A stretch of 64,000 bases of DNA, taken from a virus. Where the stretch lies: positions 5,874 to 69,873 of the IMG/VR virus record IMGVR_UViG_3300021399_000007. One strand, written 5' to 3'. The position numbers were made by a program, and so were the translations under genes. Position 1 is the stretch's first letter; every line of letters begins with the position of its first letter. A model generated the notes under the pieces. That model worked only from the letters and a program-made list of their open reading frames with translations. It made no database searches and was not told the origin of the DNA. Shown here one piece after another: positions 1 through 64,000 of this stretch.

Positions 1-2
1 TA

Positions 3-1147
3 AGTCATTGGCTTGAAGTAGTAACTTGGAGAAAACAACATTACGAAAAAATTTTATTTAAAGAAGGTATATTTGAAGAAAGAAATGCAGGTTTTCAAAC
101 TAGTGGAGCACCTTCAGCAGACGGAACAAAAGTTTCTTGGCAACCTTCTGAAGAATTTTTTACTCATACTGAAGTTGAAATAAATAAAATTAGAGATTTA
201 TTTAAAACTATTGTTTGTCTTTGTCCTGGGTTAACTATTAATTTAAACAATAATGGAAAAGAAGAGCATTACATTTCAACAAAAGGACTTCATGATCTTA
301 TTGATGAAGCAGTCGGTGATAAAGAAATAATTAATAATAGATTTAGTGTAATATATAATGAACCTCATGGAAAAAATAAATTAGATATTGCATTAACATA
401 TACATCTAACTATTCTTCAACTATTGTTCCTTATGTTAATACTGGCCTAACAGAATCTGGGCCTCATATTACTCAGATTAAAACTATTATTACAAAAGAA
501 TTTAATAAATTCTTTAAAGAAAAGAAATGGTTGAAAGAAAAAGATACTAATTTAACTGGTGATGATATTCAAGAGGGAATGTATGTGGTATTTAATATTA
601 CTGCTCCTAATGTTGGATATGATGCACAGGTCAAAAGTAGAATTACAAAAATTGATATGACGCCATTTACTTCTGCTTTAAGCACAAATCTTGAAATATG
701 GCTAAATAACAATGAAAAAGAAATAAAAAGTATTTTTGAAAAGGCAGTTGCCGCGCGTAAAGCACGAGACGCCGCAAAGAAAGCAAGAGACAAGGCAAGA
801 GAGCAAAATAAAAAGAAACAGAAAGCTCTTAAATTTGATAGTAAACTTGCTGATTGCAATTCAAAGGATAGAAGTAAGTGTGAAATTTATATTACTGAGG
901 GAGATAGTGCATCTGGTAATTTAAAACTTGCTCGTGATAATGAAACACAGGCGGTTATGCCAGTTAGAGGTAAAATTTTAAATACTCAGAAAGCTACTTT
1001 TGCACAAATCCAAAAAAATGCAGAAATTATGACAATGTGCGATGCGTTTTTTGGACCTGGAGATTGGTCTATTGATCCTAAAACTCTCAAGGTAACATAT
1101 CATCAAGTAAGATATGGAAAAATTATTATCATGTCTGATGCCGACGT
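3..1147 (+). CDS. Type II DNA topoisomerase large (ATPase/TOPRIM) subunit, GyrB / T4 gp39-like, exon 1 (5' end lies outside the window)
   Basis: Open frame from the window start. TOPRIM motifs EGDSA and PVRGKILN are present. Homology to GyrB (IIIMSDADV...) stops abruptly at 1147 and resumes at 2205. Confidence 0.8.
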
Positions 1148-2204
1148 CAGTAACACGGCGTATGAAAGACTTTTCGCTTAATCAGGCGGGTAAAAATTTT
1201 TGGTCAACTTTGTATTATGTGATATGTACATTTTTCATATAATATGAAGGAGAAAAGAATTTTTGCTAACGGGGAATCCTAAACCAAATGGCATGGAAAT
1301 CCCGTGGGAAACAAATATTAATTCATTCTCTTTCAATAAATCAATGAAGGAGAATAAAAATGATAGGAATTTATAAAATTACAGAAAGAAATAATCCAAC
1401 AAATTTTTATGTTGGTCAATCAAATGATATAGATAGAAGATTTAAAGAGCATATTTATAAAACATCAAAACAATCACGTATTCCTTTTGATGATTAGATA
1501 ACTAATAAAGGAAAAGATGCTTTTTTATTTGAAGTATTAGAAGTATGTTCTATAGATGAATTAAATGATAAAGAAAAATATTGGATAAATAAATTAAACG
1601 CTATAAAATCTGGCAATAAAAATGAAGGTGGATTAACAGATGTCATAGGCAGTCACAATCCAAAAGCAAAATTAACAGAAGAAGATGTGATTCGAATTAG
1701 ACAAGCTTATGCCAACCATGAGCGCCAAAAAGATGTATATAAAGAATTTGAAAACAAAATTTCTTTTGGTTATTTTCAAAATCTTTGGCAAGGCAGATCT
1801 TGGTCACATGTTATGTCAGAAGTCTTTACGGAAGCGAATAAACAATATTATATTTATCAAAATTCACAGGGTAGTAATGGAGTTTCCGCTCAATTTACTG
1901 ATGAAGAAGTAATTCAACTTCGACATAGATATGTAAATGAAACTGCCAAAAAAATTTATGAAGATTATAAAGATCGAGTATCCTATCAAACATTTCAAGC
2001 TATGCTTTGGGGAAGAAGTTACTCAACGCTTCCTATTTATAAAAAGAAAGAAAAGAAATGGATTAATATTTGAACCTGTATCGACTATTCCCTTTGCCTT
2101 CTGGGCGGGGAAGTAGGACTGCTATTGATACGCAGTTCGAAATGGTCTCCTCTCAATAGAGAGTAAAAGATAGTCAGTGCTTATGGAAACATAAGAATAA
2201 CACG
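1148..2204 (+). mobile_element. Group I (IA-like) self-splicing intron interrupting the topoisomerase gene
   Basis: The exon reading DADV|DGAHI is restored by joining 1147 to 2205. The 5' exon ends in T and the intron ends in G. A T4 td-like core is present (CTAACGGGGAATCC ... GGAAATCCCGTGGG P3/P4/P6-like; GGACTGC...TAGTC P7-like; GNRA hairpin CTTATGGAAACATAAG P9-like). It contains a homing endonuclease ORF. Confidence 0.65.
1369..2073 (+). CDS. Intron-encoded GIY-YIG homing endonuclease (contains one in-frame TAG at ~1495)
   Basis: N-terminal GIYKITE...YVGQS...RFKEH...E..YWI GIY-YIG motifs. The frame continues through TAG into track ORF 1687..2073. Confidence 0.7.
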
Positions 2205-2613
2205 CGATGGAGCACATATTAAAAATCTTTTTTATACATTTATATGGAATTTTTGTCCAGATTTAATTAAAGATGGTTATGTATATGCGGGCGTGCCACC
2301 TCTTTATAAAATCACTCTCGCCGCAAATAAAGGATATAAATATCTTAAAAATGATGAAGCATTAGCTGAATATCAAAAAGAAAACAAAGGAAAGAAATAT
2401 CAAGTTGGACGCATGAAAGGACTCGGTGAGATGAACGTCGAAGAGACGGAAGAAACACTTACAGATCCTAATAATAGAATTATTAAACAAATTAATGTTG
2501 AAGATATTGTGGCAGCTGATAAACTTTTCAATGATTTAATGGGGAACGCAGTTATCCCACGTAAACGTTATATTAAAGAACACAGTTCCGAGGCAACTTA
2601 TAATGCAGAATAA
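2205..2613 (+). CDS. Topoisomerase II large subunit, exon 2 (C-terminal part)
   Basis: DGAHIKNLFYTF...GVPPLYKI...GLGEMN matches the GyrB C-terminal region. It is in frame with track ORF 2293..2613, with no stop back to 2205. Confidence 0.75.
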
Positions 2614-2990
2614 TCGTTTAATTCAAATGAATCAATGGGGTTCATATATCTATGTTGGAAAATATAAAAAAGGTATTTATAGAAATTGGGGAGATTATGC
2701 AGAAGATTTAAATCCTCAAAGTATAGAATAGATTATGAAAAAGTTATATTACTTTGAAGAAAATTTAGAAGCATTATAGGAGGATTTAAATAAAATAAAA
2801 TAAATGAGAAATAATTAGCAAAAATTAATAGATATTATGTTCGAAATTGCATTAATGATTCATAACCATCCATATTTCCAAGATAAAAATAATGAAAAAA
2901 TATGTGAATGGATTAGAGATCAACTAAAACAATGCGGTTTTGAAACTACACCTCTTGGCAGCAGTTGGGGAGTATTAAAGGAGATTAAAA

Positions 2991-5333
2991 ATGCAAAATG
3001 ATTTAACAAAAGAATTAGGTACAAATTTTATAGAATATGCTGTTGCAGTTAATACTGATCGAGCTATCCCTAATGCGAAAGATGGATTAAAGCCTGTTGC
3101 AAAACGAATCTTATGGGGCGCAGAAGATAAAACTAAATGTGTATCAAGTAAACCACATGTAAAAGCAGCTAAACTTGTTGGTGATATTATGGGTACTTAT
3201 CATCCGCATGGTGATAGCTCAATTTATGGTGCTCTTGTACGCCTTTCTCAAAATTGGGTTATGCGTTATCCATTAATTGATTTCCATGGTAATAATGGTA
3301 ATATTATTGGAGATGGCCCTGCACATATGCGTTATACTGAATGTAGATTAAGTAAACTTGCAGAAGATGGGCTTCTTCAAGGAACAAAGAAAAATAATGT
3401 TGATTTCATTCCTAACTATGATGAAACAACAGAGGAGCCAGTATCTCTTCCAAGTATTTTCCCTAATTTACTTTGTAATCCTAATAGCGGTATTGGTGTA
3501 GCTATGGCTTGCTCCTGGGCACCACATAATCTTGGTGAAGTAGCTGCGGCAATTAACCAATATTTATCTGGAGAAGAACCCATGTTGCCTGGTCCAGATT
3601 TTCCAACAGGTGGAATTATTATTAATCAAAAAGAAATTCCTGCAATTATGCGAACTGGACATGGTAGCGTAAAAGTTCGTGGTAAGTTTGAAATTGATAA
3701 GCAAAAAATTATTTTTACAGAAATTCCTTATGGAACATCTGTTGAAGGATTGATGACTGAAATTGGCGAAGTTTCAGATGCAAAGGAAATTGAAGGCATT
3801 GATAATATTCGTGATGAGTCTAATAAAAAAGGTGTTAGAATTGTCATTGAATGCGATAAAGGTATCAATCCTGCAAGTATTGTAAATAAACTTTTTGCAA
3901 AAACAAATTTACAAAGTTCATTTAGCTATAATCAGGTTGCTCTTGTCGATAAAGTGCCAACTGAATTAAATCTTAAAGATTGTATTAAAATCTATGTTGA
4001 CCATAATATTGATTGCATAACAAGAGAAACTAAATTTGATTTAGATAAGGCCATTGATAGACTTGAAATTGTTAATGGTTTACTGCGGGCACTTGAGGAT
4101 ATTGACAACATCATAGCGCTGATTAAAGGCTCCGAAAATGCAATTGCCGCAAAAGAAGCATTAATTAAGAAATATCAGTTCACAGAAAATCAAGCTAAAG
4201 CAATTTTAGCTATGAGACTTTCTTCTCTTGCAAAACTTGAAAAAGTTGAATTAGAGAAAGAAGCCGAAGATTTAAAAAATAAAATTTTTATGCTTAATCA
4301 GATTTTAGATAGTCGAGATGAGCAAATCGGAATTCTTAAAGTGCGACTTCAAGGACTAGTAAATAAATACGGTGACGCTCGTCGTACTGAACTAACTAAT
4401 ATTGAAGTAAAACCAGAAGATAAAATTATTGAGGAAGTTACTCCAGAAGATTGTGTTGTAATTCTTTCTCAAACTGGAGATATTAAACGTATACCTAAAA
4501 ATAGCTTTAAGGTACAACGCAAAAATGGGAAAGGCGTTAAGACAAAAGATGATGTAATTATGTCTACCATCTCTACTAATACTATTGATAATCTTCTTCT
4601 CTTTACTAAAAAAGGAAAAATGTTTAAAATTATCGTAGATGAAGTACCAGTTGGAACAAATGTATCAAAAGGCGTCCATGTTGGAACTTTAATTAATATG
4701 GATCAAGATGATGAAGTGATTGCTATCACTTCTTTGGCAAGAAGTAATACTGCAAAATATGTAGTATTCTTTACTAAACAAGGTTTGATGAAAAAAACTC
4801 TTCTTGATGAATATACAAAAGTGAAACGTAGTACAGGAATTGCCGCCATTAAATTAAACGATGGTGATTCTATTGCCAATGTAGAATTTATGAACGAAGA
4901 AGATATTCTTATTATTACTAAAAATGGAATGTCTATTCATTTTGAAAGCAAAAATGTTAATCCTATTGGTAGAGTTGCGGCAGGCGTTAAAACTATAAAA
5001 TTAGATGACAATGATGAGGTTGTTGTGGGACTTCCAATTCATTCAGACAATGATACTGTTGCTATTTTTTCTACAAAAGGATATGGTAAAAAGACTTCTA
5101 TTAAAGAATTTACAGTTCAGGGTAGAGGCGGAAAAGGTTTGGTAATTTATCGACCAAGTGCGGTATATGGTGAAATTGTAGGTGCGGCAGTTGTATCAGA
5201 TAAAGACGCCATTCTTCTTTCAGGCCAGCCTAATTCTATATGCATTGCCGCAACTGATTTACCATTATTAACTAGAACTAGTTTTGGTAATATCATGATA
5301 AAATCTAATATTTCATCGGTGGTAAAAATATGA
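2991..5333 (+). CDS. Type II DNA topoisomerase subunit A (GyrA/ParC / T4 gp52-like)
   Basis: 780 aa. N-terminal GyrA signature with the catalytic Tyr in AHMRYTE, plus a C-terminal beta-pinwheel-like repeat region. Confidence 0.85.
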   Translation: MQNDLTKELGTNFIEYAVAVNTDRAIPNAKDGLKPVAKRILWGAEDKTKCVSSKPHVKAAKLVGDIMGTYHPHGDSSIYGALVRLSQNWVMRYPLIDFHGNNGNIIGDGPAHMRYTECRLSKLAEDGLLQGTKKNNVDFIPNYDETTEEPVSLPSIFPNLLCNPNSGIGVAMACSWAPHNLGEVAAAINQYLSGEEPMLPGPDFPTGGIIINQKEIPAIMRTGHGSVKVRGKFEIDKQKIIFTEIPYGTSVEGLMTEIGEVSDAKEIEGIDNIRDESNKKGVRIVIECDKGINPASIVNKLFAKTNLQSSFSYNQVALVDKVPTELNLKDCIKIYVDHNIDCITRETKFDLDKAIDRLEIVNGLLRALEDIDNIIALIKGSENAIAAKEALIKKYQFTENQAKAILAMRLSSLAKLEKVELEKEAEDLKNKIFMLNQILDSRDEQIGILKVRLQGLVNKYGDARRTELTNIEVKPEDKIIEEVTPEDCVVILSQTGDIKRIPKNSFKVQRKNGKGVKTKDDVIMSTISTNTIDNLLLFTKKGKMFKIIVDEVPVGTNVSKGVHVGTLINMDQDDEVIAITSLARSNTAKYVVFFTKQGLMKKTLLDEYTKVKRSTGIAAIKLNDGDSIANVEFMNEEDILIITKNGMSIHFESKNVNPIGRVAAGVKTIKLDDNDEVVVGLPIHSDNDTVAIFSTKGYGKKTSIKEFTVQGRGGKGLVIYRPSAVYGEIVGAAVVSDKDAILLSGQPNSICIAATDLPLLTRTSFGNIMIKSNISSVVKI

Positions 5334-5566
5334 GTAAAAATTTTGAAATTATAAATAGAGAAAATATTTATATTGAAGATAAGCCTCAATATATTACTCT
5401 TTTTTATAAGAATAAAGCATATACATTTATAATTGAAAGAACTGGATATAAAGACTTTAATTTTTATTATTCTAGTGATTCAATTCCTGATGATATTACA
5501 AAAAAAGAAATTGAAAATTTTTGTTACAATTATTTTATAAATTATGAAGATTGGAATAAAATATGA
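5330..5566 (+). CDS. hypothetical protein
   Basis: ORF overlapping the upstream stop (ATGA). Confidence 0.4.
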   Translation: MSKNFEIINRENIYIEDKPQYITLFYKNKAYTFIIERTGYKDFNFYYSSDSIPDDITKKEIENFCYNYFINYEDWNKI

Positions 5567-5722
5567 ATAAATTAAATTGTCCTAACTGCGGAGTGCCAAT
5601 CTTCGCAGATAATTATAAAACTTAGTGATGTAAAAAAATAATATTAAATTAATTAGAATATCAATATAAACAATTAGACACTTTAACTATAGATGATTTA
5701 ATAATATAATGGGTGATTTAAT

Positions 5723-7660
5723 ATGACAATGCGTGGAATAATAGATATGCTTAATTATCATACTACATTATATGATAAAGGTAAAAGTGTATGGTCTGAT
5801 AAAGAATGGGATGAATTATATTTTAAACTTCAAAAATTAGAAAAAGAAACTGGTATTATTTATCCAGATTCACCAACTCAAAAAGTTTATTTTGAAAAAG
5901 TTTCTGAATTAAAAAAAGTTAAACATAATCATCCAATGTTGTCTCTTGATAAAACAAAAGATATAGAAGATATCAAATCTTTTATAAAAGGACATGATTG
6001 GGTGGCCATGGCAAAAATGGACGGATTAACTTGTTCATTACATTATGTTGATGGAAAACTGGTTTCCGCAGAGACAAGAGGAAATGGTATAGAAGGAGAA
6101 GATATTACTCATAATGCTTTAATAATTTCATCTATCCCTAATCAAATTAATTATAAAAAAGAATTAATTATTGATGGAGAAATTATTTGTACTTACAAAA
6201 ATTTTGAAAATTTTAACACTGAGTATAAAAATCCACGAAATTTTGCGAGTGGCAGTATTAGACTACTTGATTCAAAAGAATGTGTAAAAAGAAAATTAGA
6301 TTTCATTGCATGGGATGTAATCAAAGGGTTTAATAAAGAGACTTTGACAGAAAATCTTATTGAATTACGGCAGATTGGTTTTACAACAGTTCCATTAACA
6401 ATTAAAAATTTAATAACTCCAGATATTAATTCTGCAATAAATTTTTTAAAGGAACATTGTGAATTAAAGTCATATCCTATTGATGGGATTGTATTTAAAT
6501 ATGATAATGTTAAAGAGTATGAGGCGGCTGGCCGCACAGATCATCATTTTAAGGGCGGCTTAGCGTATAAGTTCTATGATGAAACTTATGAAACTCATTT
6601 AAAATATATCCAATGGACAATGGGAAGAACTGGTGTTCTTACTCCAGTAGCAGTATTTGATCCTATTGATATTGATGGTTCAATAGTAGAAAGAGCAAGT
6701 TTACATAATTTAAGTGTAATGGAAAATATTTTAGGTATTCCTTTTGAAAAACAAAAATTACAGGTTTTTAAAGCAAATATGATTGTTCCGCAAATTTATA
6801 GTGCAGAAAAACCAAAAGAAAAACCTAGTAGTCCTATTATTCCATTAATAGAAAAATGTCCTATTTGCGGTGAAGATGTAGAAATTATTAACAATAATGG
6901 TGTAAAAATTATTGTATGTACTAATCCCTCATGCCAGGGGAAATTTATTAATATACTTGAGCATTTTTGTGGGAAAAAGGGTCTTGATATTAAAGGATTA
7001 TCTAAAGCTACTTTTCAAAAGTTAATTGATTGGGGATGGCTTGAAAATCTTGAAGGAGTTTTTAATCTTAATCAATATAGAAATGAATGGATTAAAAAGC
7101 CTGGTTTTGGAATAACTTCTGTAGATAAAATCTTAAAATCAATAGAAGAGCATAGACATACAACACTTGATGCCTTTATATCTGCGATTGGTATCCCCCT
7201 TATAGGGCGGGCAGTAGCAAAAGATTTAATTAATTATTTTGAAACTTATGAAGATTTTCGTAATGCAATTGATGATGATAAATATGATTTTTCCATATTA
7301 GATAATTTTGGAGAAGAAATGAATAAAAGTATTAAAAATTTTGATTATGCGGAAGCTGACAGAATTTCTAAACTTTTAATTTTTGAAACTCCTGTTGTTA
7401 ACAACGTTCAAATAAATAATAGTCTTACAGGAAAAACTATAGTTATTACGGGAAAACTTACTACATTTAAAAATAGAGCTGAATTAAAAGCTGTTATTGA
7501 ATCTCATGGTGGAAAGGTATCAGATTCTATTTCTGGCAAGACTGATTTATTAATTAACAATGATGTAAATAGCACATCATCTAAAAACAAAGCTGCGAAG
7601 GCACGCAATATACCTATTGTTTCAGAACTAGATTTTATAAAGCAATATATTGAAAACTAA
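5723..7660 (+). CDS. ligA: NAD+-dependent DNA ligase (LigA-type)
   Basis: KMDGLT adenylation motif, a Cys4 zinc finger (CPICGE...CTNPSCQG), HhH region and a C-terminal BRCT-like domain. 645 aa. Confidence 0.85.
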   Translation: MTMRGIIDMLNYHTTLYDKGKSVWSDKEWDELYFKLQKLEKETGIIYPDSPTQKVYFEKVSELKKVKHNHPMLSLDKTKDIEDIKSFIKGHDWVAMAKMDGLTCSLHYVDGKLVSAETRGNGIEGEDITHNALIISSIPNQINYKKELIIDGEIICTYKNFENFNTEYKNPRNFASGSIRLLDSKECVKRKLDFIAWDVIKGFNKETLTENLIELRQIGFTTVPLTIKNLITPDINSAINFLKEHCELKSYPIDGIVFKYDNVKEYEAAGRTDHHFKGGLAYKFYDETYETHLKYIQWTMGRTGVLTPVAVFDPIDIDGSIVERASLHNLSVMENILGIPFEKQKLQVFKANMIVPQIYSAEKPKEKPSSPIIPLIEKCPICGEDVEIINNNGVKIIVCTNPSCQGKFINILEHFCGKKGLDIKGLSKATFQKLIDWGWLENLEGVFNLNQYRNEWIKKPGFGITSVDKILKSIEEHRHTTLDAFISAIGIPLIGRAVAKDLINYFETYEDFRNAIDDDKYDFSILDNFGEEMNKSIKNFDYAEADRISKLLIFETPVVNNVQINNSLTGKTIVITGKLTTFKNRAELKAVIESHGGKVSDSISGKTDLLINNDVNSTSSKNKAAKARNIPIVSELDFIKQYIEN

Positions 7661-7881
7661 AGAAAATTTTTATATAATATAATTGTAAATAAGATGAATA
7701 GTTACGAAGAGTTGTAGTCGGAAGCAAAGAAAACAAAAATTAAAAATAATATTTATTTCACCTGTTATTTTTCTTGATTTTTTAAAAAATTTTTGATATA
7801 ATAAAAATACAGATGATAAATATAAATTCATCTTAATTAAATAATAAACAAATATATATATAATTACAAGGAGAAAAAAAT

Positions 7882-8169
7882 ATGTTAAAAGAAAATAGTA
7901 AAATTGTTTATGATTTTGTAAAAGCACACGATGGAGAAGATTTTACTGCACAGGATATTGCAGATGCAACAGGACTTTCTGTTCGTTCGGTTAATGGTAT
8001 TGTGACTTCTGCTTTCCAGCGTCATAAGGATAAGGATAAGAACGAAATTCCTCTTATGGTTCGTGTTCCTGCAGAAATTGAAGATCCTGAAACAGGACTT
8101 CATAAGGCAATTAAGTTTATTCAGCTTACAGATACAGGCCGCGAATTCGACCCTGACGCCGAAGATTAA
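7882..8169 (+). CDS. hypothetical protein
   Basis: ORF with an RBS AAGGAG, following a TGTTATAATATAA-type promoter region. Confidence 0.4.
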   Translation: MLKENSKIVYDFVKAHDGEDFTAQDIADATGLSVRSVNGIVTSAFQRHKDKDKNEIPLMVRVPAEIEDPETGLHKAIKFIQLTDTGREFDPDAED

Positions 8170-8231
8170 TCTTAATTATATTGTGAGGGTTAGATAAAAT
8201 TTATCTAACCCTCTTTTATATTGGAGAAAAA

Positions 8232-8822
8232 ATGTTATTTATAATATTAAGTTTTATTTTTTTAATATTTGGTTTAATTCTTTTTTACAAAGCCAATCAA
8301 ATAAAAATTAATAAAAATGAATAGCAAGAAAAATATAAACAAATATTAAAAAATCAAATTACTCAATTAAAAATTGAGATTGATGCTTTAAAGCAATCTC
8401 AATTTAAAAAACAAAAAGAAATTGATTAGTAGTTAATACAATGGCAGGCTAATCGTAAAAAAGAAATTGAAGTATATATAGAAAGTCAAAAACAATTAGC
8501 TGATCAAACTGTAAATACAGTATATGAATCTGCCCAAAAGCAAATTTCAGATATTAATAATGATATTCAAAGTACTCGTAATATAGCATTGCAAGAAAAA
8601 AAATAGATACAAACTGAAATTAATAAATTAAAAGCCTCATTAAGTGCGGGTGTTGAAGCTCGTCTCCGCGAACAATAGAAAAAAGATAAAATTAATTTTT
8701 ATAAACTTTCTATTTCTGAAGCAGATTTAGCTGATGTAAAAATGCTATAGAATTTAAAATCTTCTTTTCATAAACCTGTTGTTTTAAGTAAACTTATATG
8801 GACTCAATATTTCCAAAAACAA
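8232..8822 (+). CDS. Membrane-anchored coiled-coil protein with 6 in-frame TAG codons (possibly fused to the downstream endonuclease frame)
   Basis: ATG at 8232, an N-terminal hydrophobic helix, and a Q/K-rich coiled coil. TAGs include a tandem TAGTAG. The same frame continues into 8823 with no TAA or TGA. Confidence 0.4.
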
Positions 8823-9149
8823 ATGACAGAATTATGTGATAGAATTTTAGGAAAAAAGACTGTTTGTGGCATTTATAAAATTACTAATTTATTAACAGAA
8901 CAATGTTATATTGGTCAAAGTGTTAATATTAGTGATAGATGGAAGCAACATTGTAAATGCGGTTTAGGTATTGAAGCATCCGCAACAAATGTTTTATATA
9001 ATGCCATGCAAAAAAATGGAGTATGGAATTTTAGTTTTGAATTATTAGAATAGTGTTCAAAAGATCAATTAAATGAAAAAGAAAGATTTTGGATATAGAT
9101 GTATCAAAGTAATAAATTTGGTTTAAATACTACAAAGGGGAATTTATAA
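8823..9149 (+). CDS. Free-standing GIY-YIG homing endonuclease (2 in-frame TAG)
   Basis: GIYKITN...YIGQS...RWKQH...FELLE(TAG)CS..NEKERFWI(TAG)MYQ parallels the intron HEG segment LEVCS..NDKEKYWINKL residue for residue, with TAG at sense positions. Ends at TAA 9147-9149. Confidence 0.6.
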
Positions 9150-9379
9150 TGATTAAAGTTTTTACTTTAAATAAAAATAATAAAATTGAATTAACTAAAT
9201 AGGAATTACAAAAGTTATTAGATGAATCTTATTGGGAGGGCAGAAATTCAGTTTATATCTCACCCTCTTGGACATATGTTTCTCCAACTAAATGGACTTG
9301 TGATACCACAACAGAGCCATTATCAACAAACGCAGCAACCGCAACAATTATAGTAGGAGATAATAAAAATGAAATTTGA
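9149..9379 (+). CDS. hypothetical protein (1 in-frame TAG)
   Basis: ATG overlapping the upstream TAA. One TAG. Stop TGA at ~9377. Confidence 0.3.
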
Positions 9380-10256
9380 AAATACACAAGTTTGGGGATT
9401 TGAACATGCAATACGAGGTATGAGAAATCCTAAAAATAGTTGGGATAAAAGCGATAGTTATTTTAATATTACAGATGATTATGATGAAGGGATTCTTGAT
9501 GTAGCTGACGCCTGGGTTTATCAAAATTATCCTGAGTTGAATGGGCATGAAGATACTAAAGAATTTTTTGATTTAGAAGATAAATGTTGTAATTGGTTAC
9601 TTACAGAAGGAATTTTAAAAGAATCCAAAAATTATCAGTATAGGGATAATGCTTTTATCGGACCTAATGATATGAAACTTGCCCAAACATTGATTAAGGC
9701 CGGTCCAGAACATCGTAAATTTTTACGACAAATTTTTGTATCAGTTGATATTACAGCTCCACTTTATTGGTGGAAATAGATGGATACTTATAAAATTGGA
9801 ACCATCGCTAATAGTACATCAACAATGCATAAATTAACTAGTAAACCTATTACTATTGATTGTTTTGAAACAGATGATATGAATCCTGATTTAATATATT
9901 ATAGTATTCCAGAATATGCAGGTGGACCAGCAAAAAATGATATTGGAATGTTATCTGATTTTATGATTGAACAGCTTGAATTTCTTCGTCAAAAATATAT
10001 TGAAACAAAAAATAAAGGATACTGGAAAGAACTCGTGCGGTGGTTGCCTGAAAGCTGGTTACAAACTAGAACTTGGACCGCAAATTATGAAGTCCTTCAT
10101 ACTATTGCTCATCAACGTAAAAATCATAAGTTAAATGAATGGAGCGGGCAAGATGATCCATCTAAAAATAATTTTATTAAATGGATGCATGAATTACCTT
10201 ATGCTCAATATTTAATTTTTGATGATGAAAATATTCCTTTTCAAATTGAAAAATAA
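9369..10256 (+). CDS. hypothetical protein; track ORFs 9369..9779 and 9780..10256 fused through a single in-frame TAG; weak ThyX-like segment
   Basis: Both ORFs share one frame, separated only by TAG at 9777-9779. APLYWWK(TAG)MDTYK resembles the ThyX APIFVARQWFRHR region, but the RHR motif is absent. Confidence 0.4.
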
Positions 10257-10323
10257 AAAATAAAATGTTATAATATAATTACAAGATGAAAATTATATTA
10301 TAAATGAAAAGGAAAAATCACAA

Positions 10324-10695
10324 ATGACTAAGAAAGAAGCCTTTATTGATTTTGTAAATTATTTTTTTGAAGATAATGATGTACGTTTTGAGAATGATGG
10401 AAAATTTCAATTAGCTAAAGAATTTTTTGAAGATTTTAAAAATAATAAAATCAAAAATTCAGGAGCCATGACAGAAAATGGTAAGAAGTTACTTTCTTGG
10501 ATGCAGGAGAATGTAGATACAATGACTAATCTCTTTACATCCAAAGAAGCAGCTGAAGCCCTTTTTACCTCAGGTCGCTCTATTGCAGGTTCTATGCGTA
10601 AATTGGTAAATGATGGATATGTGGAAAAAACTGGTAAAGATCCCGTCCAGTATTCTCTTACTGAAGCCGGTAAGAGTTATCAATTTGAAAAATAA
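10324..10695 (+). CDS. hypothetical protein
   Basis: ORF with an RBS and an upstream TGTTATAATATAA motif. Confidence 0.4.
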   Translation: MTKKEAFIDFVNYFFEDNDVRFENDGKFQLAKEFFEDFKNNKIKNSGAMTENGKKLLSWMQENVDTMTNLFTSKEAAEALFTSGRSIAGSMRKLVNDGYVEKTGKDPVQYSLTEAGKSYQFEK

Positions 10696-10754
10696 AAAAA
10701 TTTTTGTTATAATATAAAAGTAAAAGTTGATTAATAAAAAGGAGAAAAAATTAA

Positions 10755-11741
10755 ATGAAAGCAAACGCAAGATTTATTAACACAGAAAAAATTGAAGGAT
10801 ATGTTTATAGTACAGGTAGTAATTTTAATCAGCTTTCTGAAAGGGTTTCTGGAGAGAACTCCAAAAATCCTGGTACTAAATATATTGCAGGTGATCTTGA
10901 CATTGCAGTAGATGAGGCTGGTTTGAACGTAATCAGCATTCATTATACTTATGTAACTGAAACTTATAAAAGTGGTCAGACAAATAATACATATACCGCC
11001 CTTAAAAAGATTATTGATAACCCCGAAAAGACCTGGGTAAATGGCGGAAAAGAAAATGCTTTCAAAATCCAGTGTACTGGAACAGCTCTCGCAATTAATG
11101 ATTTTATTGCAGCAGATGGATCAAAAGTTGCCGCAGTAAGAAATGAAAATGGATTCTGTTCTATCGTGAATGAACTTGGACCAGAGGCAGAGAGAAATAC
11201 TTTTACAGCAGATATGTTGATTACAAAAGTAACTCATGTAGACGCTGATCCCGAAAAGAATATTGCTGAAGATTTTGCAACTATCAGCGGAGCAATTTTT
11301 GGATATGGGCCAGTTCTTTTGCCTGTTTCTTTCGTTGTTCGTAATGAAATGGGTATGAATTATTTTGAAAATCTTGAAGCGACTCCTTCTAATCCTGTTT
11401 TCACAAAGGTTTGGGGGCGTATCAATTGCATGACAATTAAGACAGAAAGAACTGAAGAATCTGCATTCGGTGAAGCAGCGGTTCAGACTTATGAAAGAAA
11501 GAGTCGTGAATATGTTGTAACTGGTACTGCTAAGGTTCCTTATGATTTTGGTGATGAAGAAGTTCTTACCGCAGCAGACGTAAATAAGATGACTCAGGAT
11601 CGTCAGGTTATGCTGGCAGAAGTTGAAAAGAGATATAATGAGCGTCAGGCTAATAAGGCCACTGGTGGAGTAAATTTTAATGCAGCTGCTGCAACAAAAG
11701 CTGCACAGACTGCAGTACCTGAAGGTGGATTTGTATTTTAA
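10755..11741 (+). CDS. hypothetical protein, possibly recombination-associated (adjacent to a Sak4-like ATPase)
   Basis: 328 aa ORF with an RBS AAGGAG. No motif I can name. Confidence 0.4.
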   Translation: MKANARFINTEKIEGYVYSTGSNFNQLSERVSGENSKNPGTKYIAGDLDIAVDEAGLNVISIHYTYVTETYKSGQTNNTYTALKKIIDNPEKTWVNGGKENAFKIQCTGTALAINDFIAADGSKVAAVRNENGFCSIVNELGPEAERNTFTADMLITKVTHVDADPEKNIAEDFATISGAIFGYGPVLLPVSFVVRNEMGMNYFENLEATPSNPVFTKVWGRINCMTIKTERTEESAFGEAAVQTYERKSREYVVTGTAKVPYDFGDEEVLTAADVNKMTQDRQVMLAEVEKRYNERQANKATGGVNFNAAAATKAAQTAVPEGGFVF

Positions 11742-11792
11742 TAAAAGGGGAATTAATCTTTCCCTTTCTTTTAAAGAAAGGATATTATAATT

Positions 11793-12833
11793 ATGGCAGA
11801 TATTGATATTTTTAGTATCCAACCCCATCAGGTAAGTCGTGATCTTCGCGGTTATTCTGTATTTTTCTACGGTGGTTGGAAAACTGGTAAAACTACAATT
11901 GCATCAAAGTTTCCTAATGCGCTTCTTCTTGCCTTTGAAAAAGGTTATAATGCGTTGGCGGGTGTTCGTCCACAGCCGATTAATTCTTGGGCAGAATTTA
12001 AGAAAGTTTTACGTCAGTTAAAGGATTCCCGCGCAAAAGAAATGTTCGAAACTATTATTGTAGATACTGCGGATATTGCTTATGACTATTGCACAAAATA
12101 TATTTGTGATAATGCGCAAAGATCTGATGGCGGATATGGAGTAGATTCTATTTCAGATATTCCATTCGGAAAAGGATATGGAATGGTTGAAAAGGAATTT
12201 GACACAGCTCTCCGCTCAATCGTTCAGATGGATTATGGTCTTGTAATTATTTCGCACGAAACTGATAAAACTTTCACAGATGAAGCAGGGAATCAGTTTA
12301 ATAAAATTGTTCCTACTCTTGATAAAAGGGCAAATAATATTTGTGCAAGAATGTGCGATATTGTTGGTTATTCAAGAGCAATCACTGATAAGGATGGGAA
12401 TCTTACCACTAAATTGTTTATGCGTGGAACTCCACGTTATGAAGCTGGTTCAAGGTTTAAATATACTCCAGATTTTATTGATTTTTCATATGATAATCTT
12501 GTAAATGCTATTGCGACTGCTATTGATAAACAAGCAGAAGAAGACGGCGCACAGTATTTTACAGATACTCGTAAGAATGCATATGAAGATACTACTAAAG
12601 ACCTTAATTTTGATGAATTAATGAAAAATTGCAATAATCTAATTAAGGAAATGATTGATAATAATTCTGAGGAAGTCTTTAAAGAGTTTTATCAACCTCG
12701 TATTGTTCAAATTACAGATAGGTATTTGGGCAGAGGCCAAAAAATGAGTCAATGTTCAAGAGAACAGGTAGAAGCTCTTTCCTTAATTTATGATGATCTC
12801 CTCTTACTTTCCAAAGAGACTGAATCAGAATGA
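11793..12833 (+). CDS. Sak4-like P-loop ATPase (RecA-superfamily recombination/replication ATPase)
   Basis: Walker A GGWKTGKTT and Walker B IIVDTAD. Confidence 0.55.
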   Translation: MADIDIFSIQPHQVSRDLRGYSVFFYGGWKTGKTTIASKFPNALLLAFEKGYNALAGVRPQPINSWAEFKKVLRQLKDSRAKEMFETIIVDTADIAYDYCTKYICDNAQRSDGGYGVDSISDIPFGKGYGMVEKEFDTALRSIVQMDYGLVIISHETDKTFTDEAGNQFNKIVPTLDKRANNICARMCDIVGYSRAITDKDGNLTTKLFMRGTPRYEAGSRFKYTPDFIDFSYDNLVNAIATAIDKQAEEDGAQYFTDTRKNAYEDTTKDLNFDELMKNCNNLIKEMIDNNSEEVFKEFYQPRIVQITDRYLGRGQKMSQCSREQVEALSLIYDDLLLLSKETESE

Positions 12834-12840
12834 TTATATA

Positions 12841-12905
12841 TTAAAGACTTGTCAAAAATTTATTTTTTTGACAAGTCTTCTTTTTTTTGTTATAATATAA
12901 TTAAA
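12841..12905 (+). promoter_or_regulatory. Terminator hairpin + TGTTATAATATAA middle-type promoter module (one example of a recurring module)
   Basis: GACTTGTCAAAAA..TTTTTGACAAGTC hairpin plus T-run, then TTTTTTGTTATAATATAATT. The same motif recurs at ~7666, 10267, 10705, 18405, 20352, 24396, 32704 and 50662. Confidence 0.5.
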
Positions 12906-12930
12906 GAATTTTTAAAAGGAGATATTGTAA

Positions 12931-13449
12931 ATGGCTCATCATTATGTAAAATGCTTATATTGCGGTGAACAATTTGATAGAGACACTGAACCAACAAAAC
13001 AAGTCTCCGCACGTAGATACGCTCATATAAAATGTTGGGAAGAACATATTGCTAATATGTCCCAAGAGGAAAGGGATATTGAAGCATTTTATGATTATAC
13101 AAAAAAACTATTTGGAGAAGATTATAATTATATTTTAACTAAAAAACTTGCTGAAAGATATGTAAAAGAAAATAATTATACTTATAGCGGAATGTTAAAA
13201 ACTCTTAAATGGTATTATGAAAAAGAAGGTAATTCTTTAGACAAAAGCAATGGTAGCATAGGAATCATTCCATACATTTATAAGCAAGCATTAAATTATT
13301 ATTATGCATTATATCAGGCACAATTAGTAAATAAAGAAAAAGATATCACTAACTTTACAATACCAAAAGAAAAGATAGTAGAAATTGAATCTCCACGTGT
13401 ATATGTGCGGCCGCCGCGTATGTGGTTAGAAGAGGAGGAAAATAAATGA
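12931..13449 (+). CDS. hypothetical Zn-finger protein
   Basis: CLYCGE...HIKCWEEH cysteine/histidine cluster. Confidence 0.4.
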   Translation: MAHHYVKCLYCGEQFDRDTEPTKQVSARRYAHIKCWEEHIANMSQEERDIEAFYDYTKKLFGEDYNYILTKKLAERYVKENNYTYSGMLKTLKWYYEKEGNSLDKSNGSIGIIPYIYKQALNYYYALYQAQLVNKEKDITNFTIPKEKIVEIESPRVYVRPPRMWLEEEENK

Positions 13450-14990
13450 GTTCAAAATATTATGATGTTTCTGCTTGTATGCAGGTAATAGGAGATGTAT
13501 TCATTAATCCTTCTCTCTTGGATTTAGAAGAAAAATATAAATTTCATGAAGAAGATTTTGTTCAAGAATTTCATAAAATTTTATTTGGATGTATTTATAA
13601 TCTTCATCAACTTGGAGCAAAACAAATATCAATAGAAGATATTGAAAAATATTTAGAGCAAAGACCAAAAAAATATGCAACTTATAAAATAAATAAAGGT
13701 TCTGAATATTTAGAAAATATTAAAGAAATGTGCCAACTTGCAGCATTTGATTATTATTATAATCGCATGAAGAAAATGACGCTTTTACGAATGTATAATA
13801 AAAATGTTGGAATGGATTTATCTTGGTTATACGATCCTGATAATGTATTAGATGTTAAAAAGAAAGAAGCACAAGAGTCATGGTTTGATAACACTCCAAT
13901 AAATGAAATTGCAAATACCATTAATGACAAAATTGATGAAATAAAAGCAAAATATATTGATAACTCAGAAGATGGAATTATTCAGGCGGGAGATGGAGCA
14001 TTAACATTACTTGAAAGATTAAAAACTAATCCAGAAATTGGTTATCCTCTTTATGGAAAATTAGTTAATGCAGTACATCGAGGAGCAAGATTAAAAAAGT
14101 TTTATTTGCGGTCAGCTGCTACTGGTGTCGGAAAGACGCGTTCAATGATAGCAGATGCCTGTTCCATTGCTTGTAATAAAATCTATAATCTTGAAACAAA
14201 ACAATGGGAAGATAATGGGACTCGTGAACCAACTCAATTTATTACAACAGAACAAGAAGAAGATGAGATTCAAACTATGATGATTGCTTTTCTGTCTGGA
14301 GTAAATGAAGATCATATTCTTGAAAATACATATACCGAAGGTGAATGGGAGCGAGTAAGCGAGGCCGCCACAATTCTTTCAAAAAGTCCTTTATATATTA
14401 AAAAATTACCAGATTTTTCACTTCAAGATATTGAAAATACAATTAAATTTGGTATTCGTCAATATGATGTGAGATATGTTTTTATGGATTATATTCATTC
14501 AAGTATGAAAATTCTTAGTGAAATTAGTTCAAAAGCTGGAGTAAAAGGATTACGAGAAGATAATATTCTTTTTATGATTAGCGTAAGAATTAAAGACTTA
14601 TGTAATCAATATGGTGTATTTGTTATGTCTGCAACTCAATTAAATGCAGATTATGTATCAGCTCAACAATATGACCAAAATCTACTTCGTGGAGCAAAAG
14701 CTATTGCAGATAAAATTGACTGTGGTATGATTATGCTTCAAGTCAGTCAAGATGATAGAGAAGCATTAAAAAATATTGTTAATTCTATGGGCATTGAAAT
14801 GCCTGACATAAAAATTTCTGTTTATAAAAATAGGCGCGGTCGCTATAAAGATATTCTTCTTTGGTGTAAATCTGATAGAGGAATATGTCGTATCAATCCT
14901 ATATTCGTAACTAATTATAATTATGAATTAATGGATATTGAAGATTTAAAAATTAAAGTAACTCCAAAAATTGAAAGTAGTGCATTTTAA
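13446..14990 (+). CDS. DnaB-like replicative DNA helicase
   Basis: 514 aa. RecA-like core with Walker A AATGVGKTR. Overlapping start coupled to the upstream gene. Confidence 0.7.
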   Translation: MSSKYYDVSACMQVIGDVFINPSLLDLEEKYKFHEEDFVQEFHKILFGCIYNLHQLGAKQISIEDIEKYLEQRPKKYATYKINKGSEYLENIKEMCQLAAFDYYYNRMKKMTLLRMYNKNVGMDLSWLYDPDNVLDVKKKEAQESWFDNTPINEIANTINDKIDEIKAKYIDNSEDGIIQAGDGALTLLERLKTNPEIGYPLYGKLVNAVHRGARLKKFYLRSAATGVGKTRSMIADACSIACNKIYNLETKQWEDNGTREPTQFITTEQEEDEIQTMMIAFLSGVNEDHILENTYTEGEWERVSEAATILSKSPLYIKKLPDFSLQDIENTIKFGIRQYDVRYVFMDYIHSSMKILSEISSKAGVKGLREDNILFMISVRIKDLCNQYGVFVMSATQLNADYVSAQQYDQNLLRGAKAIADKIDCGMIMLQVSQDDREALKNIVNSMGIEMPDIKISVYKNRRGRYKDILLWCKSDRGICRINPIFVTNYNYELMDIEDLKIKVTPKIESSAF

Positions 14991-15406
14991 TAAATAAAGG
15001 TATTTTAAATGAAATATGTAAAAAGTATATTAGATTTAATAAATGAGGGATAGATTATTCTATGCAACAATTTAAAAGAAGAAGAAAAAGAAATTATCGT
15101 ATCAATTTATGATTATTCTGAAAATCCAAAACATTCATCTGTTCCTTCTTGGGGGTATTTAGAATATCCAGGCTGTAAATATTGGCATTAATAAAAGTTA
15201 TAAATAAAGAAATAAAAAACCTAAAATAGAAAGTAGTGTTTTTTAATGAAAAAACAAAGAAAACCAAGGCCACAACCTCCTAAATGGTTTTGGCCTGATA
15301 GCGATAATTGTTGGGATTGTAAATATAATTATACTAAATGTAATAGCTGTAAAAGATTAAAAATATTTAGAAAAGAATATAGAGATAAAAAAGCAAAGGA
15401 GAAAAT

Positions 15407-15823
15407 ATGATTATTTGTGGTTTTCCTGGAGTTGGAAAATCTACCTTAGCAAAATTTTCTAATTGGGTAGATTTAGAAAGTACCCCATTTGAAAAAGATT
15501 GGGTTCGTTATGCAAAAGTAGCAAAACATATGAGTGATAATGGATATAATGTTATGGTGTCTACTCATCCTCAGTTGTTAGAACAATTTGAACAAATGGA
15601 AGTAAGATACACTGTTGTAATTCCTCCTATTGATGATTTTTCTACTTATAAAGATAGATATATTAACAGAGGAAATGATATTAATTTTATCATTTCTATT
15701 GATTATAATTGGGGTAAATGGATACAGGATATTATTAAAAAATCTTCAGTTAATAAAACCGTTGTAATATTACCAAAAGATGGATGTTTACAGGCTTATA
15801 TTGAAGGGTATAAAAACATATGA
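15407..15823 (+). CDS. P-loop NTPase / nucleotide kinase-like
   Basis: GFPGVGKST Walker A at the N-terminus. Confidence 0.5.
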   Translation: MIICGFPGVGKSTLAKFSNWVDLESTPFEKDWVRYAKVAKHMSDNGYNVMVSTHPQLLEQFEQMEVRYTVVIPPIDDFSTYKDRYINRGNDINFIISIDYNWGKWIQDIIKKSSVNKTVVILPKDGCLQAYIEGYKNI

Positions 15824-15915
15824 TTATAACTCTTTTTATTCTAATTTGTTTATTTATAATTTTTATAGTATTATTTGCAGAAAAATTATATGAATGGACA
15901 AAAGGATAATATAAT

Positions 15916-16104
15916 ATGGATGATAAAGTTTTTAGATATAGAAAAAATCATAAAAAATGTAAATATTGTAAATATTATCATGTTGACGGAGCAATACAAT
16001 TAGGTATAGTTTATGACCATTGTAAAGCCAAAGATACTATTATTTATAATATAGACATCCCACGATGGTTTTGTTCATGTTATGAGGTTAAAAATGAATT
16101 TTAA
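15916..16104 (+). CDS. small Cys-rich protein
   Basis: CKYCKYYH...HCKAK...CSC pattern. Confidence 0.3.
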   Translation: MDDKVFRYRKNHKKCKYCKYYHVDGAIQLGIVYDHCKAKDTIIYNIDIPRWFCSCYEVKNEF

Positions 16105-17191
16105 GTATAATAAAGATACACTTAAAGAAAATCTAACAATAGAAGAAGTATTTGATCTTGTAAGTGAATTGGGCGGTGAACCTATAATGGGAAATGGATT
16201 ATTTACCGCCCGCACAATTTGTCATGGTGGTGATAGTCATAAATTATATTACTATGAAAATACTCGATTATTTCATTGTTATACAGGATGCGGCGATGCT
16301 TCATTTGATATATATGATTTGGTATTAAGAGTTAATAAGGCTGCTGGTATTCAAAATTTTTCTTTACCTCGTGCTATTGCATTTGTAGCTCGATACTTTG
16401 GATATACAGCAGAAACATTCAATTTTGAAGATAACCAAGAAGCAAATGAAGATTGGCAAATTATTAATAACTTTAAAAGAAATAAGGAAAAAAATCAACC
16501 GCAAATTGTAGAATTAAAAACTTATAATAATAAAGTGTTAAGATATTTACCTCATCCGCATATTATTCCTTGGGAGCAAGAAAACATAACATTTGATATT
16601 ATGGAGTCAAGAGGAATCTGTTATGACCCTATTAATGAAGGAATTGTTATTCCTCATTATGATATAGATGGAAATCTTGTTGGTATTAGAGAGAGAACGC
16701 TTATAAAAGAAAATGAGGTATATGGTAAATATCGCCCTGCATATTTAAAGGGGAAGCTTTATAATCATCCTCTTGGATTTAATTTATATAATTTAAATAA
16801 TAGCAAAAAAGCAATTTCTACATTTCAAAAAGCTATTGTATTTGAAGGAGAAAAAAGTTGTCTTAAATATGCTTCATATTTTGGACAAGAGTCAGATATA
16901 AGCGTTGCTTGTTGTGGCAGCAATTTAATTAATTATCAAGTCAAACTGCTTTTATCTCTTGGAGTAAAAGAAATTATTATTGCACTTGATAAACAGTTTC
17001 AAAAAATTGGTGATAATGAATGGCAGAAATGGGTTATTAAATTAAAAACTTTATATAATAAGTATGGTAATTATGTAAATATTAGTTACATGTTTGATAA
17101 AGATAATTTACTTGGATATAAAGATTCACCAATAGATTGTGGGAAGGATACATTTTTACAATTATTTAAAAAAAGGGTTACAATAGAATGA
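16082..17191 (+). CDS. DNA primase (DnaG-like, CHC2 zinc finger + TOPRIM)
   Basis: CHGGDSHKLYYYENTRLFHCYTGCG zinc-binding motif, and TOPRIM-like EGEKS...D.D segments. Confidence 0.6.
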   Translation: MRLKMNFKYNKDTLKENLTIEEVFDLVSELGGEPIMGNGLFTARTICHGGDSHKLYYYENTRLFHCYTGCGDASFDIYDLVLRVNKAAGIQNFSLPRAIAFVARYFGYTAETFNFEDNQEANEDWQIINNFKRNKEKNQPQIVELKTYNNKVLRYLPHPHIIPWEQENITFDIMESRGICYDPINEGIVIPHYDIDGNLVGIRERTLIKENEVYGKYRPAYLKGKLYNHPLGFNLYNLNNSKKAISTFQKAIVFEGEKSCLKYASYFGQESDISVACCGSNLINYQVKLLLSLGVKEIIIALDKQFQKIGDNEWQKWVIKLKTLYNKYGNYVNISYMFDKDNLLGYKDSPIDCGKDTFLQLFKKRVTIE

Positions 17192-17571
17192 ATATAAAAA
17201 TTTTTATTTTAATATCAATGATTTTTTGTCACATTGTTGATGATTATTACTTACAAGGATGGCTAGCTTCTGCTAAACAAAAATCTTGGTGGATAAAAAA
17301 CGCTCCAAATAAATTATATAAAAATGATTATTTAATGGCTTTATTTTGTCATAGTTTTAGTTGGTCTTTCATGATTCAACTACCCATTTTAATTTATAGT
17401 TTTTATACGCATTTATTTATATGGAATATATTATTATTTATTATAAATGTAATTATTCATATGTTTGTAGATAATTTAAAAGCAAATAAATTAAAAATTA
17501 ATTTAATTCAAGATCAAATTATTCATTTTATTCAAATTGTTGTAACTTGGTTTATAATAATCACATTTTAA
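17188..17571 (+). CDS. small integral membrane protein
   Basis: Several hydrophobic helices. Overlapping start. Confidence 0.4.
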   Translation: MNIKIFILISMIFCHIVDDYYLQGWLASAKQKSWWIKNAPNKLYKNDYLMALFCHSFSWSFMIQLPILIYSFYTHLFIWNILLFIINVIIHMFVDNLKANKLKINLIQDQIIHFIQIVVTWFIIITF

Positions 17572-17587
17572 AAGAAAGGTAATAAAA

Positions 17588-18388
17588 ATGAATGCAAATC
17601 CGTGGAGATATAAAGAAGATAATAAAATAAAAGCACAAAAACAAATTAAATATATGGATGAGAATTTTGCTAATGAAACTGCGACGGCCATTGCTGACAC
17701 AAATATTTATACTGGTCCATTAAATAAAAATGACTGGACTAAAAATGGCTTTAATCCAGTTCCATATTCACAACTACTTGATATGGGTACTGTTGATGCA
17801 ATTTTTCATGTTCGAGAAGTCTTAGGAGAAGATAATAAAGAAATTAAAGTTGCTGCTCTCAATTTTGCATCATATAGAAATCCTGGCGGAAAATTTATTG
17901 ATGGTAGTAATGCTCAAGAAGAGTGTTTATGTCATGAATCTAATCTTTATAATATTTTAAGAAATTTCATATCATATTATAAAGAAAATAATTCTAAACC
18001 AAATAAAAATCTTTATACTGATAGAGCATTATATTCTCCAAATGTAATTTTTAATAGAGGAGATCATATAGTTAAAGCGGATGTGATTACTTGTGCCTCT
18101 CCAAATTGGACTGCCGCCCGAGAATGGAATGCTTCTCAAGTTGAAAATACTCTTGTATTAGCTCAACGTATTCAGTTTATTAAAGACATTGCAGAACTTG
18201 AAGCAGTTGATGTTCTTATTCTTGGAGCATGGGGATGTGGAGTATTCGGACAAAATCCAAAAACTGTTGCAAGATTATTTGATTTTATTTTTAGAGAAAG
18301 TGAAATTAAAAATATTGTATATGCCGTTCCTGGAGGATTAAATTCTGATAATTTTAAAGCCTTTGACGAATATATTAGAAAGAGTTGA
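17588..18388 (+). CDS. Macrodomain protein of the bacterial-type PARG (DUF2263) family
   Basis: PARG signature GG-X7-QEE (NPGGKFIDGSNAQEE) and diphosphate-binding loop GAWGCGVFGQN. Confidence 0.55.
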   Translation: MNANPWRYKEDNKIKAQKQIKYMDENFANETATAIADTNIYTGPLNKNDWTKNGFNPVPYSQLLDMGTVDAIFHVREVLGEDNKEIKVAALNFASYRNPGGKFIDGSNAQEECLCHESNLYNILRNFISYYKENNSKPNKNLYTDRALYSPNVIFNRGDHIVKADVITCASPNWTAAREWNASQVENTLVLAQRIQFIKDIAELEAVDVLILGAWGCGVFGQNPKTVARLFDFIFRESEIKNIVYAVPGGLNSDNFKAFDEYIRKS

Positions 18389-18457
18389 TTTGATAACTCT
18401 TTCTTTTTTTGTTATAATATAAATAGAAATATTATAAAACTAAAGGGAAGAAAATGT

Positions 18458-20257
18458 ATGAAATATGAATTAATTAATAAACCAAATAAAAATTTTTCAG
18501 CAGTTCAACAAATCCTATATAACAGAGGAATTACAGAAGATGAAATTTTACATTATGTAAATTTATCTGACTAGGATATTAATTCTCCATTATTATTAGG
18601 CGAACAAAATTTAAAGCAAGGATTAATATTAATTTTAAACACTATAAAACGAGATGATAATGCAGTAATTATTGTAGATTGCGATTGTGATGGATATACA
18701 TCTGCCGCATTATTAATTAATTATTTATATAGATTATTTCCAACATGGGTAATTGGTAATTTAGATTGGATTATGCATGATAGTAAACAACATGGGTTAT
18801 CAGATTGCTATCAAAATATCGTTGAAGGAAATTTTATAACTAATAAACAATATTCATTGGTTATATGTCCAGATTCAAGTAGTAATGATTATAAATATCA
18901 TAAATTTTTATATGATAATGGAATCCAAACATTGGTATTAGATCACCATTTAGCAGATCATATTAGTGATTATGCTGTGATTATTAATAATCAACTTTCT
19001 AATTATCCTAATAAGGAGTTATCTGGAGTTGGTGTAGTTTGGCAATTTTGTCAATATATAGATTCAATATTAGAAGTTAATTATGCAAATGATTTTCTTG
19101 ATTTAGTGGCACTTGGAAATTGTGGAGATATGATGTCTTTACGTTCTTTTGAAACGCGCTATCTTATTACAAAAGGATTCAAAAAATAGAATATAAAAAA
19201 TCCTTTTATTGATTATATGCTTGATAAAAATTCATTTCCATTATCAAAAGCAGATTATATATCTTCTGATCCATAGATGGCATGTACTTCTATGGGCGCC
19301 GCTTTCTTTATTGTTCCTTTTGTTAATGCTATTACACGGAGCGGGACTCAACAAGAGAAAGAATTACTTTTTAATTCCATGCTAAATCATAAAGCTTTTG
19401 AAGAAGTTCTTTCAAACAAACGAGGACATAAATTAGGAGAAAAAGAAAAATTAATTTTACAGGCAGTTAGAACAGTTACAAATGTTAAAAATAGACAAAC
19501 AAGAGCAGAAGATGCAGGTTTGGCTATGTTAGAAAAAATGATTGAAACTAATCACATGCTTGACCATAAAATTCTTTTATTCTTATTAGAACCAGGCCAA
19601 ATTGATTCTGAAATTCGTGGTTTAATTGCAAATAAATTCATGGCAAAATATCAAAGACCATGTTGCTTATTAACACGGACCAATAGAAATGGAAAAGAAA
19701 CTTATGAAGGTTCAATGAGGGGATATACAAAAACTGGCATTGATAGTTTTAAAGAAGTGCTTGAACAATGTCCTGGTATTACCTATGTAGAAGGTCATGA
19801 TAATGCGGCGGGCGTTGGTATTGAGGCAAACCATATCGAAGACTTTCTTTACCACATTGACCAGCTTTTAGAAGATGTTTCTGTTGAGCCTATTTATAGA
19901 GTAGATTATGATTTTAAAGAAATTGATAACAATAATCAACTCATTTTAGAAATTGCAAGTATGAATGATTATTGGGGTCAAGATATTGATAGAGCATATG
20001 TAAATATTAATTTTAAAATTACAAGTTCTAATTTTCAAATTATGAAAAGTAATACTTTAAAATTTAATCTTCCGAATGGGTTATCTATTATTAAATTTAA
20101 TGGAACTGATGAGGAAATTACTCAATTTACAACTACAGGATATTTAGAATTAAATGCAATCTGTAAATGCAATGCCAATGAATGGAATGGTCGCGTTTAT
20201 CCGCAGCTGTTAATGGAAGATTATGAAATTATAGATTCCTCTAAATATTTCTTTTAA
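18458..20257 (+). CDS. DHH-family phosphoesterase (RecJ-like exonuclease), 3 in-frame TAG
   Basis: DCDCDGYTSAALL and LVLDHHLADH DHH motifs. TAGs at ~18570, 19189 and 19274 join the N-terminus to track ORFs 18773..19189 and 19277..20257 in one frame. Confidence 0.6.
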
Positions 20258-20398
20258 TGGCTCGGCACGCAGGCAGCCGTCCGCAGGAAATGGAAAATGC
20301 ATTTGGACTTTTTTCAATCACATTTTTCTTTTTTTGATTTTTTTCTTATTTTTTGTTATAATATATATATAGAATAAAATGAAAGGAAAATAAAAATA

Positions 20399-20680
20399 AT
20401 GGAATTTAAATGTTCAGAAATAAAAAAAGTAGCTATTGGAGATGAAATTTTTACAATAAAAACAGAACAAGATGAGAAGAAATTAAAAGGCTATCAATTT
20501 GATTCTTTAGTATATAGATATATTAGGGCTAGAGAGCAAATGGCAGAATATGAATATTTGAGAGATCGACAGAGTAATATCTCTAAGCATACTGAGTGGA
20601 CTGTATATCGACAAAGAGCGAATAGAGATATAATGCGTTTTGTTCAAATTTTAGATGAAGTAATTGGAGAGCATGAATAA
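20399..20680 (+). CDS. hypothetical protein
   Basis: ORF following a terminator/promoter module at ~20280-20372. Confidence 0.4.
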   Translation: MEFKCSEIKKVAIGDEIFTIKTEQDEKKLKGYQFDSLVYRYIRAREQMAEYEYLRDRQSNISKHTEWTVYRQRANRDIMRFVQILDEVIGEHE

Positions 20681-20689
20681 TGATATGTG

Positions 20690-20854
20690 AAAAATGCAAA
20701 TTTTTTAAAGATATTTTTGGAAATTATGTTCAATGTTGTAAAACTGGAAGATTCCTTAATTATGAATATTGGCATAATGAAGATCCCTATGATTGTCCAA
20801 TAAAATCTAAAGAAAAGGAGGAAGTAGAACCTAATGTTTTTAACTAAAAAACAA
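20690..20854 (+). CDS. small Zn-ribbon protein
   Basis: CEKC...CC...C pattern. ATGA overlap with the upstream gene. Confidence 0.3.
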
Positions 20855-22023
20855 GAAGAAGGTTTGAAAGTTGCCGTAGCCAGACACCGTGCAAATGAAA
20901 AATACACAGTGATTGCTGGCTACGCCTAAGAGCTGGTACAGGAAAATCCACACTTGTAAGATATATTATTGATGCTCTTAATGTTGAAGAAGATAGAGTA
21001 TGTCATTGTGCTTTTACAGGTAAAGCCGCAGAAGTATTAAAGAAAAAGGGAAATAAAAATGTAGCAACTCTTCATCGACTATTATATGAACATATACCGC
21101 GGCCAGCGGGTGGTTTCTTTAGAAAACCAAAACCATTTATTGATTATGATGTAATTGTAGTTGATGAAGTTTCTATGGCTCCTAAATCTTTAATGGAATT
21201 GCTGTTTAAACATCAAGTATATGTTATTTGTTTAGGAGATCCATTTCAGTTGCCGCCCATTGATAAAGATGAAGATAATCATTTATTAGATGATCCTCAC
21301 ATTTTTCTTGATGAAATTATGAGACAGGAAGAAGATTCTGAAATTATTCAGCTTACCATGAAAATCAGAAATCAAGAACCGATTGATTATTTTAATGGTA
21401 ATGAAGTAAAAATTATTCCTTACTCAGATTTAAACACTGGGGTATTACAATGGGGAGATCAGATCCTAACCGCAACAAATGCAAAGCGTCAAGCTATTAA
21501 TAATCAAATGCGCGCACTACAGGGTAGGACTGGTGAGCCTGTTGATGGAGATAAAATTATATGTCTTCGTAATTATTGGGAAGATTCAAGTTTAAATGGT
21601 GATGCTTTAATCAATGGAACTATTGGTATTCTTCAAAATAGTTTTCAAACTTGGAGAGAAATTCCCAGATTTGTACAAAGTGATATAAGAAAATTTGATG
21701 TTTTAGTTGGTGATTTAGTGGTACCAGAAACTAATGATGTTTATCAAATGACAGAAATGGATCGTCAAATGATTATCACTGGAGAAAAATGTTGCGGATG
21801 GCAATTGTCATATAAGTTAGGAAAGCTTCGATTAAAATATGGTGATTTAGTGCCTAAAGAATTTGCCTATGCATACGCAGTTACTTGTCATAAAGCACAA
21901 GGAAGTTCTTGGCCTAATGTAGTAGTTTTAGAAGAATCTTTTCCATTCGATAGGATGGAGCATGCTCGTTGGCTTTATACTGCATGTACGAGAGCAGAAA
22001 AAAAATTAGTTTTAGTACGATAA
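20834..22023 (+). CDS. Dda-like SF1B DNA helicase; N-terminus and Walker A lie in different frames (-1 frameshift or indel near 20920-20930)
   Basis: MFLTKKQEEGLKVAVARHRANEKYTVIAGYA(TAA) continues in the -1 frame as LRAGTGKSTL...VVDEVSM..., matching the T4 Dda N-terminus LTEGQKNAF...HHVTINGPAGTGKTTL. The downstream frame is track ORF 21175..22023. Confidence 0.65.
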
Positions 22024-22095
22024 AAACCGGTCAAAAGTGTATAATTTATATAATCTAATTTTTATATATTATAGAAAAACATAGGAGGAACGATT

Positions 22096-22848
22096 ATGTC
22101 GAAAATAATAGATATGACTGGTGCTAAAATTAATTATTTAACTGTTATTGAAAGAGGTCCAAATACAGCAGATGGCCGAGCTCAATGGCTGTGTTAGTGT
22201 AAGTGTGGTAATAAAAAATTAATTAAAGGAAAAGATTTGCGAAGCGGAAGAGTTAAAAGCTGCGGATGTTTACAAAAATAGCGAGCCAGTGAAGTAAATA
22301 CTATAAATGAAGTAGGTAATCAATATGGATTTTTAACAGTATTACGGCGAGCTACAAAAGAAGAAGCTCCAAAAAGTAATCAAAGAAATGTTTTTTGGGT
22401 TTGTTCTTGTTTGAATTGTGGAAACCCCTATTTTATTGCGGATGCTCATTCTTTAAGAACTGGACGATTAAATAGTTGCGGTTGTTTAATTAGCAAAAAT
22501 GAAACTAAAATTAAACAATTACTAACAAAAAATAATGTTTCTTTTGAAACCCAAAAAACTTTTAATAATTTATTAGATAAACAAAAATTAAGTTTTGACT
22601 TTTATATAAACAATCAATATATAATAGAATTTGATGGTAAACAACATTTTATTCAAGATAGTGGTTGGAGTAATAGAGAAAAGTTAGAATATACTCATAA
22701 TCATGATTTAATAAAAAATAGATATTGTTTTGAACATAACATTCCATTAATTAGGATACCATATAATGCAGAATATACTTTTGAAGATTTAAAACTAGAA
22801 ACTACAAGATTTCTTTTAACTCCAGAGAATGAAGAAAAATATTATTAG
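22096..22848 (+). CDS. Putative free-standing homing endonuclease (repeated Zn-binding C..C..GN/SCGC modules + C-terminal EFDG..H nuclease-like domain), 2 in-frame TAG
   Basis: Repeats KINYLTVIER...WLC(TAG)CKCGN...KSCGC and FWVCSCLNCGN...NSCGC. C-terminal IIEFDGKQHF...HN. TAGs at ~22197 and ~22280. Confidence 0.45.
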
Positions 22849-23131
22849 AAAGGAGAATGATATGAAATATATTCAAACTAAATTTTGCAAAGGAACTTTT
22901 ATTCTTGAAAAACATATTAATTTAAATAATTTTTTAAATGAAGATGAGCAAAAAAGATTTTATGATTTAAAAAATACTGATGAAAATGAAATGTCTGATG
23001 AAGATTTTGAATGGTATGAAGATGTTTTAAATAGAATTAAAGAAGAATCTGATTTTGTTGAATCAGAAGTAGTTTCTTATGAAGTTGATGACTGGGAAGA
23101 ATATGATGATGAAAATTATTTAATGGAGTAA
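22829..23131 (+). CDS. acidic hypothetical protein
   Basis: D/E-rich ORF. Confidence 0.4.
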   Translation: MKKNIIRKENDMKYIQTKFCKGTFILEKHINLNNFLNEDEQKRFYDLKNTDENEMSDEDFEWYEDVLNRIKEESDFVESEVVSYEVDDWEEYDDENYLME

Positions 23132-23135
23132 AAAA

Positions 23136-23318
23136 ATGCAAGATGTAATTATATTTATTAATAAAATGAAAGTTGTATTTAATCTTCTTCCAGATGAAGA
23201 AATAGATACTTATAATAATATTTATAATGAATCAACAGAAGAGTTTATAACTTGGATTAATAGAAAATATGAAGAGTATATGAATATTATAAATAAATTG
23301 AATGAGGTTCCAAATTAA
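23136..23318 (+). CDS. hypothetical protein
   Basis: Short ORF. Confidence 0.3.
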   Translation: MQDVIIFINKMKVVFNLLPDEEIDTYNNIYNESTEEFITWINRKYEEYMNIINKLNEVPN

Positions 23319-23320
23319 AA

Positions 23321-23704
23321 ATGTTTTTTAATAAATATAAAAAGAAAATTGAATCTTTAGAGAGAGACTTGGCTTTTTGGCAAAAAAGTTGCAATGAACT
23401 TCAAAAAACAATTGACGAATTAAAAGAAGAAAATAATACTTTAAAAAATAGTAATACCACATTAAATAATTAGGTAATTAAAATAAACAAACTTTCTCAA
23501 GAAAATGAAATAATGAAAAAATATTATAAATTAAATGAAGAACCTTCTTCTGACGTTCAGGCAAAAGTATTAGTAGATTTAAGACTGCACGATATGGAAT
23601 TTAAAATACTTCAAGAAAAATTAAGTAATTGTCAACAACAATTATCACTTAATCAAAGGTTACTATCATTACCTTATTATCCTATATATCAGAGATATTA
23701 TTAA
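23321..23704 (+). CDS. coiled-coil protein (1 in-frame TAG)
   Basis: Leucine-zipper-like heptads. TAG at ~23470 joins it to track ORF 23513..23704. Confidence 0.4.
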
Positions 23705-24147
23705 TGAAAATATATACCTCATATTTTTATCAAATTCGCAATTTTAAACAAAATATGGTACCAGTTTCAACTTGTTTATCAGATCCAGAATGGTTTAAAC
23801 CACCAATCGGAAAAGAATATTATATAGATAAGAGAGGTATTATATGCGGCCTTCGCTATAAACCTCTTATAGTCCAGTCCCAAGGAACACATTATTGTCC
23901 CTGTGAAGAAAAAGAAATATTAAAAGGTAATTGCCCTACAATGAAGGAATATAGACAATTACTTGAAACTGTTGATTTTGATAAAATGATAAAAGCATTT
24001 GAATTTTGTTTAAATAAATTTCATAAAGATACTATTGTTTTAATAGTTTATGAAGCATCAAATAATCCATGTAGTGAAAGAAAGAACTTACAGGAGTATT
24101 TTAACAATCATGAAATAGAATGTAAAGAATTAGAATATCCAATATAA
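23704..24147 (+). CDS. hypothetical protein
   Basis: ORF overlapping the previous stop. Confidence 0.45.
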   Translation: MKIYTSYFYQIRNFKQNMVPVSTCLSDPEWFKPPIGKEYYIDKRGIICGLRYKPLIVQSQGTHYCPCEEKEILKGNCPTMKEYRQLLETVDFDKMIKAFEFCLNKFHKDTIVLIVYEASNNPCSERKNLQEYFNNHEIECKELEYPI

Positions 24148-24417
24148 TATTAAAACAATAATAATAAAAGACAAATATAATACAGGAAAAGAATTATTAA
24201 ATTATATTCTAAAAGAAAAATATAAAAACAATATTAATTTTATAAAAATTACACAAGATAATTTTAAACTATTAGATTAGGAACATTTAATAATAAAATG
24301 GACAGAAAATTATCCTGGAGCAATTTATTATCATACTACAGTTGCAGGGTTACCAATAAAAATTATTTAATAAAAAAAATTTGACAAACTCAAAAATTTT
24401 TTGTATAATATAATTGT

Positions 24418-24575
24418 AAGAAATAAATATGCAGAAAGAGAGGTACGGTCCAATGGGCTAAACAATTTTTGTAACCCGTGAATTAATGTAATTATGGAGG
24501 GTACTCCAATGGACAATGTAGCTTAAATATTTATTCTTTAACCGAGTCAAGCGAGGCAACTCGCTTGACTTTTTT
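24418..24575 (+). ncRNA. Candidate small non-coding RNA between a promoter (TGTATAATATAATTG) and an intrinsic terminator (GTCAAGCGAG..CTCGCTTGAC + T-run)
   Basis: No ORF. Internal direct repeat GGTACGGTCCAATGG / GGTACTCCAATGG. Strong terminator hairpin at 24541-24580. Confidence 0.25.
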
Positions 24576-24763
24576 ATTTATTTATTGTATAATATAAATA
24601 TATAATATAATCATTGGAGAATGAGAATAATGATGAAAAAATTATTAATAAATATTTTAACAGAAGAATATGAATTAAATCTTTTTGAAAGCGAAAAAAT
24701 TATTGAAAAATTATTTTATATTTTAGAAAATGATTTATTAAAATGGAATAAAATAGAATGTAA

Positions 24764-27700
24764 ATGGGAGATAATTTAATGAAAAGATTTGAACCTCACT
24801 CTCACTCTGAATTTTCGAATATACGATTATTAGATTGTATTAATAAAATTCCAGCTCTTATTGATAGAGCAATAGAAATAGGTTTATGTGGAATTGCATT
24901 AACAGATCATGAATGTCTGAGCGGGCATCCCGAAGCTAATTTTTATGCTCAGGATATTTTAAAAGGTCATCCAGATTTTAAAGTAGCATTAGGTAATGAA
25001 ATATATTTAACACCCAATAGAGAGATGGGCCAGAAATATTATCATTTTATTTTAATAGCAAAAAATAAAACTGGATTTAGAGCATTAAAAGAATTATCTT
25101 CAAGAGCATGGATGAATAGTTATTGGGATCGCGGTCTTGAAAGAGTCCCAACAATTTATAATGAACTTGAAGAAATTGTTAATAAATATCCTAATAGTTT
25201 AATTGCAACAACTGCATGTATTGGCGGACAAGTATCTTCTCAAGTTTTAAATTTAATTAAAGCTGAAAAACATGAAGATACTGCGGGAATTACTGAGGCA
25301 CATAATAATATTGTAAATTTTATTTTATGGTGTAAAAAATTATTTGGAGAAGATTTTTATATTGAATGTGCGCCAGGTCAATCAAGTGAACAAATTGCGG
25401 TTAATAAACGTCTTAAGGCTGTGGCCGCCGCATTTAAATGTAAAATGGTTCTTGGCTCAGATGCTCATTATCTGACAAAAGAAGATAGATTTGTTCATAA
25501 AGCATATCTTAATTCAAAAGGGGGAGAACGTGAGGTTGATGCGTTTTATGAATATGCTTATCTTCAAGATGAAAATGATATAAAAGAAAATATTGCACCA
25601 TCTGAACTAAATTATGATGAATTAGTAAATAATTCATATGAAATTTATAATAAAATTGAAAATTATAGTATTGCACATAAACAAACTATTCCAAAAGTAC
25701 CAGTTAAAAATTATAAAAAAGTACCTGCTTCAGAATATTGGCATCAACACTATCCTACATTAGCTTCAATGTTTGAATCAGAAGATATATATGAAAAATA
25801 TTGGGTACATCAGTGTGTTGATAAATTAAATGAAATGTTCGATCATAATAATTATAACCATGAACAAGTAGACCCTTATTATGAAAGACTTGAAGAAGAA
25901 GCAGATATTAAAAAAACTATTAGTGAAAAACTTGAAACTAATATGTTTCGTTATCCTATTACTCTTCAACATTATGTTGATCTCTTTTGGGAGTGCGGTA
26001 GCACAGTTGGCGCAGGCCGTGGTTCATCTTGTTCAGGCTTAAATCATTATTTATTAGGTGTAACTCAGTTGGATCCCATTAAATGGAATCTTCCATTCTG
26101 GCGTTATCTTAATAAAGAGCGTATTGAGCTTGGCGATATTGATCTTGATCTTTGTCCGTCAAAACGTCCATTAATTCTTCAAAAGATAAAAGAAGAAAGA
26201 GGACAGTATTTTTATGATAATATTGATGATTTAAGTAGAAAAAATCTTGGTTGTACATTAATTGCAACTTTTGGAACTGAAGGAACAAAATCGGCGGTAT
26301 TGACAGCATGTCGTGGTTATCGCTCAGAAGATTTTCCAGATGGGATTGATGTTGATACAGGTCAGTATTTATCTTCATTAATACCTAGTGAAAGAGGATT
26401 TCTTTGGCCGCTTAAAGATGTTGTTTATGGAAACAAAGATAAAGATAGAAAACCAATTACCCCATTTATCACAGAAATAAATCAGTATCCTGGCCTTTTG
26501 GATATTGCAATGGCAATCGAAGGATTAATTAATAAAAGAAGTAGTCATGCTTCTGGTGTTATTCTTTTTGATGAAGATCCATATGAATTTGGATGTTTTA
26601 TGAAAACTCCAAAAGGTGAAATTATTACTCAATGGGATCTTCATAAATGTGAAGCATGCGGCATGACAAAATATGACTTCTTAGTAACAGAAGTGCAAGA
26701 TAAAATTGTTGAAACTATTAGACTTCTTCAAAAATATAATAAAATTGATAACAATTTGACATTAAGGGAAGTATACAATAAATATCTTCACCCAGAAGTT
26801 CTTCCTTTGAATGATGAAACTATATGGAAAGCATTACAGGAAAATAGTGTTTTAAATATTTTTCAGTTTGATTCAGATGTTGGTTCTCAGGCTGCAAAAA
26901 AAATTAAACCAACGAATATCATGGAAATGGCGGATGCCAATGGTTTGATGCGTCTTATGACCGCAGAAAAAGGCGCAGAAACACCAATGGAAAAATATAT
27001 TCGTTATAAAAATAATTTATCATTATGGTACCAAGAGATGGATCGAGTTGGTTTAACAAAAGAAGAACAAACTGCGATTGAACCATATTTTAAACAATCT
27101 TATGGAGTACCTCCATCTCAGGAGCAGTTGATGCGAATGTTAATGGATGATAAAATCTGCGGTTTCTCTCTTAAAGAAGCAAACACCGCACGTAAGATTG
27201 TTGGTAAAAAACAAATGGCAAAAATTCCAGAATTACATCAACAAATTTTGGATAAGGCAACAAGTCCTGCTCTTGGTAAATATATTTGGGAATGTGGTGT
27301 TGGACCTCAGATGGGGTATTCATTTTCAATTATTCACGCTCTTGCATATTCATTTATCGGAGCACAAACAATTTATATTGCAACTCATTGGAATCCAATT
27401 TATTGGAATACAGCTTGTCTTATTGTTAATAGCGCATCTCTTGAAAATGAAGAAGATGATGATGACGATGGAAACACAAAAGACAAATCAACTGATTATT
27501 CAAAGTTAGCAAAAGCTATCGGAGATATAACATCAAGAGGAATTAAGGTATCTTTAATTGATATTAATAAATCTGGTTTTAGTTTTGAACCAGACGAGCC
27601 AAATAATGAAATTTTGTTTGGATTAAAAGGTGTTAATAAAATTGGTGGGCCAGTAATTGATCAAATTATTAGCGGCCGCCCATATACAGGAATTATTGAT

Positions 27701-28720
27701 TTTATGAATAGATGTCCATTAAATAAAACTCAAATGATATCTTTGATTAAATCAGGAGCCTTTGATAAGATTGATAATAAATGGGCATCAGAAATTTGTA
27801 AAGAAAATCCGAGATATGCAATTATGGCATATTATATATCATTAGTTTGTGATCCAAAGAAGCGATTAACTTTACAGAATTTTAATGGATTATTAAAAAG
27901 TGGTTTAGTACCAGAAGAATTAAATAAACAAAAACAAGTATTTGTATTTAATAAATTCCTTAAAGATAATAAAAAAGTTGGTAAATATTATGTATTTGAC
28001 GAAGGTTCATTAAATTTTTATTCACAATATTATGATTTAAATGAACTTGATATTATTAATGGAATTACTTGTATTCTCCAAACTAAATGGGATAAAATCT
28101 ATCAAAAAGAAATGGATGAAGCAAGAAACTGGTTAAAAGAAAATCAAGATGAAGTATTAAATCAATATAATAATTTATTATTTAATGAAACATGGAATAA
28201 ATATGCAACTGGAAATATTTCTGCATGGGAAATGGAAAGTTTGTGTTTTTATTATCATGAACATGAATTATCTAATATTGATAAATATAAGTATGGAATT
28301 GTTGATTTTTCAACTTTATCATATGAGCCTGAAGTAGATTATTTCTTTAAAAGAGCGGGTAGAGATATTCCAATCTTTAAATTATATAAAATCGCAGGAA
28401 CTATTATTAGTAAAAATAATACTAAAGCATCCGTTGCAATTTTAACAACAGATGGGGTTGTTAATGTAAAATTTACCAAAGAATATTATGCGATGTATAA
28501 TCGTCAGATTTCTGAAGTACAGACAGATGGTAGCAAAAAAGTTCTTGAAAAAGGATGGTTCTCTCGCGGAACTAAAATTATGGTAACTGGTTATAGAAGA
28601 GAAGATACTTTTGTAGCAAAAACTTATAAAGCAACTTCTACACATCAGTTATACCGAATTATAAATATTGAAGGTAAAAATATTACATTAGAGCATGAAA
28701 GGGTAAATTTAAATGGATAA
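24764..28720 (+). CDS. DNA polymerase III alpha subunit (PHP domain, DnaE/PolC-type replicative polymerase)
   Basis: 1318 aa. N-terminal PHP metal-binding HSHSEFS...DH. Pol III alpha-sized. Confidence 0.8.
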   Translation: MGDNLMKRFEPHSHSEFSNIRLLDCINKIPALIDRAIEIGLCGIALTDHECLSGHPEANFYAQDILKGHPDFKVALGNEIYLTPNREMGQKYYHFILIAKNKTGFRALKELSSRAWMNSYWDRGLERVPTIYNELEEIVNKYPNSLIATTACIGGQVSSQVLNLIKAEKHEDTAGITEAHNNIVNFILWCKKLFGEDFYIECAPGQSSEQIAVNKRLKAVAAAFKCKMVLGSDAHYLTKEDRFVHKAYLNSKGGEREVDAFYEYAYLQDENDIKENIAPSELNYDELVNNSYEIYNKIENYSIAHKQTIPKVPVKNYKKVPASEYWHQHYPTLASMFESEDIYEKYWVHQCVDKLNEMFDHNNYNHEQVDPYYERLEEEADIKKTISEKLETNMFRYPITLQHYVDLFWECGSTVGAGRGSSCSGLNHYLLGVTQLDPIKWNLPFWRYLNKERIELGDIDLDLCPSKRPLILQKIKEERGQYFYDNIDDLSRKNLGCTLIATFGTEGTKSAVLTACRGYRSEDFPDGIDVDTGQYLSSLIPSERGFLWPLKDVVYGNKDKDRKPITPFITEINQYPGLLDIAMAIEGLINKRSSHASGVILFDEDPYEFGCFMKTPKGEIITQWDLHKCEACGMTKYDFLVTEVQDKIVETIRLLQKYNKIDNNLTLREVYNKYLHPEVLPLNDETIWKALQENSVLNIFQFDSDVGSQAAKKIKPTNIMEMADANGLMRLMTAEKGAETPMEKYIRYKNNLSLWYQEMDRVGLTKEEQTAIEPYFKQSYGVPPSQEQLMRMLMDDKICGFSLKEANTARKIVGKKQMAKIPELHQQILDKATSPALGKYIWECGVGPQMGYSFSIIHALAYSFIGAQTIYIATHWNPIYWNTACLIVNSASLENEEDDDDDGNTKDKSTDYSKLAKAIGDITSRGIKVSLIDINKSGFSFEPDEPNNEILFGLKGVNKIGGPVIDQIISGRPYTGIIDFMNRCPLNKTQMISLIKSGAFDKIDNKWASEICKENPRYAIMAYYISLVCDPKKRLTLQNFNGLLKSGLVPEELNKQKQVFVFNKFLKDNKKVGKYYVFDEGSLNFYSQYYDLNELDIINGITCILQTKWDKIYQKEMDEARNWLKENQDEVLNQYNNLLFNETWNKYATGNISAWEMESLCFYYHEHELSNIDKYKYGIVDFSTLSYEPEVDYFFKRAGRDIPIFKLYKIAGTIISKNNTKASVAILTTDGVVNVKFTKEYYAMYNRQISEVQTDGSKKVLEKGWFSRGTKIMVTGYRREDTFVAKTYKATSTHQLYRIINIEGKNITLEHERVNLNG

Positions 28721-29288
28721 AATTAAACTTCTTGCTTTGTTCGGTGAATCCAGCGCTGGAAAAGATTCAATCCAGCGTTGGCTTGGACAAAGATTAAAAA
28801 ATGCACATAATATAGTATCATATACAACACGCCCACCACGAGATTATGAAATAGAAGGTCGTGAATATCATTTTATATCTGATATTAAATTTAAAACCTT
28901 AATTGAAAATAATAAAATGCTTGAACATACAAAATTTAATAATTGGTATTATGGTACTTATATTAATGAATTAGATAAAAATAAAATTAATATAGGAGTT
29001 TTTAATCCTGAGGGAGTTCGTAATATTATTCTTTCTTATCATCAATATATTGATATACTTCCAGTATGGATTAAGACTCCAGAAAAGACTCGTTTATTAA
29101 GATCACTCAAAAGAGAAAAAAATCCAGACTGCACTGAAATTTGTCGTCGTTTCTTGGCTGATCAAAAAGATTTTTCAAATATTGATTTTGATTATGAAAT
29201 TTTTTTAAATGATGACAGTAATAATGAAGATTATTATGGATTTTTAAATATACCAAAAATTTCTGCTTTTATAAAAGGACAAAATTAA
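28713..29288 (+). CDS. Guanylate kinase-like nucleoside monophosphate kinase
   Basis: P-loop GESSAGKDS and GMP-kinase signature YTTRPPRDYEIEGREYHFIS. Confidence 0.6.
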   Translation: MDKIKLLALFGESSAGKDSIQRWLGQRLKNAHNIVSYTTRPPRDYEIEGREYHFISDIKFKTLIENNKMLEHTKFNNWYYGTYINELDKNKINIGVFNPEGVRNIILSYHQYIDILPVWIKTPEKTRLLRSLKREKNPDCTEICRRFLADQKDFSNIDFDYEIFLNDDSNNEDYYGFLNIPKISAFIKGQN

Positions 29289-29360
29289 TTAATTTATATA
29301 AGCAAATTTTAAATAATATAGTAACCCTAAAAATATTTTATCTAATTAGGAGAGGATGTA

Positions 29361-31647
29361 TATGATTTATGTAATCAAAAGAGATGGCAGAAAAATGCCA
29401 TTCAACACAGAAAAAATAAAAAATGCAATTTTGAAAGCCTTTAAAGCAGTAGATGGTTAGATTTCAGATTATGCAGAAACTAAAGCAGAAAATATTGCTA
29501 ACTATATTGAAGGTTACTGCGAAGAAGAACTTGAACCATTATCTATTGAAGAAATTCAAGATTTAGTAGAAAATGGTTTGATGTCAACAAAACGAAAAGA
29601 CGTTGCTAAAGCCTACATCAAATATCGTGAAAATCGCACAAGAGAAAGAAATTGGAATAATAACATGATGCGGGCAGCGCAAGAAAAACTCACCGGATCC
29701 CGTATCGATAATCAAAATGCTAATGTCGATGAACATTCATTTGGCGGGCGTCGTGGAGAATTTGATTCTGTTATTTCTAAACAATATGCTTTAGATAACT
29801 GTATGTCAAAGATGTCACGAGAAAATCATTTAAATAATGAAATTTATATTCATGATTTAGATGCATATGCGGTTGGTATGCACAACTGTCTTAGTATGCC
29901 ATTGGATGATTTGCTTGCAAATGGTTTCAACACTCGTCAAACGGATGTAAGACCCGCAAATTCAATTAATACAGCTTTTCAATTAGTTGCTGTTTTATTT
30001 CAGCTTCAAAGTTTACAACAATTTGGCGGAGTTTCAGCAACCCATCTCGACTGGACAATGGTTCCATATGTAAGAAAATCATTTTTCAAACATCTTAAGG
30101 ATGGTTGTCAATACATATTAAAAATAAATTTTGATAAATATGAAACAGTTTTTAATGGAACTGATCCAATAGATTTTGAAGGATATAAAACATTTCATGA
30201 AGCATATGATTATGCAATGGACATGACAAAAAAAGAATTAGAGCAAGCAGTTGAAGGAATGTATCATAATCTTAATACTTTACAAAGTAGAAGCGGAAAT
30301 CAGCTTCCTTTTACATCAATAAATTACGGGACCTGCACACTTCCTGAAGGGCGTATGGTTATTAAAGCCATATTAGAAGGTAGTATTAAAGGTGTTGGTA
30401 AATTTCATAAAACTCCAATCTTCCCTTGTGGTATTTTTCAAGTAATGAGCGGAGTCAATAAAGAGCCAGGAACACCAAATTATGATTTATTTAGATTAGC
30501 TCTTGAATCAACAGCAAAAAGATTATATCCAAATTATGCTAATGTTGATTGGAGCGGAAATGCTGGTTATGACCGGAATGATCCAACTACATATTTTTCA
30601 ACAATGGGATGTCGTACAGCCAATGGTTTCGATATAAATGCAGACCCAGGCGTAAATCCGCAACGAAAAGATGGACGCGGCAATATTTGTCCTGTAACTA
30701 TTATTCTTCCTACTATTGCAATGGAAGCAAAAAATGCTTCTGATGATTGGATTAAACAAAGTGAATTATTACATGGAGAATGGGCAGGTATTCAATCTGA
30801 ACTTTATATAGATAAGTTTATGACACTTTTGGATAAAAAAATCCACGAAGCTAAAGATATGCTTCTTGAAAGATTTGAATATATTTGTTCGCAAGACCCA
30901 TCTTCTGCAAAATTTATGTGGGAAAATCATACTATGTTAGGTTATAAACCAGAAGAAGGAATTCGTTCTGCCCTTAAACATGGCACAATAGTAATTGGTC
31001 AATTAGGTCTTGCAGAATGTTTACAAATTCTTATTGGTAAGGATCATACAACAGAAGAAGGTATGGAATTAGCTAAACACATAGAACAATTATTTAAAAA
31101 TAGATGCGCCGAATTTAAGCAGCAATATAAACTTAATTTTGGTGTTTATTATACTCCTGCCGAGAATCTTTGTTATACAGCGATGAAAAAATTCCAAGAT
31201 AAATATGGAAAAATTCCAAATGTAAGTGATAAAGAATTTTTCACTAATAGTATGCATGTTCCAGTTTGGAAAGAAATTGATCCGTTTACAAAGATTGATA
31301 TTGAAAGTCAGCTAACTGGATATTCTTCTGCGGGGTGTATTACTTATGTAGAATTAGACAGCGGAATTTTACATAATATTGATGCATTAGAACAAATTGT
31401 AAATTATGCTATGGATAAAGATATTCCATATTTTGCATTAAATATTCCAAATGATTTATGTTTAAATTGCGGTTACACTGGAGAAATCAATGACGAATGT
31501 CCTATGTGTAAAAGCAAAAATATCCAAAGACTTCGTAGAGTAACTGGTTATTTAACAGGAGATTATAAGACCGCATTTAATCTTGGGAAACAGCAAGAGA
31601 CAGAAATGAGATTTAAACATTCAACATTATTAAGAGGATATAAATAA
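29361..31647 (+). CDS. nrdD: Anaerobic ribonucleoside-triphosphate reductase NrdD with N-terminal ATP-cone (1 in-frame TAG at ~29457)
   Basis: ATP-cone (MIYVIKRDGRKMPFNTEKI) upstream. Glycyl-radical motif RRVTGYL and a C-terminal Cys4 Zn site. TAG joins the ATP-cone to track ORF 29578..31647. Confidence 0.85.
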
Positions 31648-31649
31648 AA

Positions 31650-32210
31650 ATGATAACAAATATTAAAAAATCTATTTTAGCAGGTATTCTTATTGGATTA
31701 GGTGTTTTAATTAATTCTCAATCAGATTATCCGCCTTTAGGAGCATTATTATTTAGTTTTGGGCTATTAACTATAATTCAAATGCAACTAAATTTATATA
31801 CTGGTAAAATTGGTTATTTCACTCAAATGCACGAATGGAAATTTTTAATTACCGTACTATTATTTAATTGCATTGGAATTGCGGCGACCGTAGGTTTATA
31901 TGCACTCGGTAACCAGAACTATTCAAGTATTATATCTGCGGCTGCCGCTACAAAATTCGCAAAACCCGCATTAACGTTATTTATTAACGCCTGCTTTTGT
32001 GGGGCACTAATTCATTTTGCTGTAAAAAATAAAATAACTATATTAACAATTTTTGCAGTTATGATTTTCATCCTTATCGGAGCAGAACACTGTATAGCTG
32101 ATTTCCCATACCTTTTATTCAATTTATCTCCTATTAATATTTTAAAATTTATTGCAATTATTTTTGGTAATTCAATAGGCGCAATATTAATTGAAAGGTT
32201 AAATAAATAA
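31650..32210 (+). CDS. integral membrane protein (about 6 TM)
   Basis: Hydrophobic throughout. Sits between nrdD and nrdG. Confidence 0.4.
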   Translation: MITNIKKSILAGILIGLGVLINSQSDYPPLGALLFSFGLLTIIQMQLNLYTGKIGYFTQMHEWKFLITVLLFNCIGIAATVGLYALGNQNYSSIISAAAATKFAKPALTLFINACFCGALIHFAVKNKITILTIFAVMIFILIGAEHCIADFPYLLFNLSPINILKFIAIIFGNSIGAILIERLNK

Positions 32211-32212
32211 AA

Positions 32213-32698
32213 ATGGATAGATATGCAGGTTTAATAACTAATGATTTTGCAAATGGAGTTGGCACTTGCGTCTCATTTTGGACGCAAGGCTGCCCGCACC
32301 GCTGTCCTGGTTGTCAAAACCCATAGACATGGGATTTTAAAGGTGGAAAAGAAATTCCCACAGATATACGAGGACAAATTATTAAAGCTATTTGTGCAAA
32401 TGATATTATAAGAAATTTTTCAGTCTTGGGCGGAGAGCCTTTATGTGAAGAAAATTTAGATGAAGTTGAAAAAATTATTACAGCAGTAAGAACTGCTTAT
32501 CCGCACATAAAAATTTTTGTATGGACTGGTTATACTTTAGAAGAGTTGTTAGAAAAATAGGATGAAAAAATTAATAGTATTTTATCTCAAATTGATATTT
32601 TAATAGATGGTCGTTTTATTCAAGAGGAAAGAGATATTACTCTTGAATTAAGAGGAAGTAAAAATCAACGAGTCTTATATCGAGGAATTGATTTTTAA
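32213..32698 (+). CDS. nrdG: Anaerobic ribonucleotide reductase activating protein NrdG (radical SAM), 2 in-frame TAG
   Basis: CPHRCPGC radical-SAM cluster motif and GGEP motif. TAGs at ~32318 and ~32558. No ORF appears in the track because of the TAG interruptions. Confidence 0.7.
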
Positions 32699-32739
32699 TA
32701 AAATTTTTTATATAATATATATAACAAAGGAGATTTCTA

Positions 32740-33138
32740 ATGAATAAAAATGATACACATGATGTTTCATTAGGAACATTATATGATTTTAATAAGCAAC
32801 TAATTTTGAAACAGGGTGAAATTAGCAAAACCAAACTTAAAACAATTAAACCTAAATTAGAAGAGTGGTTTAATTGGCAAATTGATGGATATGCTATGTT
32901 GCTTTGCCGCGAAAGATATGATTTTACAGTATTTCATCTGTATGAAAAACAAAATCCCAATCCACCAAGAGTTGCAGTAACAGAACTAATTGATCTGCTT
33001 AAAAATAGAGGAAAAATTCTTTCTATCGAAAAAGACTCCAATACATTAAATAATGCTTGGGAAATCTGGCTTGAAATTGACGGAGAAGCCTTCGCTTATT
33101 ACTTATTTAATTGTGATGATTGGGTTATTCAATGCTAA
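32740..33138 (+). CDS. hypothetical protein
   Basis: ORF with an RBS AAAGGAG. Confidence 0.4.
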   Translation: MNKNDTHDVSLGTLYDFNKQLILKQGEISKTKLKTIKPKLEEWFNWQIDGYAMLLCRERYDFTVFHLYEKQNPNPPRVAVTELIDLLKNRGKILSIEKDSNTLNNAWEIWLEIDGEAFAYYLFNCDDWVIQC

Positions 33139-33155
33139 AAAGGAGGATATAAGAT

Positions 33156-33416
33156 ATGAAAAAAATTATTGGAATTATCCATCCTTTTGATATGTATCAA
33201 ACTTTTTATGTTTACGAAGATGGTAATAAACTTGAAACCATTCAAACTAGAGTAAAAGACATTCCAGATACAATATTTGAGTTATCTCGTGCATATAATA
33301 CTTATCAAGTTGATTTATCTGGTGCAGAACATTTTACTGAAGGTATTATAAAACAAATTCAAGAAAAAGAAAATACTAAATACAATGAACATAAATTAAC
33401 TATTAAATGTATTTAA
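33156..33416 (+). CDS. hypothetical protein
   Basis: ORF with an RBS AAGGAGG. Confidence 0.4.
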   Translation: MKKIIGIIHPFDMYQTFYVYEDGNKLETIQTRVKDIPDTIFELSRAYNTYQVDLSGAEHFTEGIIKQIQEKENTKYNEHKLTIKCI

Positions 33417-33433
33417 AATAAAGGAGATTAACA

Positions 33434-33679
33434 ATGGCAAAATATCTAATTAGTACAATAGAAACTTATAGAGTAGATACAGAAGCTGAAGCAACAAAAG
33501 CAATCGAAGAAGCAAAAAATGATAGTGCTTATACTTTAGGTAAATATATTAGTGAACATAAAGAGCGAAAATCAAAAGGCGAAATTGTTGATGAATATTG
33601 GAAACTTTCTTTGACCAAAATATTTAATGATATTAAAGAGCCTGAATCTATTATAACAATTAATTATGAGGTAGAATAA
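33434..33679 (+). CDS. hypothetical protein
   Basis: ORF with an RBS AAGGAG. Confidence 0.4.
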   Translation: MAKYLISTIETYRVDTEAEATKAIEEAKNDSAYTLGKYISEHKERKSKGEIVDEYWKLSLTKIFNDIKEPESIITINYEVE

Positions 33680-33680
33680 T

Positions 33681-34130
33681 ATGGAATTGACTGCTGATAT
33701 TAATGTAAAAAAACTTAATGATTTAGCTAAACTTCCTACAAGAGGAAGTGAATACGCGGCAGGATATGATTTATATGCAGCGACATATTATACTACTTAT
33801 ATTGAGCCTCATTCTACTGTAAAAATTGGAACTGGTCTCTCTTTTGAATTACCTAAAAACACATTTGCGGCAATTTTCCCGAGATCTGGTATTGCTACAA
33901 AGCGCGGCCTCCGCCCCGCAAACTGTGTGGGGGTATGTGATAGCGACTATCGAGGAGAATATATTGTAGCTTTACATAATGACACAGATGAAGTTCAAAG
34001 TATTGAGCCTCAAGAACGAATTGCACAGATGATTCTTCTTCCTTTTATTGAAATGAATTTTAATGAAGTAGAAGATTTATCTAATACTGATCGAGGTGAT
34101 TCTGGATTTGGAGATTCAGGTAAATTTTAA
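33681..34130 (+). CDS. dut: dUTP pyrophosphatase (trimeric dUTPase)
   Basis: dUTPase motifs AAGYDLYA, RSG, G..DSDYRGE and RGDSGFGDSG. Confidence 0.8.
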   Translation: MELTADINVKKLNDLAKLPTRGSEYAAGYDLYAATYYTTYIEPHSTVKIGTGLSFELPKNTFAAIFPRSGIATKRGLRPANCVGVCDSDYRGEYIVALHNDTDEVQSIEPQERIAQMILLPFIEMNFNEVEDLSNTDRGDSGFGDSGKF

Positions 34131-34261
34131 TGAAAATACTATTAGCAATTAGCTTCTCAATTTTATTTATAATATTAGGATTAATAGACAGAAAAACAAT
34201 GTCTGAAGAAGAATTAAAAAAAAGAATATGGTTATTCAACCATGGATTCTATTAAATAAAA

Positions 34262-34292
34262 AATAGGGCAGATGATTAAATCATCTGCCCTT
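34262..34292. terminator. Bidirectional intrinsic terminator between the convergent + (early) and - (late) blocks
   Basis: GGGCAGATGATTTAAATCATCTGCCC hairpin flanked by A-run and T-run. Confidence 0.55.
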
Positions 34293-34298
34293 TATTTT

Positions 34299-34861
34299 TT
34301 ACTCAGTTTTAACTGGTAAATTTGTTTTTATATCTCTTCCACCATTTGCATATCTAGCAAAATCGACCACTGCTTTAAATTGTTTTGGATCAAAACTATC
34401 AACAATTTTTGCAGCAGCTTCCGCATTAGCGGGTAAATCATTAATCATTTGATTAATGATTGCACCAACACTGGTATTATTTACAAAACTTGTTTCCTTA
34501 ATGTTATTAAGTTGTTCAAAAAGTTCATTATATTCATCTTCATTGATAACTTTAAAGAACTCTTCATAAAAACCGTTACTCTTTAAAGTATCATATAATT
34601 TAAATTCATCTTCTCTTTGTTTTTCAGTGAAAGAAATGTTTGTATACATATAAACTAAATTTAATTCAAAATATAAATTTAATTTAAACTCATTATACAT
34701 TCCATTCTACAAAGATTTTTGTAATGTAATCATTAATAAATCATATTTATCTTGCGCTGGCAAATACTGAAGAACTTCTACTTTTTGTCCACAAAAATCA
34801 AAAGTTTTTACTTCTGTATTTACCTTTAATTTCATATTAGCATAAGATACTTTCATATCAA
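34299..34861 (-). CDS. hypothetical late protein (1 in-frame TAG)
   Basis: A minus-strand sigma-70-like promoter TTGACAAAATAAAAATTTTATGTTATACTATAAT plus RBS AAAAGGAG at ~34865-34935. The frame continues through TAG into track ORF 34299..34700. Confidence 0.4.
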
Positions 34862-34934
34862 TATCTCCTTTTAACTCTTGTTTATACTAATTATAGTATA
34901 ACATAAAATTTTTATTTTGTCAAATTTTTTATTA

Positions 34935-35702
34935 TTACTAAATAGATTTTATTGTTTCTCCAATTGTTTCATTAGCGATATTTTGTAATGTTTGTTTTAA
35001 ACTTACATTTATTGAACGCTATGCTTCTTTATTTTCTTTTTTCTTTTTAATTAAATATTCTTGAATAGCCTAGAAATTGTTTAATTTATTATTAATAATT
35101 TCTTGTGCCATATTAAATAATTGTTCAATACTTAATGTAGTAGCTTGATTTGATTTTACTGCCATCTACATATTATTAATAGTAGTATCACCTTCTAAAG
35201 TACCTGATAAGTTTGTTACTTTCATTACATAACTCATAAATTGTTCCATATTATCTTCTGGCACATTGGTATGAATAAAATGTTCATGTAATAATAAAGT
35301 CGCATAAGCTTCATTTATGCTACCGAAAGAAGAAACCAAAACGCCATTCCATTTTTGTCCACTATATGGATAAAGCCATAAAATATATGCTCCGCCATTA
35401 GATCTTTTATATTTATTAAATCTCTAATATGCTGTATTATATGTAGATTTTAACGAGGAATAATTAAAATTTTTAGTGTCCTATTGTATAGATTGTTCAA
35501 TTTTTGTAGCATGCTCTCGTAACATTTTTGCATTATTTCTATATCTAACAATTACATTACCATATCTATCTACATCAACTTTTAAAAAATCTGACATATT
35601 ATTAATTACATAAGTTTCTGGAACTCCTTTAGATCCAACCCATACATATGTTGTAGCAACTATTTGTCCCAATGCAGCATTTAAATATTCTTGAAATTTC
35701 AT
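34935..35702 (-). CDS. hypothetical late protein with several in-frame TAG
   Basis: Track ORF 35481..35702 continues in the same frame through about 5 TAG codons to TAA at ~34935. Confidence 0.4.
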
Positions 35703-35753
35703 TGCTAACTAATAAGTTTCTAAAATCCCTTTTTTTATTTCCTAAGAAAAATT

Positions 35754-36065
35754 CTATTTTCGAATTCTTAATCTCTCTTTTAAATAGATATCATATTCTG
35801 TAGTGTCTTTATAGGCTGCACCATTAGCTTTACAATTTGCTTTAAAACTATGCCAAGCTTTTATAGTTCGTTTTAATGCTGTCTCAAAATTAGAAATTTG
35901 CTTTATCATTATTTGATATTTTTCTATAAACTTTGATGCAGTTTGTATAATAATTTTATAGCTCTTTTGAACTTCCTGCGCTTCAACAGAGGTTGATGCA
36001 TTTAAAATAATTTTAGTATTAACATCTAATTCATTTTTATCAAATTGAATATCTACTTGTGACAT
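35754..36065 (-). CDS. hypothetical protein
   Basis: ORF preceded by a terminator hairpin AGGGAGGGTTAATTATAATCCTCCCT at ~36085-36115. Confidence 0.4.
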   Translation of the reverse strand: MSQVDIQFDKNELDVNTKIILNASTSVEAQEVQKSYKIIIQTASKFIEKYQIMIKQISNFETALKRTIKAWHSFKANCKANGAAYKDTTEYDIYLKERLRIRK

Positions 36066-36140
36066 ATTTATTTATTCCTTTATAATAAAAAATAGGGAGG
36101 ATTATAATTAACCCTCCCTATTCTATTTTTATTTAATTAA

Positions 36141-37145
36141 TTATCCCTGTACTACATCATCTGTTTCAGTTCCTTCTCCAGTATGAGTTCCATTGACGGA
36201 ATCATCAATAGATTCATCAATATTGAAACCAGTTGGATGCGGGAATAATGGCTTAACTTCATTCTTAGCCTCGGTTGCATCATCAACTACCTGAATAGCG
36301 CAAAGAACTTTATTAGTCTTATTAAAATATGTATATCCAGGGAATGCATCCATAGTAAAGGTGAAGGTACTAGGATCACCAGTAGCTGCCATTGAGAAAG
36401 TAAAGTTAGACTGAATTTTAACATTCGGGAATGTTAAATTAGCAGGTAAATCTTTACCATCGGACTGACGTCTAAACAATGTATCTGCTTCTACATAGTA
36501 ATAACCACCGAAAGTACCTGCATCAATCTGAAGCTCAGATACAGTACTAGATGCCTTAATTACATAATAATCAACCATCACTGGCCCGCTACTTGCAATA
36601 GCGGTCGCTTCTGCAACACCAGTAATCTGTAATTTCTTACCGCCAGTAGCCACAGACCAGCCTTTTAAGATTTCACCAGTAAGATCACCATACTCATCTA
36701 ACTTAATAATATAAATAGGAGCTGTAGGACAAATTGTTTCACTTTGCTCTAAAGCATCCGTTAAATCAATTTCTAATGTATTATTAGTAGCTGTAATGGT
36801 AGCAGTTGCTGCAGCGATTGCATTAGTAGTCTGATGGAAATGAACAGATTCACTAGATAATCCTTTAATAACACCAGCACCAGAAAGCATAGCGAAACTA
36901 ACAGGAGAAAGTAAGGCGTCTTCAACAGTAAATGTAAGAGTTTTCTAACCTTCCCAAGCAATTAAACGAGTATTACCACGACCACCTGTTGCATATACCG
37001 TGGTAGCCGCACCTTCCATCGAAGATGTTTTTGCAGTATCAAGATAGAATACAGGCTGACCTTTTTCAAAAGTCTTATCACCAATTTTTTGCTGATTCTT
37101 TGCCTTAAATACTACATTAGCAATTTCACGCACACCAAATTTCAT
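36141..37145 (-). CDS. Virion structural protein (possible tail tube/major tail protein), 1 in-frame TAG
   Basis: RBS AAGGAGG. Track ORFs 36945..37145 and 36141..36890 share a frame and are joined through TAG at ~36943. Confidence 0.45.
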
Positions 37146-37190
37146 TTGGATTTCCTCCTTATATTTTTATACAAAATCTTATTATTTTTA

Positions 37191-38557
37191 TTATTTTGAA
37201 TCATCTTCATAGATGTCTTTTAACCAGTCTTCAGGATCCTACATACCAGTTGCCCCAGCAACTTTAAATCGTTCCCAAGTGTCATAATGCAATTTTAATT
37301 CAAACCGATTAAATTCATCCATCAATTGATAAACAGTATAATTCATTAAATCATTTATATTTTTTTGCTATCCAACAGCAAGAATAGATATATATCGACT
37401 TAAAATAGAGATTTTTGTTTTTGGCGCCAGCTTCGCCCTTTTTTCTTGACCTCTTTTAAGTTTATTTGCAATTTTTTGTGATAAACTTCCACTTGGATTA
37501 TACTATTTATTCTTTTCATTCTTTAGGCAAAATATATCAATTAAAATCTATTTAAAATTATCAAAATTTTTTTCATCAATTTTAGACACATCATTAGTCT
37601 ATGGATTTCGTAATTGTATTGCCTAAAGTTCCAACCTAATTTCATAAGTTGGAAACAACAAAGCGAGAATAGATAAAACATTTAATCTAGCCTATTGAGA
37701 TTCTAAATTTTTTTCTCGTATCATTGTCATTATTATATTAAAATTTGACAAGTTCGATAAATCAATTTTGTCCTAAGTGAAAAAGACATCTTTATTAAAA
37801 TTTAATAATTCGCATCCAGGCCAAAACCGTGACTATGTAATATAAGCAATTTCTTTTAATCGCGGCTGATGAATTGTAATTCTAGCTTCTGGAAATGGAA
37901 TATCATTTCCCGATAATAAAAGTAATTCATCAATCATTTTTTATTAATCCATCCATCATAATTAGGCATTTTATCATGCTAACTTGGTAATACATCATCC
38001 GTACCATGAACAGCAGAATAAGTTAACGTATAACCAGAAAGAGTTTCATCAAGTACGAGCTAATTACAACCTGTAAATTGGAAAGTTCCAAGCCCAGATA
38101 ACCGCGCATTATTAAGAATCCCATCAATATATCCACAAATTTTTAATGGCCTAACTCTAAAATTACCAAGATCCCAACAATCAGTGTGACATAATACATC
38201 AATATAAACATTGCAATCTCTAAATTGTGGATTTGTTATAGTTGGTTTAAAATTATCAAAAGAAAAAATTAAATAACTTTTAACTTCCTAATGCTAAGAC
38301 ATCATAATTTTTGGTTCAAATTTTATATATCCTAGCTATCTTAATTTAGCCAAACTCATATCTTTAATCGCATTTTGATAAATAACACTGTTTGTATCTA
38401 AACAATCTTTTGTATTAATAACTAGTAATTTTTTTAATTCATTACTATAAGGTTGACTTTCTATAAACAATTTTCGTAAAATTGTTTCTAAATCTTTTTC
38501 ACATGATAAAAAAGATGAAGTAAAATCAACTGGTCTTAAAATTAAATCTCTTTTCAT
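37191..38557 (-). other. TAG-dense late coding region (at least 2 genes); frames only partly resolved by eye
   Basis: No ORF of 60 aa or more in any frame. A minus-strand frame downstream of 38336..38557 reads protein-like sequence (LGYIKFEPKIMMSQHQEV...HSHGFG...) with TAG about every 20-40 codons and real TAA TAA TGA stops at ~37725. A separate ~109 aa frame with 2 TAG ends at TAA 37191. Confidence 0.35.
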
Positions 38558-38582
38558 ATGTTTTATCTACTCCTTTTATCTC

Positions 38583-39566
38583 TTAAAGGGCAGTAATTGT
38601 TACATCTAATGTAATATCTTCTTGGCCCTCAACTCTATATATTAAAGTAAATACTCCCAATTCACCAATAGAAACATTCAATGGAATAATTTTTAAAGAG
38701 CTATTTAGTGAATCTTCTTTATCTTTCCATCTTATATACCAATGACCATTTTCAGCATTATGAATTTCATAATATGCCTTGCTGTATTGCTGAACTGCAG
38801 TTGGTCCATCAATATAAGCGGCGGTCTCATCGATAGGATTTTCCTGTCCAGACTCATCGTGTTCAGCAGCGACTGCATCCGCAATAGAATTTTCAAAAAA
38901 TTCATCTAAGAATACTTGAATAATACCATCTCCATAATAGGGATCTACACCAACTACTTGCCAAGTTTTTTCTGTATTATATCTTGGATCTAAAACTTTT
39001 ATAGTTTTAAATCTTTCAAAATAATTATTTGTAGTTTCATCTGCAGCAATATACATTACTAATGAATAATTCAATGTATTCCATTCAATACCCGCTTTTT
39101 GAGTCCATTCAATAGAAGTCTCAACAGGTCCTCGAATATAAACCCAATATAAATTATCCCCAACTTTAACCTATTGATCACATCTTCTAATCTCAGATCT
39201 AAAATAAGCATCTTCTTCAAGATACTCTAAATACACAAGCCAATGTGTATCAGTTTCTTTCCATGTAAAAACATCTCCAGGTTTAATATCAATATCAATC
39301 TCCCCCTAAGACGTTTTTCCCATTCTTGGAGTATTTAAACAAATGTCTTTATATGGGATGGAAAGAATTTTATTATCATAAGCTGGTTTATTTTTATCTG
39401 GATTAATTAAACACCTAAATTCTTTTCCATCTGATAATATCGCTGTGGCAGCTTGATAAGAATATAATAAAGCTTTTTTTAGACTTTTTAATTTATCATT
39501 AATAAATCTTTGCTCTTGATTGCCACCTTGATATTTTAACCTTTTATTTAATAATTCTAAGGACAT
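38583..39566 (-). CDS. Virion structural protein (2 in-frame TAG)
   Basis: Track ORFs 39306..39566 and 38583..39074 are in one frame, joined through TAGs. Confidence 0.45.
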
Positions 39567-39593
39567 TTTATTAATCTCCTTTAAAGAATTTTA

Positions 39594-39932
39594 TTATATT
39601 CTATCTCCATTTGATAATATACTTTTTTGTAACTCATTCATTAATCCTAAACATTCAAAAATCGTTCTACGATAACAAAGAAAATCATCATCATCTATTA
39701 ATGAATAAAGTCCTTCTAATTTATTTAATAAGGGAAAGAAGATTTCTGAATAGCCGCAATTCATTAATCTTTGCATTCCCGCTAATTCTTCTAATATTGT
39801 TTGTAATGGTTTTTTCCAATCAGCGCCCTATTCTCTACTAGGTAAAAGTTTATAAATTTGATTAATAAGATTTTGTAATCTATCATGAATTGTTAAATTA
39901 TCCATAACAATATTATATTTTAATATCATAAT
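39594..39932 (-). CDS. small late protein (1 in-frame TAG)
   Basis: ATG at ~39932 (MILKYNIVMDNL...). The frame continues through TAG into track ORF 39594..39776. Confidence 0.4.
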
Positions 39933-39934
39933 AA

Positions 39935-40528
39935 TTATCCCCCTGCCTTTTCATTGATAATTCTTTTATCAATTAAATCATCAACCGTATAATTAACAGG
40001 AGTTCTAAGCAATCCAAGAGTAGATTTCATAATACCATTCTTATTAGGAGCCCTTCTTTTATATAAACGCTGAAGATGAAATCCTTCTCTTTCGTAATCT
40101 TTCTTTAATTGAAGAAGCTTTTGCATATGATTAGCTTGAGAAGTAAATTTGAAATCAGACCCGCTATATTTCATTCGTGTATTTTCTACACTAGCAAGTT
40201 GTTGACTTAACCATTCTACAATCATATAAACAGCAAGAATATTTATCTCTTCATGTGTTAATGAATTATTAAAATATCCTTCATTATAAATAATTGCAGG
40301 CACTTCCTCATTATCACTTTCTGCCCCTTGATAAGTTGATTCTTCTGTAACTTCAAGCAATTCATAATCCCATAAATTAATACGAGGAAATTCAAATTTT
40401 TCAATAGCAGAAAGTAAAAGCTGTTCTAACATTTTGAATGTATCTAATTCTGTTAATTCTAAATACATATCATCTGTAATTTTTGAAAGAAAGGAGTCAT
40501 ATACAAGTGAAAAAGCAGTTGTATTCAT
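39935..40528 (-). CDS. hypothetical structural protein
   Basis: 197 aa ORF with an RBS AGGAGGTAT. Confidence 0.45.
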   Translation of the reverse strand: MNTTAFSLVYDSFLSKITDDMYLELTELDTFKMLEQLLLSAIEKFEFPRINLWDYELLEVTEESTYQGAESDNEEVPAIIYNEGYFNNSLTHEEINILAVYMIVEWLSQQLASVENTRMKYSGSDFKFTSQANHMQKLLQLKKDYEREGFHLQRLYKRRAPNKNGIMKSTLGLLRTPVNYTVDDLIDKRIINEKAGG

Positions 40529-40549
40529 TTATATACCTCCTATTAAAAA

Positions 40550-41137
40550 TTATTCTTTAGCAACTGGCTTATACCTACGTCCAGATGGCGCGGCGGCTGT
40601 ATTATCAGATTTTATCGGACTAGTCCTTCTCTTAATAGTAGTTTGAACATTCTCATTACTATCATTTTCTGTTTCACTATCATACTTTGTATTTTGAATT
40701 TCAATAGCTCTAGTAACATCAAATCCTAATTTATCTTTAATAGCTTGACGCTTATTCATATCATTAAGCGGCATTTTAACTGATAAATCTTTAATCATAT
40801 CTTTAATTACATCTGGAGCAAAATCTAAACAATCTAAAAATTGATCTAATGTGCCAACTGTTAATAATTTTTTCACATCATCCTCTGAATAATGATATTC
40901 AGGTTCAGAATTTTGATTAAATAATGCAGTAACCACATTTTCATCAACAATTTCAAGATATTCTTTTAAAATTACATCTCCGCCAGGGATGAAAGATAAT
41001 TTTTCTAATTCATCAAATGAAATATCCTTACTTTCATGAGGATAAAAATTTCTATGAACTCCCAACTCAGGAACATCATAGCCAACAACACCATTAAATT
41101 TATTAACGACTTTTACCATTTCATTTTTGTCAATCAT
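40550..41137 (-). CDS. hypothetical structural protein
   Basis: 195 aa ORF with an RBS AAAGGAG. Confidence 0.45.
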   Translation of the reverse strand: MIDKNEMVKVVNKFNGVVGYDVPELGVHRNFYPHESKDISFDELEKLSFIPGGDVILKEYLEIVDENVVTALFNQNSEPEYHYSEDDVKKLLTVGTLDQFLDCLDFAPDVIKDMIKDLSVKMPLNDMNKRQAIKDKLGFDVTRAIEIQNTKYDSETENDSNENVQTTIKRRTSPIKSDNTAAAPSGRRYKPVAKE

Positions 41138-41159
41138 ATTAAAACTCCTTTTATCTCTT

Positions 41160-41200
41160 TATAAAAAAAATAGGGGAGAAGAATTAAAATAATTATTCTC
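41160..41200 (-). terminator. Intrinsic terminator immediately downstream of the major capsid gene
   Basis: Minus-strand hairpin GGGGAGAATAATTATTTTAATTCTTCTCCCC followed by a T-run. Confidence 0.45.
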
Positions 41201-41217
41201 CCCAATTAAACAATATA

Positions 41218-42282
41218 TTATTTTGTTCCAATATATTTCTTAAGTGTGGTGTTTTGATAAATGCAGATTCCAGGATTAACCATATAAGTAGCTACACCAA
41301 GTTTCTGATAAGTCTGAATCTCAGTAGACCAATCACGATTATCAAAAGATTTCACTTGAGCAGTGCCTTCAAATGCAACTTTTACGGGCTTTTCAGCGCC
41401 AGTAGGAATAATATAAGCAAGAGAAGGATCAATGACCTTATCTGCATATAACGCAGTCTTACCAATATTATCTTCAAAAGATTGAGGAAGAATAATTACA
41501 CGATGGCCCTTATAAATTGCAAAGTATCCATTATTCCAAATTTCCTCTTTCATCCCATCCGACCAAGTATTAGCACTTGCAGGAAGCATTGTAGCAGCAA
41601 ATTCAAAAGTGCAATAAATTGTGCTCTTTCCACCATAAGAATCAGCGATCTGAAGTAATTTATCCATTTCAGCTTCACTGAATGTTGTCTGAACAGACTT
41701 CTGAAGATTAGGAACATTATTAATTAAAGCTTCAAGAGCCTTAGCAATTTCCTTATAAACTGCTTCATCCATTCCTTCAAGTACAAGACTATAATAATCA
41801 TTCATAGTCATGCGGCCATCAAGCAGCTCTTCCCATTCAATACGAGCAGCGCCGCCATAAGCAGCAGTTGGTACTTCGAGTGAATATCCGTCTAACTTGA
41901 AGACTTCATATCTACCAGCTAAACCAACTCTAGTAACGAACTGTTTTGCACGTTTCTTAGAAGCCTCACTAATTCTTACCTTATAAACAGGCTTTACTCC
42001 CTGAGCAAAGGTACGGACATCAGCAAACTGACCGTATGCTTGAAGTACCTTCTGAGGAAGAACCTCGGTAAGACCGACTTCCATTAATGTATAAATAAGA
42101 TTTTTATTTTCTCTAAAATCTTGAGGAGTAGAACCAAGTTCATTTAACTCCTTAATAAATGTTTTATTCAGAGCTTCCGCTGAAAGCTTCTCTCCGCCGA
42201 AAGAATAAGCGACAGAAGGATTTAATGAAGCCTTAGCATTGGCTCTAGCTAATTCAATAAGCTGATCTCTTGTTAATGCCAT
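41218..42282 (-). CDS. Major capsid protein (probable HK97-fold), no in-frame TAG
   Basis: Position downstream of the protease/scaffold gene. Strong RBS AGGAGG before MALTRDQ. About 354 aa. Followed by a terminator. Confidence 0.55.
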   Translation of the reverse strand: MALTRDQLIELARANAKASLNPSVAYSFGGEKLSAEALNKTFIKELNELGSTPQDFRENKNLIYTLMEVGLTEVLPQKVLQAYGQFADVRTFAQGVKPVYKVRISEASKKRAKQFVTRVGLAGRYEVFKLDGYSLEVPTAAYGGAARIEWEELLDGRMTMNDYYSLVLEGMDEAVYKEIAKALEALINNVPNLQKSVQTTFSEAEMDKLLQIADSYGGKSTIYCTFEFAATMLPASANTWSDGMKEEIWNNGYFAIYKGHRVIILPQSFEDNIGKTALYADKVIDPSLAYIIPTGAEKPVKVAFEGTAQVKSFDNRDWSTEIQTYQKLGVATYMVNPGICIYQNTTLKKYIGTK

Positions 42283-42299
42283 TGTCTTTTTCCTCCTTA

Positions 42300-42887
42300 T
42301 CACTGAACTCTCTGAATCTTAACGCCCTGTTGACCATCAGGCATTGTATAAATTTTTACAACCTTCCAAGCCATTCCAGTCACCCCAGAAAGACTAGAAG
42401 CTGCACTACCACCAGACTTAATTACCTCTAAGAATCCTGTGGTCCCAGGTGTTAAATAATTACCCTCAGCAATTGCAACGCCAGTAGTTTCTGCAGTATC
42501 AGAAGTATTAGCTTCAAAAGTATTAGTTGTAAAAATATCACCAATATTTGTTTTAATTAAACGCGGATACATTTTACCATCAGTAAAATCATCCACTTTA
42601 TATACAAAATCTTTATGACTTTGTTTCCTTTCATCATAAAGTTTCTCTTCATTATAAACAAGCATAAATTCGCCATCACCAGTAAAATTTACTTCACCAG
42701 CCGCATAATCATATTTAGCAAATTGACCCTGTTCAAGTTGGGTAATTGCATTGCTTGGTTGACCACTTGCAGCCGTATTTCCTTTTGCAGGTAACTGAGC
42801 GTAAATCTGACCAGTGACAATACCAGAAAGGTGATTAGGCTCAACTTGTCCATAACCTTTTCTCTTAATTGTTGCCATTTTCAGCAT
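42300..42887 (-). CDS. hypothetical head protein (decoration/head-associated?)
   Basis: 195 aa ORF between the protease/scaffold gene and the capsid gene. Confidence 0.4.
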   Translation of the reverse strand: MLKMATIKRKGYGQVEPNHLSGIVTGQIYAQLPAKGNTAASGQPSNAITQLEQGQFAKYDYAAGEVNFTGDGEFMLVYNEEKLYDERKQSHKDFVYKVDDFTDGKMYPRLIKTNIGDIFTTNTFEANTSDTAETTGVAIAEGNYLTPGTTGFLEVIKSGGSAASSLSGVTGMAWKVVKIYTMPDGQQGVKIQRVQ

Positions 42888-42906
42888 CCTCCTAATAATT
42901 AAAAAA

Positions 42907-44238
42907 TTAATTAAGTCTTTCTTGTTCTTTAACAGCTTTCACCCAATCTGGCAGGCTGTTGTTCTCATCACCTAAATTATAGGTTATAATATCTTCTTCG
43001 TTTTTCTTTTCATCAGTCTTTTTTTCTAAAGAAAAACTAATTTTTTTATCAAAGCAAATTACAGAAAGTTTTGCTTTAATTTCATCTAAAGTATACTTCT
43101 CTTTATTACTAATAACATCTGCTTTATCTTCATCGGAAAGCATATAAAATTCAGCAATAAGAGCATCCTTCTTCTGATTATCAATTTCTTTCTTGAAATT
43201 TACAAGTTCTTGATATTGACTCTGAAGCGTACTATAACTTTCTTTTAAAGTATTAAGCTCTTCTTCGAGTAACTCATACTTTTTAGCACTATTCTTATCA
43301 TCATCATCCTTGTCATCATCAGGATCATCATCAGGATCATTTTCACCCTCATCATCCACGGGCTTATCATCCTTTTCATTATCCTTTTTAACGTAATCAG
43401 TAGGAGCAGAAGTATCCTCTATGTTATTATTAACCTCTGGAGTTGTTTCAGCATTCACTTCTTCCGCCTGAGTAAACTCAGTAACAGGTTCAATATTTTC
43501 ATCTTCAACAACCACAGTGTCTTTAAGATTCTCCATCTGTTGTCCTCCTCCGTTCAAGGCATTCTTTAAATCTTGCATCATACTATAAAGTGTGTGCTTA
43601 AAATTATCATCTAATGTAAATCTTGCACTTACATTTGGAGCCGTTACAGAAGCGCCTTCGAAGCAAGGCTCAACATCGTCTCCTAATATGCAAATTTTTT
43701 GAATAATTGCATCATTTATAATAAAGAAATCCATTCCATTGTCATAACTAGTTTCCCAATGTCCCTTAACAGATTCCTTTTGAAGTTCCATTGATTGCGG
43801 ACGCCCCTCTTCCACAGGTAAGCTGGATTCTGGGAATTGATCGGTCCAAAGGTATCCAGTAGTCATAAGATATTTATGAACAATAGTGTTACCCATGCCA
43901 TCATTGTCTTCAAAATTTTGGAACCAAACTTTTGCGTCTGGTGCTACAAATCCATAAGGAACAGTTTGACATTCGAATTTAATTCCTTCATCATCAATAA
44001 TAACTTTTTCTCCATGATCTGTAAAATCTTCTTTACTTTCTCTATAATAACCAACAATAGGAGCGCCGCGAAGAGTTTTACCAATTTCAGCTGCAACTTC
44101 TTCTGTAATGAAAGTATGGTTTCTATTAGCTCCTACATAAAGAACCTTAATCTCACATTTTGACATTAAGGGATTAATATCAAGAGGTTGAAGATTTAAA
44201 AATTCAGGAGAGTCTATAGTCGCAACTGATTGATGCAT
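42907..44238 (-). CDS. Putative prohead protease/scaffold fusion protein
   Basis: 443 aa with a globular N-terminal domain and a C-terminal highly acidic stretch (DDDPDDDKDDDDK) plus coiled coil (ELLEEELNTLKESYSTLQSQYQELVNF). Lies between portal and capsid. No TAG. Confidence 0.45.
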   Translation of the reverse strand: MHQSVATIDSPEFLNLQPLDINPLMSKCEIKVLYVGANRNHTFITEEVAAEIGKTLRGAPIVGYYRESKEDFTDHGEKVIIDDEGIKFECQTVPYGFVAPDAKVWFQNFEDNDGMGNTIVHKYLMTTGYLWTDQFPESSLPVEEGRPQSMELQKESVKGHWETSYDNGMDFFIINDAIIQKICILGDDVEPCFEGASVTAPNVSARFTLDDNFKHTLYSMMQDLKNALNGGGQQMENLKDTVVVEDENIEPVTEFTQAEEVNAETTPEVNNNIEDTSAPTDYVKKDNEKDDKPVDDEGENDPDDDPDDDKDDDDKNSAKKYELLEEELNTLKESYSTLQSQYQELVNFKKEIDNQKKDALIAEFYMLSDEDKADVISNKEKYTLDEIKAKLSVICFDKKISFSLEKKTDEKKNEEDIITYNLGDENNSLPDWVKAVKEQERLN

Positions 44239-44415
44239 AATAAAATTCTCCTTTCATTCCCTCATATTTATATTAAAAATTTAGGCATTTTCTTTAACGG
44301 CTTTTGTCCAAAAAATTTTTTAGCTCATTGATTCTTTATTTTGTAAAGTTTTTGTTGATTTTTCATCATCAGCTTTTTCCGGCCTGCCCGCGCCATCTCC
44401 ACTTTCTGAACCACC

Positions 44416-45888
44416 CTACTTGCGATTAAGAACTTCCGCATTCATAGTGCTAGACATTAATGGAGGAATAAATACATTAACCAAATCAAGAATATCATTT
44501 TCAAAATAAGCAGTAGCCAATACCGCACTTTGTGCTTGACCCAATGCTATTTGCGGCAACATTTTAGAATAACCTAATTGAGTATGTTCCTTATATTGTT
44601 TAGCTAAATCTTTATAATTATAGATTGTAGTAGGAAGAATTTGTGCTCTATAAGTAACCTTTTTTGGACTTCGATTATAAGGTATTAATAGAGTATTTAA
44701 AAATGTTTCAAACTGTTGAATCAAATTCCACATTGAAGCTTCATCATTTAAGATAGATTTTTCAAGAGCAATGTTACCATCTGTGTTAAATTGCATTTGT
44801 GAAACACCTGCTTCATTATAAACAGTTCGTTCCACTTTTTCCAAATCATCTGTAGTAGTTGATGTCTTATTATCAGCCATGTCTGCGACTTCAACATCCG
44901 CAAAAGTAGTTAAAACATCAATTCCAATAGCCTTAGATAGCATTTGAACCGCATTGTTATGAAGTTGTTGCGCTTCATCTACATCAAATACTAAATCACC
45001 ATTTTTATCAATAGGCATTTTCTGAATGATAATTTTTAACAATTGTTGTTGCATTTTGCGGCGGTCGAGGTCTTGTGCCGCATCCAAATCAATAATTGCA
45101 GGAATTACCGCAATAAAAGGAGGAAAATCCTCCCCATTTAAATTGAATTTAATAACAGAACCAATTTCAAGTAAATACCACCCAGATTCATCTCCAGGAA
45201 AATCAGGCTTTAATTTTCCTTGTCTATACAGTTTATATCCTTTTTCAAATTCTGGTGGAAATACTTTTAACATTCTTGCAAGTTGTTCTGCATTAGCAAA
45301 CATATCATTAAAATATTTCATATTAAATTCAACCGCAGGATGACCATTTACCATAAAACGCGATCTACAATATTTTGGTGGCAATTCTTGTACAATAACA
45401 GTTCCATTTTGTGCAATTAAATAACCATAATAACAGCCATTTTTCATTACTTTTAATGCAACTTCTCCAAAAAATTTCTTCGCTTCAAAATTATCCAAAT
45501 ATGCTAAAACTTTATTAAAGCCCTCAAGAAGTTTTTCAGGTTTTATTGCTTCAGTATAGTAGGGTGTAACAAGCCAATCATATCTATACATATATGCCAT
45601 ATAACGGCACAATCTTTGATAAATACCGCTAATTTTATAAAAATAATTAGAGATATCTCTCATTTTATCAAGGTCGTTATAATAAATTGCTCTTAAAACC
45701 TGTTCTTTATCTGCTAATTGTGGATTTACTTTACGAAGGTCACCTAATTTAAGAATCGCATCAGATATTGACTTTACTCCAACTTTAATTTTTGCAAAGT
45801 CAATAGGCACATAACCAGTAGCCTAATTAGGAATTTGGTAATCTTCAGTTCCAATCATGTTAAAGCCTTTTTTCTTTATCTAAGCCAT
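44416..45888 (-). CDS. Portal protein (by size and position), 2 in-frame TAG near the N-terminus
   Basis: Frame extends upstream of the track start through 2 TAG to ATG at ~45888 (MAQIKKKGFNMIGTEDYQIPNQATGYVPIDF...). Lies directly downstream of the large terminase. Confidence 0.5.
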
Positions 45889-45948
45889 TCGATTAATCAA
45901 CTTTAGATACCTCTCCTTCTTTAATATCCAGCCGCCTCTAATATATAA

Positions 45949-48074
45949 TCATAATTTATTCTTGCTTCATCCCAATAGGGAATGATTACTAAATTGATCC
46001 CATGATCTCGACAATATTCTCTTTTTTTCATATCGTTGTATTGTTGTTTTCTTAAACCATTATATCCACCAAATTTTTCTTTAGCTTCATAATGTTGAAT
46101 TCCTTGAAATTCAATGAGAAAATCAATATTATGCTAATCGTCGAAAACCGCAAAATCAAATCTTAGCGGGCGGCCTGTATTACTTACTAAATCTGGAAAA
46201 GAGTATTCTTCTGCGAACTCTAATCCAGACTCTTGTAGAATTTCTTCTATTTTAATTTCTCCTCTAGATGCTCGCATATTTTTTCTCCTTCACTATATTA
46301 TATAAAAATTTTATCTATAAAATTAATAAACTTTGACCTTAAGCTGGAGTAAAAAATAAAAAGTCAGAAATATTACGTTTTTTCTTCTTTTTATTTAATT
46401 CCTATTCATAACGAATATAATATAATCCATATATAAAAGCAGAAAATTTATCTTTCTTAATACTTCTATTGCTCTGTTTCAGAATAATATTAACTCCCTA
46501 ATTTTCTTCTACAAGATTTAACATTTGTTCTTTCAAAATCGAGGTTAATATAAAAGGTCGTAAATAATCATTTCTTTCATCAATATTCATATTTTGACCT
46601 TGTTTAGTTGACATTAATTTAGTTTTTGCCAAGCCTTCATCAATTAAAAATCTAATCTTCCCACTAAACATCTGAGTTTGTGCATAACTATATGCCTATG
46701 TATTTATAGGCGCATTAGCTTTAATTAAAAACAAAATATCCCGCTCTGTCTCAGGAGTAACAAATTTTTTATATTCTGGATATTCATCTGTATTATAAAC
46801 ACCAAAAGGAGGTAAATATTCACCATCATCTGTATCTTGCGCTTTAACTAAATAATCAATAAGCCCAACTCCTAGACCATTAGCATCAACTGCAATTCTA
46901 CGCGGCCTATATTTATAATACAAATGTTTTATATGAATACATTGAGTTTCAAAGTGTTCTGCATCATAAGTATAAATATTTACAAGAGTCTTATGAGCTG
47001 CCCCTTGAACTTGCGGCGTAACTTTAAAAACACAAATCTCTGTAGTACATCCCACACGTCCAACGTCTATACCAAATACATAATAAGCATTTTTTGAAGA
47101 CCGCCCGCTATATTCATACTATGGTTGTAATAATACTCTGTATTTATCAAATTTTTCAGAAGAAAAGAATGCATTTTCAACATCGCCAGACCAAATACTA
47201 CGATATTCTCTATTGAATGATTCATCATTAAAAGTCCCTTGTAATCTTAATTGCTATACAAAATCTTCATCCAATAGACCAGAAATCACAGGTGTTTCAT
47301 AAGTTCCGCCCATAATCATATATTCTTCTGGATCAATGATAGAATTAATTAAAATTTCAATTAATTTGTGATAAGCAAAACTATTTTTCCATCCCGCTGT
47401 GGTTATATAAATTTGTGATTTATTAACATTCTCCTCTTTGTGGCGGCTACCATCTGAAAGTCTTCTATCAACGTTTGTAGTAGGAATAATAACTTCATTT
47501 AGAATATCACCATCAATTAATACGCACTCTTCCATTAATCCACCAGTACGACGTTGACCTCTAGATGACTGCCTCGCCGCTAAGATATCAATAGTAGAGC
47601 CATTCTTAAATACATATTTAACGTTATCTTTTGATTTAGTAGATACACCGCGATCCCAGTTAATTTCATTATTTAAACCAGGTATGAGTTTACATATTTC
47701 CTAAATTTTAGCAATAGTAATAGAAGCTGCCTGCTCCTTTCCGCCTGTAGTTACAAATAAATGTGAATTAGGATATAAAATGCATCTAATCATTAATGCC
47801 ATCATTGATAAAAAAGACTTAGAATATGCGCGCGGGAATGTTGCGTACACATACCGGTGCCGCATCACAATTCTAAGAAAAATTCTTTGATAAAATAAAA
47901 AATTAAATGTGCTATCTTTTCCTTTTATAAAATCCACAAAAATATCAGGATATTCCCTAAAATAAGCAATTAAATCTCTTAATCCATCTATGTCTTTCAA
48001 TAGCCGCTATTCTGATAAACCTTGTTTTTTATACTATCTGTCGGAGGATAACTGAAGTAATTCTTTTAAATTCA
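45949..48074 (-). CDS. Terminase large subunit with multiple in-frame TAG (track fragments 47701..48000, 47254..47535, 46696..47055)
   Basis: Start MNLKELLQLSSDR(TAG)YKKQGLSE(TAG)RLLKDIDGLRD... at ~48074. One minus-strand frame carries the three fragments, separated only by TAG. Deviant Walker-A-like PRAYSKSF. TGA stop at ~45949. Confidence 0.55.
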
Positions 48075-49409
48075 TTCGTGTTTAAGCCTCCTATTTATGT
48101 ATTCTTCTTCAATTAAATCATCATTTAAGTCATCATCATGATCTTTCATGTGATTTAAGGATTTTTTATAATTAGTAAAATCATCATCATCTAATTCCAC
48201 ATTATCTAATCCTTTAGCTTTTGCATCTTTTTTATCTTTTTTCATTTCATTTGAAATGCGTTTATCTTGCAAATATTTTTCAATTTCTTGCGCTAATGAT
48301 TTATCTTCATAAATTAAGTTTTTATTATATGCTTTTAAATCTAAAATAATTTGATCAACAATATCTTGCGGCTAATTGCAATGATAACGTGGAATTTCTC
48401 CGCTATGAGCCTCAACAAAATCAACAATAGCAGAAGCAGAATCAATTGTATCAGCATCTTTATCTTTATTCTGCGCCTATGTAAATTTTGCGGACTTCAT
48501 CATAGCATCATAGACACGCGATAATTTCTGGTAAGAATCGATGTCGCCGCAATCAATAGCCTCATTCATTTTGAGGGATGTCTTGCAAATCATTTTTAAT
48601 GTATCAATACGTGCCGCCCCTTGAATATCAAATGAATTCATAAATTCATTATATAATTGTTCAAGAGCAACCCACTGACTGGGTTTATAAAGTCGGCCCC
48701 ATTTAACCGCAAGATACATTTTATCATCATCATCTAAATTCGCGCCAGGATCAACTATTTCGCTTTCCGCCATAAAATTTTGTTCTCTAAATGGATTTTT
48801 TGCTTGATTAAGCGCCTAGGCGTATGACTATGGTTGACCGTAAACCTGGAATATTTGGCCTAAATGTTCTCCTGTAATAGCATCCCCCCACCGCGGTAAT
48901 TCCTTATTTTGAGTTTCTGTGCTAACAAGAGTCTGATACTAGGCGGGGGATATTTTTCCTTCGCTCAATTTAACTTTTAACGAGGCCTAATACCGCGCCT
49001 TCTCTTCTGCTTCGGCCTTTTCTTTTTTAGCCTTTTCCGCGTCCATTTCTTCTTGAATTTTTTTGGTATCCGCATATCCATATTTGCTCCATTGTTTGAG
49101 CTTCATTTTAGCAAGATATTTACCAATAACAGACATTCCATTCATTTTATAAGGGTCTTTCGCAAACGCCTTATCTCTTAATACATTCCATTCAGTAGGA
49201 ATATAAGGAACATCCATTTTTTCAAGAATCCATTCAAAAGTACTAGGATCAAAATTATCTATATGCGCGGTTAAGCATGGTTTGCAAATTTCGCATTTAC
49301 TGCCATCTTTATATGTATAAAAATTTATTTGTGCAATTCTTTTGCCACACCGCTCGCATTGACATTTACCATTTGCGTCTTCTTGCTGTCCTTTTAATTT
49401 TTGCGCCAT
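48072..49409 (-). CDS. Zn-ribbon protein, possible small terminase subunit; about 7 in-frame TAG
   Basis: Track ORFs 48987..49409, 48477..48773 and 48072..48272 are in one minus frame, joined only by TAG. N-terminal CxxC...CxxC. Immediately upstream of the large terminase with an overlapping stop/start. Confidence 0.35.
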
Positions 49410-49444
49410 AAAAGTCTCCTTTCTTCATTTTTTATTTTTAAAAA

Positions 49445-50562
49445 AATTCTTTAATGAATTAAAGACTTTTGTCCTTTTTCTTATTTCTACAACATTTACA
49501 AATACTATACCAACCATCCTTTGAAGTTCTATTTCTTGTAAAAAAATAAGGATGAGCAAGTTTTACCTAATGACAGCGCGAACATTTTTTCCATTTTCCT
49601 TTTTCTTCTATTGTATAATGCCAAATTATCCAATCTTCTTTTGCTTTTTCAGAAATAATTTTTGGGATTTTTTTCCGCCACACTGAAGATAAATATTCAA
49701 TAGAATAAGTGATATTATATTTATTTTTTATCTTTTCCGCAATTTCTTTATTTTGAAGTCCATCTATTTTATAAATCATAATATCATATAAAATAGGATA
49801 ATCATCTTTCAATGCTTTTTCTATAAGATTATCTAGATCCTCCATTAAGTACCACCAATCATCGTCAAAATGGCCCCAAACGTCTTCTTTTAATTTAGAA
49901 TAATTACACAATAGACAACAAACATGCTATGGATTAAATAGTGATACTAAACAGTTACTTTCTGGGTCAAAATTTTCATTTATTTTTATTTTTTCATTTA
50001 AATTTATTTGATTAGCGCTTTTGGTTATCCGCATCATAGTAATGGGCGGTTTGTAGATACTTTTTAATACATATTGATCTTGTCTAGCTTCAATTAATTG
50101 TTTTGTAAGTAAGAATTTTTGTTTTCCCTTAGCCGCCTTTTGCCGCGCCTCTATTTTTTTAATTTCTTCTCTTAATTCTTTTAATCCTGGTATAGTTATT
50201 ATATCTTCTTCTGTGATTTGTATTTTTGGAACTAATAAAATGTTTTTATCGCCGCCAGTCATAAAGTTATAAATGCCATCCTCGCCATTCTATAACTTGG
50301 AAACTAGACCTTCATAGGAGATTTCTCTTTTGTTGATAGTTACCATCCTATTGTCTGTTAAGACTTTCCGCTCTTTTTTATTATCATAAGTTTCTGTTAA
50401 GTATTTTGTAAGCTATTCTAAATAATAAGGAGTAAGTTTTTCTGAGGGAATATTATTAACAATTTCATGTACTATTTTATTACGCTATTGAGGGTCAATA
50501 ATAGTATAGTCCAAGGTGGGATAAGGTCTTTTAGACTACATATTTTTTAACTCTTTTTCCAT
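49445..50562 (-). CDS. Late-operon leader protein with a sigma-70 region-4-like HTH (candidate late transcription regulator / sigma-like factor), about 6 in-frame TAG
   Basis: RBS GCAGAAAGGAG and ATG at ~50562. One frame joins track ORFs 49927..50262 and 49567..49911 through TAGs. DIMIYKIDGLQNKEIAEKIKNKYNITYSIEYLSSVWRKKIPKI resembles sigma region 4. C-terminal Cys cluster (CSRCH..CKCC). Confidence 0.4.
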
Positions 50563-50680
50563 GAAATACTCCTTTCTGCTAATTCATTAATTACATTATA
50601 CCAAAAAAATTTTCAAAAGTCAAACGCGGCAATTGGATATTTTTATTGATTTTTATTAAAAAATATTTTATAATATAATT

Positions 50681-50896
50681 ATGAATAATAAAGAAAGGTA
50701 TATGAATATGAAAGCAATAGCAAATTATAATATGGGCTTTGATAAGGGGACCTTTGTAAAAGGGAAAGCCTATAATTATAGGAGGGCTGATGAAGAAAAT
50801 TCACAAAGATTTTTTATAACAACAGAAGAGAATGCAGAACAAGAATTATGGGACACAGAATTTGATATATTATTTACTATAGAAGGAGAAGAGTAA
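50681..50896 (+). CDS. hypothetical protein
   Basis: ORF after a TTTTATAATATAATT promoter motif. Confidence 0.4.
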   Translation: MNNKERYMNMKAIANYNMGFDKGTFVKGKAYNYRRADEENSQRFFITTEENAEQELWDTEFDILFTIEGEE

Positions 50897-50898
50897 TT

Positions 50899-51264
50899 AT
50901 GGAAAGTAATAATTGTCGTGTAACTACTGAATTTAAGGTAAATGCGGAGAAGCGAACTGTATTGTGTATTATAACTGCGATTAATGATGTGCCAATTCGA
51001 TTGGCAAAATATGGATTAGCAGATGAAGATTATGATAATATTGATTTTGATATTCGTATTTATAAGGGGATTGCGCGGTGCGCGCCTGAAGATACTTGGG
51101 ATGAGTCTTATGGAAAGAAATTGGCAGAGTATAGAGCATCTTGTGAACGCCGCACCGATGTTAATAATGAGTTGAAAGCTTATATTAATGATATTTCTAG
51201 ACGGATTGATAATCTTTATGATTATGGCCTTATGAAAGATCCCCATATGCTGGAGGAGAAGTGA
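50899..51264 (+). CDS. hypothetical protein
   Basis: ORF, tightly spaced with its neighbours. Confidence 0.4.
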   Translation: MESNNCRVTTEFKVNAEKRTVLCIITAINDVPIRLAKYGLADEDYDNIDFDIRIYKGIARCAPEDTWDESYGKKLAEYRASCERRTDVNNELKAYINDISRRIDNLYDYGLMKDPHMLEEK

Positions 51265-51291
51265 TGGTCGCCGCCATCACTTCTAATTGCT

Positions 51292-51495
51292 ATGAAGAAA
51301 ACATATTGTGATAGATGCGGCAAAGAAATTTATTATGATCCGCAGCAACAAGCTATTTTACCGACGTATAATATAAGTTATGCAACATATGGTATTTGTT
51401 ATCAACCAAATCATTTTGATTTATGTGGTAATTGTCAAAAGGAATTTAATAATTGGATGGGAAAATGGTTAAAGGAAAAAAGAAATGAAGATTGA
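51292..51495 (+). CDS. small Zn-ribbon protein
   Basis: CDRCGK...CGNCQKE. Confidence 0.4.
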   Translation: MKKTYCDRCGKEIYYDPQQQAILPTYNISYATYGICYQPNHFDLCGNCQKEFNNWMGKWLKEKRNED

Positions 51496-51817
51496 TGTAA
51501 AATATAATATAGGAGATAGTATTCAATATATTGAAAAAATATCTCATTCAGTTTGGGGTCGTTGTCCATGCTGTGAAGGTGAAAAATATATTATTGGTGC
51601 AGATGGAGAACAATATGAATGTCCTAAGTGTGATGGGAATGGTAAAGTGTACAAGAGAGATTTAAATATTGAAGATGAAAAAACAGGAACAATAAAAAGT
51701 ATTCATATTCATTATGATAGTGATATGGACTCTTATCATGGAAAACCAGATATTTATTACACCATTCCAAAAAATTTTCATCATATTCAACAAGACGATA
51801 TTATTGGAAAAATATAA
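51485..51817 (+). CDS. small Zn-ribbon protein
   Basis: CPCCEGE...CPKCDGNG. Confidence 0.4.
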   Translation: MKIDVKYNIGDSIQYIEKISHSVWGRCPCCEGEKYIIGADGEQYECPKCDGNGKVYKRDLNIEDEKTGTIKSIHIHYDSDMDSYHGKPDIYYTIPKNFHHIQQDDIIGKI

Positions 51818-52131
51818 TGGCTGAATTTATTTTTACAAAAGAAAAAGTTGTTATGCCAGGAGAGAAGATAGGAATGATATTACAGAAACATACAATAGAT
51901 GAAGTCCCACCTGCAGATAAAGAGCTATTAATGGTTATTGATATTGGAGCGGAAAATGGATATAATCTTTGGACGGTGGGAACTTGGGATGATGAACGTG
52001 GTTGGTGTTGTCCTTTTGATGAAGTTGGATATACTGTTGTTGAATGGTATGAATTGCCGCCGCAAAAGAGAATAGTAGAAGATTATTCTTATCATCAGAT
52101 GAGAATGGAAGAATTTTGGAATGATAAATGA
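51817..52131 (+). CDS. hypothetical protein
   Basis: ORF overlapping the upstream stop. Confidence 0.4.
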   Translation: MAEFIFTKEKVVMPGEKIGMILQKHTIDEVPPADKELLMVIDIGAENGYNLWTVGTWDDERGWCCPFDEVGYTVVEWYELPPQKRIVEDYSYHQMRMEEFWNDK

Positions 52132-52361
52132 AAAATGAAAAAATGTGGGAAAATATAAGTTTGCAAGAAATAATTAGGATGGCTTTTCCGCGGGGATGGG
52201 ACAAAATAAAGTATTGGAGGCGAAAACCGCAGGCTTATACTTTAGAAAAGGCTCTTGAAACTTTGCAAATAATGTTAGCTACACAAGATATTAATTTAAT
52301 GATAGATTGGGCGTATAATGAATTTATTCCACCTTACGCGGTGCATAGTATAAAAAGATGA
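52128..52361 (+). CDS. hypothetical protein
   Basis: ORF overlapping the upstream stop. Confidence 0.35.
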   Translation: MKNEKMWENISLQEIIRMAFPRGWDKIKYWRRKPQAYTLEKALETLQIMLATQDINLMIDWAYNEFIPPYAVHSIKR

Positions 52362-52744
52362 GATTTATAGCAGAAGATAATCCAAATTTATATATTGATG
52401 TAGAAAATTATAGTGAATTAGAGAAAAAAATAAAAGAATTTGGAAATCCTAATTATAATTATGAAGTTATTTTTGAATTTCATGATCCTCGAATTGCGGG
52501 AAGAATAAAAGCAAAAAAAAAGGGGATAAGTATGGAAAGAATAATTAAAGGACGTTTTAAAAATAATGGAGAATATAAAGAAGAAGATAAATATACTCCT
52601 ATTTTAAATAATGGTGCAGTTGTAGGTTTTATTGAATCAGTAGAAAAAGAAAATATAAATATTATATTGTGGGGAAAATGTATTTCTAAAGAATATTTAT
52701 ACGGTGAATCAGAGAATATTCTTTGTTCAATTTCTTTTTGTTAA
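52358..52744 (+). CDS. hypothetical protein
   Basis: ORF. Last gene before the non-coding repeat region. Confidence 0.4.
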   Translation: MRFIAEDNPNLYIDVENYSELEKKIKEFGNPNYNYEVIFEFHDPRIAGRIKAKKKGISMERIIKGRFKNNGEYKEEDKYTPILNNGAVVGFIESVEKENINIILWGKCISKEYLYGESENILCSISFC

Positions 52745-53590
52745 GAGGGGAAGTCATTTCCTCGATTTAGAGAGGGAATCGCTTTTTCGATTCAAAAATA
52801 CTTTTGGAGAGAGAAATGTGGAGCCCAAACCCTTTTATTAAATTCAAAAAATTTTTTTCACAAAATATACCCCCCGTAATACTGACTACCTTGACTAGAT
52901 TTCGTGAGGCCTGAATGAGATAGGGCGGAAATAGGTCCCTACAAAAATATTCACAGCCTTGATTAAAACAAACAATTAAATAAAAATAATTACAAAGATG
53001 ATGAAATAAAAATAAAAAAGTTTCATCATCTTTTTGTTTGAAAGAAAAATAAAACACAATAGTTATTATTTTAATAAACGTGCTGCTGGGCGGCAAACGC
53101 TCGTTTGTCGCCGAGGTTCTTCATGGAGTAGGGTTGCAGGTTTTATTCGACCAATTCTGAGAAATCGGCAAAGTTGGTCATTTCCTAGAATTAGGTAAAT
53201 TTACCTAAAAGTGAAAAATTGGTAAAGTTCTTGTTAAAAAATTAACGAAGTTAGAGGCCAGCGACTCTTGTTAGTCGCAATGAACTTTGACCAATTTTTA
53301 TTTTTTGGCTTTAATAAAATGAGTTTACTAATTGGCAAAGGAACAGGATCAGATAGTAAACAGACTGTACTAATTAAACAATGTAACGAATACTTCAATA
53401 CACTAAAGTGTTAGAGAACTAAAGCAACAGCAGACGAAAGACACACAAAGCGACTAAGTAACAACTGTTTACTATATTAATAAGAACTAATGTAGAAAGA
53501 TTGTTAAAAAATTAACGAAGTAATGATACTTACAGACTTAAAAACACTAAAAAAGTAAATTCATTTTACAATATATTTTTTTCAAAAAAG
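52745..53590. repeat. ~850 bp non-coding region with iteron-like direct/inverted repeats and strong hairpins (candidate origin of replication or regulatory hub)
   Basis: Repeats AAATCGGCAAAGTTGGTCA / AAAATTGGTAAAGTTCTTGTT / inverted AACTTTGACCAATTTT at 53155-53300. Hairpin GGCGGCAAACGCTCGTTTGTCGCC at ~53087. Two TTGTTAAAAAATTAACGAAG boxes at 53230 and 53505. Confidence 0.45.
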
Positions 53591-53660
53591 TGTTGACTTT
53601 TTTCCGGACTTTTGATATAATCAAATCATCAAAGAGAGGTACACAAAACAAGAAAGAGAG
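53591..53660 (+). promoter_or_regulatory. Sigma-70-type promoter with a conserved downstream leader (first of about 20 near-identical cassettes in 53591-63780)
   Basis: TTGACT-17-TATAAT followed by AATCATCAAAGAGAGG. Most cassettes carry GTTAAAAAAATAACTTTTAAAA immediately upstream of the -35 element. Confidence 0.55.
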
Positions 53661-53669
53661 GATAAGGAA

Positions 53670-53933
53670 ATGAAAAAAGAGACTTGCGGAGTTGCTATAG
53701 AGAACAATCTGAAAGTAAATGCTTTCCATTACATACCAGAAACAAAGGAAGAAGAAATCAAAGAAACCGAACAAATTATCGCATTCCTTAAGAATCAGCT
53801 GGCTGACTATGAAAAAGAACTCCAAGGAACGGTCAAGGCTCGGAGAAGAAACGAAATCAGCTTCCACATCAATCTGATTCAGCGAAGAATAAAATTCGAA
53901 GAAAAAAATCTTTTTTTCCAAAAAAACGCTTGA
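53670..53933 (+). CDS. hypothetical accessory-cassette protein
   Basis: Sigma-70 promoter GTTGACTTTTTTCCGGACTTTTGATATAAT plus leader AATCATCAAAGAGAGG. Confidence 0.45.
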   Translation: MKKETCGVAIENNLKVNAFHYIPETKEEEIKETEQIIAFLKNQLADYEKELQGTVKARRRNEISFHINLIQRRIKFEEKNLFFQKNA

Positions 53934-53989
53934 CAAATCCGGTTTAATAGATTATACTATAATCAGAAAAGGAAAGGAGAGTAAAAGAA

Positions 53990-54430
53990 ATGACAAGAAC
54001 AATCTTCTTCGACATGGACGGAACAATCGCAGACCTTTACAAAGTAGACGGATGGCTGACCGACCTTATCAACAAAGATGTAAGACCTTACAGAGAAGCA
54101 AAAGTAATGCACAACATGCAAGTACTTGCAAGACTTCTTAACAGACTTCAGAAGAAAGGAAACAAAGTAGCAATCATTAGTTGGTTGGCAAAAAACAGCA
54201 CAGAAGAATATGACACAAGAGTAGCGCAGACTAAAAGAGAGTGGTTGAAAAAACATCTCACAAGCGTTAACTTCGATGAAATCCACATTGTAAAATACGG
54301 AACAAGAAAAGAAACATTCATCCACACAGAAAACGACATTCTCTTTGACGATGAAGAACAAAACAGAAACAACTGGACGGGAAAAGCTTACAACGTGAAT
54401 AACATCATTGAAACACTGAAGAGCCTTTGA
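53990..54430 (+). CDS. HAD-superfamily phosphatase (5'(3')-deoxyribonucleotidase-like), paralogue 1
   Basis: FFDMDGTIAD motif I and DILFDDEE motif. Promoter TTGACAAATCCGGTTTAATAGATTATACTAT. Terminator AGAGCCTTTGAAAAGGCTCT. Confidence 0.6.
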   Translation: MTRTIFFDMDGTIADLYKVDGWLTDLINKDVRPYREAKVMHNMQVLARLLNRLQKKGNKVAIISWLAKNSTEEYDTRVAQTKREWLKKHLTSVNFDEIHIVKYGTRKETFIHTENDILFDDEEQNRNNWTGKAYNVNNIIETLKSL

Positions 54431-54703
54431 AAAGGCTCTTTTTTAATGCGGAATGTTAGTTATGACTAATTCTTGCGGCGAGCGAGATTGTTAAAAAATT
54501 AACAAACGTCTGCGGGCGCTGGGGGCCGAAAAATTTTATCACAGGTGGGTCGCAGTTGTCAAGACAGAAAAATGCACAAAATAGTTAATTATTAGGTTTC
54601 CCATTTTGTGCATTATTTTTTTCAAAATACGTTGACTTTTCCGGTCAAATAGCTTATAATTAAATCATCAAAGAGAGATACACAAAAGAAAGGAGAAAAC
54701 ATC

Positions 54704-54889
54704 ATGACATTATTATTCGCAATCTCAATCGCAATCTTCATTATCAGTTCTTTTATCATTTTCATCTTCTCTTGGAAAATTACTGAAAAAACTCAAGACA
54801 TCTTAAGAATTGTTGCTCTTGTTAGCGCAATAATGATAATCGTATCAATATTTATTTTTCCATTTATTCAAGTATTTTTTTTAAAATAA
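54704..54889 (+). CDS. small two-TM membrane protein
   Basis: Own TTGACT-17-TATAAT promoter and RBS AAGGAG. Confidence 0.4.
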   Translation: MTLLFAISIAIFIISSFIIFIFSWKITEKTQDILRIVALVSAIMIIVSIFIFPFIQVFFLK

Positions 54890-54951
54890 TGATTGACAAT
54901 CCAGTCAATCTCTGTTATAATCAAATTATCAAAAGAAAGGAGATATAAACA

Positions 54952-55083
54952 ATGAAAACTACAAGAGGTTGGTACATCTTCAAGGACGGCACGCAGGCAT
55001 GGTTCAATGGTCTCTCCGCTAGAGAGAAGAGGAACGAAGTCATAAAGCACGGCGAGATTGTCAAATTCATCCCCACACCTTGA
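54952..55083 (+). CDS. small protein (43 aa)
   Basis: Promoter TTGACAATCCAGTCAATCTCTGTTATAAT, RBS AAGGAG, terminator GAGGCTCTACATGAGCCTC. Confidence 0.35.
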   Translation: MKTTRGWYIFKDGTQAWFNGLSAREKRNEVIKHGEIVKFIPTP

Positions 55084-55255
55084 GGCTCTACATGAGCCTC
55101 TTTTTTATGCGCGGGGCGTTGACATTTACATCAACGTATTCAAAAGTTAAAAGTTGGCGATTTTGATTGTTAAAAAAATAACTTTTAAAAAAGTGTTGAC
55201 AAAAGATCAGACATTTGCTATACTTAAATCATCAAAGGAAAGGAGATTAAAACAA

Positions 55256-55422
55256 TGACAAGAGAGGAAATGTTAACACTGGTAATCAAAAAGTTTGGTT
55301 TCGAGCATGAATATACAATCCAGTTCGCAGAAGCGATGGAATGGTTAGGAAGAAAAGAGCTTGAAGCTCTTATGAATGAAGTGTTAGCACTTCCACTTGA
55401 TATTGAAGATGAGGATGAATAA
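55256..55422 (+). CDS. small acidic protein (55 aa)
   Basis: Promoter TTGACAAAAGATCAGACATTTGCTATACT, RBS AAGGAG, terminator GATGAGGATGAATAATCCTCATC. Confidence 0.4.
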
Positions 55423-55585
55423 TCCTCATCTTTTTTTATGCGCGGCGCGCTGGTGGCCGCACCAGCGCGTTTTTCCATTATACCATACCCATCGGGTTTT
55501 GTCAATTGACATTTTGCACAAATTTTAATGCTAAAAATATCCTAAAATTCGTCATTCTTTCAAAAGTTAAAAATCGGTAGATTTC

Positions 55586-55690
55586 TTGTTAAAAATTTAA
55601 CAATCGACTAAAAGTGAAAAATCGGCAAAGTTCTTGTTAAACTTTTAACAATCTACCTACCACTCCTTGTTAAATTCTTAACAAGGGAAA
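55586..55690. promoter_or_regulatory. Array of three tandem palindromic operator-like sites (TTGTTAAA-N4-TTTAACAA) upstream of the 55745 promoter
   Basis: TTCTTGTTAAAAATTTAACAATCG, TTCTTGTTAAACTTTTAACAATCT and CCTTGTTAAATTCTTAACAAGGG, spaced about 45 and 33 bp apart. A perfect palindrome TGTCAATTGACA sits at ~55500. Confidence 0.5.
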
Positions 55691-55803
55691 AATTAAAAAT
55701 CAGCGGTTTTGACTTTGTTAAAAAAATAACTTTTAAAAAGGGGTTGACAACCGGAGTAATAAGGCTTATAATAAGGGTACAAACAAGGAAGGGGGACAAC
55801 CTA

Positions 55804-56265
55804 ATGACTACCAACACCGCACTCCACATCAATCTGATTGACCGCTACAACGCAGTTGCTTATACCCATGAGTATGTATGGGGCTTCACCTACAAAAAAA
55901 ATGTCTATATGACAATCACCGACGCAACTGTGATGCCGTTCGTTACCTGCCTTGACAAGGCAAGCCGTGGTGCTGGATATGCACTTCGCTTCTGCCCCAA
56001 CACTCAGCAGAAAGTGGCCCTGCTTCCATATGCGACCCTCCTTTGCTCTGAAGCTTACTTCAATGAAGTAGTAGCCGACAGCAAGTACAATAAAGGCGAG
56101 ATTTTTGAAAAAATGGTCACCGAACATTTTGGACAGACCTGGGAAAAGGATAATGTTCCCTTTACTGAAGATGGTGATATCACAGTCGATGGTACTGCAT
56201 ATCAAATCAAGTTTCAGAAAGCCACCTTCTGTAACGAAAAGAGCATAGCCAACCTTGAAAAATAA
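55804..56265 (+). CDS. hypothetical accessory protein
   Basis: Promoter GTTGACAACCGGAGTAATAAGGCTTATAAT. RBS AAGGAAGGGGG. The track ORF starts earlier at 55744, inside the promoter. Confidence 0.5.
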   Translation: MTTNTALHINLIDRYNAVAYTHEYVWGFTYKKNVYMTITDATVMPFVTCLDKASRGAGYALRFCPNTQQKVALLPYATLLCSEAYFNEVVADSKYNKGEIFEKMVTEHFGQTWEKDNVPFTEDGDITVDGTAYQIKFQKATFCNEKSIANLEK

Positions 56266-56362
56266 GGTTGGCTATATAGCCCGGGCGCTTGAAAAAAAAT
56301 TTCATATTGACATTTTAAAAAAACTATTGTATAATGTATATAGAAAGTGAGGGAAGAACAAA

Positions 56363-56623
56363 ATGAAAACTTTTATATGTGCTTTTTTCTTGACTATTGC
56401 AGGAATCATCGGAACATGGGAATCTAAATATTCTAGACCCGTAATCTGCACATACTACGACCCCTGCACTAACATTTCCACTTTCACAGACAATAGCGGG
56501 AATGATTGGGAATGGGAAAATGGAAATGATGAGGTTTTTGAAATCGGAAAGTCCTATACTCTTATTATGGATGATAATCATTCTTCTTCTATTTATGACG
56601 ACCTCATTAAAAAAATAAAATAA
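56363..56623 (+). CDS. small secreted/membrane-anchored protein (N-terminal signal-like helix)
   Basis: Promoter TTGACATTTTAAAAAAACTATTGTATAAT. Hydrophobic N-terminus MKTFICAFFLTIAGIIG. Confidence 0.45.
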   Translation: MKTFICAFFLTIAGIIGTWESKYSRPVICTYYDPCTNISTFTDNSGNDWEWENGNDEVFEIGKSYTLIMDDNHSSSIYDDLIKKIK

Positions 56624-56698
56624 AAAATAAAAAACCTATTGACAAATTAAAAAAGAAAGCTTATAATAGATTTATCAAAAGAAAGGAAGAAAAAAATT

Positions 56699-56929
56699 AT
56701 GACGAACGTATCCTATGACATCTACCGCAACAATCAGAAAGTAAAAAATGTAACTACCTATGCCGAAGCGGTTGCTTCTGTTAAAGAGCTGGGCGGGCGC
56801 GGGACTTTCAAGACTGTTTACACTAGCTTCAACCCCGAAGACACCGCAGAAAAGCGTGAATATGCTCATTCTCACGCTCAGAAAGTACATGAAGCGCTGA
56901 AGCGTAAAGCAGGGGTTAAGAAACATTAA
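56699..56929 (+). CDS. hypothetical small protein
   Basis: Promoter TTGACAAATTAAAAAAGAAAGCTTATAAT. RBS AAGGAAG. Confidence 0.45.
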   Translation: MTNVSYDIYRNNQKVKNVTTYAEAVASVKELGGRGTFKTVYTSFNPEDTAEKREYAHSHAQKVHEALKRKAGVKKH

Positions 56930-56976
56930 CCCCTGCACCCCCACAAATAAGAGTATAATAGAAAGGAAGTAAAAAA

Positions 56977-57198
56977 ATGAAAGTATCTATTAACTATTCA
57001 ATTCCTGTTTCAGCGGTTATTGTTTTTGATGAAATTTTTCGTTGTTCTGAACTGACTGACAGCTCTTATCCCCTGCAGAGATACATTGATAAAGCTGAAG
57101 AACTTATGCATATGTACGGTTTTGAATGGGCAGATATCATTGATGATGATGACGGTACTGTGATTGCTCAAATTGAAAGAGAGGACGATGATGAATGA
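56977..57198 (+). CDS. hypothetical small acidic protein
   Basis: RBS GAAAGGAAG. Co-transcribed with 56699. Terminator GACCGAGGTTTACATGACCTCGGTC. Confidence 0.4.
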   Translation: MKVSINYSIPVSAVIVFDEIFRCSELTDSSYPLQRYIDKAEELMHMYGFEWADIIDDDDGTVIAQIEREDDDE

Positions 57199-57394
57199 TA
57201 CTAATGGTATTGTTGATGATGACAGCGGCCTTCCTTATAGTTTTACTGAATGATGATGGCCCAAATAGACCGAGGTTTACATGACCTCGGTCATTTTTCG
57301 CCCGGGCCGCATGTTAAAAAAATAACTAACAAAGACCGCTTGACATTCTTCTATTGTTTTGATATAATCATTATCAGAAAGGGGATGTAACATA

Positions 57395-57886
57395 ATGAAA
57401 TTTTTAAATGAAGATTTACTTATTTCCTTGGTAGATGATTTTCTTAAGCCTTTTGGTCTTGATTCAGATTTTGATTCCGATTTTTCTTATGACCCTGACG
57501 ATGAGAGAGTTTATTTTTCAATCGCAGTTTCTGAAAGAGCAGATAGACTTTTCAAACAATATGTGCTTTCACATTTCCATTTTAAAATTTCCAACATTTT
57601 CATGATTTCTCTTTTGCATGAGGTTGGACATGCTTTCACCCTTGGAAATTTTTCTAAAATGGAAATCAAAACTGACCACTTTGAAAAAGAAACCATCGAA
57701 GAAATGCTTGATGCGGATGACTCCGATGACATTTATTCTTTATATTTTGATTTGAAAATCGAAAAGGTTGCTACTGAATGGGCGGTCAACTACTACAAAG
57801 AAAACACCAAACGCTGCGAAGATTTTTATTCAAAGTTTGTAAATGCCCTTAGAACGGAATATAAAAGGCTGGGAGTGACTGAGTAA
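57395..57886 (+). CDS. Putative HExxH zinc metallopeptidase-like protein
   Basis: LLHEVGHAF motif. Promoter CTTGACATTCTTCTATTGTTTTGATATAAT. Confidence 0.45.
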   Translation: MKFLNEDLLISLVDDFLKPFGLDSDFDSDFSYDPDDERVYFSIAVSERADRLFKQYVLSHFHFKISNIFMISLLHEVGHAFTLGNFSKMEIKTDHFEKETIEEMLDADDSDDIYSLYFDLKIEKVATEWAVNYYKENTKRCEDFYSKFVNALRTEYKRLGVTE

Positions 57887-57998
57887 GTCACCCCTAACCG
57901 CCCGGGCAGCGAGATTGTTAAAAAAATAACTTTTAAAATGGTATTGACATTTGTTCCTTTGTGTGGTATAGTATAACCATGAAAGAGAGGTAAACAAA

Positions 57999-58340
57999 AT
58001 GGCTCGTAAAATTTTCTTCGCAAGAGATTGGGACAAAGTTGGTAGAAATTATTATGAAATTTATACCACTGTTTGTATGGGATATACTTTTACTGTTGGA
58101 AAAGGAATTGAAAGAGACCCGAACTTTTCTATCTTTTATGTAACTAATGATGGACAGCATGACCATTATGAAATCCTTAATGTTTACATTACTGCAGGCG
58201 ATACCATCGAAGATACACAGAAAGGCGTTCTTACTACTCTCAAAAGAGAAATGAAAAGAGTTATTCAAAGAGGGTTGACAACTCGTGTAAAAAGTGGTAT
58301 GCTTACTATAGAACAGATAGAAAGGTGGGTAACAAAATGA
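57999..58340 (+). CDS. hypothetical accessory protein
   Basis: Promoter TTGACATTTGTTCCTTTGTGTGGTATAGTAT. RBS AGAGAGG. Confidence 0.45.
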   Translation: MARKIFFARDWDKVGRNYYEIYTTVCMGYTFTVGKGIERDPNFSIFYVTNDGQHDHYEILNVYITAGDTIEDTQKGVLTTLKREMKRVIQRGLTTRVKSGMLTIEQIERWVTK

Positions 58341-58475
58341 CAAATTTAAAAGATTTTATGTTATTTCAAATAGGCTCCTATCAAGTTATGGGATTATTCA
58401 GTAAAAAAGCTGATACGAAACTCAAACGTATTTTACATTATTTGCCTGTATTGATTATTAAGAAAGGATAACAAA

Positions 58476-58721
58476 ATGTATAAACTCTATTCAAGAATAA
58501 GTGACCATGAAACAATCCTTGAACTGTGGGGCGCATCAACCAAACATCCTGATAGCGTGTTTTTCTTTTCAGAATTTGAACCAAGCCCATGGTTTGACAG
58601 AGCCGACCAAATTGTTCCTTGGCTTCTGGAGTGCGCAAGCAAGATGAACTGGCCTATCCATTCTTACGAACTGGCAAAATGGGCGTGCATGATTTACGAG
58701 TCATGGCGCGGTTGGAATTAA
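58476..58721 (+). CDS. hypothetical accessory protein
   Basis: RBS AAGGA. Same operon as 57999. Confidence 0.45.
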   Translation: MYKLYSRISDHETILELWGASTKHPDSVFFFSEFEPSPWFDRADQIVPWLLECASKMNWPIHSYELAKWACMIYESWRGWN

Positions 58722-58737
58722 TGAAAGGAGATACATC

Positions 58738-58869
58738 ATGCAGGAACTTTTCGATCTTTTCTATCTCTATGATTACATGGTTATGCACACTGTTGATGAA
58801 GAACATGAGGAATACATACACCTGCGTCGTTACGTTGCAAAGCTGATTGAGGGGTTGGGGGCTGAGTAA
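58738..58869 (+). CDS. small protein (43 aa)
   Basis: RBS AAAGGAG. Ends inside a terminator hairpin GGGGCTGAGTAAGTCCCC. Confidence 0.3.
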   Translation: MQELFDLFYLYDYMVMHTVDEEHEEYIHLRRYVAKLIEGLGAE

Positions 58870-59170
58870 GTCCCCACTAACTTTGCCCGGGCGGCCCGTC
58901 GATTTATACAAAAGGATCCATATTTTCAATTTGATTTTTGTGCAACATTACGTCTTTACAAATCAAGAAACCTTTGCTATAATCTAGTTACAAGGTGAGG
59001 GAAACAAAAAGCCCTCAAAACTCAAAAGGGTTAGACAACAAGGCGCGCTGAGTCTAGCTTTTGGATTGAAAGGAGACAAGCAAAATGAGAATGCCGAGAG
59101 ATTGGATTTAATCCCTTTGGCTGAGTAGGAATGCCACTGTATGATTTGTAAAAAATAAAAATAAAAAACC

Positions 59171-59400
59171 TCTTGACAAATAGGGCGACTTGTGGTATAA
59201 TCTAATCACAGGTTAAGAAAGGAGATAGATAAGCCCATGATGAAAATTAAGAAATGAGCGCTTAGACTTGGGCATGGAGCGCTATGACATAAATTAAAAG
59301 GACTTGTCCATGGTAGCGGTGGATTGGCCACCCACCGAACTACCGAAACTTAAAAAAATTTTTTTAAAAAAAGCTTGACAACTGAATAAGGAACTGATAT
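59171..59400 (+). repeat. Leader module copy A (promoter, mini-ORF MMKIKK, two conserved hairpins, second promoter) upstream of wHTH paralogue 59444
   Basis: Homologous to 62491..62760. Conserved segments are AGCGCTATGACATAAA and GGTGGATTGGCCACCCACCG. Hairpin 1 shows compensatory changes (GCGCT/AGCGC versus GCGTT/AACGC). Confidence 0.5.
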
Positions 59401-59443
59401 AATAAAATCATCAAAAAGATAAACAAATCATTTAAAAAAGGAG

Positions 59444-59824
59444 ATGTATACTATGACAAAACTTACCTACGCTATGGCTATCGACTTCGCAACCGCAATC
59501 ATCACCAATGGAACTGCTGATTTCAACGGCTTCTCCGCTGATGAGTACCTTGAGAAGCTGGAGTCCCTCAAGGCTTCCCTTGCAAGACGCAACGGAAGTG
59601 AGAGAAAACCCACCAAGACCCAGCAGGCAAATGAGGGTCTGAAAGAAGATATGTGGGCTTACGTTTCTGAGAATGGTGCAAAGCGTGCCAATGAGGTCGC
59701 TGAACACTTCGCTATCAGCGGTCAGAAGGCTTCGGCTCTGCTGAACGCACTGGTCAAGGAAGGTCGCCTTGACAAGTTCACCGAGAAGCGTGTGACCTAC
59801 TTCAGGGTTGCTGAGGGGATGTAA
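59444..59824 (+). CDS. KPTKTQ-motif winged-helix-like small protein, paralogue A
   Basis: Shares the KPTKTQ..N(D/E)G(F/L)K motif and a C-terminal wHTH-like segment with 62777 and 63774. Promoter CTTGACAACTGAATAAGGAACTGATATAAT. Confidence 0.5.
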   Translation: MYTMTKLTYAMAIDFATAIITNGTADFNGFSADEYLEKLESLKASLARRNGSERKPTKTQQANEGLKEDMWAYVSENGAKRANEVAEHFAISGQKASALLNALVKEGRLDKFTEKRVTYFRVAEGM

Positions 59825-59995
59825 TCCCCTCACCGCTACCCCCAAGCGTGCCGAATCGTGATTGAAATAAATCCGTAGATTGAGGACGCTTGGGGGCGCG
59901 CCCGGGTACTCGTTAAAAAAATAACTTTCAAAAAGGGATTGACATCTCAATAGAAAAGGATTATAATGTAATCACAAAAAGAAAGGAGACAAAAA

Positions 59996-60199
59996 ATGAT
60001 TGCAGTTTTAAGATGGACAGATGGTTTTGGCCATGACACTTATGTAAAGGCAATTTATCCTACTCTTGAACAAGCAAAACAGTATTTTTCAGAGGGGGAC
60101 CGTTGGGTAGAATTTAATTATGGACTTGTTGATTTTGATTGGTATGAAGCCAATGAGTTCAGAGAAATAAAACATAGAAAAAAGAAGAAAAAGACTTGA
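59996..60199 (+). CDS. hypothetical small protein
   Basis: Promoter ATTGACATCTCAATAGAAAAGGATTATAAT. RBS AAAGGAG. Confidence 0.4.
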   Translation: MIAVLRWTDGFGHDTYVKAIYPTLEQAKQYFSEGDRWVEFNYGLVDFDWYEANEFREIKHRKKKKKT

Positions 60200-60253
60200 C
60201 AAATCTTTTAAAGTATGTCATAATCAAATCATCAAAAAAAAGAGGTAAACACC

Positions 60254-60553
60254 ATGAAGATTAATTACAAAGAAGTCACCATTACCACCACTTGCCCCTT
60301 CTGCGGACATATTAACGAAGTAGCGGTCAACAAATCCGATTACTGGGAGTGGCAGAACGGCGCACTTGTTCAGGATGCGTTCCCCTATCTCACAGCTGAT
60401 GAGCGTGAGACACTTGTGAGTGGCATCTGCCCCGCTTGTTGGGACAGAATGTTCAGCTTTCCCAATGATGAGGAAGATGATGAACTTTTTGACGACTGCG
60501 ATTATGAAATGGGTTTTGATCCCTATCTTGGGTGTTTTTCAGATGACTGCTGA
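60254..60553 (+). CDS. small Zn-ribbon protein
   Basis: CPFCGH...CPACW. Promoter CTTGACAAATCTTTTAAAGTATGTCATAAT. Confidence 0.45.
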   Translation: MKINYKEVTITTTCPFCGHINEVAVNKSDYWEWQNGALVQDAFPYLTADERETLVSGICPACWDRMFSFPNDEEDDELFDDCDYEMGFDPYLGCFSDDC

Positions 60554-60874
60554 GGTCATCTGACCCACCCGGGCGCCCGTTAACAATTCTGTAACAAAAT
60601 TAATAAATTGTTAAATTGACAAAATAAAAAAGATTTATTATAATTGTTACAGAAAGAGAGGTAAAAAGCTATGAAGAACACTTGGAAAATGGAAACATCT
60701 AAGGATTTTACCGCATGGGATTTAAATTGCCGAAATGTAGTCCCCCACAAAAAGCATCACAATGAACTTGAAAAAAAATTAAAAAGAAAAAATCGTAGAA
60801 AAGTAAAAATGACGCTTGACATTCTTTTTAAGTGATGCTATAATACAATTACAAAAAGAAAGGGGAATAAAAAA

Positions 60875-61312
60875 ATGACGATTTGGTTTGACATGGATGG
60901 AACAATTGCTAATCTCTACGGAGTTCAAAACTGGCTTGACTATCTGATGGCAAGCGACCCCACCCCTTACGCAATCGCTAAACCGCTTCTGAGACTGAAC
61001 GCACTGGCAAGAGTTCTAAATAATCTTCAGCGCAAGGGTTACAAAGTCGGAGTCATCAGCTGGCTTGCTAAAAACAGCACCGCCGACTATGACGAAGCGG
61101 TCACCAAAGCAAAGATTGATTGGTTGACTAAACATCTTGCAAGCGTTACTTTCGATGAAATCAACATCGTAAGATACGGAACTCCAAAACATCTGTTCGC
61201 TACCTGCGAAGCCGACATTCTTTTCGATGATGAGGAAAAGAACCGCAACGAATGGACAGGAAAAGCGTTCGATGTGAATAACATTCTTGAAGTGCTGAAG
61301 GGACTGGATTAA
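60875..61312 (+). CDS. HAD-superfamily phosphatase, paralogue 2 (GC-richer codon usage than paralogue 1)
   Basis: WFDMDGTIAN and DILFDDEE motifs. Collinear with 53990..54430 at the protein level. Terminator GGACTGGATTAATCCAGTCC. Confidence 0.6.
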   Translation: MTIWFDMDGTIANLYGVQNWLDYLMASDPTPYAIAKPLLRLNALARVLNNLQRKGYKVGVISWLAKNSTADYDEAVTKAKIDWLTKHLASVTFDEINIVRYGTPKHLFATCEADILFDDEEKNRNEWTGKAFDVNNILEVLKGLD

Positions 61313-61419
61313 TCCAGTCCCAAATTTTTTGGCCCGGGCGCCCATTTTTTTCATTAAACCCCTTGACAAATCAAAGAATATCAATTATAATTGATTTATC
61401 AAAAGAAAGGAGCAAAAAA

Positions 61420-61791
61420 ATGAAAACTGCAAAATTATCTCTTTTAATATTATTTTTCCTCTTTGCTATTGTTATTATTTCATCCTCTGCGACTGCCGCC
61501 AAAAACGATTTAAAAATCATTAAAACTCTTTGCAAAAATAGACCATTTAAAGTGGTTTCCCACAAAGACTACAAAAAAATAACTCACAGGAAAAACAAAC
61601 CTTACATAATAGTTGTAAAAATCATTTCCCGCTCAAAAGGAAACTATGGTTTTACAAAAGAAGGATATTACATTTCCTATAACAAAAGAGTCAAAGTAGG
61701 AAAAAAGGTTACTAGTTACCTTATTTATAATCCAAAAAACAATAGTCATGATGATGTGCTATGGGTTGTAGATAATGGGAAATATAAATAA
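61420..61791 (+). CDS. small secreted protein (signal peptide)
   Basis: MKTAKLSLLILFFLFAIVIISSSATAA. RBS AAAGGAG. The track start at 61363 lies within the promoter CTTGACAAATCAAAGAATATCAATTATAAT. Confidence 0.45.
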   Translation: MKTAKLSLLILFFLFAIVIISSSATAAKNDLKIIKTLCKNRPFKVVSHKDYKKITHRKNKPYIIVVKIISRSKGNYGFTKEGYYISYNKRVKVGKKVTSYLIYNPKNNSHDDVLWVVDNGKYK

Positions 61792-61846
61792 AAAACATGT
61801 TGACTTTTTTCTTAATCAATGATATAATCTAATCAAGAAAGGAGAG

Positions 61847-62188
61847 ATGAACATGACAAACAAAGATAAACTGATTGAAAAAATCATGAGAGAATGTGAA
61901 CAGGAAGGCGAGCCTGTTACAAGAGAAGAAGCTGAAGAAATGGCGGAGATGGAAATCAAAGCCAATGGCATCAAGCGGTATGAACAGTCCGATAAACCGC
62001 GGAAGGCCACCAAAAAAGAGCGGAAGGTGGATACCACAAAGAAACGCCTGCTGATGGATTGCAAGGTGCTTCTTGAAGGTCTTGGCGCTGAGGTTCTCAA
62101 TGTGAAAACTGAGACCGAAGTCACTTTCAACTTTGAGGGCGAAGAGTATAGCCTGAAACTGGTCAAGCATCGCCCCAAGAAGGAATAA
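61847..62188 (+). CDS. hypothetical basic/acidic small protein
   Basis: Promoter GTTGACTTTTTTTCTTAATCAATGATATAAT. RBS AAGGAGAG. Terminator GGCAGAGGATTTTTCCTCTGTC. Confidence 0.45.
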   Translation: MNMTNKDKLIEKIMRECEQEGEPVTREEAEEMAEMEIKANGIKRYEQSDKPRKATKKERKVDTTKKRLLMDCKVLLEGLGAEVLNVKTETEVTFNFEGEEYSLKLVKHRPKKE

Positions 62189-62490
62189 AAACAAGGCAGA
62201 GGATTTTTCCTCTGTCTTTTCCAGCGGGGCGCGAGCCTTCGGTTCGCGCCGAAATTTCCATTGTACCACACCCCGCACTTTTTGTCAAGCAAAATCTGCA
62301 AAAAAACTACACAAAATTATATCCCAAAATTAGTGCAACATTCCGATGTTGACTTTCTAAAAAACTTATATTATAATATGTTTACAAGGTAAGGGAAGGG
62401 CAACACAATCGAGTAGGATGGTCGGCAGAGCCTAGCGCCTTCTGATTATTTGAATAGACAGATAGCCACTTCAAAAAAAATAAAAAAACT

Positions 62491-62760
62491 TGTTGACAAA
62501 TAAAAAATCTTATGTTATAATAAGTACATAAGATAAAGAAAGGATTGATACAGCTGATGAGACTTAGGATGTAAGCGTTGGGGCGCAAACGCTATGACAT
62601 AAAAGAGGCGCAGGGGTAGATACGCGGACGCGGACAGAGTGAGAAAGGCGGTGGAATTGGCCACCCACCGCTCCCCGAAAAGTTTTTAAAAAAAGCTTGA
62701 CAACTAAATGAGGAACTGTTATAATAAGCACATAAGAAAACAAAACACCACTTAATCAAG
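62491..62760 (+). repeat. Leader module copy B (promoter, mini-ORF MRLRM, two hairpins, second promoter) upstream of paralogue 62777
   Basis: See copy A at 59171..59400. P-b TTGACAAATAAAAAATCTTATGTTATAAT. P-c CTTGACAACTAAATGAGGAACTGTTATAAT. Confidence 0.5.
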
Positions 62761-62776
62761 AAAGGAAGTATCTACC

Positions 62777-63136
62777 ATGACGAAGAGAGAAATGTTCACC
62801 AAAATCCGCACTGCTGTTGCTAACGATGCTGAGATGGTCGCCTTCATTGACCACGAAATCGAGTTGCTGAACCGCAAGTCCGCAACCCCGAAGAAACCCA
62901 CCAAGACGCAGGTGGAAAACGATGGTTTCAAGGCTGAAATCCTTGAAACGTTGGCTCAGGTCGATGCGCCTGTGACCATCAAGGAACTGTGCGGTGCCTG
63001 TGAAGCTCTCGCAGGTCTTTCCAATCAGCGTGTGACTCACATGCTGACTGACCTCCGCAAGGATGGCAAGGTTGCTCGGTCCTATGTTAAGAAGGTTGCC
63101 TACTTCGCTCTTGGTTCTGAGGACGAGGTAGAGTAA
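62777..63136 (+). CDS. KPTKTQ-motif winged-helix-like small protein, paralogue B
   Basis: MTKREMFTKIRTAVANDAEMVAFIDHEIELL...KPTKTQVENDGFKAEI is near-identical in its N-terminal half to 63774. Confidence 0.5.
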   Translation: MTKREMFTKIRTAVANDAEMVAFIDHEIELLNRKSATPKKPTKTQVENDGFKAEILETLAQVDAPVTIKELCGACEALAGLSNQRVTHMLTDLRKDGKVARSYVKKVAYFALGSEDEVE

Positions 63137-63773
63137 GAAAAAGGGTTTGCGGTTATCCCTTAAAACCGCATTTTATGGGGGATTTATAGTGAAGCCTGAG
63201 GTGACAAGTAGTTGCGTAATAGCCCTTGTGTAATTCCTGGGAAGATGTGGTGCAAGTCCCATTCCCCCAACTCTACTGACAATATTCGTTCCTCCTTTCT
63301 TTGAAAAGACACCATCTTTTTAGATGGTGTCTTTTTCATTTGGCGCCACGCGACCGGTCGGCCGCGGGGCGAAACTTCCATTATATCATACTCTGGGCTT
63401 TTTGTCAAGTGAAAATCTGCACAAACATCTCGCCGCAAAATTCCCAAAATTAGTGCAATATTCCGACATTGACTTTTTCAAAAAAATTTATTATAATATA
63501 TTTACAAGGTAAGGGAAGTCAACCGCTAAAAAAACTTAAAAAGTTAAAAAAAGTTCTTGACAAAACAAAAGCCTTGTGCTATAATAATCTTGTTGGGTGG
63601 TAGAAGCAACATAAAATAAAAGATACCCGTGGAGTTGATGGTACGATAGTCTCCGAAAAAAAACCATCAAAAAATTAAAAAATCTATTGACAAATCAAAA
63701 ATCTTATGTTAAAATAAGTACATAAGATAAAACAAAAACAAATCAATCAATCAAAAGAAAGAGGTGTTTATTA

Positions 63774-64000
63774 TGACAAAGAAAGAAATGTTCTCCAAAA
63801 TCCGTACTGCTGTTGCTGATAACGCTGAAATGGTTGCTTTCATCGACCATGAGATTGAACTGCTGGAGAAGAAGTCCAGTTCCCCGAAAAAGCCGACCAA
63901 GACTCAGCTTGAGAATGACGGCTTCAAGGCGGAGATTGTCGCCTACCTCACGGATGCTGATGCTCCGAAGAACATCAAGGAACTTCAGGCCGAGGTCGCT
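63774..64000 (+). CDS. KPTKTQ-motif protein, paralogue C (3' end outside the window)
   Basis: MTKKEMFSKIRTAVADNAEMVAFIDHEIELLEKKSSSPKKPTKTQLENDGFKAEI. Promoter ATTGACAAATCAAAAATCTTATGTTAAAAT. Confidence 0.45.

Follow-up and report, generated by a model that had tools for sequence, protein, structure and literature searches.

In-frame TAG codons were distributed gene by gene in this phage, in a pattern conserved across its clade, and TAG very probably stands for glutamate there, judging from alignments with standard-code relatives. We give the account as a whole a probability of about 0.62. According to it, TAG would be a third Glu codon, decoded by a phage tRNA with the anticodon CUA that would be encoded in an array outside the window, and it would largely replace GAG in a set of permissive genes (terminase, portal, sigma-like, tail, tape measure and homing endonuclease genes). 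Two sets of genes would exclude TAG: those that have to be translated from the outset of infection by a host apparatus still unmodified, i.e. the promoter-rich small ORFs and the core replisome, and the virion genes with the highest expression (the capsid protein gene, g54 and g46). Proteins with TAG in their genes, among them the sigma-like factor that heads the late block, would thus stay unfinished until the suppressor tRNA accumulates. We infer both the timing and the synthetase that charges this tRNA(CUA), and we put such a timing gate at slightly better than even odds.

The window, i.e. the whole stretch of 64 kb that was analysed, represents about half of a tailed phage of roughly 130–145 kb; the phage belongs to a clade known from rumen or gut metagenomes, with phAss-1 and Enterococcus EF1-like phages as distant relatives. 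Genes were re-called with TAA and TGA as the only stops, and 83 in-frame TAG codons were recovered. The TerL, portal, NrdD, NrdG, RecJ-like and GIY-YIG genes reached full length only with TAG read-through, while reading through TAA gave no better ORFs. The clade comparison covered about 100 related contigs or loci, with orthologue sets of 20–34 genomes per gene for the TAG-free genes. Relatives with a TerL identity of at least 84% carried 2–22 in-frame TAG per 1000 late-gene codons, and those at 77% or below carried none in their late genes. Clade genes terminated in TAA 600 times, in TGA 178 times and in TAG 14 times (14/792 for TAG; 76% for TAA), and the loss extended to the TAG-free genes; standard-code relatives had TAG as the first stop past the end of the gene in 90 of 559 cases. 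TAG has been lost as a terminator in the clade, and the in-frame recoding is genuine.

The late genes of the window were the following.

34299..40528, minus strand: distal late genes g44–g51, TAG-rich (g45, 9/376 codons; g47, 9/248; g48, 5/207)
36141-37145, minus strand: virion protein g46, an exception within g44–g51, with 1 TAG and a high-expression codon bias
41218..42282, minus strand: major capsid protein g53, predicted HK97 fold, 0 TAG (clade, 5/6975 codons)
42300..44238, minus strand: g54 and g55, between the portal and capsid genes, 0 TAG in the window; PHROG 35301 and 3313, families of no assigned function
44320..45888, minus strand: portal protein g56, 3 TAG; PHROG 2739, E = 2.7e-81
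45921..46277, minus strand: HNH endonuclease fragment g57, 1 TAG; PHROG 9084 and 559; 21 TAG per 1000 codons in the clade
46339..48075, minus strand: large terminase g58 (TerL), 8 TAG in 578 codons; PHROG 2 and 15503
48072..49409, minus strand: g59, upstream of TerL, putative small terminase, 6 TAG in 445 codons; PHROG 3314, a family of no assigned function
49459..50562, minus strand: sigma-factor-like g60, 6 TAG in 367 codons; PHROG 5767 'sigma factor', E = 1.3e-44

The other exception among g44–g51 was g51, with 0 TAG in the window. Searches of Pfam and NCBIfam returned no match for any late gene tested, g60 having none in Pfam; a sigma-70-type promoter with an 11/12 match lies near g60, at 50623-50595 on the minus strand. 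Neither g53 nor g46 matched any sequence in the PDB. The AlphaFold2 model of g53, built on 36 sequences, reached a pLDDT of 77 (41 for the single-sequence model), and its best Foldseek matches were the phage capsids FCWL1, HK97, T5 and T1 together with encapsulins (probability 1.00); this model identifies g53 as an HK97-fold major capsid protein. Putatively, g54 and g55 are scaffold, protease or decoration proteins. In the clade g54 was TAG-poor (0.42 per 1000 codons) and g55 was not (7.7 per 1000).

The early and replication genes, and the endonucleases among them, were as follows.

2991..5333, plus strand: GyrA/ParC-like protein, 780 aa, 0 TAG; Pfam DNA_topoisoIV, E = 1.8e-135; 0/25029 codons in the clade (34 orthologues)
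5723..7660, plus strand: NAD-dependent DNA ligase, 645 aa, 0 TAG; Pfam DNA_ligase_aden; 0/15611 codons in the clade
8232..9149, plus strand: GIY-YIG homing endonuclease g11, 8 TAG in 305 codons; PHROG 314 and 7168
13446..14990, plus strand: DnaB-like helicase, 514 aa, 0 TAG; Pfam DnaB_C; 0/10243 codons in the clade
18458..20257, plus strand: RecJ-like DHH exonuclease g24, 3 TAG; Pfam DHH, DHHA1 and RecJ_OB; 10.8 TAG per 1000 codons in the clade
22096..22860, plus strand: HNH homing endonuclease g29, 3 TAG in 254 codons; PHROG 559 and 374
24764..28720, plus strand: DNA polymerase III alpha, 1318 aa, 0 TAG; Pfam DNA_pol3_alpha and PHP; 1/26154 codons in the clade
29356..31647, plus strand: NrdD, 1 TAG in 763 codons, at codon 35; Pfam NRDD, E = 6e-149; 1.9 TAG per 1000 codons in the clade
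32213..32698, plus strand: NrdG activase, 2 TAG in 161 codons; Pfam Fer4_12
50681..63512, plus strand: 26 small ORFs in a block, presumably immediate-early; 3 TAG in 2681 codons, confined to two doubtful ORFs

Across 24 orthologues, g11 carried 33 TAG per 1000 codons, or 29% of its Glu-type codons. We found 14 perfect TTGACA-17-TATAAT promoters at 54.9–63.6 kb versus 2 in the other 50 kb scanned, and these strong promoters, with the small ORFs, rule out a reading of 50.6–64 kb as ORF-free non-coding DNA. In the early block, TAG was carried by the RecJ-like g24, g12, NrdD and NrdG, and in relatives also by the dUTPase, so the early/late boundary is not sharp. The RecJ-like gene is itself an early-block gene that tolerates TAG.

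The original prediction, made from the sequence alone, had TAG absent from long early genes and from the capsid and protease/scaffold genes, and concentrated in late genes, homing endonucleases and nrdD/nrdG. The recount after recoded calling bore out the richness of TerL, g59, the sigma-like g60 and the tail genes, as well as that of the homing endonucleases g11 and g29. The absence from long early genes held as predicted for the GyrA-like protein, ligase, DnaB and Pol III alpha; the primase-like g21 and the dUTPase g43 are TAG-free only if they start where homology begins, their longest ORFs carrying 3 and 1 TAG, respectively, upstream of that point. For the capsid and the putative protease/scaffold genes the absence was confirmed in the window, and g55 departed from it in the clade. 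The enrichment of nrdD had been overstated, its single TAG standing beside the two of NrdG.

We hold the gene-by-gene distribution and its conservation in the clade to be real with very high confidence. In the window, TAG occurred at 10.2 per 1000 codons in the late block and 14.2 in homing endonucleases, versus 1.55 in the replication block and 1.1 in the small early ORFs. Off-frame TAG was alike across the gene classes (9–25 per 1000 codons), and the bias is therefore frame-specific rather than compositional. None of 20000 Monte Carlo draws reached the observed heterogeneity among genes, with either gene length or the number of Glu-type codons as the normaliser, and the uniform density that would have contradicted the predicted unevenness was not seen. 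Between the late and replication blocks the odds ratio was 6.8 (p = 2.5e-12). Inside the late block, g46 and g51–g55 had 1 TAG in 144 Glu-type codons versus 51 in 280 in the remaining late genes (p = 3e-9). Over the about 100 clade contigs, GyrA, GyrB, ligase, DnaB and Pol III alpha together contained 1 TAG in about 87,000 codons, the HK97-fold capsid protein 0.7 per 1000, and TerL, the sigma-like gene and the tail genes 17–30 per 1000; the tape measure protein in contig L275 had 69 TAG in 2866 codons. Many TAG sites were common to at least 20 genomes. As exceptions to the window pattern, g55, g51 and g52 are TAG-free in the window and TAG-bearing in most relatives.

An alternative is a mosaic genome, whose replisome and capsid modules would be recent acquisitions from phages with the standard code, too young to have gathered TAG. 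Mosaicism does occur in the clade, where one contig has a TerL 94% identical to that of the window but a GyrA only 69% identical. We consider this origin very improbable, since the TAG-free genes are no nearer to standard-code relatives than the TAG-rich ones are (maximum identity: capsid protein, 75.6%; Pol III, 72%; TerL, 76%), their TAG-free status extends over 20–34 divergent clade genomes per gene, and they too lack TAG as a terminator.

We then consider the meaning of the codon, which amino acid TAG encodes having lain outside the original prediction; the glutamate result was unexpected. At 103 TAG columns conserved in standard-code relatives, the aligned residue was E at a frequency of 0.83, D at 0.10 and Q at 0.03, and the same test calibrated on known codons gave E at 0.83 for GAG and Q at 0.74 for CAG (54–74% Q for the CAA/CAG controls). 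The TAG profile was indistinguishable from that of GAG, unlike CAA or CAG. Further counts of conserved TAG columns found E in 57/66 and in 85/104, and all 15 of the window sites with at least 80% agreement among standard-code relatives were E. In TerL, 6 of the 8 TAG occupy positions where every standard-code relative has Glu (17/18 at one of them), and TAG codon 38 of NrdG corresponds to an invariant Glu in 14 such relatives. Opposite TAG, other recoded genomes had GAA in 42%, GAG in 9%, CAA in 6% and CAG in 1% of cases. In permissive genes TAG made up 15–30% of Glu codons.

The usual alternative is genetic code 15, with TAG read as Gln as in crAss-like, Lak and phAss-1 phages and with the same late-gene bias. 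Gln is the sole amber reassignment validated in phages (PMC9523058) and has been assumed for this phage group (PMC10607447). Our own test returned Q at 5 of 10 conserved columns for phAss-1, and acceptor-stem positions 2–7 of the clade tRNA(CUA) equal those of a co-resident tRNA-Gln. Set against the 3% Q and 83% E of the clade columns, their GAG-like profile and the preponderance of GAA and GAG over CAA and CAG opposite TAG, a Gln reading of this clade appears improbable. In the literature searched, which was not exhaustive, we found no report of TAG as Glu in phages.

A phage-encoded tRNA(CUA) exists in clade relatives. It was located at L323:798-873 (contig IMGVR_UViG_3300021431_000004) inside an array of 17 tRNAs, as seen in the part of the contig that was read (all but about 3.9 kb); the sequence of this tRNA(CUA) is CGCCCAGUAGUCGAGUGGUUUAAGACAGCUGACUCUAAAUCAGCGGAUCGCGGGUUCGAAUCCUGCCUGGGUGA, and the same tRNA was present in 14 metagenome contigs. 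Its D arm (GUC/GAC) is that of the co-resident tRNA-Glu genes (GCC/GGC in co-resident tRNA-Gln) and its first pair is C1-G72 (A1-U72 in co-resident tRNA-Gln), while besides the Gln-like acceptor positions its D loop also matches co-resident tRNA-Ser. With such mixed Glu, Gln and Ser features, the tRNA is not assignable to Glu from its sequence alone. In the window, ARAGORN and Rfam detected no tRNA and no known RNA, and a custom scan for a CUA anticodon hairpin followed by a T arm found none. The other viral-contig regions scanned gave no tRNA(CUA) at default thresholds, and the exact tRNA(CUA) pattern had no match in bacterial genomes. Relaxed-threshold ARAGORN hits for tRNA(CUA) in L016, L017 and L303 look like false positives, and L309 contains a non-canonical CUA element that is a candidate only.

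We tentatively suggest, as a possibility of rather low probability, that a Glu-type amber tRNA stays Glu in hosts with GatCAB, the meaning of UAG flipping between Gln and Glu through 1–2 base changes in the tRNA. The host would make Gln-tRNA indirectly, by a non-discriminating GluRS and then the GatCAB amidotransferase, and a tRNA charged with Glu that has no weak 1-72 pair for GatCAB to recognise would remain Glu. One phAss-1 suppressor combines a Glu-type D arm with A1-U72. If true, this clade would use a bacterial-type code with UAG as Glu and the related phAss-1 one with UAG as Gln, the switch residing in the suppressor tRNA.

TAG avoidance tracks presumed timing and expression level, and not protein conservation. 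The TAG/Glu ratio correlated negatively with the share of CAG+AAG (late genes, rho = -0.54; early-block genes, rho = -0.45), codon bias being an indirect expression proxy and the p-values modest (0.03). The strongest CAG/AAG bias, together with almost no TAG, was found in the capsid protein, g54, g46 and g14. These genes, and the negative correlations in both blocks, would suit an explanation by expression level alone, in which TAG is slow or leaky and is avoided according to protein demand, with timing irrelevant. However, Pol III alpha, GyrA, ligase, DnaB and primase lack a high-expression codon bias, with TerL-like CAG+AAG shares (0.08–0.17), and yet have only 1 TAG in about 80,000 codons, and the small early ORFs are TAG-free as well; we regard expression level alone as unlikely.

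Less likely still is neutral drift, by which TAG would build up in fast-evolving or dispensable genes and disappear from conserved ones irrespective of timing. The homing endonucleases and tail genes, which typically evolve fast, are indeed TAG-rich, and TAG is about as frequent as GAG in permissive genes. Nevertheless, TAG/Glu did not correlate with protein identity (late genes, rho = 0.17; overall, rho = -0.13): TerL is 95.7–96% conserved and has 22% of its Glu codons as TAG, whereas ligase, at about 67–68% (67.5%), has 0/1191, and the g57 HNH fragment is 93% identical and TAG-rich whereas g13 is 74% identical and TAG-free. The TAG sites common to many genomes also argue against drift.

For the gated reading, a pure timing switch fails for the late capsid protein, g54 and g46, where avoidance tracks the high-expression codon bias, and expression level is thus a second factor, one for which the original prediction had left room. 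The proposal that recoding acts as a timing or expression switch for late functions and endonucleases stands in part: the bias is conserved, it fits suppressor-dependent completion and the clade has a tRNA(CUA), but timing by itself does not suffice. The idea of recoding as an installed switch needs a similar change, since TAG/(TAG+GAG) in permissive genes (0.5–0.8) is about the expectation for neutral exchange with GAG; TAG looks forbidden in some genes rather than a switch installed in others. The gate may be adaptive, or it may be a side effect of a tolerance for TAG confined to genes whose decoding is at hand and costs little.

The bias as such is not new, as a late-gene and endonuclease recoding bias has been published for recoded gut phages, including crAss-like, Lak, Agate and Jade phages (Borges et al., bioRxiv 10.1101/2021.08.26.457843); the switch model, too, was put forward in that study. 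As in those phages, the recoded stops of ours cluster in structural and late genes, while its DNA replication genes keep the standard code; it also has near relatives that use the standard code, and a low-GC genome in which the recoded codon is lost as a terminator. Their suppressor tRNA is phage-encoded; here a tRNA(CUA) occurs in clade relatives, and none was detected in the window. The same paper describes preferential recoding of an intron endonuclease within an early gene, a further likeness. Our phage differs in that TAG aligns with Glu rather than Gln. For the late genes that avoid TAG most strongly (those of the capsid protein, g54 and g46), the avoidance is described here and linked with codon bias. 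The lysis genes on which that study focused lie outside the window.

The phage phAss-1 (PMC10607447; OQ749652), for which a Phassvirus group has been proposed, falls within the same broad group of phages, its capsid protein being 52% identical. It shares a size of about 136 kb, a long tape measure, nrdD/nrdG, many tRNAs and TAG recoding, seen in 41 ORFs that include the TerL, portal and tail genes. In contrast, the published work and the test applied here both align its TAG with Gln, and it has three tRNA(CUA) genes, two of them beside nrdD, where the window has none; the tRNA(CUA) found in the clade of the window differs from them in sequence. UAG is read as Glu in the nuclear codes of peritrich ciliates and Blastocrithidia (NCBI tables 30 and 31), in which UAA is reassigned too. 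Those are eukaryotic codes, whereas here TAA is the main terminator and the phage lives in a presumably standard-code bacterium.

A glutamate reading, if true, would add one more amber reassignment to those of bacteria and phages and would imply a natural Glu-inserting amber suppressor that is testable and possibly usable. It would also matter in practice, since under table 15 as many as about 30% of the Glu codons for terminase, tail and other proteins are annotated as Gln. The gene-by-gene bias itself adds a well-sampled case, with about 100 related contigs, of a known phenomenon.

Long ORFs were found in the window only when TAG was read through, and we called the genes (gNN) with TAA and TGA as the sole stops; the doubtful N-termini of g12, g21 and g43, whose TAGs lay upstream of the start of homology, were trimmed. 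The GC content was ~30%, and three transcription blocks were seen in the GC skew:

1-34130 (+): replication and nucleotide-metabolism block, containing the N-terminal part of GyrB, GyrA, NAD ligase, an AAA_24 protein, DnaB, a primase-like gene, a RecJ-like gene, the C-terminal part of a UvrD-like gene, Pol III alpha, guanylate kinase, NrdD, NrdG and dUTPase, with GIY-YIG and HNH homing endonucleases interspersed
34299-50562 (-): late block, in transcription order sigma-like g60, g59, TerL, an HNH fragment, portal, g55, g54, g53 and virion proteins
50681-63512 (+): block of 26 small ORFs

The closest annotated phages were phAss-1 (capsid protein 52% identical) and then Enterococcus EF1/VRE9-type phages (35%), and many IMG/VR relatives were present on 120-145 kb contigs. 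We detected 83 in-frame TAGs in 18355 codons. Counted per gene after recoded calling, their densities were unequal, with a heterogeneity greater than in all 20000 multinomial draws.

In-frame TAG in the window by gene class
Late block: 52 TAG; 10.2 per 1000 codons; 12.3% of Glu-type codons
Homing endonucleases: 13 TAG; 14.2 per 1000 codons
Replication block: 15 TAG; 1.55 per 1000 codons
Small ORF block: 3 TAG, all in two doubtful ORFs; 1.1 per 1000 codons

The bias toward late genes and homing endonucleases, as claimed in the original prediction, was confirmed (late vs replication block, odds ratio 6.8, p = 2.5e-12). Base composition was not its cause, because off-frame TAG was about equally frequent in all gene classes. 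The list of TAG-rich and TAG-free genes was also correct, but was adjusted for NrdD, which has a single TAG. Among late-block genes, g46 and g51-g55 contained 1 TAG in 144 Glu-type codons vs 51 in 280 for the rest (p = 3e-9). The gene proposed as major capsid, g53, was indeed TAG-free, and its AlphaFold2 model (36 homologues, pLDDT 77) matches HK97-fold capsid proteins and encapsulins (Foldseek probability 1.00), and the names "protease/scaffold" and "small terminase" were guessed from gene position, since no function is assigned to PHROGs 3313, 35301 and 3314. All g53 homologues (P0001-P0240) carried the precomputed Pfam family PF27364. The final sense codon of g45 is a TAG directly before TAA (ATT TAG TAA; 34935-34940, -), thus the two codes give almost the same gene end.

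All relatives with TerL identity of at least 84% had in-frame TAG and none at 77% or below did; the clade is therefore a recoded one amid standard-code relatives. TAG is lost as a terminator in the clade: the first stop past the gene end was TAA in 600 cases, TGA in 178 and TAG in 14, and in standard-code relatives TAA in 421, TAG in 90 and TGA in 48. Across the clade, no TAG was found in GyrB (10435 codons), GyrA (25029), ligase (15611), DnaB (10243), g14 (6830) and helicase g28 (4190), and Pol III alpha had one in 26154 codons. Densities per 1000 codons were low in g54 (0.42), the capsid protein (0.72) and g46 (1.9), and reached 10.8 in RecJ-like g24, 17 in TerL, 18 in g59, 19 in sigma-like g60 (with TAG in all 30 orthologues), 21 in the HNH fragment, 25 in g49, 30 in g47 and 33 in GIY-YIG g11; the tape measure gene of one clade member had 69 TAGs in 2866 codons. 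The genes g55, g51 and g52, without TAG in the window, had TAG in most relatives, and among late genes TAG was robustly scarce in just three, those for the capsid protein, g54 and g46.

The meaning of TAG was examined in orthologue alignments with TAG masked as X, scoring the opposite residues, which were mostly Glu. Columns with at least 90% agreement in standard-code relatives were E in 57 out of 66 cases (5 D, 2 Q), and at the 80% threshold E was found in 85 out of 104 columns over all three locus sets. Ordinary codons were scored by the same column test for calibration: TAG (E 0.83, D 0.10, Q 0.03) resembled GAG (E 0.83, D 0.06) and GAA (E 0.72), and CAA and CAG gave Q 0.54 and 0.74, respectively. 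In the window, all 15 TAG sites with at least 80% agreement in standard-code relatives corresponded to Glu, including six in TerL, three in g48, NrdG codon 38 and g50 codon 34. More distant recoded lineages from the same samples gave E in 22 of 30 columns. In contrast, phAss-1 gave Q in 5 of 10 columns and E in none, in agreement with its published TAG = Gln (PMC10607447). In permissive genes TAG/(TAG+GAG) was 0.5-0.83 and the GAG share was below that of standard-code relatives, as expected if a single G-to-T change turns GAG into TAG. These comparisons strongly support TAG as Glu in the clade; code 15 (TAG = Gln) is unlikely, as its defining test, alignment of TAG with Gln, failed and the conserved TAG columns are mostly Glu.

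No tRNA was found anywhere in the 64-kb window. The clade contig IMGVR_UViG_3300021431_000004 (locus L323) carries a tRNA array with no fewer than 17 members (L323:11-3810) between the small-ORF region and a tail-gene block, with extended -10 promoter-like sites upstream and a strong terminator downstream, and includes a tRNA(CUA) at L323:798-873 (ARAGORN, default threshold). This tRNA, in places with small sequence variations, was also recovered in 14 metagenome contigs, always within a tRNA array and usually with tRNA-Met and tRNA-Thr after it. This tRNA has C1-G72 and G2-U71 pairs, a three-pair GUC/GAC D stem as in co-resident tRNA-Glu genes (GCC/GGC in co-resident tRNA-Gln), acceptor positions 2-7 identical to co-resident tRNA-Gln, which has A1-U72, and a D loop also similar to co-resident tRNA-Ser; given these mixed likenesses, the isotype is not fixed by sequence alone. 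Among the tRNA(CUA) genes of phAss-1, one (L081:12442-12532) is ~90 nt long, with a ~20-nt insertion in the variable region, an A1-U72 first pair and a Glu-type GUC/GAC D arm, and is unlike its Gln-like neighbour at 12536-12610. In bacteria without GlnRS, tRNA-Gln is charged with Glu and then amidated by GatCAB, for which the weak first base pair and the D loop are the recognition features. We hypothesize that a CUA tRNA accepted by GluRS and ignored by GatCAB would insert Glu, which, if true, would also account for related phages differing between Gln and Glu.

The late-gene bias of recoded stops with replication genes in standard code, a recoded intron endonuclease and the code-switch model were already published by Borges et al. 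(bioRxiv 10.1101/2021.08.26.457843), and all are restated in the phAss-1 paper (PMC10607447). The window clade shares this bias but differs in that TAG aligns with Glu: Borges et al. found Gln the best alignment "in most cases", the suppressor isotypes predicted by Kienbeck et al. (PMC10879173) were Gln, Trp, Ile and Tyr, with Glu not among them, and Al-Shayeb et al. (PMC7162821) left one case unresolved. Our literature search, which was incomplete, returned no phage study reporting TAG = Glu. The glutamate reassignment, on comparative evidence, and the candidate tRNA(CUA) are the most interesting content.

Between 54893 and 63585 (+) we found 14 perfect TTGACA-17-TATAAT promoters, and the remaining 50 kb scanned had two; each of the 14, and of the many 11-of-12 matches, lay upstream of a small ORF, and GC rose to 0.36-0.42. 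From 54.9 kb, the small-ORF block resembles an immediate-early region for host takeover, read by the host polymerase. Timing as a factor in TAG avoidance is indirectly supported, because this presumed immediate-early block and the replisome are both TAG-free. Expression level also plays a part: CAG/AAG bias was strongest in the genes for the capsid protein, g54, g46 and g14, which hardly contain TAG (rho -0.54 in late and -0.45 in early-block genes, p ~0.03). Relaxed constraint in TAG-rich genes was rejected, since no correlation was seen between TAG/Glu and protein identity (rho 0.17, late genes), the best conserved protein, TerL, is TAG-rich, and ligase is TAG-free although among the least conserved. 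Recent import of TAG-free modules was also rejected, their identity to standard-code relatives being no higher than that of TAG-rich genes. The proposed timing or expression-level switch was supported in part. In permissive genes TAG was no commoner than GAG exchange would yield, and we therefore read the pattern as exclusion of TAG from genes for which its decoding is lacking or expensive, and not as a switch put in place. As g60 combines TAG in all 30 orthologues with an 11-of-12 host-type promoter upstream, its protein, and with it the transcription that depends on g60, may have to await the suppressor.

The promoter-rich region also contains a 48-bp tandem repeat (55562-55653). Two tandem paralogous small genes (62777-63136 and 63774-64000, +; starts MTKREMFTKIRTAV... 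and MTKKEMFSKIRTAV...) each have their own consensus promoter. Downstream of the first, right after a conserved hairpin, lies a hypervariable slot for tRNAs and tRNA-like elements, followed in all loci compared by the anti-Shine-Dalgarno-like ACTCTACTGACAATATTCGTTCCTCCTTTCTT. The slot holds a 96-nt element in the window (63177-63272, +) and in a related locus (L301:7208-7285), whose acceptor stem and T-arm-like stem (loop UGCAAGU) differ between the two by compensatory changes; the element lacks CTA and is not called as a tRNA by any tool. At the same slot, L304 and L308 carry tRNA-Lys(UUU), L309:10403-10486 a non-canonical tRNA with CUA anticodon (only with a relaxed ARAGORN threshold), and L303 and L311 other odd elements. 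A 98-nt tRNA-like gene, absent from the window, lies beside tRNA-Leu(CAA) in two relatives (L024:4052-4149 and L049:5350-5447, both on the locus minus strand). Its anticodon stem has 6 bp, its loop 8 nt and, per ARAGORN, a four-base anticodon, and its variable region is long; in some relatives it is ~2 kb upstream of the sigma-like gene.

Finally, the GyrB frame (region 3-3001, +) ends inside the Toprim motif (...MSDADV) at 1181, followed by a GIY-YIG endonuclease gene (1360-2073) and four small ORFs (2273-3001), one of which, g04, is found in 27 relatives, conserved and without TAG. The arrangement points to a gyrB that is split or interrupted by an intron, and an Rfam search of the window found no intron there. 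Similarly, only the UvrD-like helicase's C-terminal portion (g28, 21175-22023) is present in 20223-22860 (+), with small ORFs upstream and an HNH endonuclease (22096-22860) downstream, and this gene too may have been disrupted by a mobile element.

Follow-up and report, generated by a model that had tools for sequence, protein, structure and literature searches.

A non-coding junction ahead of the promoter array of a rumen phage carries a structurally conserved terminator and palindromes matching a Rex operator consensus

The 64,000-nucleotide stretch of phage DNA that was analyzed here (referred to as the window) contains, between a block of small genes and a long array of promoters, a gap (positions 52745 to 53590) that is a genuine non-coding junction in this phage. 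We favor, with modest confidence, the view that the gap is a transcriptional boundary joined to a regulatory spacer with Rex-type sites, set between the small-gene block and the promoter array. Its function is most likely that of transcriptional insulation, combined with a protein-mediated control exerted at, or a titration achieved through, a group of palindromes. A preliminary description of this DNA had offered a replication origin, a packaging (pac) site and a regulatory hub as candidate functions of the gap. The last of these three is supported by a terminator that is conserved in structure, and by operator-type palindromes that recur and cluster in related phages. Signs of an origin and of a packaging site are absent, and the reported "iterons" are strain-specific duplications situated within a regulatory spacer.

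The window represents an uncultivated phage known from sheep and cattle rumen metagenomes. Positions 43693-64000 and 4289-14469 are 100% identical to an ENA scaffold (ERZ28612961 scaffold_233), positions 1-4223 are 99.95% identical to it, positions 14470-43692 have no counterpart in this scaffold, and several shorter contigs are also identical to parts of the window. The DNA has a GC content of about 30% and comprises a replication module and a set of structural genes carried by the opposite strand (Table 1). Given the matches of phage proteins to the Pfam families YonG_N, YonD_N, YorF, and YorH and the presence of a YonF homologue with 24% sequence identity, we regard the source as a distant SPbeta-like phage. 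Its late genes contain between one and eight in-frame TAG codons each and the phage is therefore TAG-recoded; a search of the DNA for tRNA genes with ARAGORN found none, including no suppressor tRNA that would serve such a recoding. Relatives with the same replication module possess DNA polymerases that are 63-76% identical. Related contigs found in GTDB genomes stand alone, four of them having lengths of about 130-140 kb, and they are binned in metagenome-assembled genomes of conflicting taxonomy (Bacilli, Clostridia, and others).

As had been described, the gap contains no credible open reading frame on either strand. The result is unchanged if TAG, TGA, or TAA is taken to be a sense codon, a variation of the test that matters because the late genes of the phage carry in-frame TAG codons. 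A switch of strand and of gene organization had also been placed at this position. The organization does change here, but both flanks of the gap are transcribed on the plus strand, and the divergent strand switch sits at 50562/50681. On the left, the small-gene block (plus strand, 50.7-52.7 kb) has its last stop codon at position 52744. On the right, at least 26 near-consensus promoters (TTGACA-17-TATAAT; strict pattern), all on the plus strand, are found from 53593 to about 66997. Each cassette of this array, which extends over roughly 14 kb, consists of a strong sigma-70-type promoter and one small gene, usually with a terminator after it; with this succession of promoter, small gene, and terminator, the array is laid out like an early, host-takeover region. 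The first of its promoters, P1, is followed by a ribosome-binding site (RBS) and an ATG codon at position 53670. When 30 small proteins from this neighborhood were compared with Pfam and PHROGs, the searches returned 5'-nucleotidase-like (NT5C-like) and weak winged-helix matches and nothing else; two genes of the array are of the NT5C-like type. The composition of the DNA shifts at the gap as well. At about position 52750, the GC skew drops from values of +0.3 to +0.6 to about 0, the AT skew climbs to values of +0.3 to +0.47, and the GC content rises from 30% to 35-45%; the promoter array has the same composition throughout (GC content of 35-45%, GC skew of about 0, strongly positive AT skew).

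A blastn comparison of the gap with 50,697 phage records yielded no match. Related DNA was found through the 128-amino-acid open reading frame upstream of the gap, which in fact represents a pair of genes: a dozen contigs were reached by way of homologues of the C-terminal 70 amino acids, and all of them have a gene-free gap of 0.76-1.1 kb in the same place. The gap is composite, with a left part of about 400 nt that aligns with the relatives at 67-86% identity and a right half that is unalignable. A conserved 23-nt pattern taken from the left block then retrieved 8 IMG/VR and 35 metagenome loci (locus L058 among these is a chance match), and about 40 distinct versions of the left block (52745-53150) are present among the related rumen and gut phage contigs.

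TABLE 1. Coordinates of features in the window, from the gene modules to the junction and the beginning of the promoter array
Feature	Position	Strand	Remarks
Replication module	1-34 kb	+	1318-aa DNA polymerase, DnaB-like helicase, primase, type II topoisomerase, NAD-dependent ligase, NrdD
Structural genes	34-50.6 kb	minus	Portal, terminase, YonG-like protein
RBS-like repeats, two units of ~36 nt	52745..52813	+	First unit degenerate; second AATCGCTTTTTCGATTCAAAAATACTTTTGGAGAGAG, ending in GGAGAGAG
Conserved ~60-nt segment	52816..52914	+	Readable as 32-codon ORF (MWSPNPFIKFKKFFSQNIPP...), RBS GGAGAGAG
Intrinsic terminator	52994..53040	+	14-bp A/T-rich stem (52994-53033), 12-nt loop, then TTGTTTG
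GC-rich hairpin	53089..53112		GGCGGCAAAC-GCTC-GTTTGTCGCC, one G.T pair, no T-run
Iteron-like 15-mer GAAATCGGCAAAGTT	53161..53175	+	Inside inverted repeat GACCAA...TTGGTC
D17 unit, 42 nt	53205..53246	+	15-mer AAAATTGGTAAAGTT plus left part of Rex-type palindrome
Rex-type palindrome TTGTTAAAAAATTAACGA	53231..53248		One mismatch to TTGTTAANNNNTTAACAA; box start 362 nt upstream of P1 -35
Small hairpin GCGACT-N6-AGTCGC plus inverted 15-mer (GAACTTTGACCAATTTTT)	53261..53299
Second Rex-type palindrome TTGTTAAAAAATTAACGA	53501..53518		Centre 83 nt upstream of P1 -35
First array promoter P1	53570..53669	+	UP-element-like A/T tract, TTGACT at 53593, 17-nt spacer, TATAAT to 53621
Perfect Rex-type palindrome	54488..54505		Next long intergenic gap, outside 52745-53590
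Two D17 units and three perfect palindromes (55586, 55634, 55667)	55560..55684		Upstream of promoter at 55744

What the relatives have in common is a junction module at the beginning of the early array. Made up of repeats, a segment of 60 nt, a terminator, and a GC-rich hairpin, it is seen in about 40 related contigs. The RBS-like units at its left end are present in one to four copies in the relatives, each copy being about 36 nt long and ending in GGAGAG. The gene that precedes these units varies from relative to relative, which makes them part of the junction module. A role of the 36-nt repeats as boxB-like antitermination hairpins was considered and rejected because their hairpin potential is not kept across the relatives. 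The conserved segment contains an invariant run of C residues (Pro-Pro when translated). Read as an open reading frame, it has its N-terminal 20 codons kept in 39 variants, while its length ranges from 10 to 41 codons, and the entropy values at the three codon positions (0.51/0.55/0.68) constitute a weak coding signal. With a weak periodicity and a variable length, the question whether this short open reading frame might be a true gene is left open.

In both hairpins of the junction module, the sequence varies between relatives and the structure is retained. The first of them is located 250 nt past the stop codon of the upstream gene. Of 38 relatives, 29 have a hairpin with a T-run at this offset (versus 2% of shuffled sequences), and its stem occurs in eight different sequences that are related through double changes such as G-C to A-T. 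It is this combination of a retained position and eight different stems that identifies the element as an intrinsic terminator of the upstream genes. The second hairpin had been reported as a perfect GC-rich structure at ~53087-53110; a GC-rich hairpin is indeed present (Table 1), but its 10-bp stem is interrupted by one G.T pair, and the perfect form is found in a near-identical strain (L048). Under strict criteria, a GC-rich hairpin is located at the same offset in 22 of the 38 relatives (versus 2% of shuffled sequences), with ten different arms. Its distance from the terminator is about 50-90 nt, and about 230 nt in the group represented by contig L038. In three contigs (L046, L054, and L056), an intact promoter (TTGACA-17-TATAAT) on the minus strand adjoins the GC-rich hairpin, and the same module of hairpin and reverse promoter recurs in the window as a repeat family (D16) with copies at 55473, 62256, and 63376. 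The reverse promoter is degenerate in the gap of the window, and the GC-rich hairpin found there is probably a relic of such a module of a hairpin plus a reverse-facing consensus promoter.

One could envision that this part of the gap harbors a gene for a non-coding RNA, either an RNA derived from a 3'-UTR, with its end at the terminator, or one initiated on the minus strand at the GC-rich hairpin and antisense to the conserved block. Conserved sequence does lie upstream of the terminator, and the GC-rich hairpin of L046, L054, and L056 has a perfect reverse promoter directed into it. Nevertheless, searches of the window and of nine relatives against Rfam, with both gathering and E-value thresholds, found nothing, RNAalifold did not derive a consensus structure from 32 sequences of the conserved block (160 nt), two candidate helices in this block displayed no compensatory pairs, and, as already mentioned, the reverse promoter of the window is degenerate. 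We consider an RNA gene to be quite unlikely on these grounds. A helix between a Shine-Dalgarno (SD) and an anti-SD sequence, suggested for the conserved block by an alignment of nine sequences, was likewise discarded when the 32 sequences gave nothing.

The right half of the gap (53150-53590) is different in nature. Judged from its sequence and that of the relatives, it is best described as strain-specific filler, with "iterons" that arose through local duplication. The repeats as such exist: allowing one mismatch, the 15-mer AAAATYGGYAAAGTT is present three times, at 53161, 53215, and 55618 (0.18 occurrences expected; 0 of 100 shuffled sequences reach three). The inverted copies that had been described correspond to one inverted 15-mer at 53282-53299, which contains an indel. 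A 45-nt segment said to be shared with 55600-55645 was recovered as a unit of 42-45 nt, with 53205-53246 matching 55608-55649 (88%); the 42-nt unit has a further copy at 55560-55601 (83% identity), and we refer to this family of repeats as D17. The inverted copy of the 15-mer pairs with positions 53215-53232, thereby forming a large imperfect inverted repeat around a palindrome, and the local inverted duplications of the right half account for the strong folding score of the plus strand of the gap (z = -5.8). Among the relatives, the 15-mer is restricted to this strain and one near-identical strain, and a search of IMG/VR with the exact 24-nt repeat pattern produced no match. Other DNA occupies the right half in other phages, namely a promoter, an RBS, an open reading frame of 42-62 codons, and low-complexity DNA in the groups of L011 and L018, and long inverted repeats built on the sequence TTGTGCA in the groups of L023 and L025.

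The only element of the right half that is shared beyond this strain is a palindrome of 18 bp, TTGTTAA-N4-TTAAC(A/G)A. Six such boxes are present in the window when one mismatch is allowed, four of them perfect (0.20 expected; 0 of 100 shuffled sequences reach six), and all six are intergenic and lie within 53231-55684, inside the gaps of the promoter array. The two boxes of the gap studied here carry one mismatch each (ACGA instead of ACAA) and match each other over 21 nt (GTTAAAAAATTAACGAAGT). Four palindrome copies are present in the homologous gap of L038, L040, L045, L050, L068, and L069, while the gaps of L046, L054, and L056 hold six to seven boxes at no more than one mismatch, and eight to ten at no more than two, the repeat units that bear them being about 55-65 bp long. 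In the relatives, the conserved module and the first early promoter enclose all palindromes; a search of up to 52 kb on the upstream side of the junction detected none. Because the flanks of the palindromes differ between relatives, we take the palindrome alone to be the conserved unit. No box (at no more than one mismatch) was found in up to 20 kb of DNA from close relatives such as those grouped with L011 and L018, so that the sites must be dispensable for this type of phage.

To describe the position of the boxes relative to promoters, a set of 429 unique boxes was compared with consensus promoters. None of the 429 is centred within -60 to +19 of the start of the -35 region, and 86 lie 20-120 nt upstream. 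There is an enrichment of boxes in the interval of 20-120 nt before the -35 region, and in no case does a box overlap a consensus promoter core. This geometry is not that of a classical repressor; it is compatible with a regulator that is bound upstream, with an insulator of the cassettes, or with decoys that do not disturb the promoters of the phage.

The boxes of the gap could also be part of evolutionary debris, with the right half representing a decayed first cassette with locally duplicated pieces, and only the terminator being functional. Several features point in this direction: relatives have a promoter, an RBS, and an open reading frame of 42-62 codons where the window keeps remnants (TTGGTC...CTAGAATT), the segment 53330-53480 resembles degenerate copies of the repeat unit of L046 and L056, the 15-mer is strain-specific, and both boxes of the gap are mismatched. 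However, the identity of the two boxes over 21 nt, their distances from P1, which are typical of this family of sites, and the perfect copies of the palindrome within the next 2.5 kb speak against decay, and we think it improbable that the right half is no more than a remnant.

An iteron-type origin, whose repeats would bind an initiator protein of the phage beside easily unwound A/T-rich DNA, is another reading that these repeats invite. The gap is a long non-coding stretch at a module boundary, contains direct and inverted repeats, and folds strongly, and in L046, L054, and L056 the six to seven boxes of the gap sit on units of about 55-65 bp. Dyad sites carried on non-coding repeats of about 50-65 bp, clearest in L046 and L056, resemble the arrangement of iteron origins (lambda ori, plasmid oriV) and of the sopC locus of F. 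Unlike in those systems, the phage sites are spread over many gaps of the array, with up to 24 copies per 12 kb, and are absent from close relatives; moreover, phages with the same replication genes do not have these repeats in common. Iterons were defined as at least three direct repeats of one motif of 17-22 bp, present in one orientation and regularly spaced; the two direct copies of the 15-mer (53161 and 53215), together with an inverted one that contains an indel (53282), are unevenly spaced and do not form such a series. The GC skew of the window does not change its sign at the gap, no DnaA-like boxes were detected between 50033 and 54066, scans of the flanking genes turned up no replication-initiator domain, and the window proteins scanned lacked ParA/ParB-type or initiator domains. 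With neither a skew inversion or any other compositional signature of an origin, nor a DnaA-box cluster, an initiator domain, or conserved iterons, the gap is in our opinion a poor candidate for an origin.

The palindrome of the window resembles a host operator. The canonical Rex operator of Firmicutes other than the Clostridiaceae is TTGTGAANNNNTTCACAA. For the Clostridiaceae, the consensus derived by Ravcheev et al. (2012) is given as TTGTTAANNNNTTAACAA in the papers that quote it (PMC5367854; PMC9600882), and the palindrome of the window is identical to this published consensus. We scanned IMG/VR for tandem boxes (two boxes 25-55 nt apart) with each of the variants at position 5, the A form serving as an equally A/T-rich control. 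The T form (Clostridiaceae Rex) was found in 62 viral stretches and the G form (the canonical TTGTGAA-N4-TTCACAA) in 21, as compared with 0 for the A form and 3 for the C form. Within the T-form stretches, the numbers of boxes with no more than one mismatch were 379 (T), 47 (G), 1 (A), and 8 (C), the G count probably being inflated by T/G hybrid sites that match both patterns at one mismatch. Many of the T-form stretches, with 5-24 boxes each, also contain numerous consensus promoters as well as homologues of genes from the array of the window. Several of the G-form stretches (L147, L149, L150, L154, and L155) are clearly related phages with a number of array genes in common and no T-form box. 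The phage sites have the same 18-bp dyad as the Rex operators of Firmicutes, the same A/T-rich spacer of 4 nt, and the same preference for G or T at position 5 with exclusion of A and C. They differ from Rex operators in that they reside on phage DNA, form arrays of up to 24 copies, and are positioned upstream of promoters and not over them, whereas the characterized Rex operators mostly overlap the promoters that are under their repression. We found no description in the literature of Rex operators on phage DNA.

From these data, we tentatively propose that a broad group of uncultivated phages of low-GC Firmicutes from rumen and gut carries arrays of host Rex operators in the early region, written in the dialect that suits the respective host. 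The arrays would gate early transcription according to the NADH/NAD+ ratio of the host, or would be a multicopy decoy that draws Rex away from the host chromosome and thereby derepresses genes of fermentation and NADH recycling during infection; we see this generalization as possible rather than probable. At the level of the junction itself, transcription arriving from the small-gene block on the left is stopped by the terminator, beyond which the GC-rich hairpin follows, and a dimeric winged-helix protein would bind to the palindromes. The likeliest binder is Rex, the NADH/NAD+-sensing repressor of the host, since the phage DNA that we fetched does not encode a Rex homologue: none was detected in the window or in 170 fetched loci with a query that had been validated against PDB entry 2VT2 (E = 3e-140). 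The role of host Rex is putative, and its physiological effect may take one of two forms. Binding might couple the output of the early promoters, or read-through, to the redox state of the host. The other possibility is that sites present in many copies on the replicating DNA of the phage titrate Rex, so that the fermentative genes of the host would be derepressed.

The palindromes could instead be operators of a regulator encoded by the phage itself, comparable to p4 of phi29 or to MrpR of SPbeta with its SPBRE element, with the match to Rex being mimicry or coincidence. The location of the sites upstream of promoters, and not over them, would suit such a protein, and three winged-helix paralogues are encoded in the array (59453, 62777, and 63773). 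SPbeta, to which the phage is distantly related through YonF, YonG, YorF, and YorH, furthermore has a repressor of its own that acts on a repeated element: MrpR (YopR) binds SPBRE, a 15-bp element repeated at about 10 early promoters (PMC10516654). A short element repeated at many early promoters of a large SPbeta-like phage is what the two cases share. The difference is that the motif of the phage studied here equals the consensus of a host operator; the comparison with SPBRE is one of description, not of sequence. Several observations weigh against a phage-encoded regulator, which we consider unlikely, albeit a serious contender. Tandem arrays in viral DNA are made up of the published Rex dialects alone, with T or G at position 5, and are not formed by the A and C variants. 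In the short flanks that were compared, there was no phage gene whose presence tracked with the boxes. A tblastn search with SPbeta YopR (MrpR) against 73 kb of phage DNA found no match, YonF being the only protein that matched, and the winged-helix proteins of the array have no sequence similarity to Rex. A 153-amino-acid protein encoded downstream of the triple box (55804-56265) was evaluated as a possible autoregulator and set aside, given that its homologues are also present in box-less relatives; it has no family matches.

Returning to the favored reading, with host Rex as the binder, we note that phages exploit LexA and a few other regulators of their hosts. Decoy binding sites present in multiple copies can titrate a transcription factor that is limited in amount (PMC8599769; PMC3322331). 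The boxes of the phage resemble such decoys in being multicopy and in being placed without interference with promoters, their use for titration being hypothetical here. If host Rex does bind to the arrays, the development of these phages in anaerobic bacteria would be wired to the redox charge of the cell or, alternatively, the phage would reprogram the fermentation of its host solely through the DNA sites that it carries. With sites that are short, perfect, and present in large number, this prediction is readily testable.

The promoter array has counterparts in the host-takeover modules of SPO1 and T5 and in the T4-type cassettes of a promoter and a stem-loop known as PeSL, in which small genes are each provided with a strong sigma-70 promoter and a terminator. 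In such modules and cassettes, repeated regulatory sequences permit the duplication and shuffling of cassettes; we know of no counterpart of the Rex-type palindromes in the SPO1, T5, or T4-type modules. The 5'-nucleotidase-like gene of the array is reminiscent of T5, whose pre-early gene dmp encodes an enzyme of the 5'-nucleotidase type. The pre-early or host-takeover regions of T5 and SPO1 sit in terminal repeats, and the resemblance of the array to these regions, with its two 5'-nucleotidase-like genes, might suggest that the gap is a pac site or the edge of a long terminal repeat that holds the early array. We regard this as very improbable. The terminase gene is located 5 kb away. Nine contig ends were recorded within 500 nt upstream of the gap site and five within 500 nt downstream, with about 4.8 expected in each case; the upstream excess is not significant and could be accounted for by variation in the copy number of the tandem repeats, and several large contigs run straight through the region.

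The non-coding junction at 52745-53590 gives way on its right to an early array with 26 or more near-consensus sigma-70 promoters (TTGACA-17-TATAAT), which extends from 53593 to 64000 in the window and on to ~66997 in L007. These array promoters lie on the + strand without exception, and each of them serves one small gene that is usually provided with a terminator as well. The array also differs in composition from the remainder of the sequence (GC content of 35-45% vs. 30% elsewhere); its GC skew is close to 0, while its AT skew reaches values as high as +0.47.

Within the array, a GC-rich terminator hairpin directly followed by a reverse-facing promoter recurs as a module (see the table), and the reverse-facing promoters match the consensus TTGACA-17-TATAAT on the minus strand. 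Transcription from such a promoter would yield an antisense RNA running back through the hairpin into the gene that precedes the module. No likeness to type I toxins was found in the proteins preceding these modules. Two of the modules have at their ends copies related to the motif TTGTGCA(A/T) (TTGCACAAA), and the motif itself is present in the window at 54574-54614. Many copies of it occur in the equivalent gap of one subgroup of relatives (contigs L023, L025, L036, and L043), where long near-perfect inverted repeats with arms of 23-29 bp are found. Another set of relatives (IMG/VR contigs L147-L157, e.g., 3300021399_000103), which have up to eight array genes in common with the window, carries the canonical Rex box TTGTGAA-N4-TTCACAA in arrays that reach 9 copies per 10 kb; the TTGTTAA form present in the window was not found in any of them.

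Features of the window and of related contigs
Feature	Position	Strand	Remarks
Terminator hairpin/reverse promoter module	55444-55522	minus (promoter)	GC-rich hairpin
Terminator hairpin/reverse promoter module	~62230-62305	minus (promoter)	GC-rich hairpin
Terminator hairpin/reverse promoter module	~63350-63425	minus (promoter)	GC-rich hairpin
NT5C-like (HAD-family) 5'(3')-deoxyribonucleotidase genes, two paralogues	53990-54430, 60875-61312		early array
Small winged-helix-domain proteins, three paralogues	59453-59824, 62777-63136, 63773-64114		weak FaeA and FeoC matches
Subgroup inverted repeats with TTGTGCA(A/T) copies	L023 6650-7100, L025 1100-1450		also L036, L043
TAG-containing late genes	44320-50562	minus	portal, 118-aa protein, terminase, YonG-like protein, 367-aa protein

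The pair of NT5C-like array genes is kept in most relatives and recalls dmp, a pre-early gene of phage T5. The three winged-helix paralogues, also array genes, are candidate DNA binders. Bordering the gap on its left, the 128-aa ORF at 52358-52744 probably represents two genes; its homologues (all 70-77 aa) match only the C-terminal half, and this half starts from a separate RBS with the ATG at 52532.

The late genes contain one to eight in-frame TAG codons each, and public gene calls continue across them, so that TAG is apparently recoded in this phage. A suppressor tRNA was looked for without success in the window and in ~9 kb beyond it.

The gene of the GyrB-like topoisomerase subunit (531-2613) is broken into pieces by the insertion of an endonuclease ORF, and this suggests an intron or homing element; a GIY-YIG protein is annotated there in public gene calls. 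An NrdD (anaerobic ribonucleotide reductase) gene is followed by a formate/nitrite-transporter-family gene at 31650-32210 (together 29578-32210), a suggestive pairing given that class III ribonucleotide reductases use formate as their reductant. The replication module also includes a protein with a microbial-type poly(ADP-ribose) glycohydrolase (PARG) domain (17588-18388).

What the first reader, a model, noticed from the sequence alone, without database searches (positions are those of the whole stretch)
53591..64000. Higher-GC accessory array of about 20 single-gene cassettes with near-identical architecture: [CCCGGGCG] - [GTTAAAAAAATAACTTTTAAAA] - [TTGACA-17-TATAAT] - [AATCATCAAAAGAAAGGAG] - small ORF - [hairpin terminator]
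From 53.6 kb onward, essentially every small ORF has its own strong sigma-70 promoter, a conserved AT-rich element just upstream of the -35, a conserved leader and RBS, and its own terminator. A GC-only motif CCCGGGC(G) recurs seven times in 5 kb, always between a terminator and the next promoter (56281, 57301, 57903, 58888, 59900, 60568, 61333). Composition and codon usage differ from the rest of the phage. The region contains duplicated genes (two HAD phosphatases, three KPTKTQ paralogues). The organisation resembles moron or promoter-stem-loop cassette shuffling in phage hyperplastic regions. It is a good candidate for an exchangeable host-takeover or anti-defence gene island.
Basis: seen in the sequence. 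Interest (0 to 1): 0.8.

Follow-up and report, generated by a model that had tools for sequence, protein, structure and literature searches.

The report
Phage early-gene promoter cassette array
The end of this window is the early-gene region of a large uncultured gut or rumen phage, where each small gene or small RNA has its own very strong bacterial-type promoter; related phages gain and lose these units by recombination between the repeated control sequences, which is a known kind of phage region, here with several undescribed control motifs and RNAs.

Summary
25 plus-strand promoters within one mismatch of TTGACA-17-TATAAT, all with a 17-nt spacer, lie in 53.6-63.7 kb. All seven CCCGGGC sites of the window lie in 56.3-61.3 kb. 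GC3 is 0.41 here against 0.16 in the replication genes.

The same architecture recurs in over 100 related phage contigs. Genomes 92-97% identical differ by whole-cassette indels whose junctions sit in the repeated promoter, upstream-element or leader sequences. So it behaves like the T4 PeSL hyperplastic regions and resembles the SPO1 host-takeover module, in a TAG-recoded phage lineage probably infecting Firmicutes.

- Six promoters drive no protein gene.
- A conserved module follows the winged-helix "KPTKTQ" genes: pseudoknot-terminator, tRNA-like RNA (tRNA-Lys or tRNA-Asn in relatives), CCUCCUUUC box.
- Three convergent promoters each make a GC-hairpin RNA.
- The commonest palindrome of the clade, TTGTTAA-N4-TTAACAA, equals the clostridial Rex operator consensus.
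- Most hairpins before GCCCGGGC lack a U-tract.

Protein functions stay unknown except for two NT5C-type deoxyribonucleotidases. "Early" and "host takeover" are inferences.

The parts
53593..64000 (+). Array of autonomous transcription units. It has 25 sigma-A/sigma-70 consensus promoters, each with a 17-nt spacer. It continues to about 67.3 kb in identical contigs L052 and L053.
53670..53933 (+). g01, an 87-aa protein of unknown function with its own promoter at 53593
53990..54430 (+). g02, an NT5C/HAD 5'(3')-deoxyribonucleotidase (paralogue 1)
   Evidence: Pfam PF06941 at 3.4e-7; phrog_2643 at 8e-13
54704..55422 (+). Three single-gene units (61, 43 and 55 aa) with promoters at 54632, 54893 and 55196. 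The 43- and 55-aa genes end in U-tract terminators at 55082-55100 and 55405-55433.
55804..56265 (+). g06, a 153-aa protein of unknown function that belongs to the backbone shared with relatives
56363..57198 (+). g07 (86 aa), g08 (76 aa) and g09 (73 aa), all unknown. g08 and g09 probably share promoter 56639.
57395..57886 (+). g10, a 163-aa protein with an HEVGH motif and only a weak match to a putative metallopeptidase family
   Evidence: PF14247 at 0.002, below the curated cut-off
57999..58869 (+). Four-gene operon g11-g14 under promoter 57944. The g11 cassette is 91% identical in nucleotides in L028.
59453..59824 (+). K1, the first KPTKTQ paralogue: N-terminal helical hairpin plus C-terminal winged helix
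59996..60835 (+). Three single-gene units (67, 99 and 54 aa). The 67-aa cassette (59898-60203) is shared at 85% nucleotide identity with L037, running exactly from the GC box to the next -35.
60875..61312 (+). g19, an NT5C/HAD deoxyribonucleotidase (paralogue 2)
   Evidence: PF06941 at 7e-7
61420..61791 (+). g20, a 123-aa protein with an N-terminal hydrophobic stretch that looks like a signal peptide; function unknown
61853..62188 (+). g21, a 111-aa backbone protein with 1026 unnamed homologues and no structural match
62777..63136 (+). K2, the second KPTKTQ winged-helix protein. The AlphaFold2 model has pLDDT 88 and its nearest folds are ArsR/SmtB-type and Z-alpha-type winged helices.
63774..64000 (+). 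K3, the third KPTKTQ paralogue, cut off by the end of the window (113 aa in L053)
56279..56286 (.). GC box GCCCGGGC, 3-4 nt after a hairpin and 21 nt before the -35
57300..57307 (.). GC box GCCCGGGC, after the U-tract terminator at 57268-57292
57900..57907 (.). GC box GCCCGGGC, after a hairpin without a U-tract
58885..58892 (.). GC box GCCCGGGC, after the g14 hairpin
59900..59906 (.). GC box GCCCGGG; left edge of the cassette shared with L037
60568..60574 (.). GC box CCCGGGC
61332..61339 (.). GC box GCCCGGGC, after the U-tract terminator at 61300-61321
53231..53248 (.). Rex-operator-like palindrome TTGTTAAAAAATTAACGA (1 mismatch), preceded by the direct repeat AAAAGTGAAAAATTGGTAAAGTTC
53501..53518 (.). 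Rex-operator-like palindrome (1 mismatch)
54488..54505 (.). Perfect TTGTTAA-N4-TTAACAA box
55586..55684 (.). Cluster of three perfect TTGTTAA-N4-TTAACAA boxes (55586, 55634, 55667) with flanking direct repeats
55167..55190 (+). UP-like A/T element TTGTTAAAAAAATAACTTTTAAAA, which is a left Rex half-site plus a degenerate right half, ending 11 nt before the -35. Further copies lie at 55715, 57311, 57915 and 59910.
58955..59150 (+). Promoter unit without a protein gene (N1). It holds a conserved micro-ORF, MRMPRDWI* at 59085-59111, that is MPRDW(I/V)* in relatives.
59173..59352 (+). Promoter unit N2a: SD, micro-ORF MMKIKK* (59237-59257), hairpin GCGC..GCGC, the box UAUGACAUAAA (59283-59293), then a 3' hairpin
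62349..62478 (+). Promoter unit N3: a conserved hairpin RNA with loop AGCCUAGCGC; 20 distinct homologous segments including the window's own
62493..62690 (+). Promoter unit N2b: micro-ORF MRLRM* (62557-62574), a hairpin, the box UAUGACAUAAA (62593-62603), then a structured 3' part
63469..63672 (+). Two promoters in tandem (63469, 63557) with no ORF. They are probably remnants of cassettes that lost their gene.
   Evidence: the L106/L031 deletion shows the process
63141..63170 (+). H-type pseudoknot / terminator-loop pseudoknot AAGGGUUUGCGGUUAUCCCUUAAAACCGCA, 4 nt after the K2 stop codon
63176..63270 (+). tRNA-like RNA: 7-bp acceptor stem, T arm with a bulged U and loop UGCAAGU, a long arm with a 16-nt loop, and no D arm. 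Relatives carry tRNA-Lys or tRNA-Asn in this slot.
63285..63337 (+). Conserved pyrimidine box UUCGUUCCUCCUUUCUUU (anti-SD-like; it reads as an SD on the - strand), followed by a terminator hairpin
55400..55505 (-). Convergent perfect promoter (55505-55477), then GGAAAAACG, a GC-rich hairpin (55471-55444), then the hairpin of the g05 terminator
62190..62288 (-). Convergent promoter (62288-62260, 11 of 12), then GGAAAUUUCG, a GC hairpin, then the terminator shared with g21
63300..63408 (-). Convergent perfect promoter (63408-63380), then GGAAGUUUCG, a GC hairpin, a second hairpin, then an SD-like AAAGGAGG

Best explanation
WHAT IT IS. This is the early, host-RNA-polymerase-dependent accessory region of a large, low-GC, TAG-recoded phage that probably infects Firmicutes. 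It is built as a hyperplastic array of autonomous expression cassettes.

THE CASSETTE. Each unit has, in order:
- a hairpin;
- often a GC box, GCCCGGGC;
- an A/T-rich upstream element that is also a half or full TTGTTAA-N4-TTAACAA palindrome;
- a near-perfect TTGACA-17-TATAAT promoter;
- a shared leader and strong SD;
- a small gene or a small RNA.

HOW IT WORKS (INFERRED). On infection the host sigma-A holoenzyme fires all the promoters at once. Because the genes are TAG-free and GC3-rich, the unmodified host translation system can read them before the phage's own recoding and tRNA supply are in place.

HOW IT EVOLVES (SHOWN BY COMPARISON). The repeated regulatory DNA provides 30-60-bp homology patches. 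Recombination between these patches inserts, deletes and swaps whole cassettes between and within related phages. The same process leaves behind promoters with no gene.

THE CONSERVED BACKBONE. It comprises NT5C deoxyribonucleotidases, three or four winged-helix 'KPTKTQ' proteins, the g21 family, and the module K gene, pseudoknot-terminator, tRNA or tRNA-like RNA, CCUCCU box. I infer that the backbone carries the core takeover and regulatory functions and that the variable small genes are host-specific accessories.

THE MOTIFS (INFERRED, UNTESTED). The GC box and the Rex-like palindrome are most likely protein-binding sites that regulate or insulate these very strong promoters.
For: PROMOTER DENSITY. 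Density and uniform 17-nt spacing are shown.

TAG STATUS. The 22 array genes contain no in-frame TAG and none ends in TAG. Structural genes carry 6-9 in-frame TAGs each.

CODON USAGE. GC3 is 0.41 in the array against 0.16 in the replication genes.

WIDESPREAD ARCHITECTURE. The same layout appears in 21 viral contigs found through the 22-mer alone. It also appears in loci found through the K and g06 proteins.

MOSAICISM.

WHOLE-CASSETTE INDELS. Genomes 92-97% identical differ by cassettes whose junctions fall in repeated sequences:
- TTGACA to TTGACA: L018/L004, L044/L038, L036/L034;
- GC box plus UP element plus -35: L026/L028;
- leader/RBS: L034/L036;
- an ORF deletion that leaves a promoter fused to a terminator: L106/L031.

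HOMOLOGY BREAKPOINTS. 36% lie within 40 nt of a promoter, against 15.5% of random positions.

ENZYME MATCH. The NT5C enzymes match a PHROG in the host-takeover category.

PRECEDENTS. PeSL cassettes in T4-type phages (PMC2839356, PMC4122927). The SPO1 host-takeover module has small early genes with strong promoters and ribosome binding sites (PMC6873191). Recoded stop codons occur mainly in late genes (PMC10607447).
Against: - No expression data exist, so 'early' is inferred only from promoter type and TAG status.
- 16 of the 22 proteins have no family match above thresholds, and two structure models gave nothing specific. 'Host takeover' is therefore unproven.
- The host is unknown. MAG bins that hold relatives carry contradictory taxon labels.
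- Clustering of breakpoints in intergenic DNA could partly reflect faster divergence there rather than recombination.
- Most hairpins next to GC boxes lack U-tracts, so true transcriptional autonomy of each unit is uncertain.
- The nearest described phage, phAss-1, shows no such array in its first 20 kb.
Confidence: 0.75

Rival explanations
1. The TTGTTAA-N4-TTAACAA palindromes are genuine binding sites for the host redox sensor Rex. On this view the phage either gates early transcription on the host NADH/NAD+ state or uses operator clusters as a sponge that titrates Rex and derepresses host fermentation genes. This would add to the best explanation rather than replace it.
For: - The box equals the published Clostridiaceae Rex consensus TTGTTAANNNNTTAACAA (PMC8457756).
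- The window has 4 perfect and 2 one-mismatch boxes, against 0.35 expected.
- It is the commonest perfect 7+7 palindrome at any gap from 2 to 8 in 1.46 Mb of related loci, with 53 distinct copies.
- Both known variants, TTGTTAA and TTGTGAA, occur.
- Distances to the -35 are preferred: 12-14, 20-22 and 30-31 nt.
- Clusters occur at 55586-55684 and, in L013, as five boxes on a 56-bp pitch with one slot skipped.
- A full-text search found no paper on Rex sites in phage early promoters.
Against: - The boxes lie upstream of the -35, not over the core promoter where Rex normally represses.
- In the window none of the perfect boxes adjoins a promoter.
- The phage's own winged-helix K proteins, or a CRP/FNR-type protein (TGTGA-N6-TCACA is contained in the box), could be the binder.
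- The host, and whether it has Rex, are unknown.
- The match is one of many possible matches to known operator consensus sequences.
Confidence: 0.3
2. Hairpin plus GCCCGGGC is a site-specific recombination signal at the 3' end of each cassette, like an integron attC site. A dedicated recombinase would move the cassettes.
For: - A variable hairpin directly abuts a conserved core: 133 of 141 sites have a hairpin, mostly 0-4 nt away, and only 9 have a U-tract.
- GCCCGGGC(G) is the commonest GC-only 8-mer.
- One indel (L026/L028) and one shared cassette (window 59898-60203 against L037) begin at the box.
- Four window cassettes between two boxes (59901-61333) have no counterpart in L011.
Against: - Observed junctions show 20-58 nt of overlap inside promoters, UP elements or leaders, which is typical of homologous recombination.
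- Homology breakpoints are not enriched at CCCGGG: 2.1% against 1.6% of random positions.
- Many related arrays have dense promoters but no CCCGGG at all: L003, L004, L008, L009 and L018.
- No recombinase was seen in the array.
Confidence: 0.1
3. The GC box and palindromes are operators for phage-encoded regulators, for example the conserved winged-helix K proteins. These would shut off or insulate the early promoters at the switch to middle genes. Alternatively, the GC box acts as a downstream GC clamp that strengthens pausing or termination before the next promoter.
For: - Three or four K paralogues with winged-helix domains are the most conserved proteins of the array.
- The motifs sit beside nearly every promoter in some relatives.
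- 74% of CCCGGG sites lie 10-60 nt before a -35.
- The box follows U-tract terminators in the window at 57300 and 61332.
- From general knowledge: virulent phages shut off their early promoters, and sequences distal to a terminator affect termination efficiency in the T3 and T7 early terminators.
Against: - No binding data exist.
- The fold matches of K are generic (E above 1e-3).
- The distance from GC box to promoter is variable.
- Other GC-only sequences are also frequent in these spacers.
- A GC-rich RNA-DNA hybrid right after a hairpin should oppose intrinsic termination rather than help it.
Confidence: 0.3
4. The region is foreign DNA, a set of morons acquired from a higher-GC source, rather than a native early module.
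For: GC and GC3 are higher than in the rest of the window. Each gene has its own promoter and terminator, which is the moron definition. Single cassettes are exchanged horizontally.
Against: - The backbone genes and the whole architecture are conserved across more than 50 related phage contigs.
- GC3 varies gene by gene from 0.24 to 0.61.
- The promoters, leaders and SDs are uniform.
- The TAG-free state fits the phage's own recoding programme.
- Relatives were found only in phage-like contigs.
Confidence: 0.07
5. Parts of the region, namely the box clusters with direct repeats and the convergent promoter plus GC-hairpin units, are replication origins or partition sites. The short GC-rich transcript would prime or open the DNA, as at T4 or T7 origins.
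For: - Boxes occur as iteron-like repeats: spacings of 48 and 33 bp at 55586-55684, and a 56-bp pitch in L013.
- Direct repeats flank the boxes (family D17).
- There are 82 distinct promoter plus GGAAWUUUCG plus GC-hairpin units. 96% fold at -12 kcal/mol or better, and they have 53 different stem sequences.
- These units lie in AT-rich non-coding hubs.
Against: - No initiator gene was identified next to them.
- GC skew switches at about 34 kb and about 50 kb, not at these sites.
- The same units can be read simply as antisense or insulating transcription units.
- 17 of the 82 are followed by an SD.
Confidence: 0.1

Closest known systems
PeSL (promoter-early stem-loop) regulatory cassettes of T4-type phage hyperplastic regions (Arbiol et al. 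2010, PMC2839356; Comeau et al. 2014, PMC4122927)
   Same: - It is a composite of a stem-loop and a strong sigma-70-type promoter.
- The composite is repeated between small genes of unknown function.
- Close relatives differ by insertions, deletions and replacements whose junctions lie in the repeats.
   Different: - The phage lineage is unrelated: TAG-recoded, probably infecting Firmicutes, with a portal only 39% identical to that of phAss-1.
- The cassette carries extra conserved parts: the GC box GCCCGGGC, a Rex-like palindrome or half-site, and a shared leader.
- Most stem-loops next to the GC box lack a U-tract.
- Some cassettes carry RNAs.
- Mini-circles were not tested.
[quoted passage not shown] 1998, as summarised in PMC6873191)
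   Same: - It is a cluster of about 10-14 kb holding some two dozen small early genes.
- The genes have unusually strong host-type promoters and ribosome binding sites.
- They are arranged as many short operons in a large virulent phage of Firmicutes.
   Different: - No sequence homology to any SPO1 gene was found.
- Location in a terminal repeat is not shown: many relatives' contigs end in the array, but in the 104-kb contig it is internal.
- No toxicity or shut-off data exist.
T5 pre-early (first-step-transfer) region with the dmp 5'-deoxyribonucleotidase (from general knowledge, not checked in a paper here)
   Same: An early region that encodes a deoxyribonucleotidase. Here there are two NT5C/HAD copies matching PHROG 2643, annotated '5'-3' deoxyribonucleotidase' in the category 'moron, auxiliary metabolic gene and host takeover'.
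   Different: No two-step injection signals or A1/A2 homologues were identified, and homology to T5 Dmp itself was not tested.
Rex (redox-sensing repressor) operators of Clostridia, TTGTTAANNNNTTAACAA (Ravcheev 2012 as cited in PMC8457756)
   Same: The 18-bp consensus is identical, and both the T and the G variant of the half-site occur.
   Different: The boxes are in a phage, mostly upstream of the -35 or in promoter-free clusters. Binding by Rex is untested.
Phage-encoded tRNA-Lys that rescues infection from tRNA-cleaving defences (T5 tRNA-Lys against PARIS, PMC11464382), and tRNA-like domains of tmRNA and Y-RNA-like RNAs (from general knowledge)
   Same: - The K-gene slot holds tRNA-Lys(UUU), tRNA-Lys(CUU) or tRNA-Asn(GUU) in 48 of 112 relatives.
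- The window's element keeps an acceptor stem and a T arm.
   Different: - The window's RNA has no D arm and has a 16-nt loop in place of an anticodon loop.
- Neither ARAGORN nor Rfam calls it.
- The tRNAs may simply supply AAN codons for an AT-rich genome.
- No link to any defence system was shown.

Membership tests
PeSL-type mobile regulatory cassettes | A composite motif of a stem-loop followed by a strong sigma-70-like early promoter, repeated many times in a region of small non-essential genes | tested here: met
   25 promoters within one mismatch of consensus in 10 kb. Hairpins lie upstream of the promoters, and family-wide 133 of 141 CCCGGG sites have one.
PeSL-type mobile regulatory cassettes | Insertions, deletions and replacements between closely related phages have their junctions in the cassettes | tested here: met
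   One search shows indels of 154-521 nt between genomes 92-97% identical, with junctions in the -35, UP, GC-box or leader sequences.
PeSL-type mobile regulatory cassettes | The stem-loops are effective transcription terminators | tested here: inconclusive
   Several window hairpins have U-tracts (55082, 55405, 57268, 61300). Only 9 of the 133 family-wide hairpins next to CCCGGG do. No functional assay was possible.
PeSL-type mobile regulatory cassettes | Occurs in T4-type myoviruses, and recombination produces encapsidated mini-circles | tested here: not met
   The lineage is different. Mini-circles cannot be tested with these tools. The region therefore works like PeSLs but is not a member of that sequence family.
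SPO1-type host-takeover module | A cluster of small early genes with strong host-type promoters and strong ribosome binding sites | tested here: met
   AAGAAAGGA occurs 15 times against 1.2 expected, and 12 of the copies lie in the array.
SPO1-type host-takeover module | Located in the terminal redundancy of the genome | tested here: inconclusive
   Roughly half of the 21 related loci found with the 22-mer touch or nearly touch a contig end. In the 104,555-bp contig of this phage the array is about 9 kb from the end, and other long contigs hold it internally.
SPO1-type host-takeover module | Gene products shut off host macromolecular synthesis or cell division | not testable with these tools
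   Only the NT5C enzymes and winged-helix domains could be assigned.
Rex regulon operator | An 18-bp palindrome matching TTGTTAANNNNTTAACAA or TTGTGAANNNNTTCACAA | tested here: met
Rex regulon operator | Bound by Rex, released by NADH, and positioned so as to repress a promoter | not testable with these tools
   The position, upstream of the -35 or free-standing, is atypical for repression.
Canonical tRNA gene | A cloverleaf with a D arm, a 7-nt anticodon loop, a T arm and an acceptor stem | tested here: not met
   ARAGORN finds none in the window. The covariation-supported fold has an acceptor stem and a T arm but no D arm, and a 16-nt apical loop. Relatives carry true tRNA-Lys or tRNA-Asn in the same slot.
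Integron gene cassettes | Promoterless ORFs, each ending in an attC hairpin, recombined by an adjacent integrase | tested here: not met
   Every cassette has its own promoter. No integrase lies in the array. The junctions are homology patches.
Morons | A gene with its own promoter and terminator inserted between genes of a conserved phage operon and absent from close relatives | tested here: inconclusive
   The variable cassettes fit. However, the region as a whole is a conserved module, not an insertion into a late operon.

The most novel reading that the evidence does not exclude
The repeated control DNA may be more than promoters. On this reading a clade of TAG-recoded gut and rumen phages wires its whole early programme to host global regulators and to its own RNAs.
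- Rex-operator arrays, and CGAAC-N4-GTTCG LexA-box-like hairpins in sister lineages, would make early transcription sense host redox or SOS state, or would titrate those repressors.
- Hairpin plus GCCCGGGC would be a new factor-dependent boundary element.
- The conserved K-gene, pseudoknot, tRNA-like, CCUCCUUUC module would yield a tRNA mimic and an anti-Shine-Dalgarno small RNA that act on translation or on tRNA-targeting defences.
Probability: 0.15. Interest if true: 0.85.

Novelty: new variant of a known kind. Interest (0 to 1): 0.6.

Why it matters
If the reading is right, promoter-terminator cassette shuffling is a general way in which large virulent phages renew their early-gene repertoire. 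It would not be a peculiarity of T4-type phages, because here it appears in an unrelated, uncultured, stop-codon-recoded lineage from anaerobic gut ecosystems.

The array offers a ready-made catalogue for screening: about 30 small, strongly expressed, TAG-free genes, plus thousands of homologues. These can be tested for host-takeover or anti-defence activity.

It also provides three concrete, testable regulatory leads that I did not find described:
- host Rex-operator look-alikes beside phage early promoters;
- a GC-only 8-bp palindrome tied to hairpins;
- a conserved module of pseudoknot-terminator, tRNA-like RNA and CCUCCU box.

Finally, it is a clean example of early genes kept readable in the standard code while later genes are TAG-recoded.

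Tried and rejected
SEARCHES THAT FOUND NOTHING USEFUL
- Megablast of the region against 50,697 phage records: no match.
- Rfam at gathering threshold over the whole window, and at E up to 5 over 52.5-64 kb: nothing credible.
- ARAGORN on the window: no tRNA or tmRNA.
- Pfam, PHROGs and NCBIfam on the array proteins gave only NT5C/HAD, weak winged-helix hits, a weak metallopeptidase hit and one PHROG of unknown function.
- My guess that the 237-aa protein just beyond the window is a DEDD exonuclease got no Pfam support and is dropped.

STRUCTURE MODELS
- K2 (AlphaFold2 plus Foldseek against PDB): only generic winged-helix matches, with E above 1e-3.
- A PDB sequence-profile search built from an alignment of the K proteins also gave nothing.
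- g21: no meaningful match.

RNA FOLDING
- No consensus fold was found for the 3' part of the N2 RNAs; only the first hairpin is shared.
- MAFFT could not hold the pseudoknot variants in register. I used a pattern search with shuffled controls instead.

IDEAS TESTED AND NOT SUPPORTED
- The GC box as the preferred recombination breakpoint: 2.1% against 1.6% of random positions.
- phAss-1 as a model for the array: its first 20 kb has no such promoter density.
- Host assignment from MAG labels: contradictory, including Treponema, Prevotella and Clostridia.
- The minus-strand ORF opposite the tRNA-like element: rejected as a gene because its peptide is not conserved between relatives (read).
- The tRNA-like RNA as a TAG suppressor: rejected because its apical loop contains no CUA (read).

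Full report
OBSERVATION.

- Promoters. The window holds 18 exact TTGACA-N16-18-TATAAT sites, against 0.11 expected, and 16 of them lie in 54.9-63.6 kb. With one mismatch allowed there are 25 plus-strand promoters between 53593 and 63687. Every one has a 17-nt spacer and 15 have the extended -10 TG.
- CCCGGGC. It occurs seven times, only between 56280 and 61339; 0.59 were expected.
- Other motifs. GTTAAAAAAATAAC and the leader AATCATCAAAAGAAAGGAG are likewise confined to the array.
- Composition. GC rises from about 0.30 to 0.34-0.42. GC3 is 0.41 against 0.16 in the replication genes.
- Paralogues. Two NT5C/HAD genes and three KPTKTQ paralogues are confirmed.

Four corrections apply. One four-gene operon exists (57999-58869). 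Six promoters have no protein gene behind them. Most hairpins next to CCCGGG in the clade lack a U-tract. The array continues beyond the window: contigs L052, L053 and L054 are 100% identical to it and carry the array on to about 67.3 kb, with 11 CCCGGG sites and 30 such promoters up to 66997, plus two weaker TTGAAA-type sites near 67.6 kb.

CONTEXT. The window belongs to a large low-GC phage. It encodes topoisomerase II, NAD ligase, DnaB, a 1318-aa DNA polymerase, NrdD and a portal.

The nearest described phage by portal is phAss-1, at 38.6% identity. phAss-1 is a member of the 'code 15' clade (PMC10607447).

Reading TAG as sense adds 13 frames of at least 200 codons. The structural genes at 34-50.6 kb carry 6-9 in-frame TAGs each. 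The 22 array genes have no in-frame TAG and none ends in TAG. Recoded stop codons are reported mainly in late genes (PMC10607447). The array is therefore the part of the genome that the unmodified host machinery can read. This fits early expression better than foreign origin.

FAMILY-WIDE ARCHITECTURE. The exact 22-mer GTTAAAAAAATAACTTTTAAAA alone retrieved 21 loci from IMG/VR contigs, most of the long ones 100-200 kb. Most have the same dense one-strand promoters, and about two thirds have CCCGGG boxes.

In them the order is hairpin, GCCCGGGC, a TTGTNAA..TTNACAA palindrome, an A/T-rich stretch, then TTGACW.

Protein-guided searches added about 30 loci of up to about 20 kb. A tblastn map shows a shared backbone: g05, g06, NT5C, K, g21, K, K, a g21-like gene, NT5C. 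Variable small cassettes sit in different places between these genes.

CASSETTE EXCHANGE. Two window cassettes are much more similar to a relative than their neighbours are.
- 57960-58346 is 91% identical in L028 and runs from the -10 to the stop codon.
- 59898-60203 is 85% identical in L037 and runs from the GC box to the next -35.

Among genomes 92-97% identical I found whole-cassette indels of 154-521 nt whose two junctions lie in repeated regulatory DNA:
- -35 to -35: L018/L004, L044/L038, L036/L034;
- GC box plus UP element plus -35: L026/L028;
- leader/RBS: L034/L036;
- an ORF deletion that leaves a promoter fused to a terminator: L106/L031. This explains the gene-less promoters at 63469 and 63557.

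Homology breakpoints lie within 40 nt of a promoter in 36% of cases, against 15.5% for random positions. They are not enriched at CCCGGG (2.1% against 1.6%). This is the behaviour described for PeSL cassettes in T4-type phages (PMC2839356, PMC4122927).

THE GC BOX. There are 141 distinct CCCGGG sites in relatives.
- 87% are flanked by G and C, giving the 8-bp palindrome.
- 133 have a hairpin within the 45 nt upstream, mostly ending 0-4 nt before the box.
- Only 9 of those hairpins are followed by a U-tract.
- 74% of the sites lie 10-60 nt before a -35.

GCCCGGGC(G) is the commonest of 135 GC-only 8-mers, but other GC-rich strings are frequent too. Several related arrays have no CCCGGG at all. 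Its function is unknown. I rank the options in this order: a protein-binding or boundary element first, a GC clamp after terminators second, and a site-specific recombination core last.

THE PALINDROME. TTGTTAANNNNTTAACAA is the published Rex operator consensus of Clostridiaceae (PMC8457756).

The window has four perfect and two one-mismatch boxes, all at 53.2-55.7 kb; 0.35 were expected. Three of them form a cluster with flanking direct repeats.

In relatives the box sits 3-8 nt after CCCGGG and 12-14, 20-22 or 30-31 nt before the -35. It is the most frequent perfect 7+7 palindrome at any spacing in 1.46 Mb.

It may therefore act as an UP element, as a weak operator, or as both. Binding by Rex is a lead and has not been tested. 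The positions are atypical for Rex repression, and a phage protein could be the binder.

NON-CODING UNITS.

(a) The module after K genes. Four nt after the K2 stop codon lies AAGGGUUUGCGGUUAUCCCUUAAAACCGCA (63141-63170).
- The motif occurs in 119 metagenome loci. In 90 of 105 loci with enough upstream sequence, tblastn finds a K-family gene just upstream, and where I read the sequence its stop codon lies a few to about ten nt before the motif.
- It has the pattern of an H-type pseudoknot. Variants keep both stems with other sequences, for example GGCGACU/AGUCGCU and GCGGCU/AGCCGC, and then carry a U-tract. So it is a terminator whose loop pairs with upstream bases.
- What follows it, among 112 distinct loci: a canonical tRNA in 54 (Lys-UUU 17, Asn-GUU 15, Lys-CUU 14, plus two loci that carry two of these); an uncalled element with a T-arm motif in 33; something else, including ORFs, in 25.
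- The window's element (63176-63270) has a 7-bp acceptor stem, a T arm, a long two-helix arm with a 16-nt loop, and no D arm. Across five distinct homologues, 97.4% of cells pair. 9 of 23 pairs show changes on both sides. No shuffle of 500 reaches the observed score.
- A CCUCCU-type box follows 78 of the 87 tRNA or tRNA-like elements. It reads as an anti-SD on the plus strand and as an SD on the minus strand. I could not decide which strand is selected.

(b) N2 units. Promoters 59173 and 62493 drive an SD, a 5-9-codon micro-ORF rich in R/K-x-R/K whose stop abuts a GC hairpin, the box WAUGACAUAAA, and a variable structured tail. There are 12 distinct copies.

(c) N1 and N3. N1 (58955) carries a conserved micro-ORF, MPRDW(I/V)*. 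N3 (62349) is a conserved hairpin RNA with 20 distinct homologous segments, counting the window's own copy.

(d) Convergent promoters. Three minus-strand consensus promoters (55505, 62288, 63408) each drive GGAAWUUUCG plus a GC-rich hairpin. There are 82 distinct copies in relatives; 96% fold stably, and they have 53 different stem sequences.

PROTEINS. Apart from the NT5C enzymes (PHROG 2643, '5'-3' deoxyribonucleotidase') nothing specific emerged. The K proteins model confidently as a helical hairpin plus a winged helix, but they match only generic ArsR-, SmtB- and Z-alpha-type folds. g21 has no structural match.

MECHANISM AND RIVALS. The best-supported account is an early, host-polymerase-driven accessory region that is built from, and renewed by, recombining regulatory cassettes (confidence 0.75).
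- Shown: the motif statistics, conservation, mosaicism, indel junctions, TAG-free status and RNA covariation.
- Inferred: early timing, a takeover function, and what the GC box, the palindrome and the RNAs do.

The rivals, or additions, are Rex control or titration, phage-encoded operators, an integron-like system, foreign origin, and origin or partition functions. Each is given separately with its own test.

VERDICT. This is a real and rich feature of a known kind: a PeSL-like, SPO1-like early hyperplastic region. It lies in a new lineage and carries several undescribed components. It is a new variant of a known kind, with interest 0.6.

Noticed in passing
window 8187-10256, 18389-20257, 22054-22860 (+); 34299-39590 and 44320-50583 (-): The phage appears to read TAG as a sense codon. 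Long frames appear only when TAG is not a stop, with 6-9 in-frame TAGs in several structural genes. No tRNA, and so no suppressor tRNA, lies in the window.
   Followed up: partly
L005, L001, L012, L132, L076, L100 and others (for example L005 at about 2590-2620): In sister lineages the hairpin before the GC box is CGAAC-N4-GTTCG. From memory this is the LexA (Cheo) box consensus of Gram-positive bacteria. There are 137 distinct copies in 40 loci and none in the window.
   Followed up: partly
L013, reverse-strand coordinates 4657-4950: Five Rex-like boxes lie on a regular 56-bp pitch (one slot skipped), each preceded by a small hairpin. This looks like an iteron or centromere array.
   Followed up: no
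window 53205-53230, 55560-55585, 55608-55633: A direct repeat, AAAAGTGAAAAATCGGCAAAGTTC (83-88% identical copies), sits immediately 5' of three of the Rex-like boxes.
   Followed up: no
L053 14580-14790 and 15340-15760 (window-equivalent 67.36-67.57 and 68.1-68.5 kb): Just past the end of the array there is a GC-rich non-coding stretch. It is followed by about 400 nt made almost only of C, T and A on the plus strand. This could be a genome end, an origin or a low-complexity gene.
   Followed up: no
window 59237-59257, 62557-62574, 59085-59111, and 12 related N2 copies: The micro-ORFs behind gene-less promoters are conserved in type: MMNRCRI, MRLRM, MMKIKK, MPRDWI, MRDPP. Most contain R/K-x-R/K or RDPP. 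From memory these resemble known ribosome-stalling leader peptides.
   Followed up: no
metagenome loci (two segments): ARAGORN calls a tRNA with anticodon UUA (a UAA suppressor) in the slot after the K-gene pseudoknot in two loci.
   Followed up: no
window 12868-12896, 24381-24409: These are the only two perfect consensus promoters outside the array. They lie in the replication-gene block and may mark further early or middle units.
   Followed up: no
window 54533-54562 (-): A fourth, weaker convergent promoter (TTGACA-18-TAAAAT). By my estimate its transcript would cross the perfect Rex-like box at 54488-54505 about 20-40 nt after its start, a position where a bound protein could block it.
   Followed up: no
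L053 12875-13030 (window-equivalent 65651-65806): One array gene beyond the window ends at TAG under the standard code (47 aa) but was called as 51 aa in the source. It is a possible case of TAG read-through inside the array.
   Followed up: no

Follow-up and report, generated by a model that had tools for sequence, protein, structure and literature searches.

The DNA analysed here, hereafter the window, is a stretch of 64,000 nucleotides of the IMG/VR record IMGVR_UViG_3300021399_000007 and is part of a large uncultured rumen phage. It codes for gyrase subunits, an NAD-dependent ligase, a DnaB-type helicase, a PolIII-alpha polymerase and an anaerobic ribonucleotide reductase. The polymerase shares 39-40% identity with SPbeta YorL and with Enterococcus phage polymerases, a 369-aa protein (16082-17191) shows ~40% identity to SPbeta YorJ, and a YonG_N protein is encoded on a contig of the same phage sequence; judged by these proteins, the phage is a distant relative of SPbeta. 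An ENA contig (the name of which points to a sheep-rumen sample) and two other samples carry the sequence, 100% identical over the overlap. Searches of cultured phages gave no match to the region studied here (megablast) or to the 153-aa protein encoded downstream of it (tblastn), so that there is no cultured model; a winged-helix protein of the phage gave one weak tblastn match, to an unannotated faecal phage record. Scans of the window with Rfam and for tRNAs were negative. From ~53 kb onward, the window becomes a run of small genes, each with its own terminator and consensus sigma-A-type promoter (16 perfect TTGACA-17-TATAAT promoters lie between 54 and 64 kb), and in this part the G+C content rises from ~30% to 37-42%.

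The region studied here separates a 55-aa gene from the 153-aa gene within this run. The features in this region, together with related sites elsewhere in the window, are as follows (centres of boxes are given relative to the predicted start of the rightward promoter, P55744).

53231-53248 and 53501-53518: one-mismatch box TTGTTAAAAAATTAACGA in two identical copies, both in an ORF-free stretch of ~850 bp
54488-54505: fourth perfect box, TTGTTAA-AAAA-TTAACAA, at the preceding cassette junction, ~+30 from a weaker leftward promoter (54562 to 54533)
55405-55433, plus strand: intrinsic terminator hairpin 1, with a 12-pair stem and then a T run, which ends the 55-aa gene (55255-55422)
55444-55471, plus strand: terminator hairpin 2, G+C-rich (CGCGCTGGTG/CACCAGCGCG), then TTTTT; conserved in the relative L002
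55477-55505, minus strand: perfect leftward sigma-A-type promoter (-35 at 55505-55500, TGn and -10 at 55482-55477, 12/12)
55500-55511: 12-bp palindrome TGTCAATTGACA, whose left half is the -35 of the leftward promoter
55562-55584, plus strand: 23-nt leader repeat (AAAAGTKAAAAATCGG...) before box 1, with copies at 55610-55632 and 55688-55710
55586-55603: box 1, TTGTTAA-AAAT-TTAACAA, perfect Rex-type box, centre ~-185
55634-55651: box 2, TTGTTAA-ACTT-TTAACAA, perfect Rex-type box, centre ~-137
55667-55684: box 3, TTGTTAA-ATTC-TTAACAA, perfect Rex-type box without the leader repeat, centre ~-104
55715-55732: degenerate box 4, TTGTTAA-AAAA-ATAACTT, with the core GTTAAAAAAATAAC at 55717-55730, centre ~-56.5, overlapping the UP-element position
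55744-55772, plus strand: P55744, perfect rightward TTGACA-17-TATAAT promoter, predicted start near 55779-55780
55804-56265, plus strand: downstream gene, 153 aa, of no known family, with relatives 74-89% identical
60580-60588 and 60606-60614: 9-nt inverted repeat TTAACAATT/AATTGTTAA, everted, nested in a 22-nt inverted repeat that brackets P60616

The two hairpins with their T runs confirm the two strong terminators that a preliminary description of this DNA had placed upstream of the array, and folded as a pair they reach z = -6.8. The leftward promoter is predicted to produce a structured RNA of ~120 nt in antisense orientation to the 55-aa gene at its 3' end; in the predicted fold, a hairpin and a U tract lie at 55371-55355. 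Three or four such leftward modules, homologous to one another, occur in the window: besides this one, those at 62288, at 63408 and, weaker, at 54562. Two divergent consensus promoters thus stand ~240 bp apart, with the boxes between them. A perfect palindrome with two divergent TTGACA hexamers had also been singled out in the preliminary description, and it is present at 55500-55511, but only the minus-strand TTGACA belongs to a promoter (that of the right half has no -10), and the palindrome is not significant alone, as at least one match with at most one mismatch was found in 25 of 100 shuffles. Because the homologous copies of the leftward promoter lack it, the palindrome is probably fortuitous, and a role as operator was ruled out on this ground. 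A Spo0A box was also considered and rejected, the palindrome having two mismatches to what we take to be the sequence of that box.

Boxes 1 to 3 (55586-55684) are indeed three dyads in tandem upstream of P55744, as first described, but their motif is 7-N4-7 and not 8-N4-8. They start 48 and 33 bp apart, which leaves gaps of 30 and 15 bp. Boxes 1 and 2 lie within a 48-bp tandem unit that includes the 23-nt leader and whose copies are 75% identical, and leader-like sequences also precede the sites at 53231 and 55167. Here and in relatives, the half-sites are kept and the 4-nt spacers are variable. The pattern TTGTTAANNNNTTAACAA has four perfect matches in the window against 0.00 expected (100 shuffles), and the remaining ~60 kb of the window hold no further sequence resembling the boxes: the dyad cluster is highly non-random, far beyond chance. 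The repeat at 60580-60625, which had been listed as another dyad, does exist (9 nt) but is everted and so is not a box.

Rex is a dimeric winged-helix repressor of Gram-positive bacteria that senses the NADH/NAD+ ratio, binding DNA when the ratio is low and being released by NADH. The dyads TTGTTAA-N4-TTAACAA match the Rex box letter for letter, and the form TTGT[T/G]AA-N4-TT[A/C]ACAA is found at 55586, 55634, 55667 and 54488; the consensus used, TTGTTAANNNNTTAACAA, is the one quoted for the Clostridiaceae (Ravcheev et al. 2012, as cited in PMC5367854 and PMC9600882). Since the motif is the published clostridial Rex box, an identity that the preliminary description had missed, a host regulator is the leading candidate for the binder. 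With constant half-sites, variable spacers and recurrence in dozens of related contigs, the dyads match what is expected of sites bound by a dimeric winged-helix regulator. To this extent the operator sites proposed in the preliminary description hold up, whereas the dedicated phage repressor switch proposed with them is unsupported.

IMG/VR was scanned for contigs with two perfect copies of a pattern 10-40 nt apart, using the two forms of the box and four composition-matched control dyads. The T-type box (TTGTTAA-N4-TTAACAA) was found in 47 contigs and the canonical Rex box (TTGTGAA-N4-TTCACAA) in 19; the controls were found in 0 (TTGTAAA-N4-TTTACAA), 0 (TTGATAA-N4-TTATCAA), 2 (TTGTTCA-N4-TGAACAA) and 0 (TTCTTAA-N4-TTAAGAA). 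Hybrid boxes, with one T half and one G half, occur 29 times. Most matches fall in one supergroup of 49 loci linked by shared proteins, the window among them, and the motif is also found in several loci sharing no protein with this group (among them two contigs of 200-290 kb and one with 65% G+C), their unrelatedness being judged on short loci. A metagenome scan added at least 120 contigs with tandem perfect boxes, of which 89 have consensus promoters of the window type; by a crude peptide-motif test, none of these metagenome tandem boxes lies beside Rex, Ldh or Fe-ADH genes. In metagenomes, tandem perfect boxes are almost confined to this phage type and are a signature of the phage lineage, which a phage-encoded binder would explain too. 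With more than 160 contigs found, the motif offers a simple way to recognise a large group of uncultured phages from sequence.

The 153-aa gene is kept at 74-89% identity in four IMG/VR or MAG loci, and the dyad array in the spacer differs in each: the orthologous spacers of L002 and L003 hold CTAAC/GTTAG-type dyads (with arrays of at least 16 at a 20-bp period elsewhere in L003), that of L004 holds TGCATAAAAATT repeats, and that of L005 holds CTTTAACGCGTTAAAG and GTTAGT-N4-ACTAAC. One relative has a downstream protein 89% identical to that of the window, yet a quite different array. As the arrays vary independently of the flanking genes, neither neighbour would encode the binder, and both the 153-aa and the 55-aa proteins were rejected in this role, the arrays differing where the proteins stay similar. 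Neither protein gave any Pfam match, nor a PHROG match to DNA-binding domains, and PDB was uninformative. One close relative lies in a MAG labelled Erysipelotrichaceae, a point against the Rex reading in so far as such a host may lack a Rex of this specificity. Among the larger arrays, L011 has ten boxes spaced at a 24-bp period, L007 and L008 have 12-13, and L015 has 24 spread over 12 kb. The boxes are scattered over many spacers (as in L015) and the motif differs at orthologous positions; on these grounds, iterons of a replication origin, a pac/terminase site and a partition centromere were all rejected.

Other operators are found in these arrays. Perfect CIRCE elements (TTAGCACTC-N9-GAGTGCTAA, which we take to be the operator of HrcA) occur in L060 (two copies), L015 and L290. 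Perfect Gram-positive LexA SOS boxes (CGAAC-N4-GTTCG) number 32 in 8 loci, against 0 for two control patterns; both the SOS-box consensus and in vitro binding of LexA to SPbeta DNA have been reported (PMC8270828). By their sequence, the CIRCE and LexA components are unmistakable host repressor operators, and nothing else speaks as strongly for a host protein as the binder of the Rex-type boxes.

Between the outermost perfect boxes and the nearest -35 there are 59 bp on the P55744 side and 80 bp on the side of the leftward promoter. Across 125 box-promoter pairs, box positions range from -65 to -250 relative to the predicted start, with almost none from -50 to +10, and the LexA boxes show the same promoter-avoiding placement. 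The spacings between boxes (24, 28, 33, 35 and 48 bp) share no common helical phase. Classical Rex operators overlap the core promoter; here, no perfect box lies over or next to one, and the sole proximal site is the degenerate copy at -56.5. Given these positions and spacings, steric repression of the OR/OL kind or of the classical Rex/LexA kind is not a fit. That the perfect boxes are clear of core promoters, here and in relatives, also counts against a Rex reading as such.

The degenerate copy, for its part, is tied to promoters. Its 14-mer core, GTTAAAAAAATAAC, retains the inner GTTA-N6-TAAC of the box and is identical at 5 of the ~25 plus-strand promoters (55196, 55744, 57340, 57944 and 59939), always exactly 27 nt upstream of the -35; the earlier statement that related half-sites recur upstream of most cassette promoters was therefore too broad. 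GTTA-N6-TAAC itself peaks exactly 27 nt upstream of the -35, at 12 promoters in 8 phages and with varying spacers (this offset is seen in the window, L005, L006, L009, L031, L040 and L047). Seven of the 12 are promoters of related contigs, with different and partly non-A-tract spacers, and one is a perfect full box. The proximal copy is an A/T-rich tract at ~-40 to -60 and at a fixed distance from the -35, as an UP element would be; the three perfect distal boxes do not answer to this description. The fallback reading given in the preliminary description, a common UP element, is thus largely right for the GTTAAAAAAATAAC copies but falls short in relatives, where the GTTA...TAAC core is kept although the A-tract is interrupted, which argues that the core is more than an A-tract. 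The five proximal 14-mers may also owe their identity to common descent, from a single promoter module that was copied, and a perfect consensus promoter may respond little to a protein at -56.5; both points weigh against a Rex reading.

We tentatively favour, with somewhat less than even confidence, the reading that the dyads are high-affinity sites for host Rex, which would couple the early cassettes to the NADH/NAD+ state of the host and possibly titrate Rex. In the mechanism that we propose, Rex dimers would fill the three perfect distal boxes and also, directly or through a raised local concentration, the weak proximal site (~-56.5). This site overlaps the UP-element position of P55744 and has the same counterpart at four other early promoters, so that Rex bound there would damp very strong promoters in a metabolically idle host. 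A build-up of NADH in an actively fermenting cell would then free Rex and permit full early expression, and replicating phage DNA, with its multiple perfect sites, would draw Rex off the host operators. We infer Rex as the binder, the direction of its effect and the occlusion of the UP element. This distal-plus-proximal model is preferred for the window because the proximal site is found at P55744 and at the four other promoters. The positions are compatible both with distal sites that feed a weak proximal site, which the -27 peak favours, and with sequestration, which the perfection, copy number, mixing and swapping of operators favour.

Sequestration could also be the whole function: the boxes would be Rex decoys, whose replicating copies sequester Rex and derepress the host Rex regulon, with any effect on neighbouring promoters incidental. 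The sites are perfect, multiple and avoid core promoters, their spacing follows no consistent helical phase, arrays grow to 10-13 copies or to 9-11 boxes in ~2 kb, and a single spacer can combine several operator types, while orthologous spacers can differ in the types they carry, all as expected of decoys. Yet the window holds only four perfect and two near-perfect sites, a clear promoter-linked class stands at -27 from the -35, and the pairs of sites at a regular ~33 bp just upstream of promoters in L015 and L290 look regulatory. Our literature search gave no precedent, nor do we know of one for Rex decoy arrays, and we regard a pure decoy function as unlikely. A dimeric regulator encoded by the phage, which would bind the boxes and time the early cassettes or turn them off, in the manner of SPbeta MrpR on SPBRE sites or of the mycobacteriophage stoperators, deserves more weight, although we still judge it to be on the improbable side; in that case, the match to the Rex box would be a coincidence or deliberate mimicry. 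The candidates are winged-helix paralogues encoded at 59444-59824, at 62777-63136 and from 63773 onwards, and that these phages encode several such paralogues is in itself an observation against a Rex reading. The family is found in at least 12 related loci, in 2-3 copies each and with several recognition-helix subtypes, and its profile matches MarR/ArsR-type winged helices (Pfam FaeA/FeoC-like), not Rex. Its 'QKASAL' subtype occurs in box-rich loci (the window, L006, L015, L021, L034 and L052), L003 and L004 combine other helix subtypes with other arrays, other phages fill the proximal slot with TAGACGA-N3-TCGTCTA or CAGAATATTCTG, and the near-restriction of tandem perfect boxes to this phage lineage would also be accounted for. 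However, the association of subtype and motif is biased, the loci having been chosen for their boxes, and the G-type phage L058 has a recognition helix nearly that of the T-type phages. Moreover, the promoters of the paralogues themselves have no box, and the motif is also present in loci that lack the family, including the 65% G+C contig. A phage binder would further require a coincidence of ~1 in 1000 with the Rex consensus, and again for the G form and the hybrids, when control dyads are essentially absent and the arrays demonstrably include host operators (LexA, CIRCE).

Host Rex thus remains our preferred binder, and two further explanations carry little probability. Another host factor could use the boxes as upstream activator or modulator, the obvious candidate being a member of the Crp/Fnr family. 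Proteins of this family recognise a TGTGA-N6-TCACA core, which the G-type box contains; the core GT[TG]A-N6-T[AC]AC is common to Crp/Fnr-type sites, and the centres of the sites (-56.5, -65.5 and further upstream) are reminiscent of where class I activators bind. This is very unlikely in our view, as it is the Rex box that is matched over all 18 bp, the outer TT/AA included, an activator is unneeded at consensus promoters, and we know of no T-type Crp/Fnr motif. Slightly less credible still is that no specific protein is involved and that the dyads are by-products of the tandem duplication of an A/T-rich, UP-element-like or curved module upstream of the promoter. The region is A/T-rich, boxes 1 and 2 share their 48-bp unit at 75% identity, and the proximal copy matches much of the UP-element consensus; but the leader is missing at box 3, half-sites are perfect though spacers differ, the same 14 specified bases occur with other flanks in more than 160 contigs, and equally A/T-rich control dyads are absent.

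What the locus suggests is a phage that reads or soaks up a host metabolic regulator, and not one with a lambda-style repressor switch of its own. NADH/NAD+ is a direct readout of fermentative activity, and such a link would be relevant in the rumen and gut, where fermentation products and methane are under the control of redox balance. The co-occurrence of Rex, LexA and CIRCE sites, their avoidance of core promoters and their swapping between orthologous spacers point to a possible titration of host regulons. A bolder generalisation, which we consider doubtful, is that intergenic arrays of perfect host-repressor operators (Rex here; Rex together with LexA and CIRCE/HrcA in relatives) act as DNA decoys, a previously undescribed phage strategy. 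If so, multiplying phage genomes would strip repressors from the host chromosome without any phage protein, switching on fermentation and NAD+ regeneration, the SOS response and chaperones, and the unexplained dyads of relatives (GTTAGT-N4-ACTAAC, CTTTAACGCGTTAAAG and TGCATAAAAATTCA) would be operators of further host regulators.

Compared with known systems, the boxes are closest in sequence to the Rex operators of Gram-positive bacteria, with which they share an identical 18-bp inverted repeat, an A/T-rich spacer and clustered copies; the cyd promoter of B. subtilis, for instance, has tandem Rex sites. They differ in that all phage copies are perfect consensus, lie 104-185 bp upstream of the start and not over the promoter, and can number 10 or more in relatives. 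Multiple regulator sites upstream of very strong early promoters or in spacers are also found in phi29, whose switch region holds p4 sites and Spo0A boxes and whose early promoters are silenced by host Spo0A, and in the stoperators of mycobacteriophages, which are asymmetric and oriented and act on elongating polymerase. The proteins and motifs of these systems are different, and to our knowledge neither uses Rex. Phage lambda likewise has three similar dyads in a row between divergent promoters, and a likeness to its tripartite OR/OL had been proposed in the preliminary description. This likeness finds no support: lambda operators overlap PR/PRM, are 3-7 bp apart and are flanked by the repressor genes, whereas the boxes here overlap neither divergent promoter, stand 59-80 bp from the -35 hexamers with gaps of 15-30 bp (30 and 15 bp between boxes 1 to 3), have no recognisable regulator gene or other DNA-binding neighbour at their flanks, and differ as arrays in relatives.

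A short element that recurs in many early promoter regions is also known from SPbeta, a large phage of the same type, where the master repressor MrpR (YopR), a recombinase-fold protein, binds the 15-bp motif SPBRE (PMC10516654). That motif differs from the 18-bp Rex-type dyad seen here, and no homologue of MrpR, YonR, AimR, YopO, YopS or YonN was found in the window and the 9 kb beyond it, out of a genome of more than 100 kb; in this same part, the best tblastn match of MrpR was no better than E = 2.8. Operators of host regulators are carried by several phages, as LexA SOS boxes in SPbeta and GIL01 and as CtrA boxes in phages of Alphaproteobacteria (PMC8270828, PMC4551915, PMC9437464). As in these phages, the operators here are those of a candidate host global regulator, through which phage genes would respond to host physiology. 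The signal is DNA damage or the cell cycle there and would be redox here, and the sites in the window do not lie over promoters; SPbeta, in addition, lacks any Rex box at up to one mismatch, which counts against the Rex reading, and any CIRCE at up to three, over its whole genome, and our literature search found nothing relevant on Rex sites or decoy arrays in phages. To LexA, Spo0A and CtrA, the host signals that phages already read, a Rex link would add the NADH/NAD+ balance. Altogether, the use of host-regulator operators by phages is already known, and the feature described here is best classed with it and not with switches of the lambda type.

From 56 kb on, most cassette junctions carry the palindrome GCCCGGGC, frequently in the form CGCCCGGGCG, in the gap that separates the terminator from the promoter; the cassettes are the small early genes that each have their own terminator and promoter. 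Five copies were counted in the window, nine in L072 (a 20-kb comparison locus that overlaps the window and extends 9 kb beyond its end) and 41 across 12 related loci. A 22-nt inverted repeat, TTCTGTAACAA...TTGTTACAGAA, is a candidate for a separate operator pair: it flanks the -35 of P60616, a predicted sigma-A-type promoter, on both sides and takes in its -10.

Window 56279, 57300, 57900, 58885, 61332 and onward: palindrome GCCCGGGC
L072 3503-13598: palindrome GCCCGGGC
Window 60587-60608 and 60633-60654: the two arms of the 22-nt inverted repeat, 86% complementary

Leftward consensus promoters form a homologous family, placed just 3' of rightward terminators and directed back into the preceding gene. 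From the promoter at 55505, the predicted transcript is ~120 nt long with four hairpins, is antisense to a 55-aa gene and terminates at 55371-55355, at a hairpin with a U tract. The family may produce cis-antisense RNAs, or else act through transcriptional interference.

54533-54562, minus strand: leftward consensus promoter
55477-55505, minus strand: leftward consensus promoter
62260-62288, minus strand: leftward consensus promoter
63380-63408, minus strand: leftward consensus promoter

About 850 bp of the window (52745-53590) are free of ORFs and carry two identical one-mismatch Rex-type boxes together with copies of the AAAAGTGAAAAATYGG leader, a 23-nt repeat; an Rfam search of this stretch gave no match. 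A comparable long non-coding stretch, also with box arrays, lies at 2270-2900 of the comparison locus L002.

Two gene families recur within the early array. One encodes a two-part protein, with a helical N-terminal part bearing a PTKTQ motif and a C-terminal winged helix; in relatives, the N-terminal and C-terminal types occur in shuffled combinations, and in the window the promoters of genes 59444 and 62777 are near-identical modules. The other, 5'-3' deoxyribonucleotidase-like (NT5C), is the most frequent marker of the phage group among metagenome matches.

59444-59824, 62777-63136 and 63773-64000+: two-part early protein, three paralogues
53990-54430 and 60875-61312: NT5C, two paralogues

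Upstream of early promoters in the comparison loci, a different dyad, GTTAGT-N4-ACTAAC, forms tandem arrays with a 20-bp period, the largest with at least 16 copies; 69 perfect copies were found across 16 loci. A one-mismatch relic at window 54459-54474 adjoins the Rex-type box at 54488.

L003 820-1180 and 2600-3030; L002 5650-5860; L007; L060: GTTAGT-N4-ACTAAC dyad

Rex-type boxes also occur in other phages. In one sub-group of relatives, whose contigs measure ~93-119 kb (L053, L054, L058, L059, L066, L067, L069 and L070), a terminator is followed by two to three canonical Rex boxes. In 18 of 28 cases, this sub-group also has a distinct dyad, TAGACGA-N3-TCGTCTA, immediately 5' of the -35, with its centre at about -41 to -60 relative to the predicted start of transcription. 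A separate phage group with a G+C content of 0.42-0.46 (L018, L019, L020, L024, L027, L032, L037 and L046) is without consensus promoter arrays; a large non-coding region in these phages contains exactly two perfect T-type boxes (TTGTTAA-N4-TTAACAA) at a spacing of 35 bp (for example, L018 10762-10814). On the L068 contig, whose G+C content is 65%, a divergent intergenic region contains a pair of perfect TTGTGAA-N4-TTCACAA boxes at a spacing of 48 bp (10032-10097) and adjoins a putative helix-turn-helix gene, judged by eye; this pair could represent control linked to Rex in a phage whose host has a high G+C content.

CIRCE, the HrcA operator, appears widespread in phage DNA. Perfect copies were found in at least 120 viral contigs (IMG/VR loci L077-L194), with three copies at a 49-bp period in L132 and two in tandem in L154; among the matches listed, only 22 CIRCE-bearing contigs had a GroEL-like gene within the fetched locus. 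Finally, at L004 5730-5910, TGCATAAAAATT(CA) repeats precede the counterpart of the window's 153-aa gene (55804-56265), and these appear to resemble ARG boxes, the ArgR/AhrC operator.
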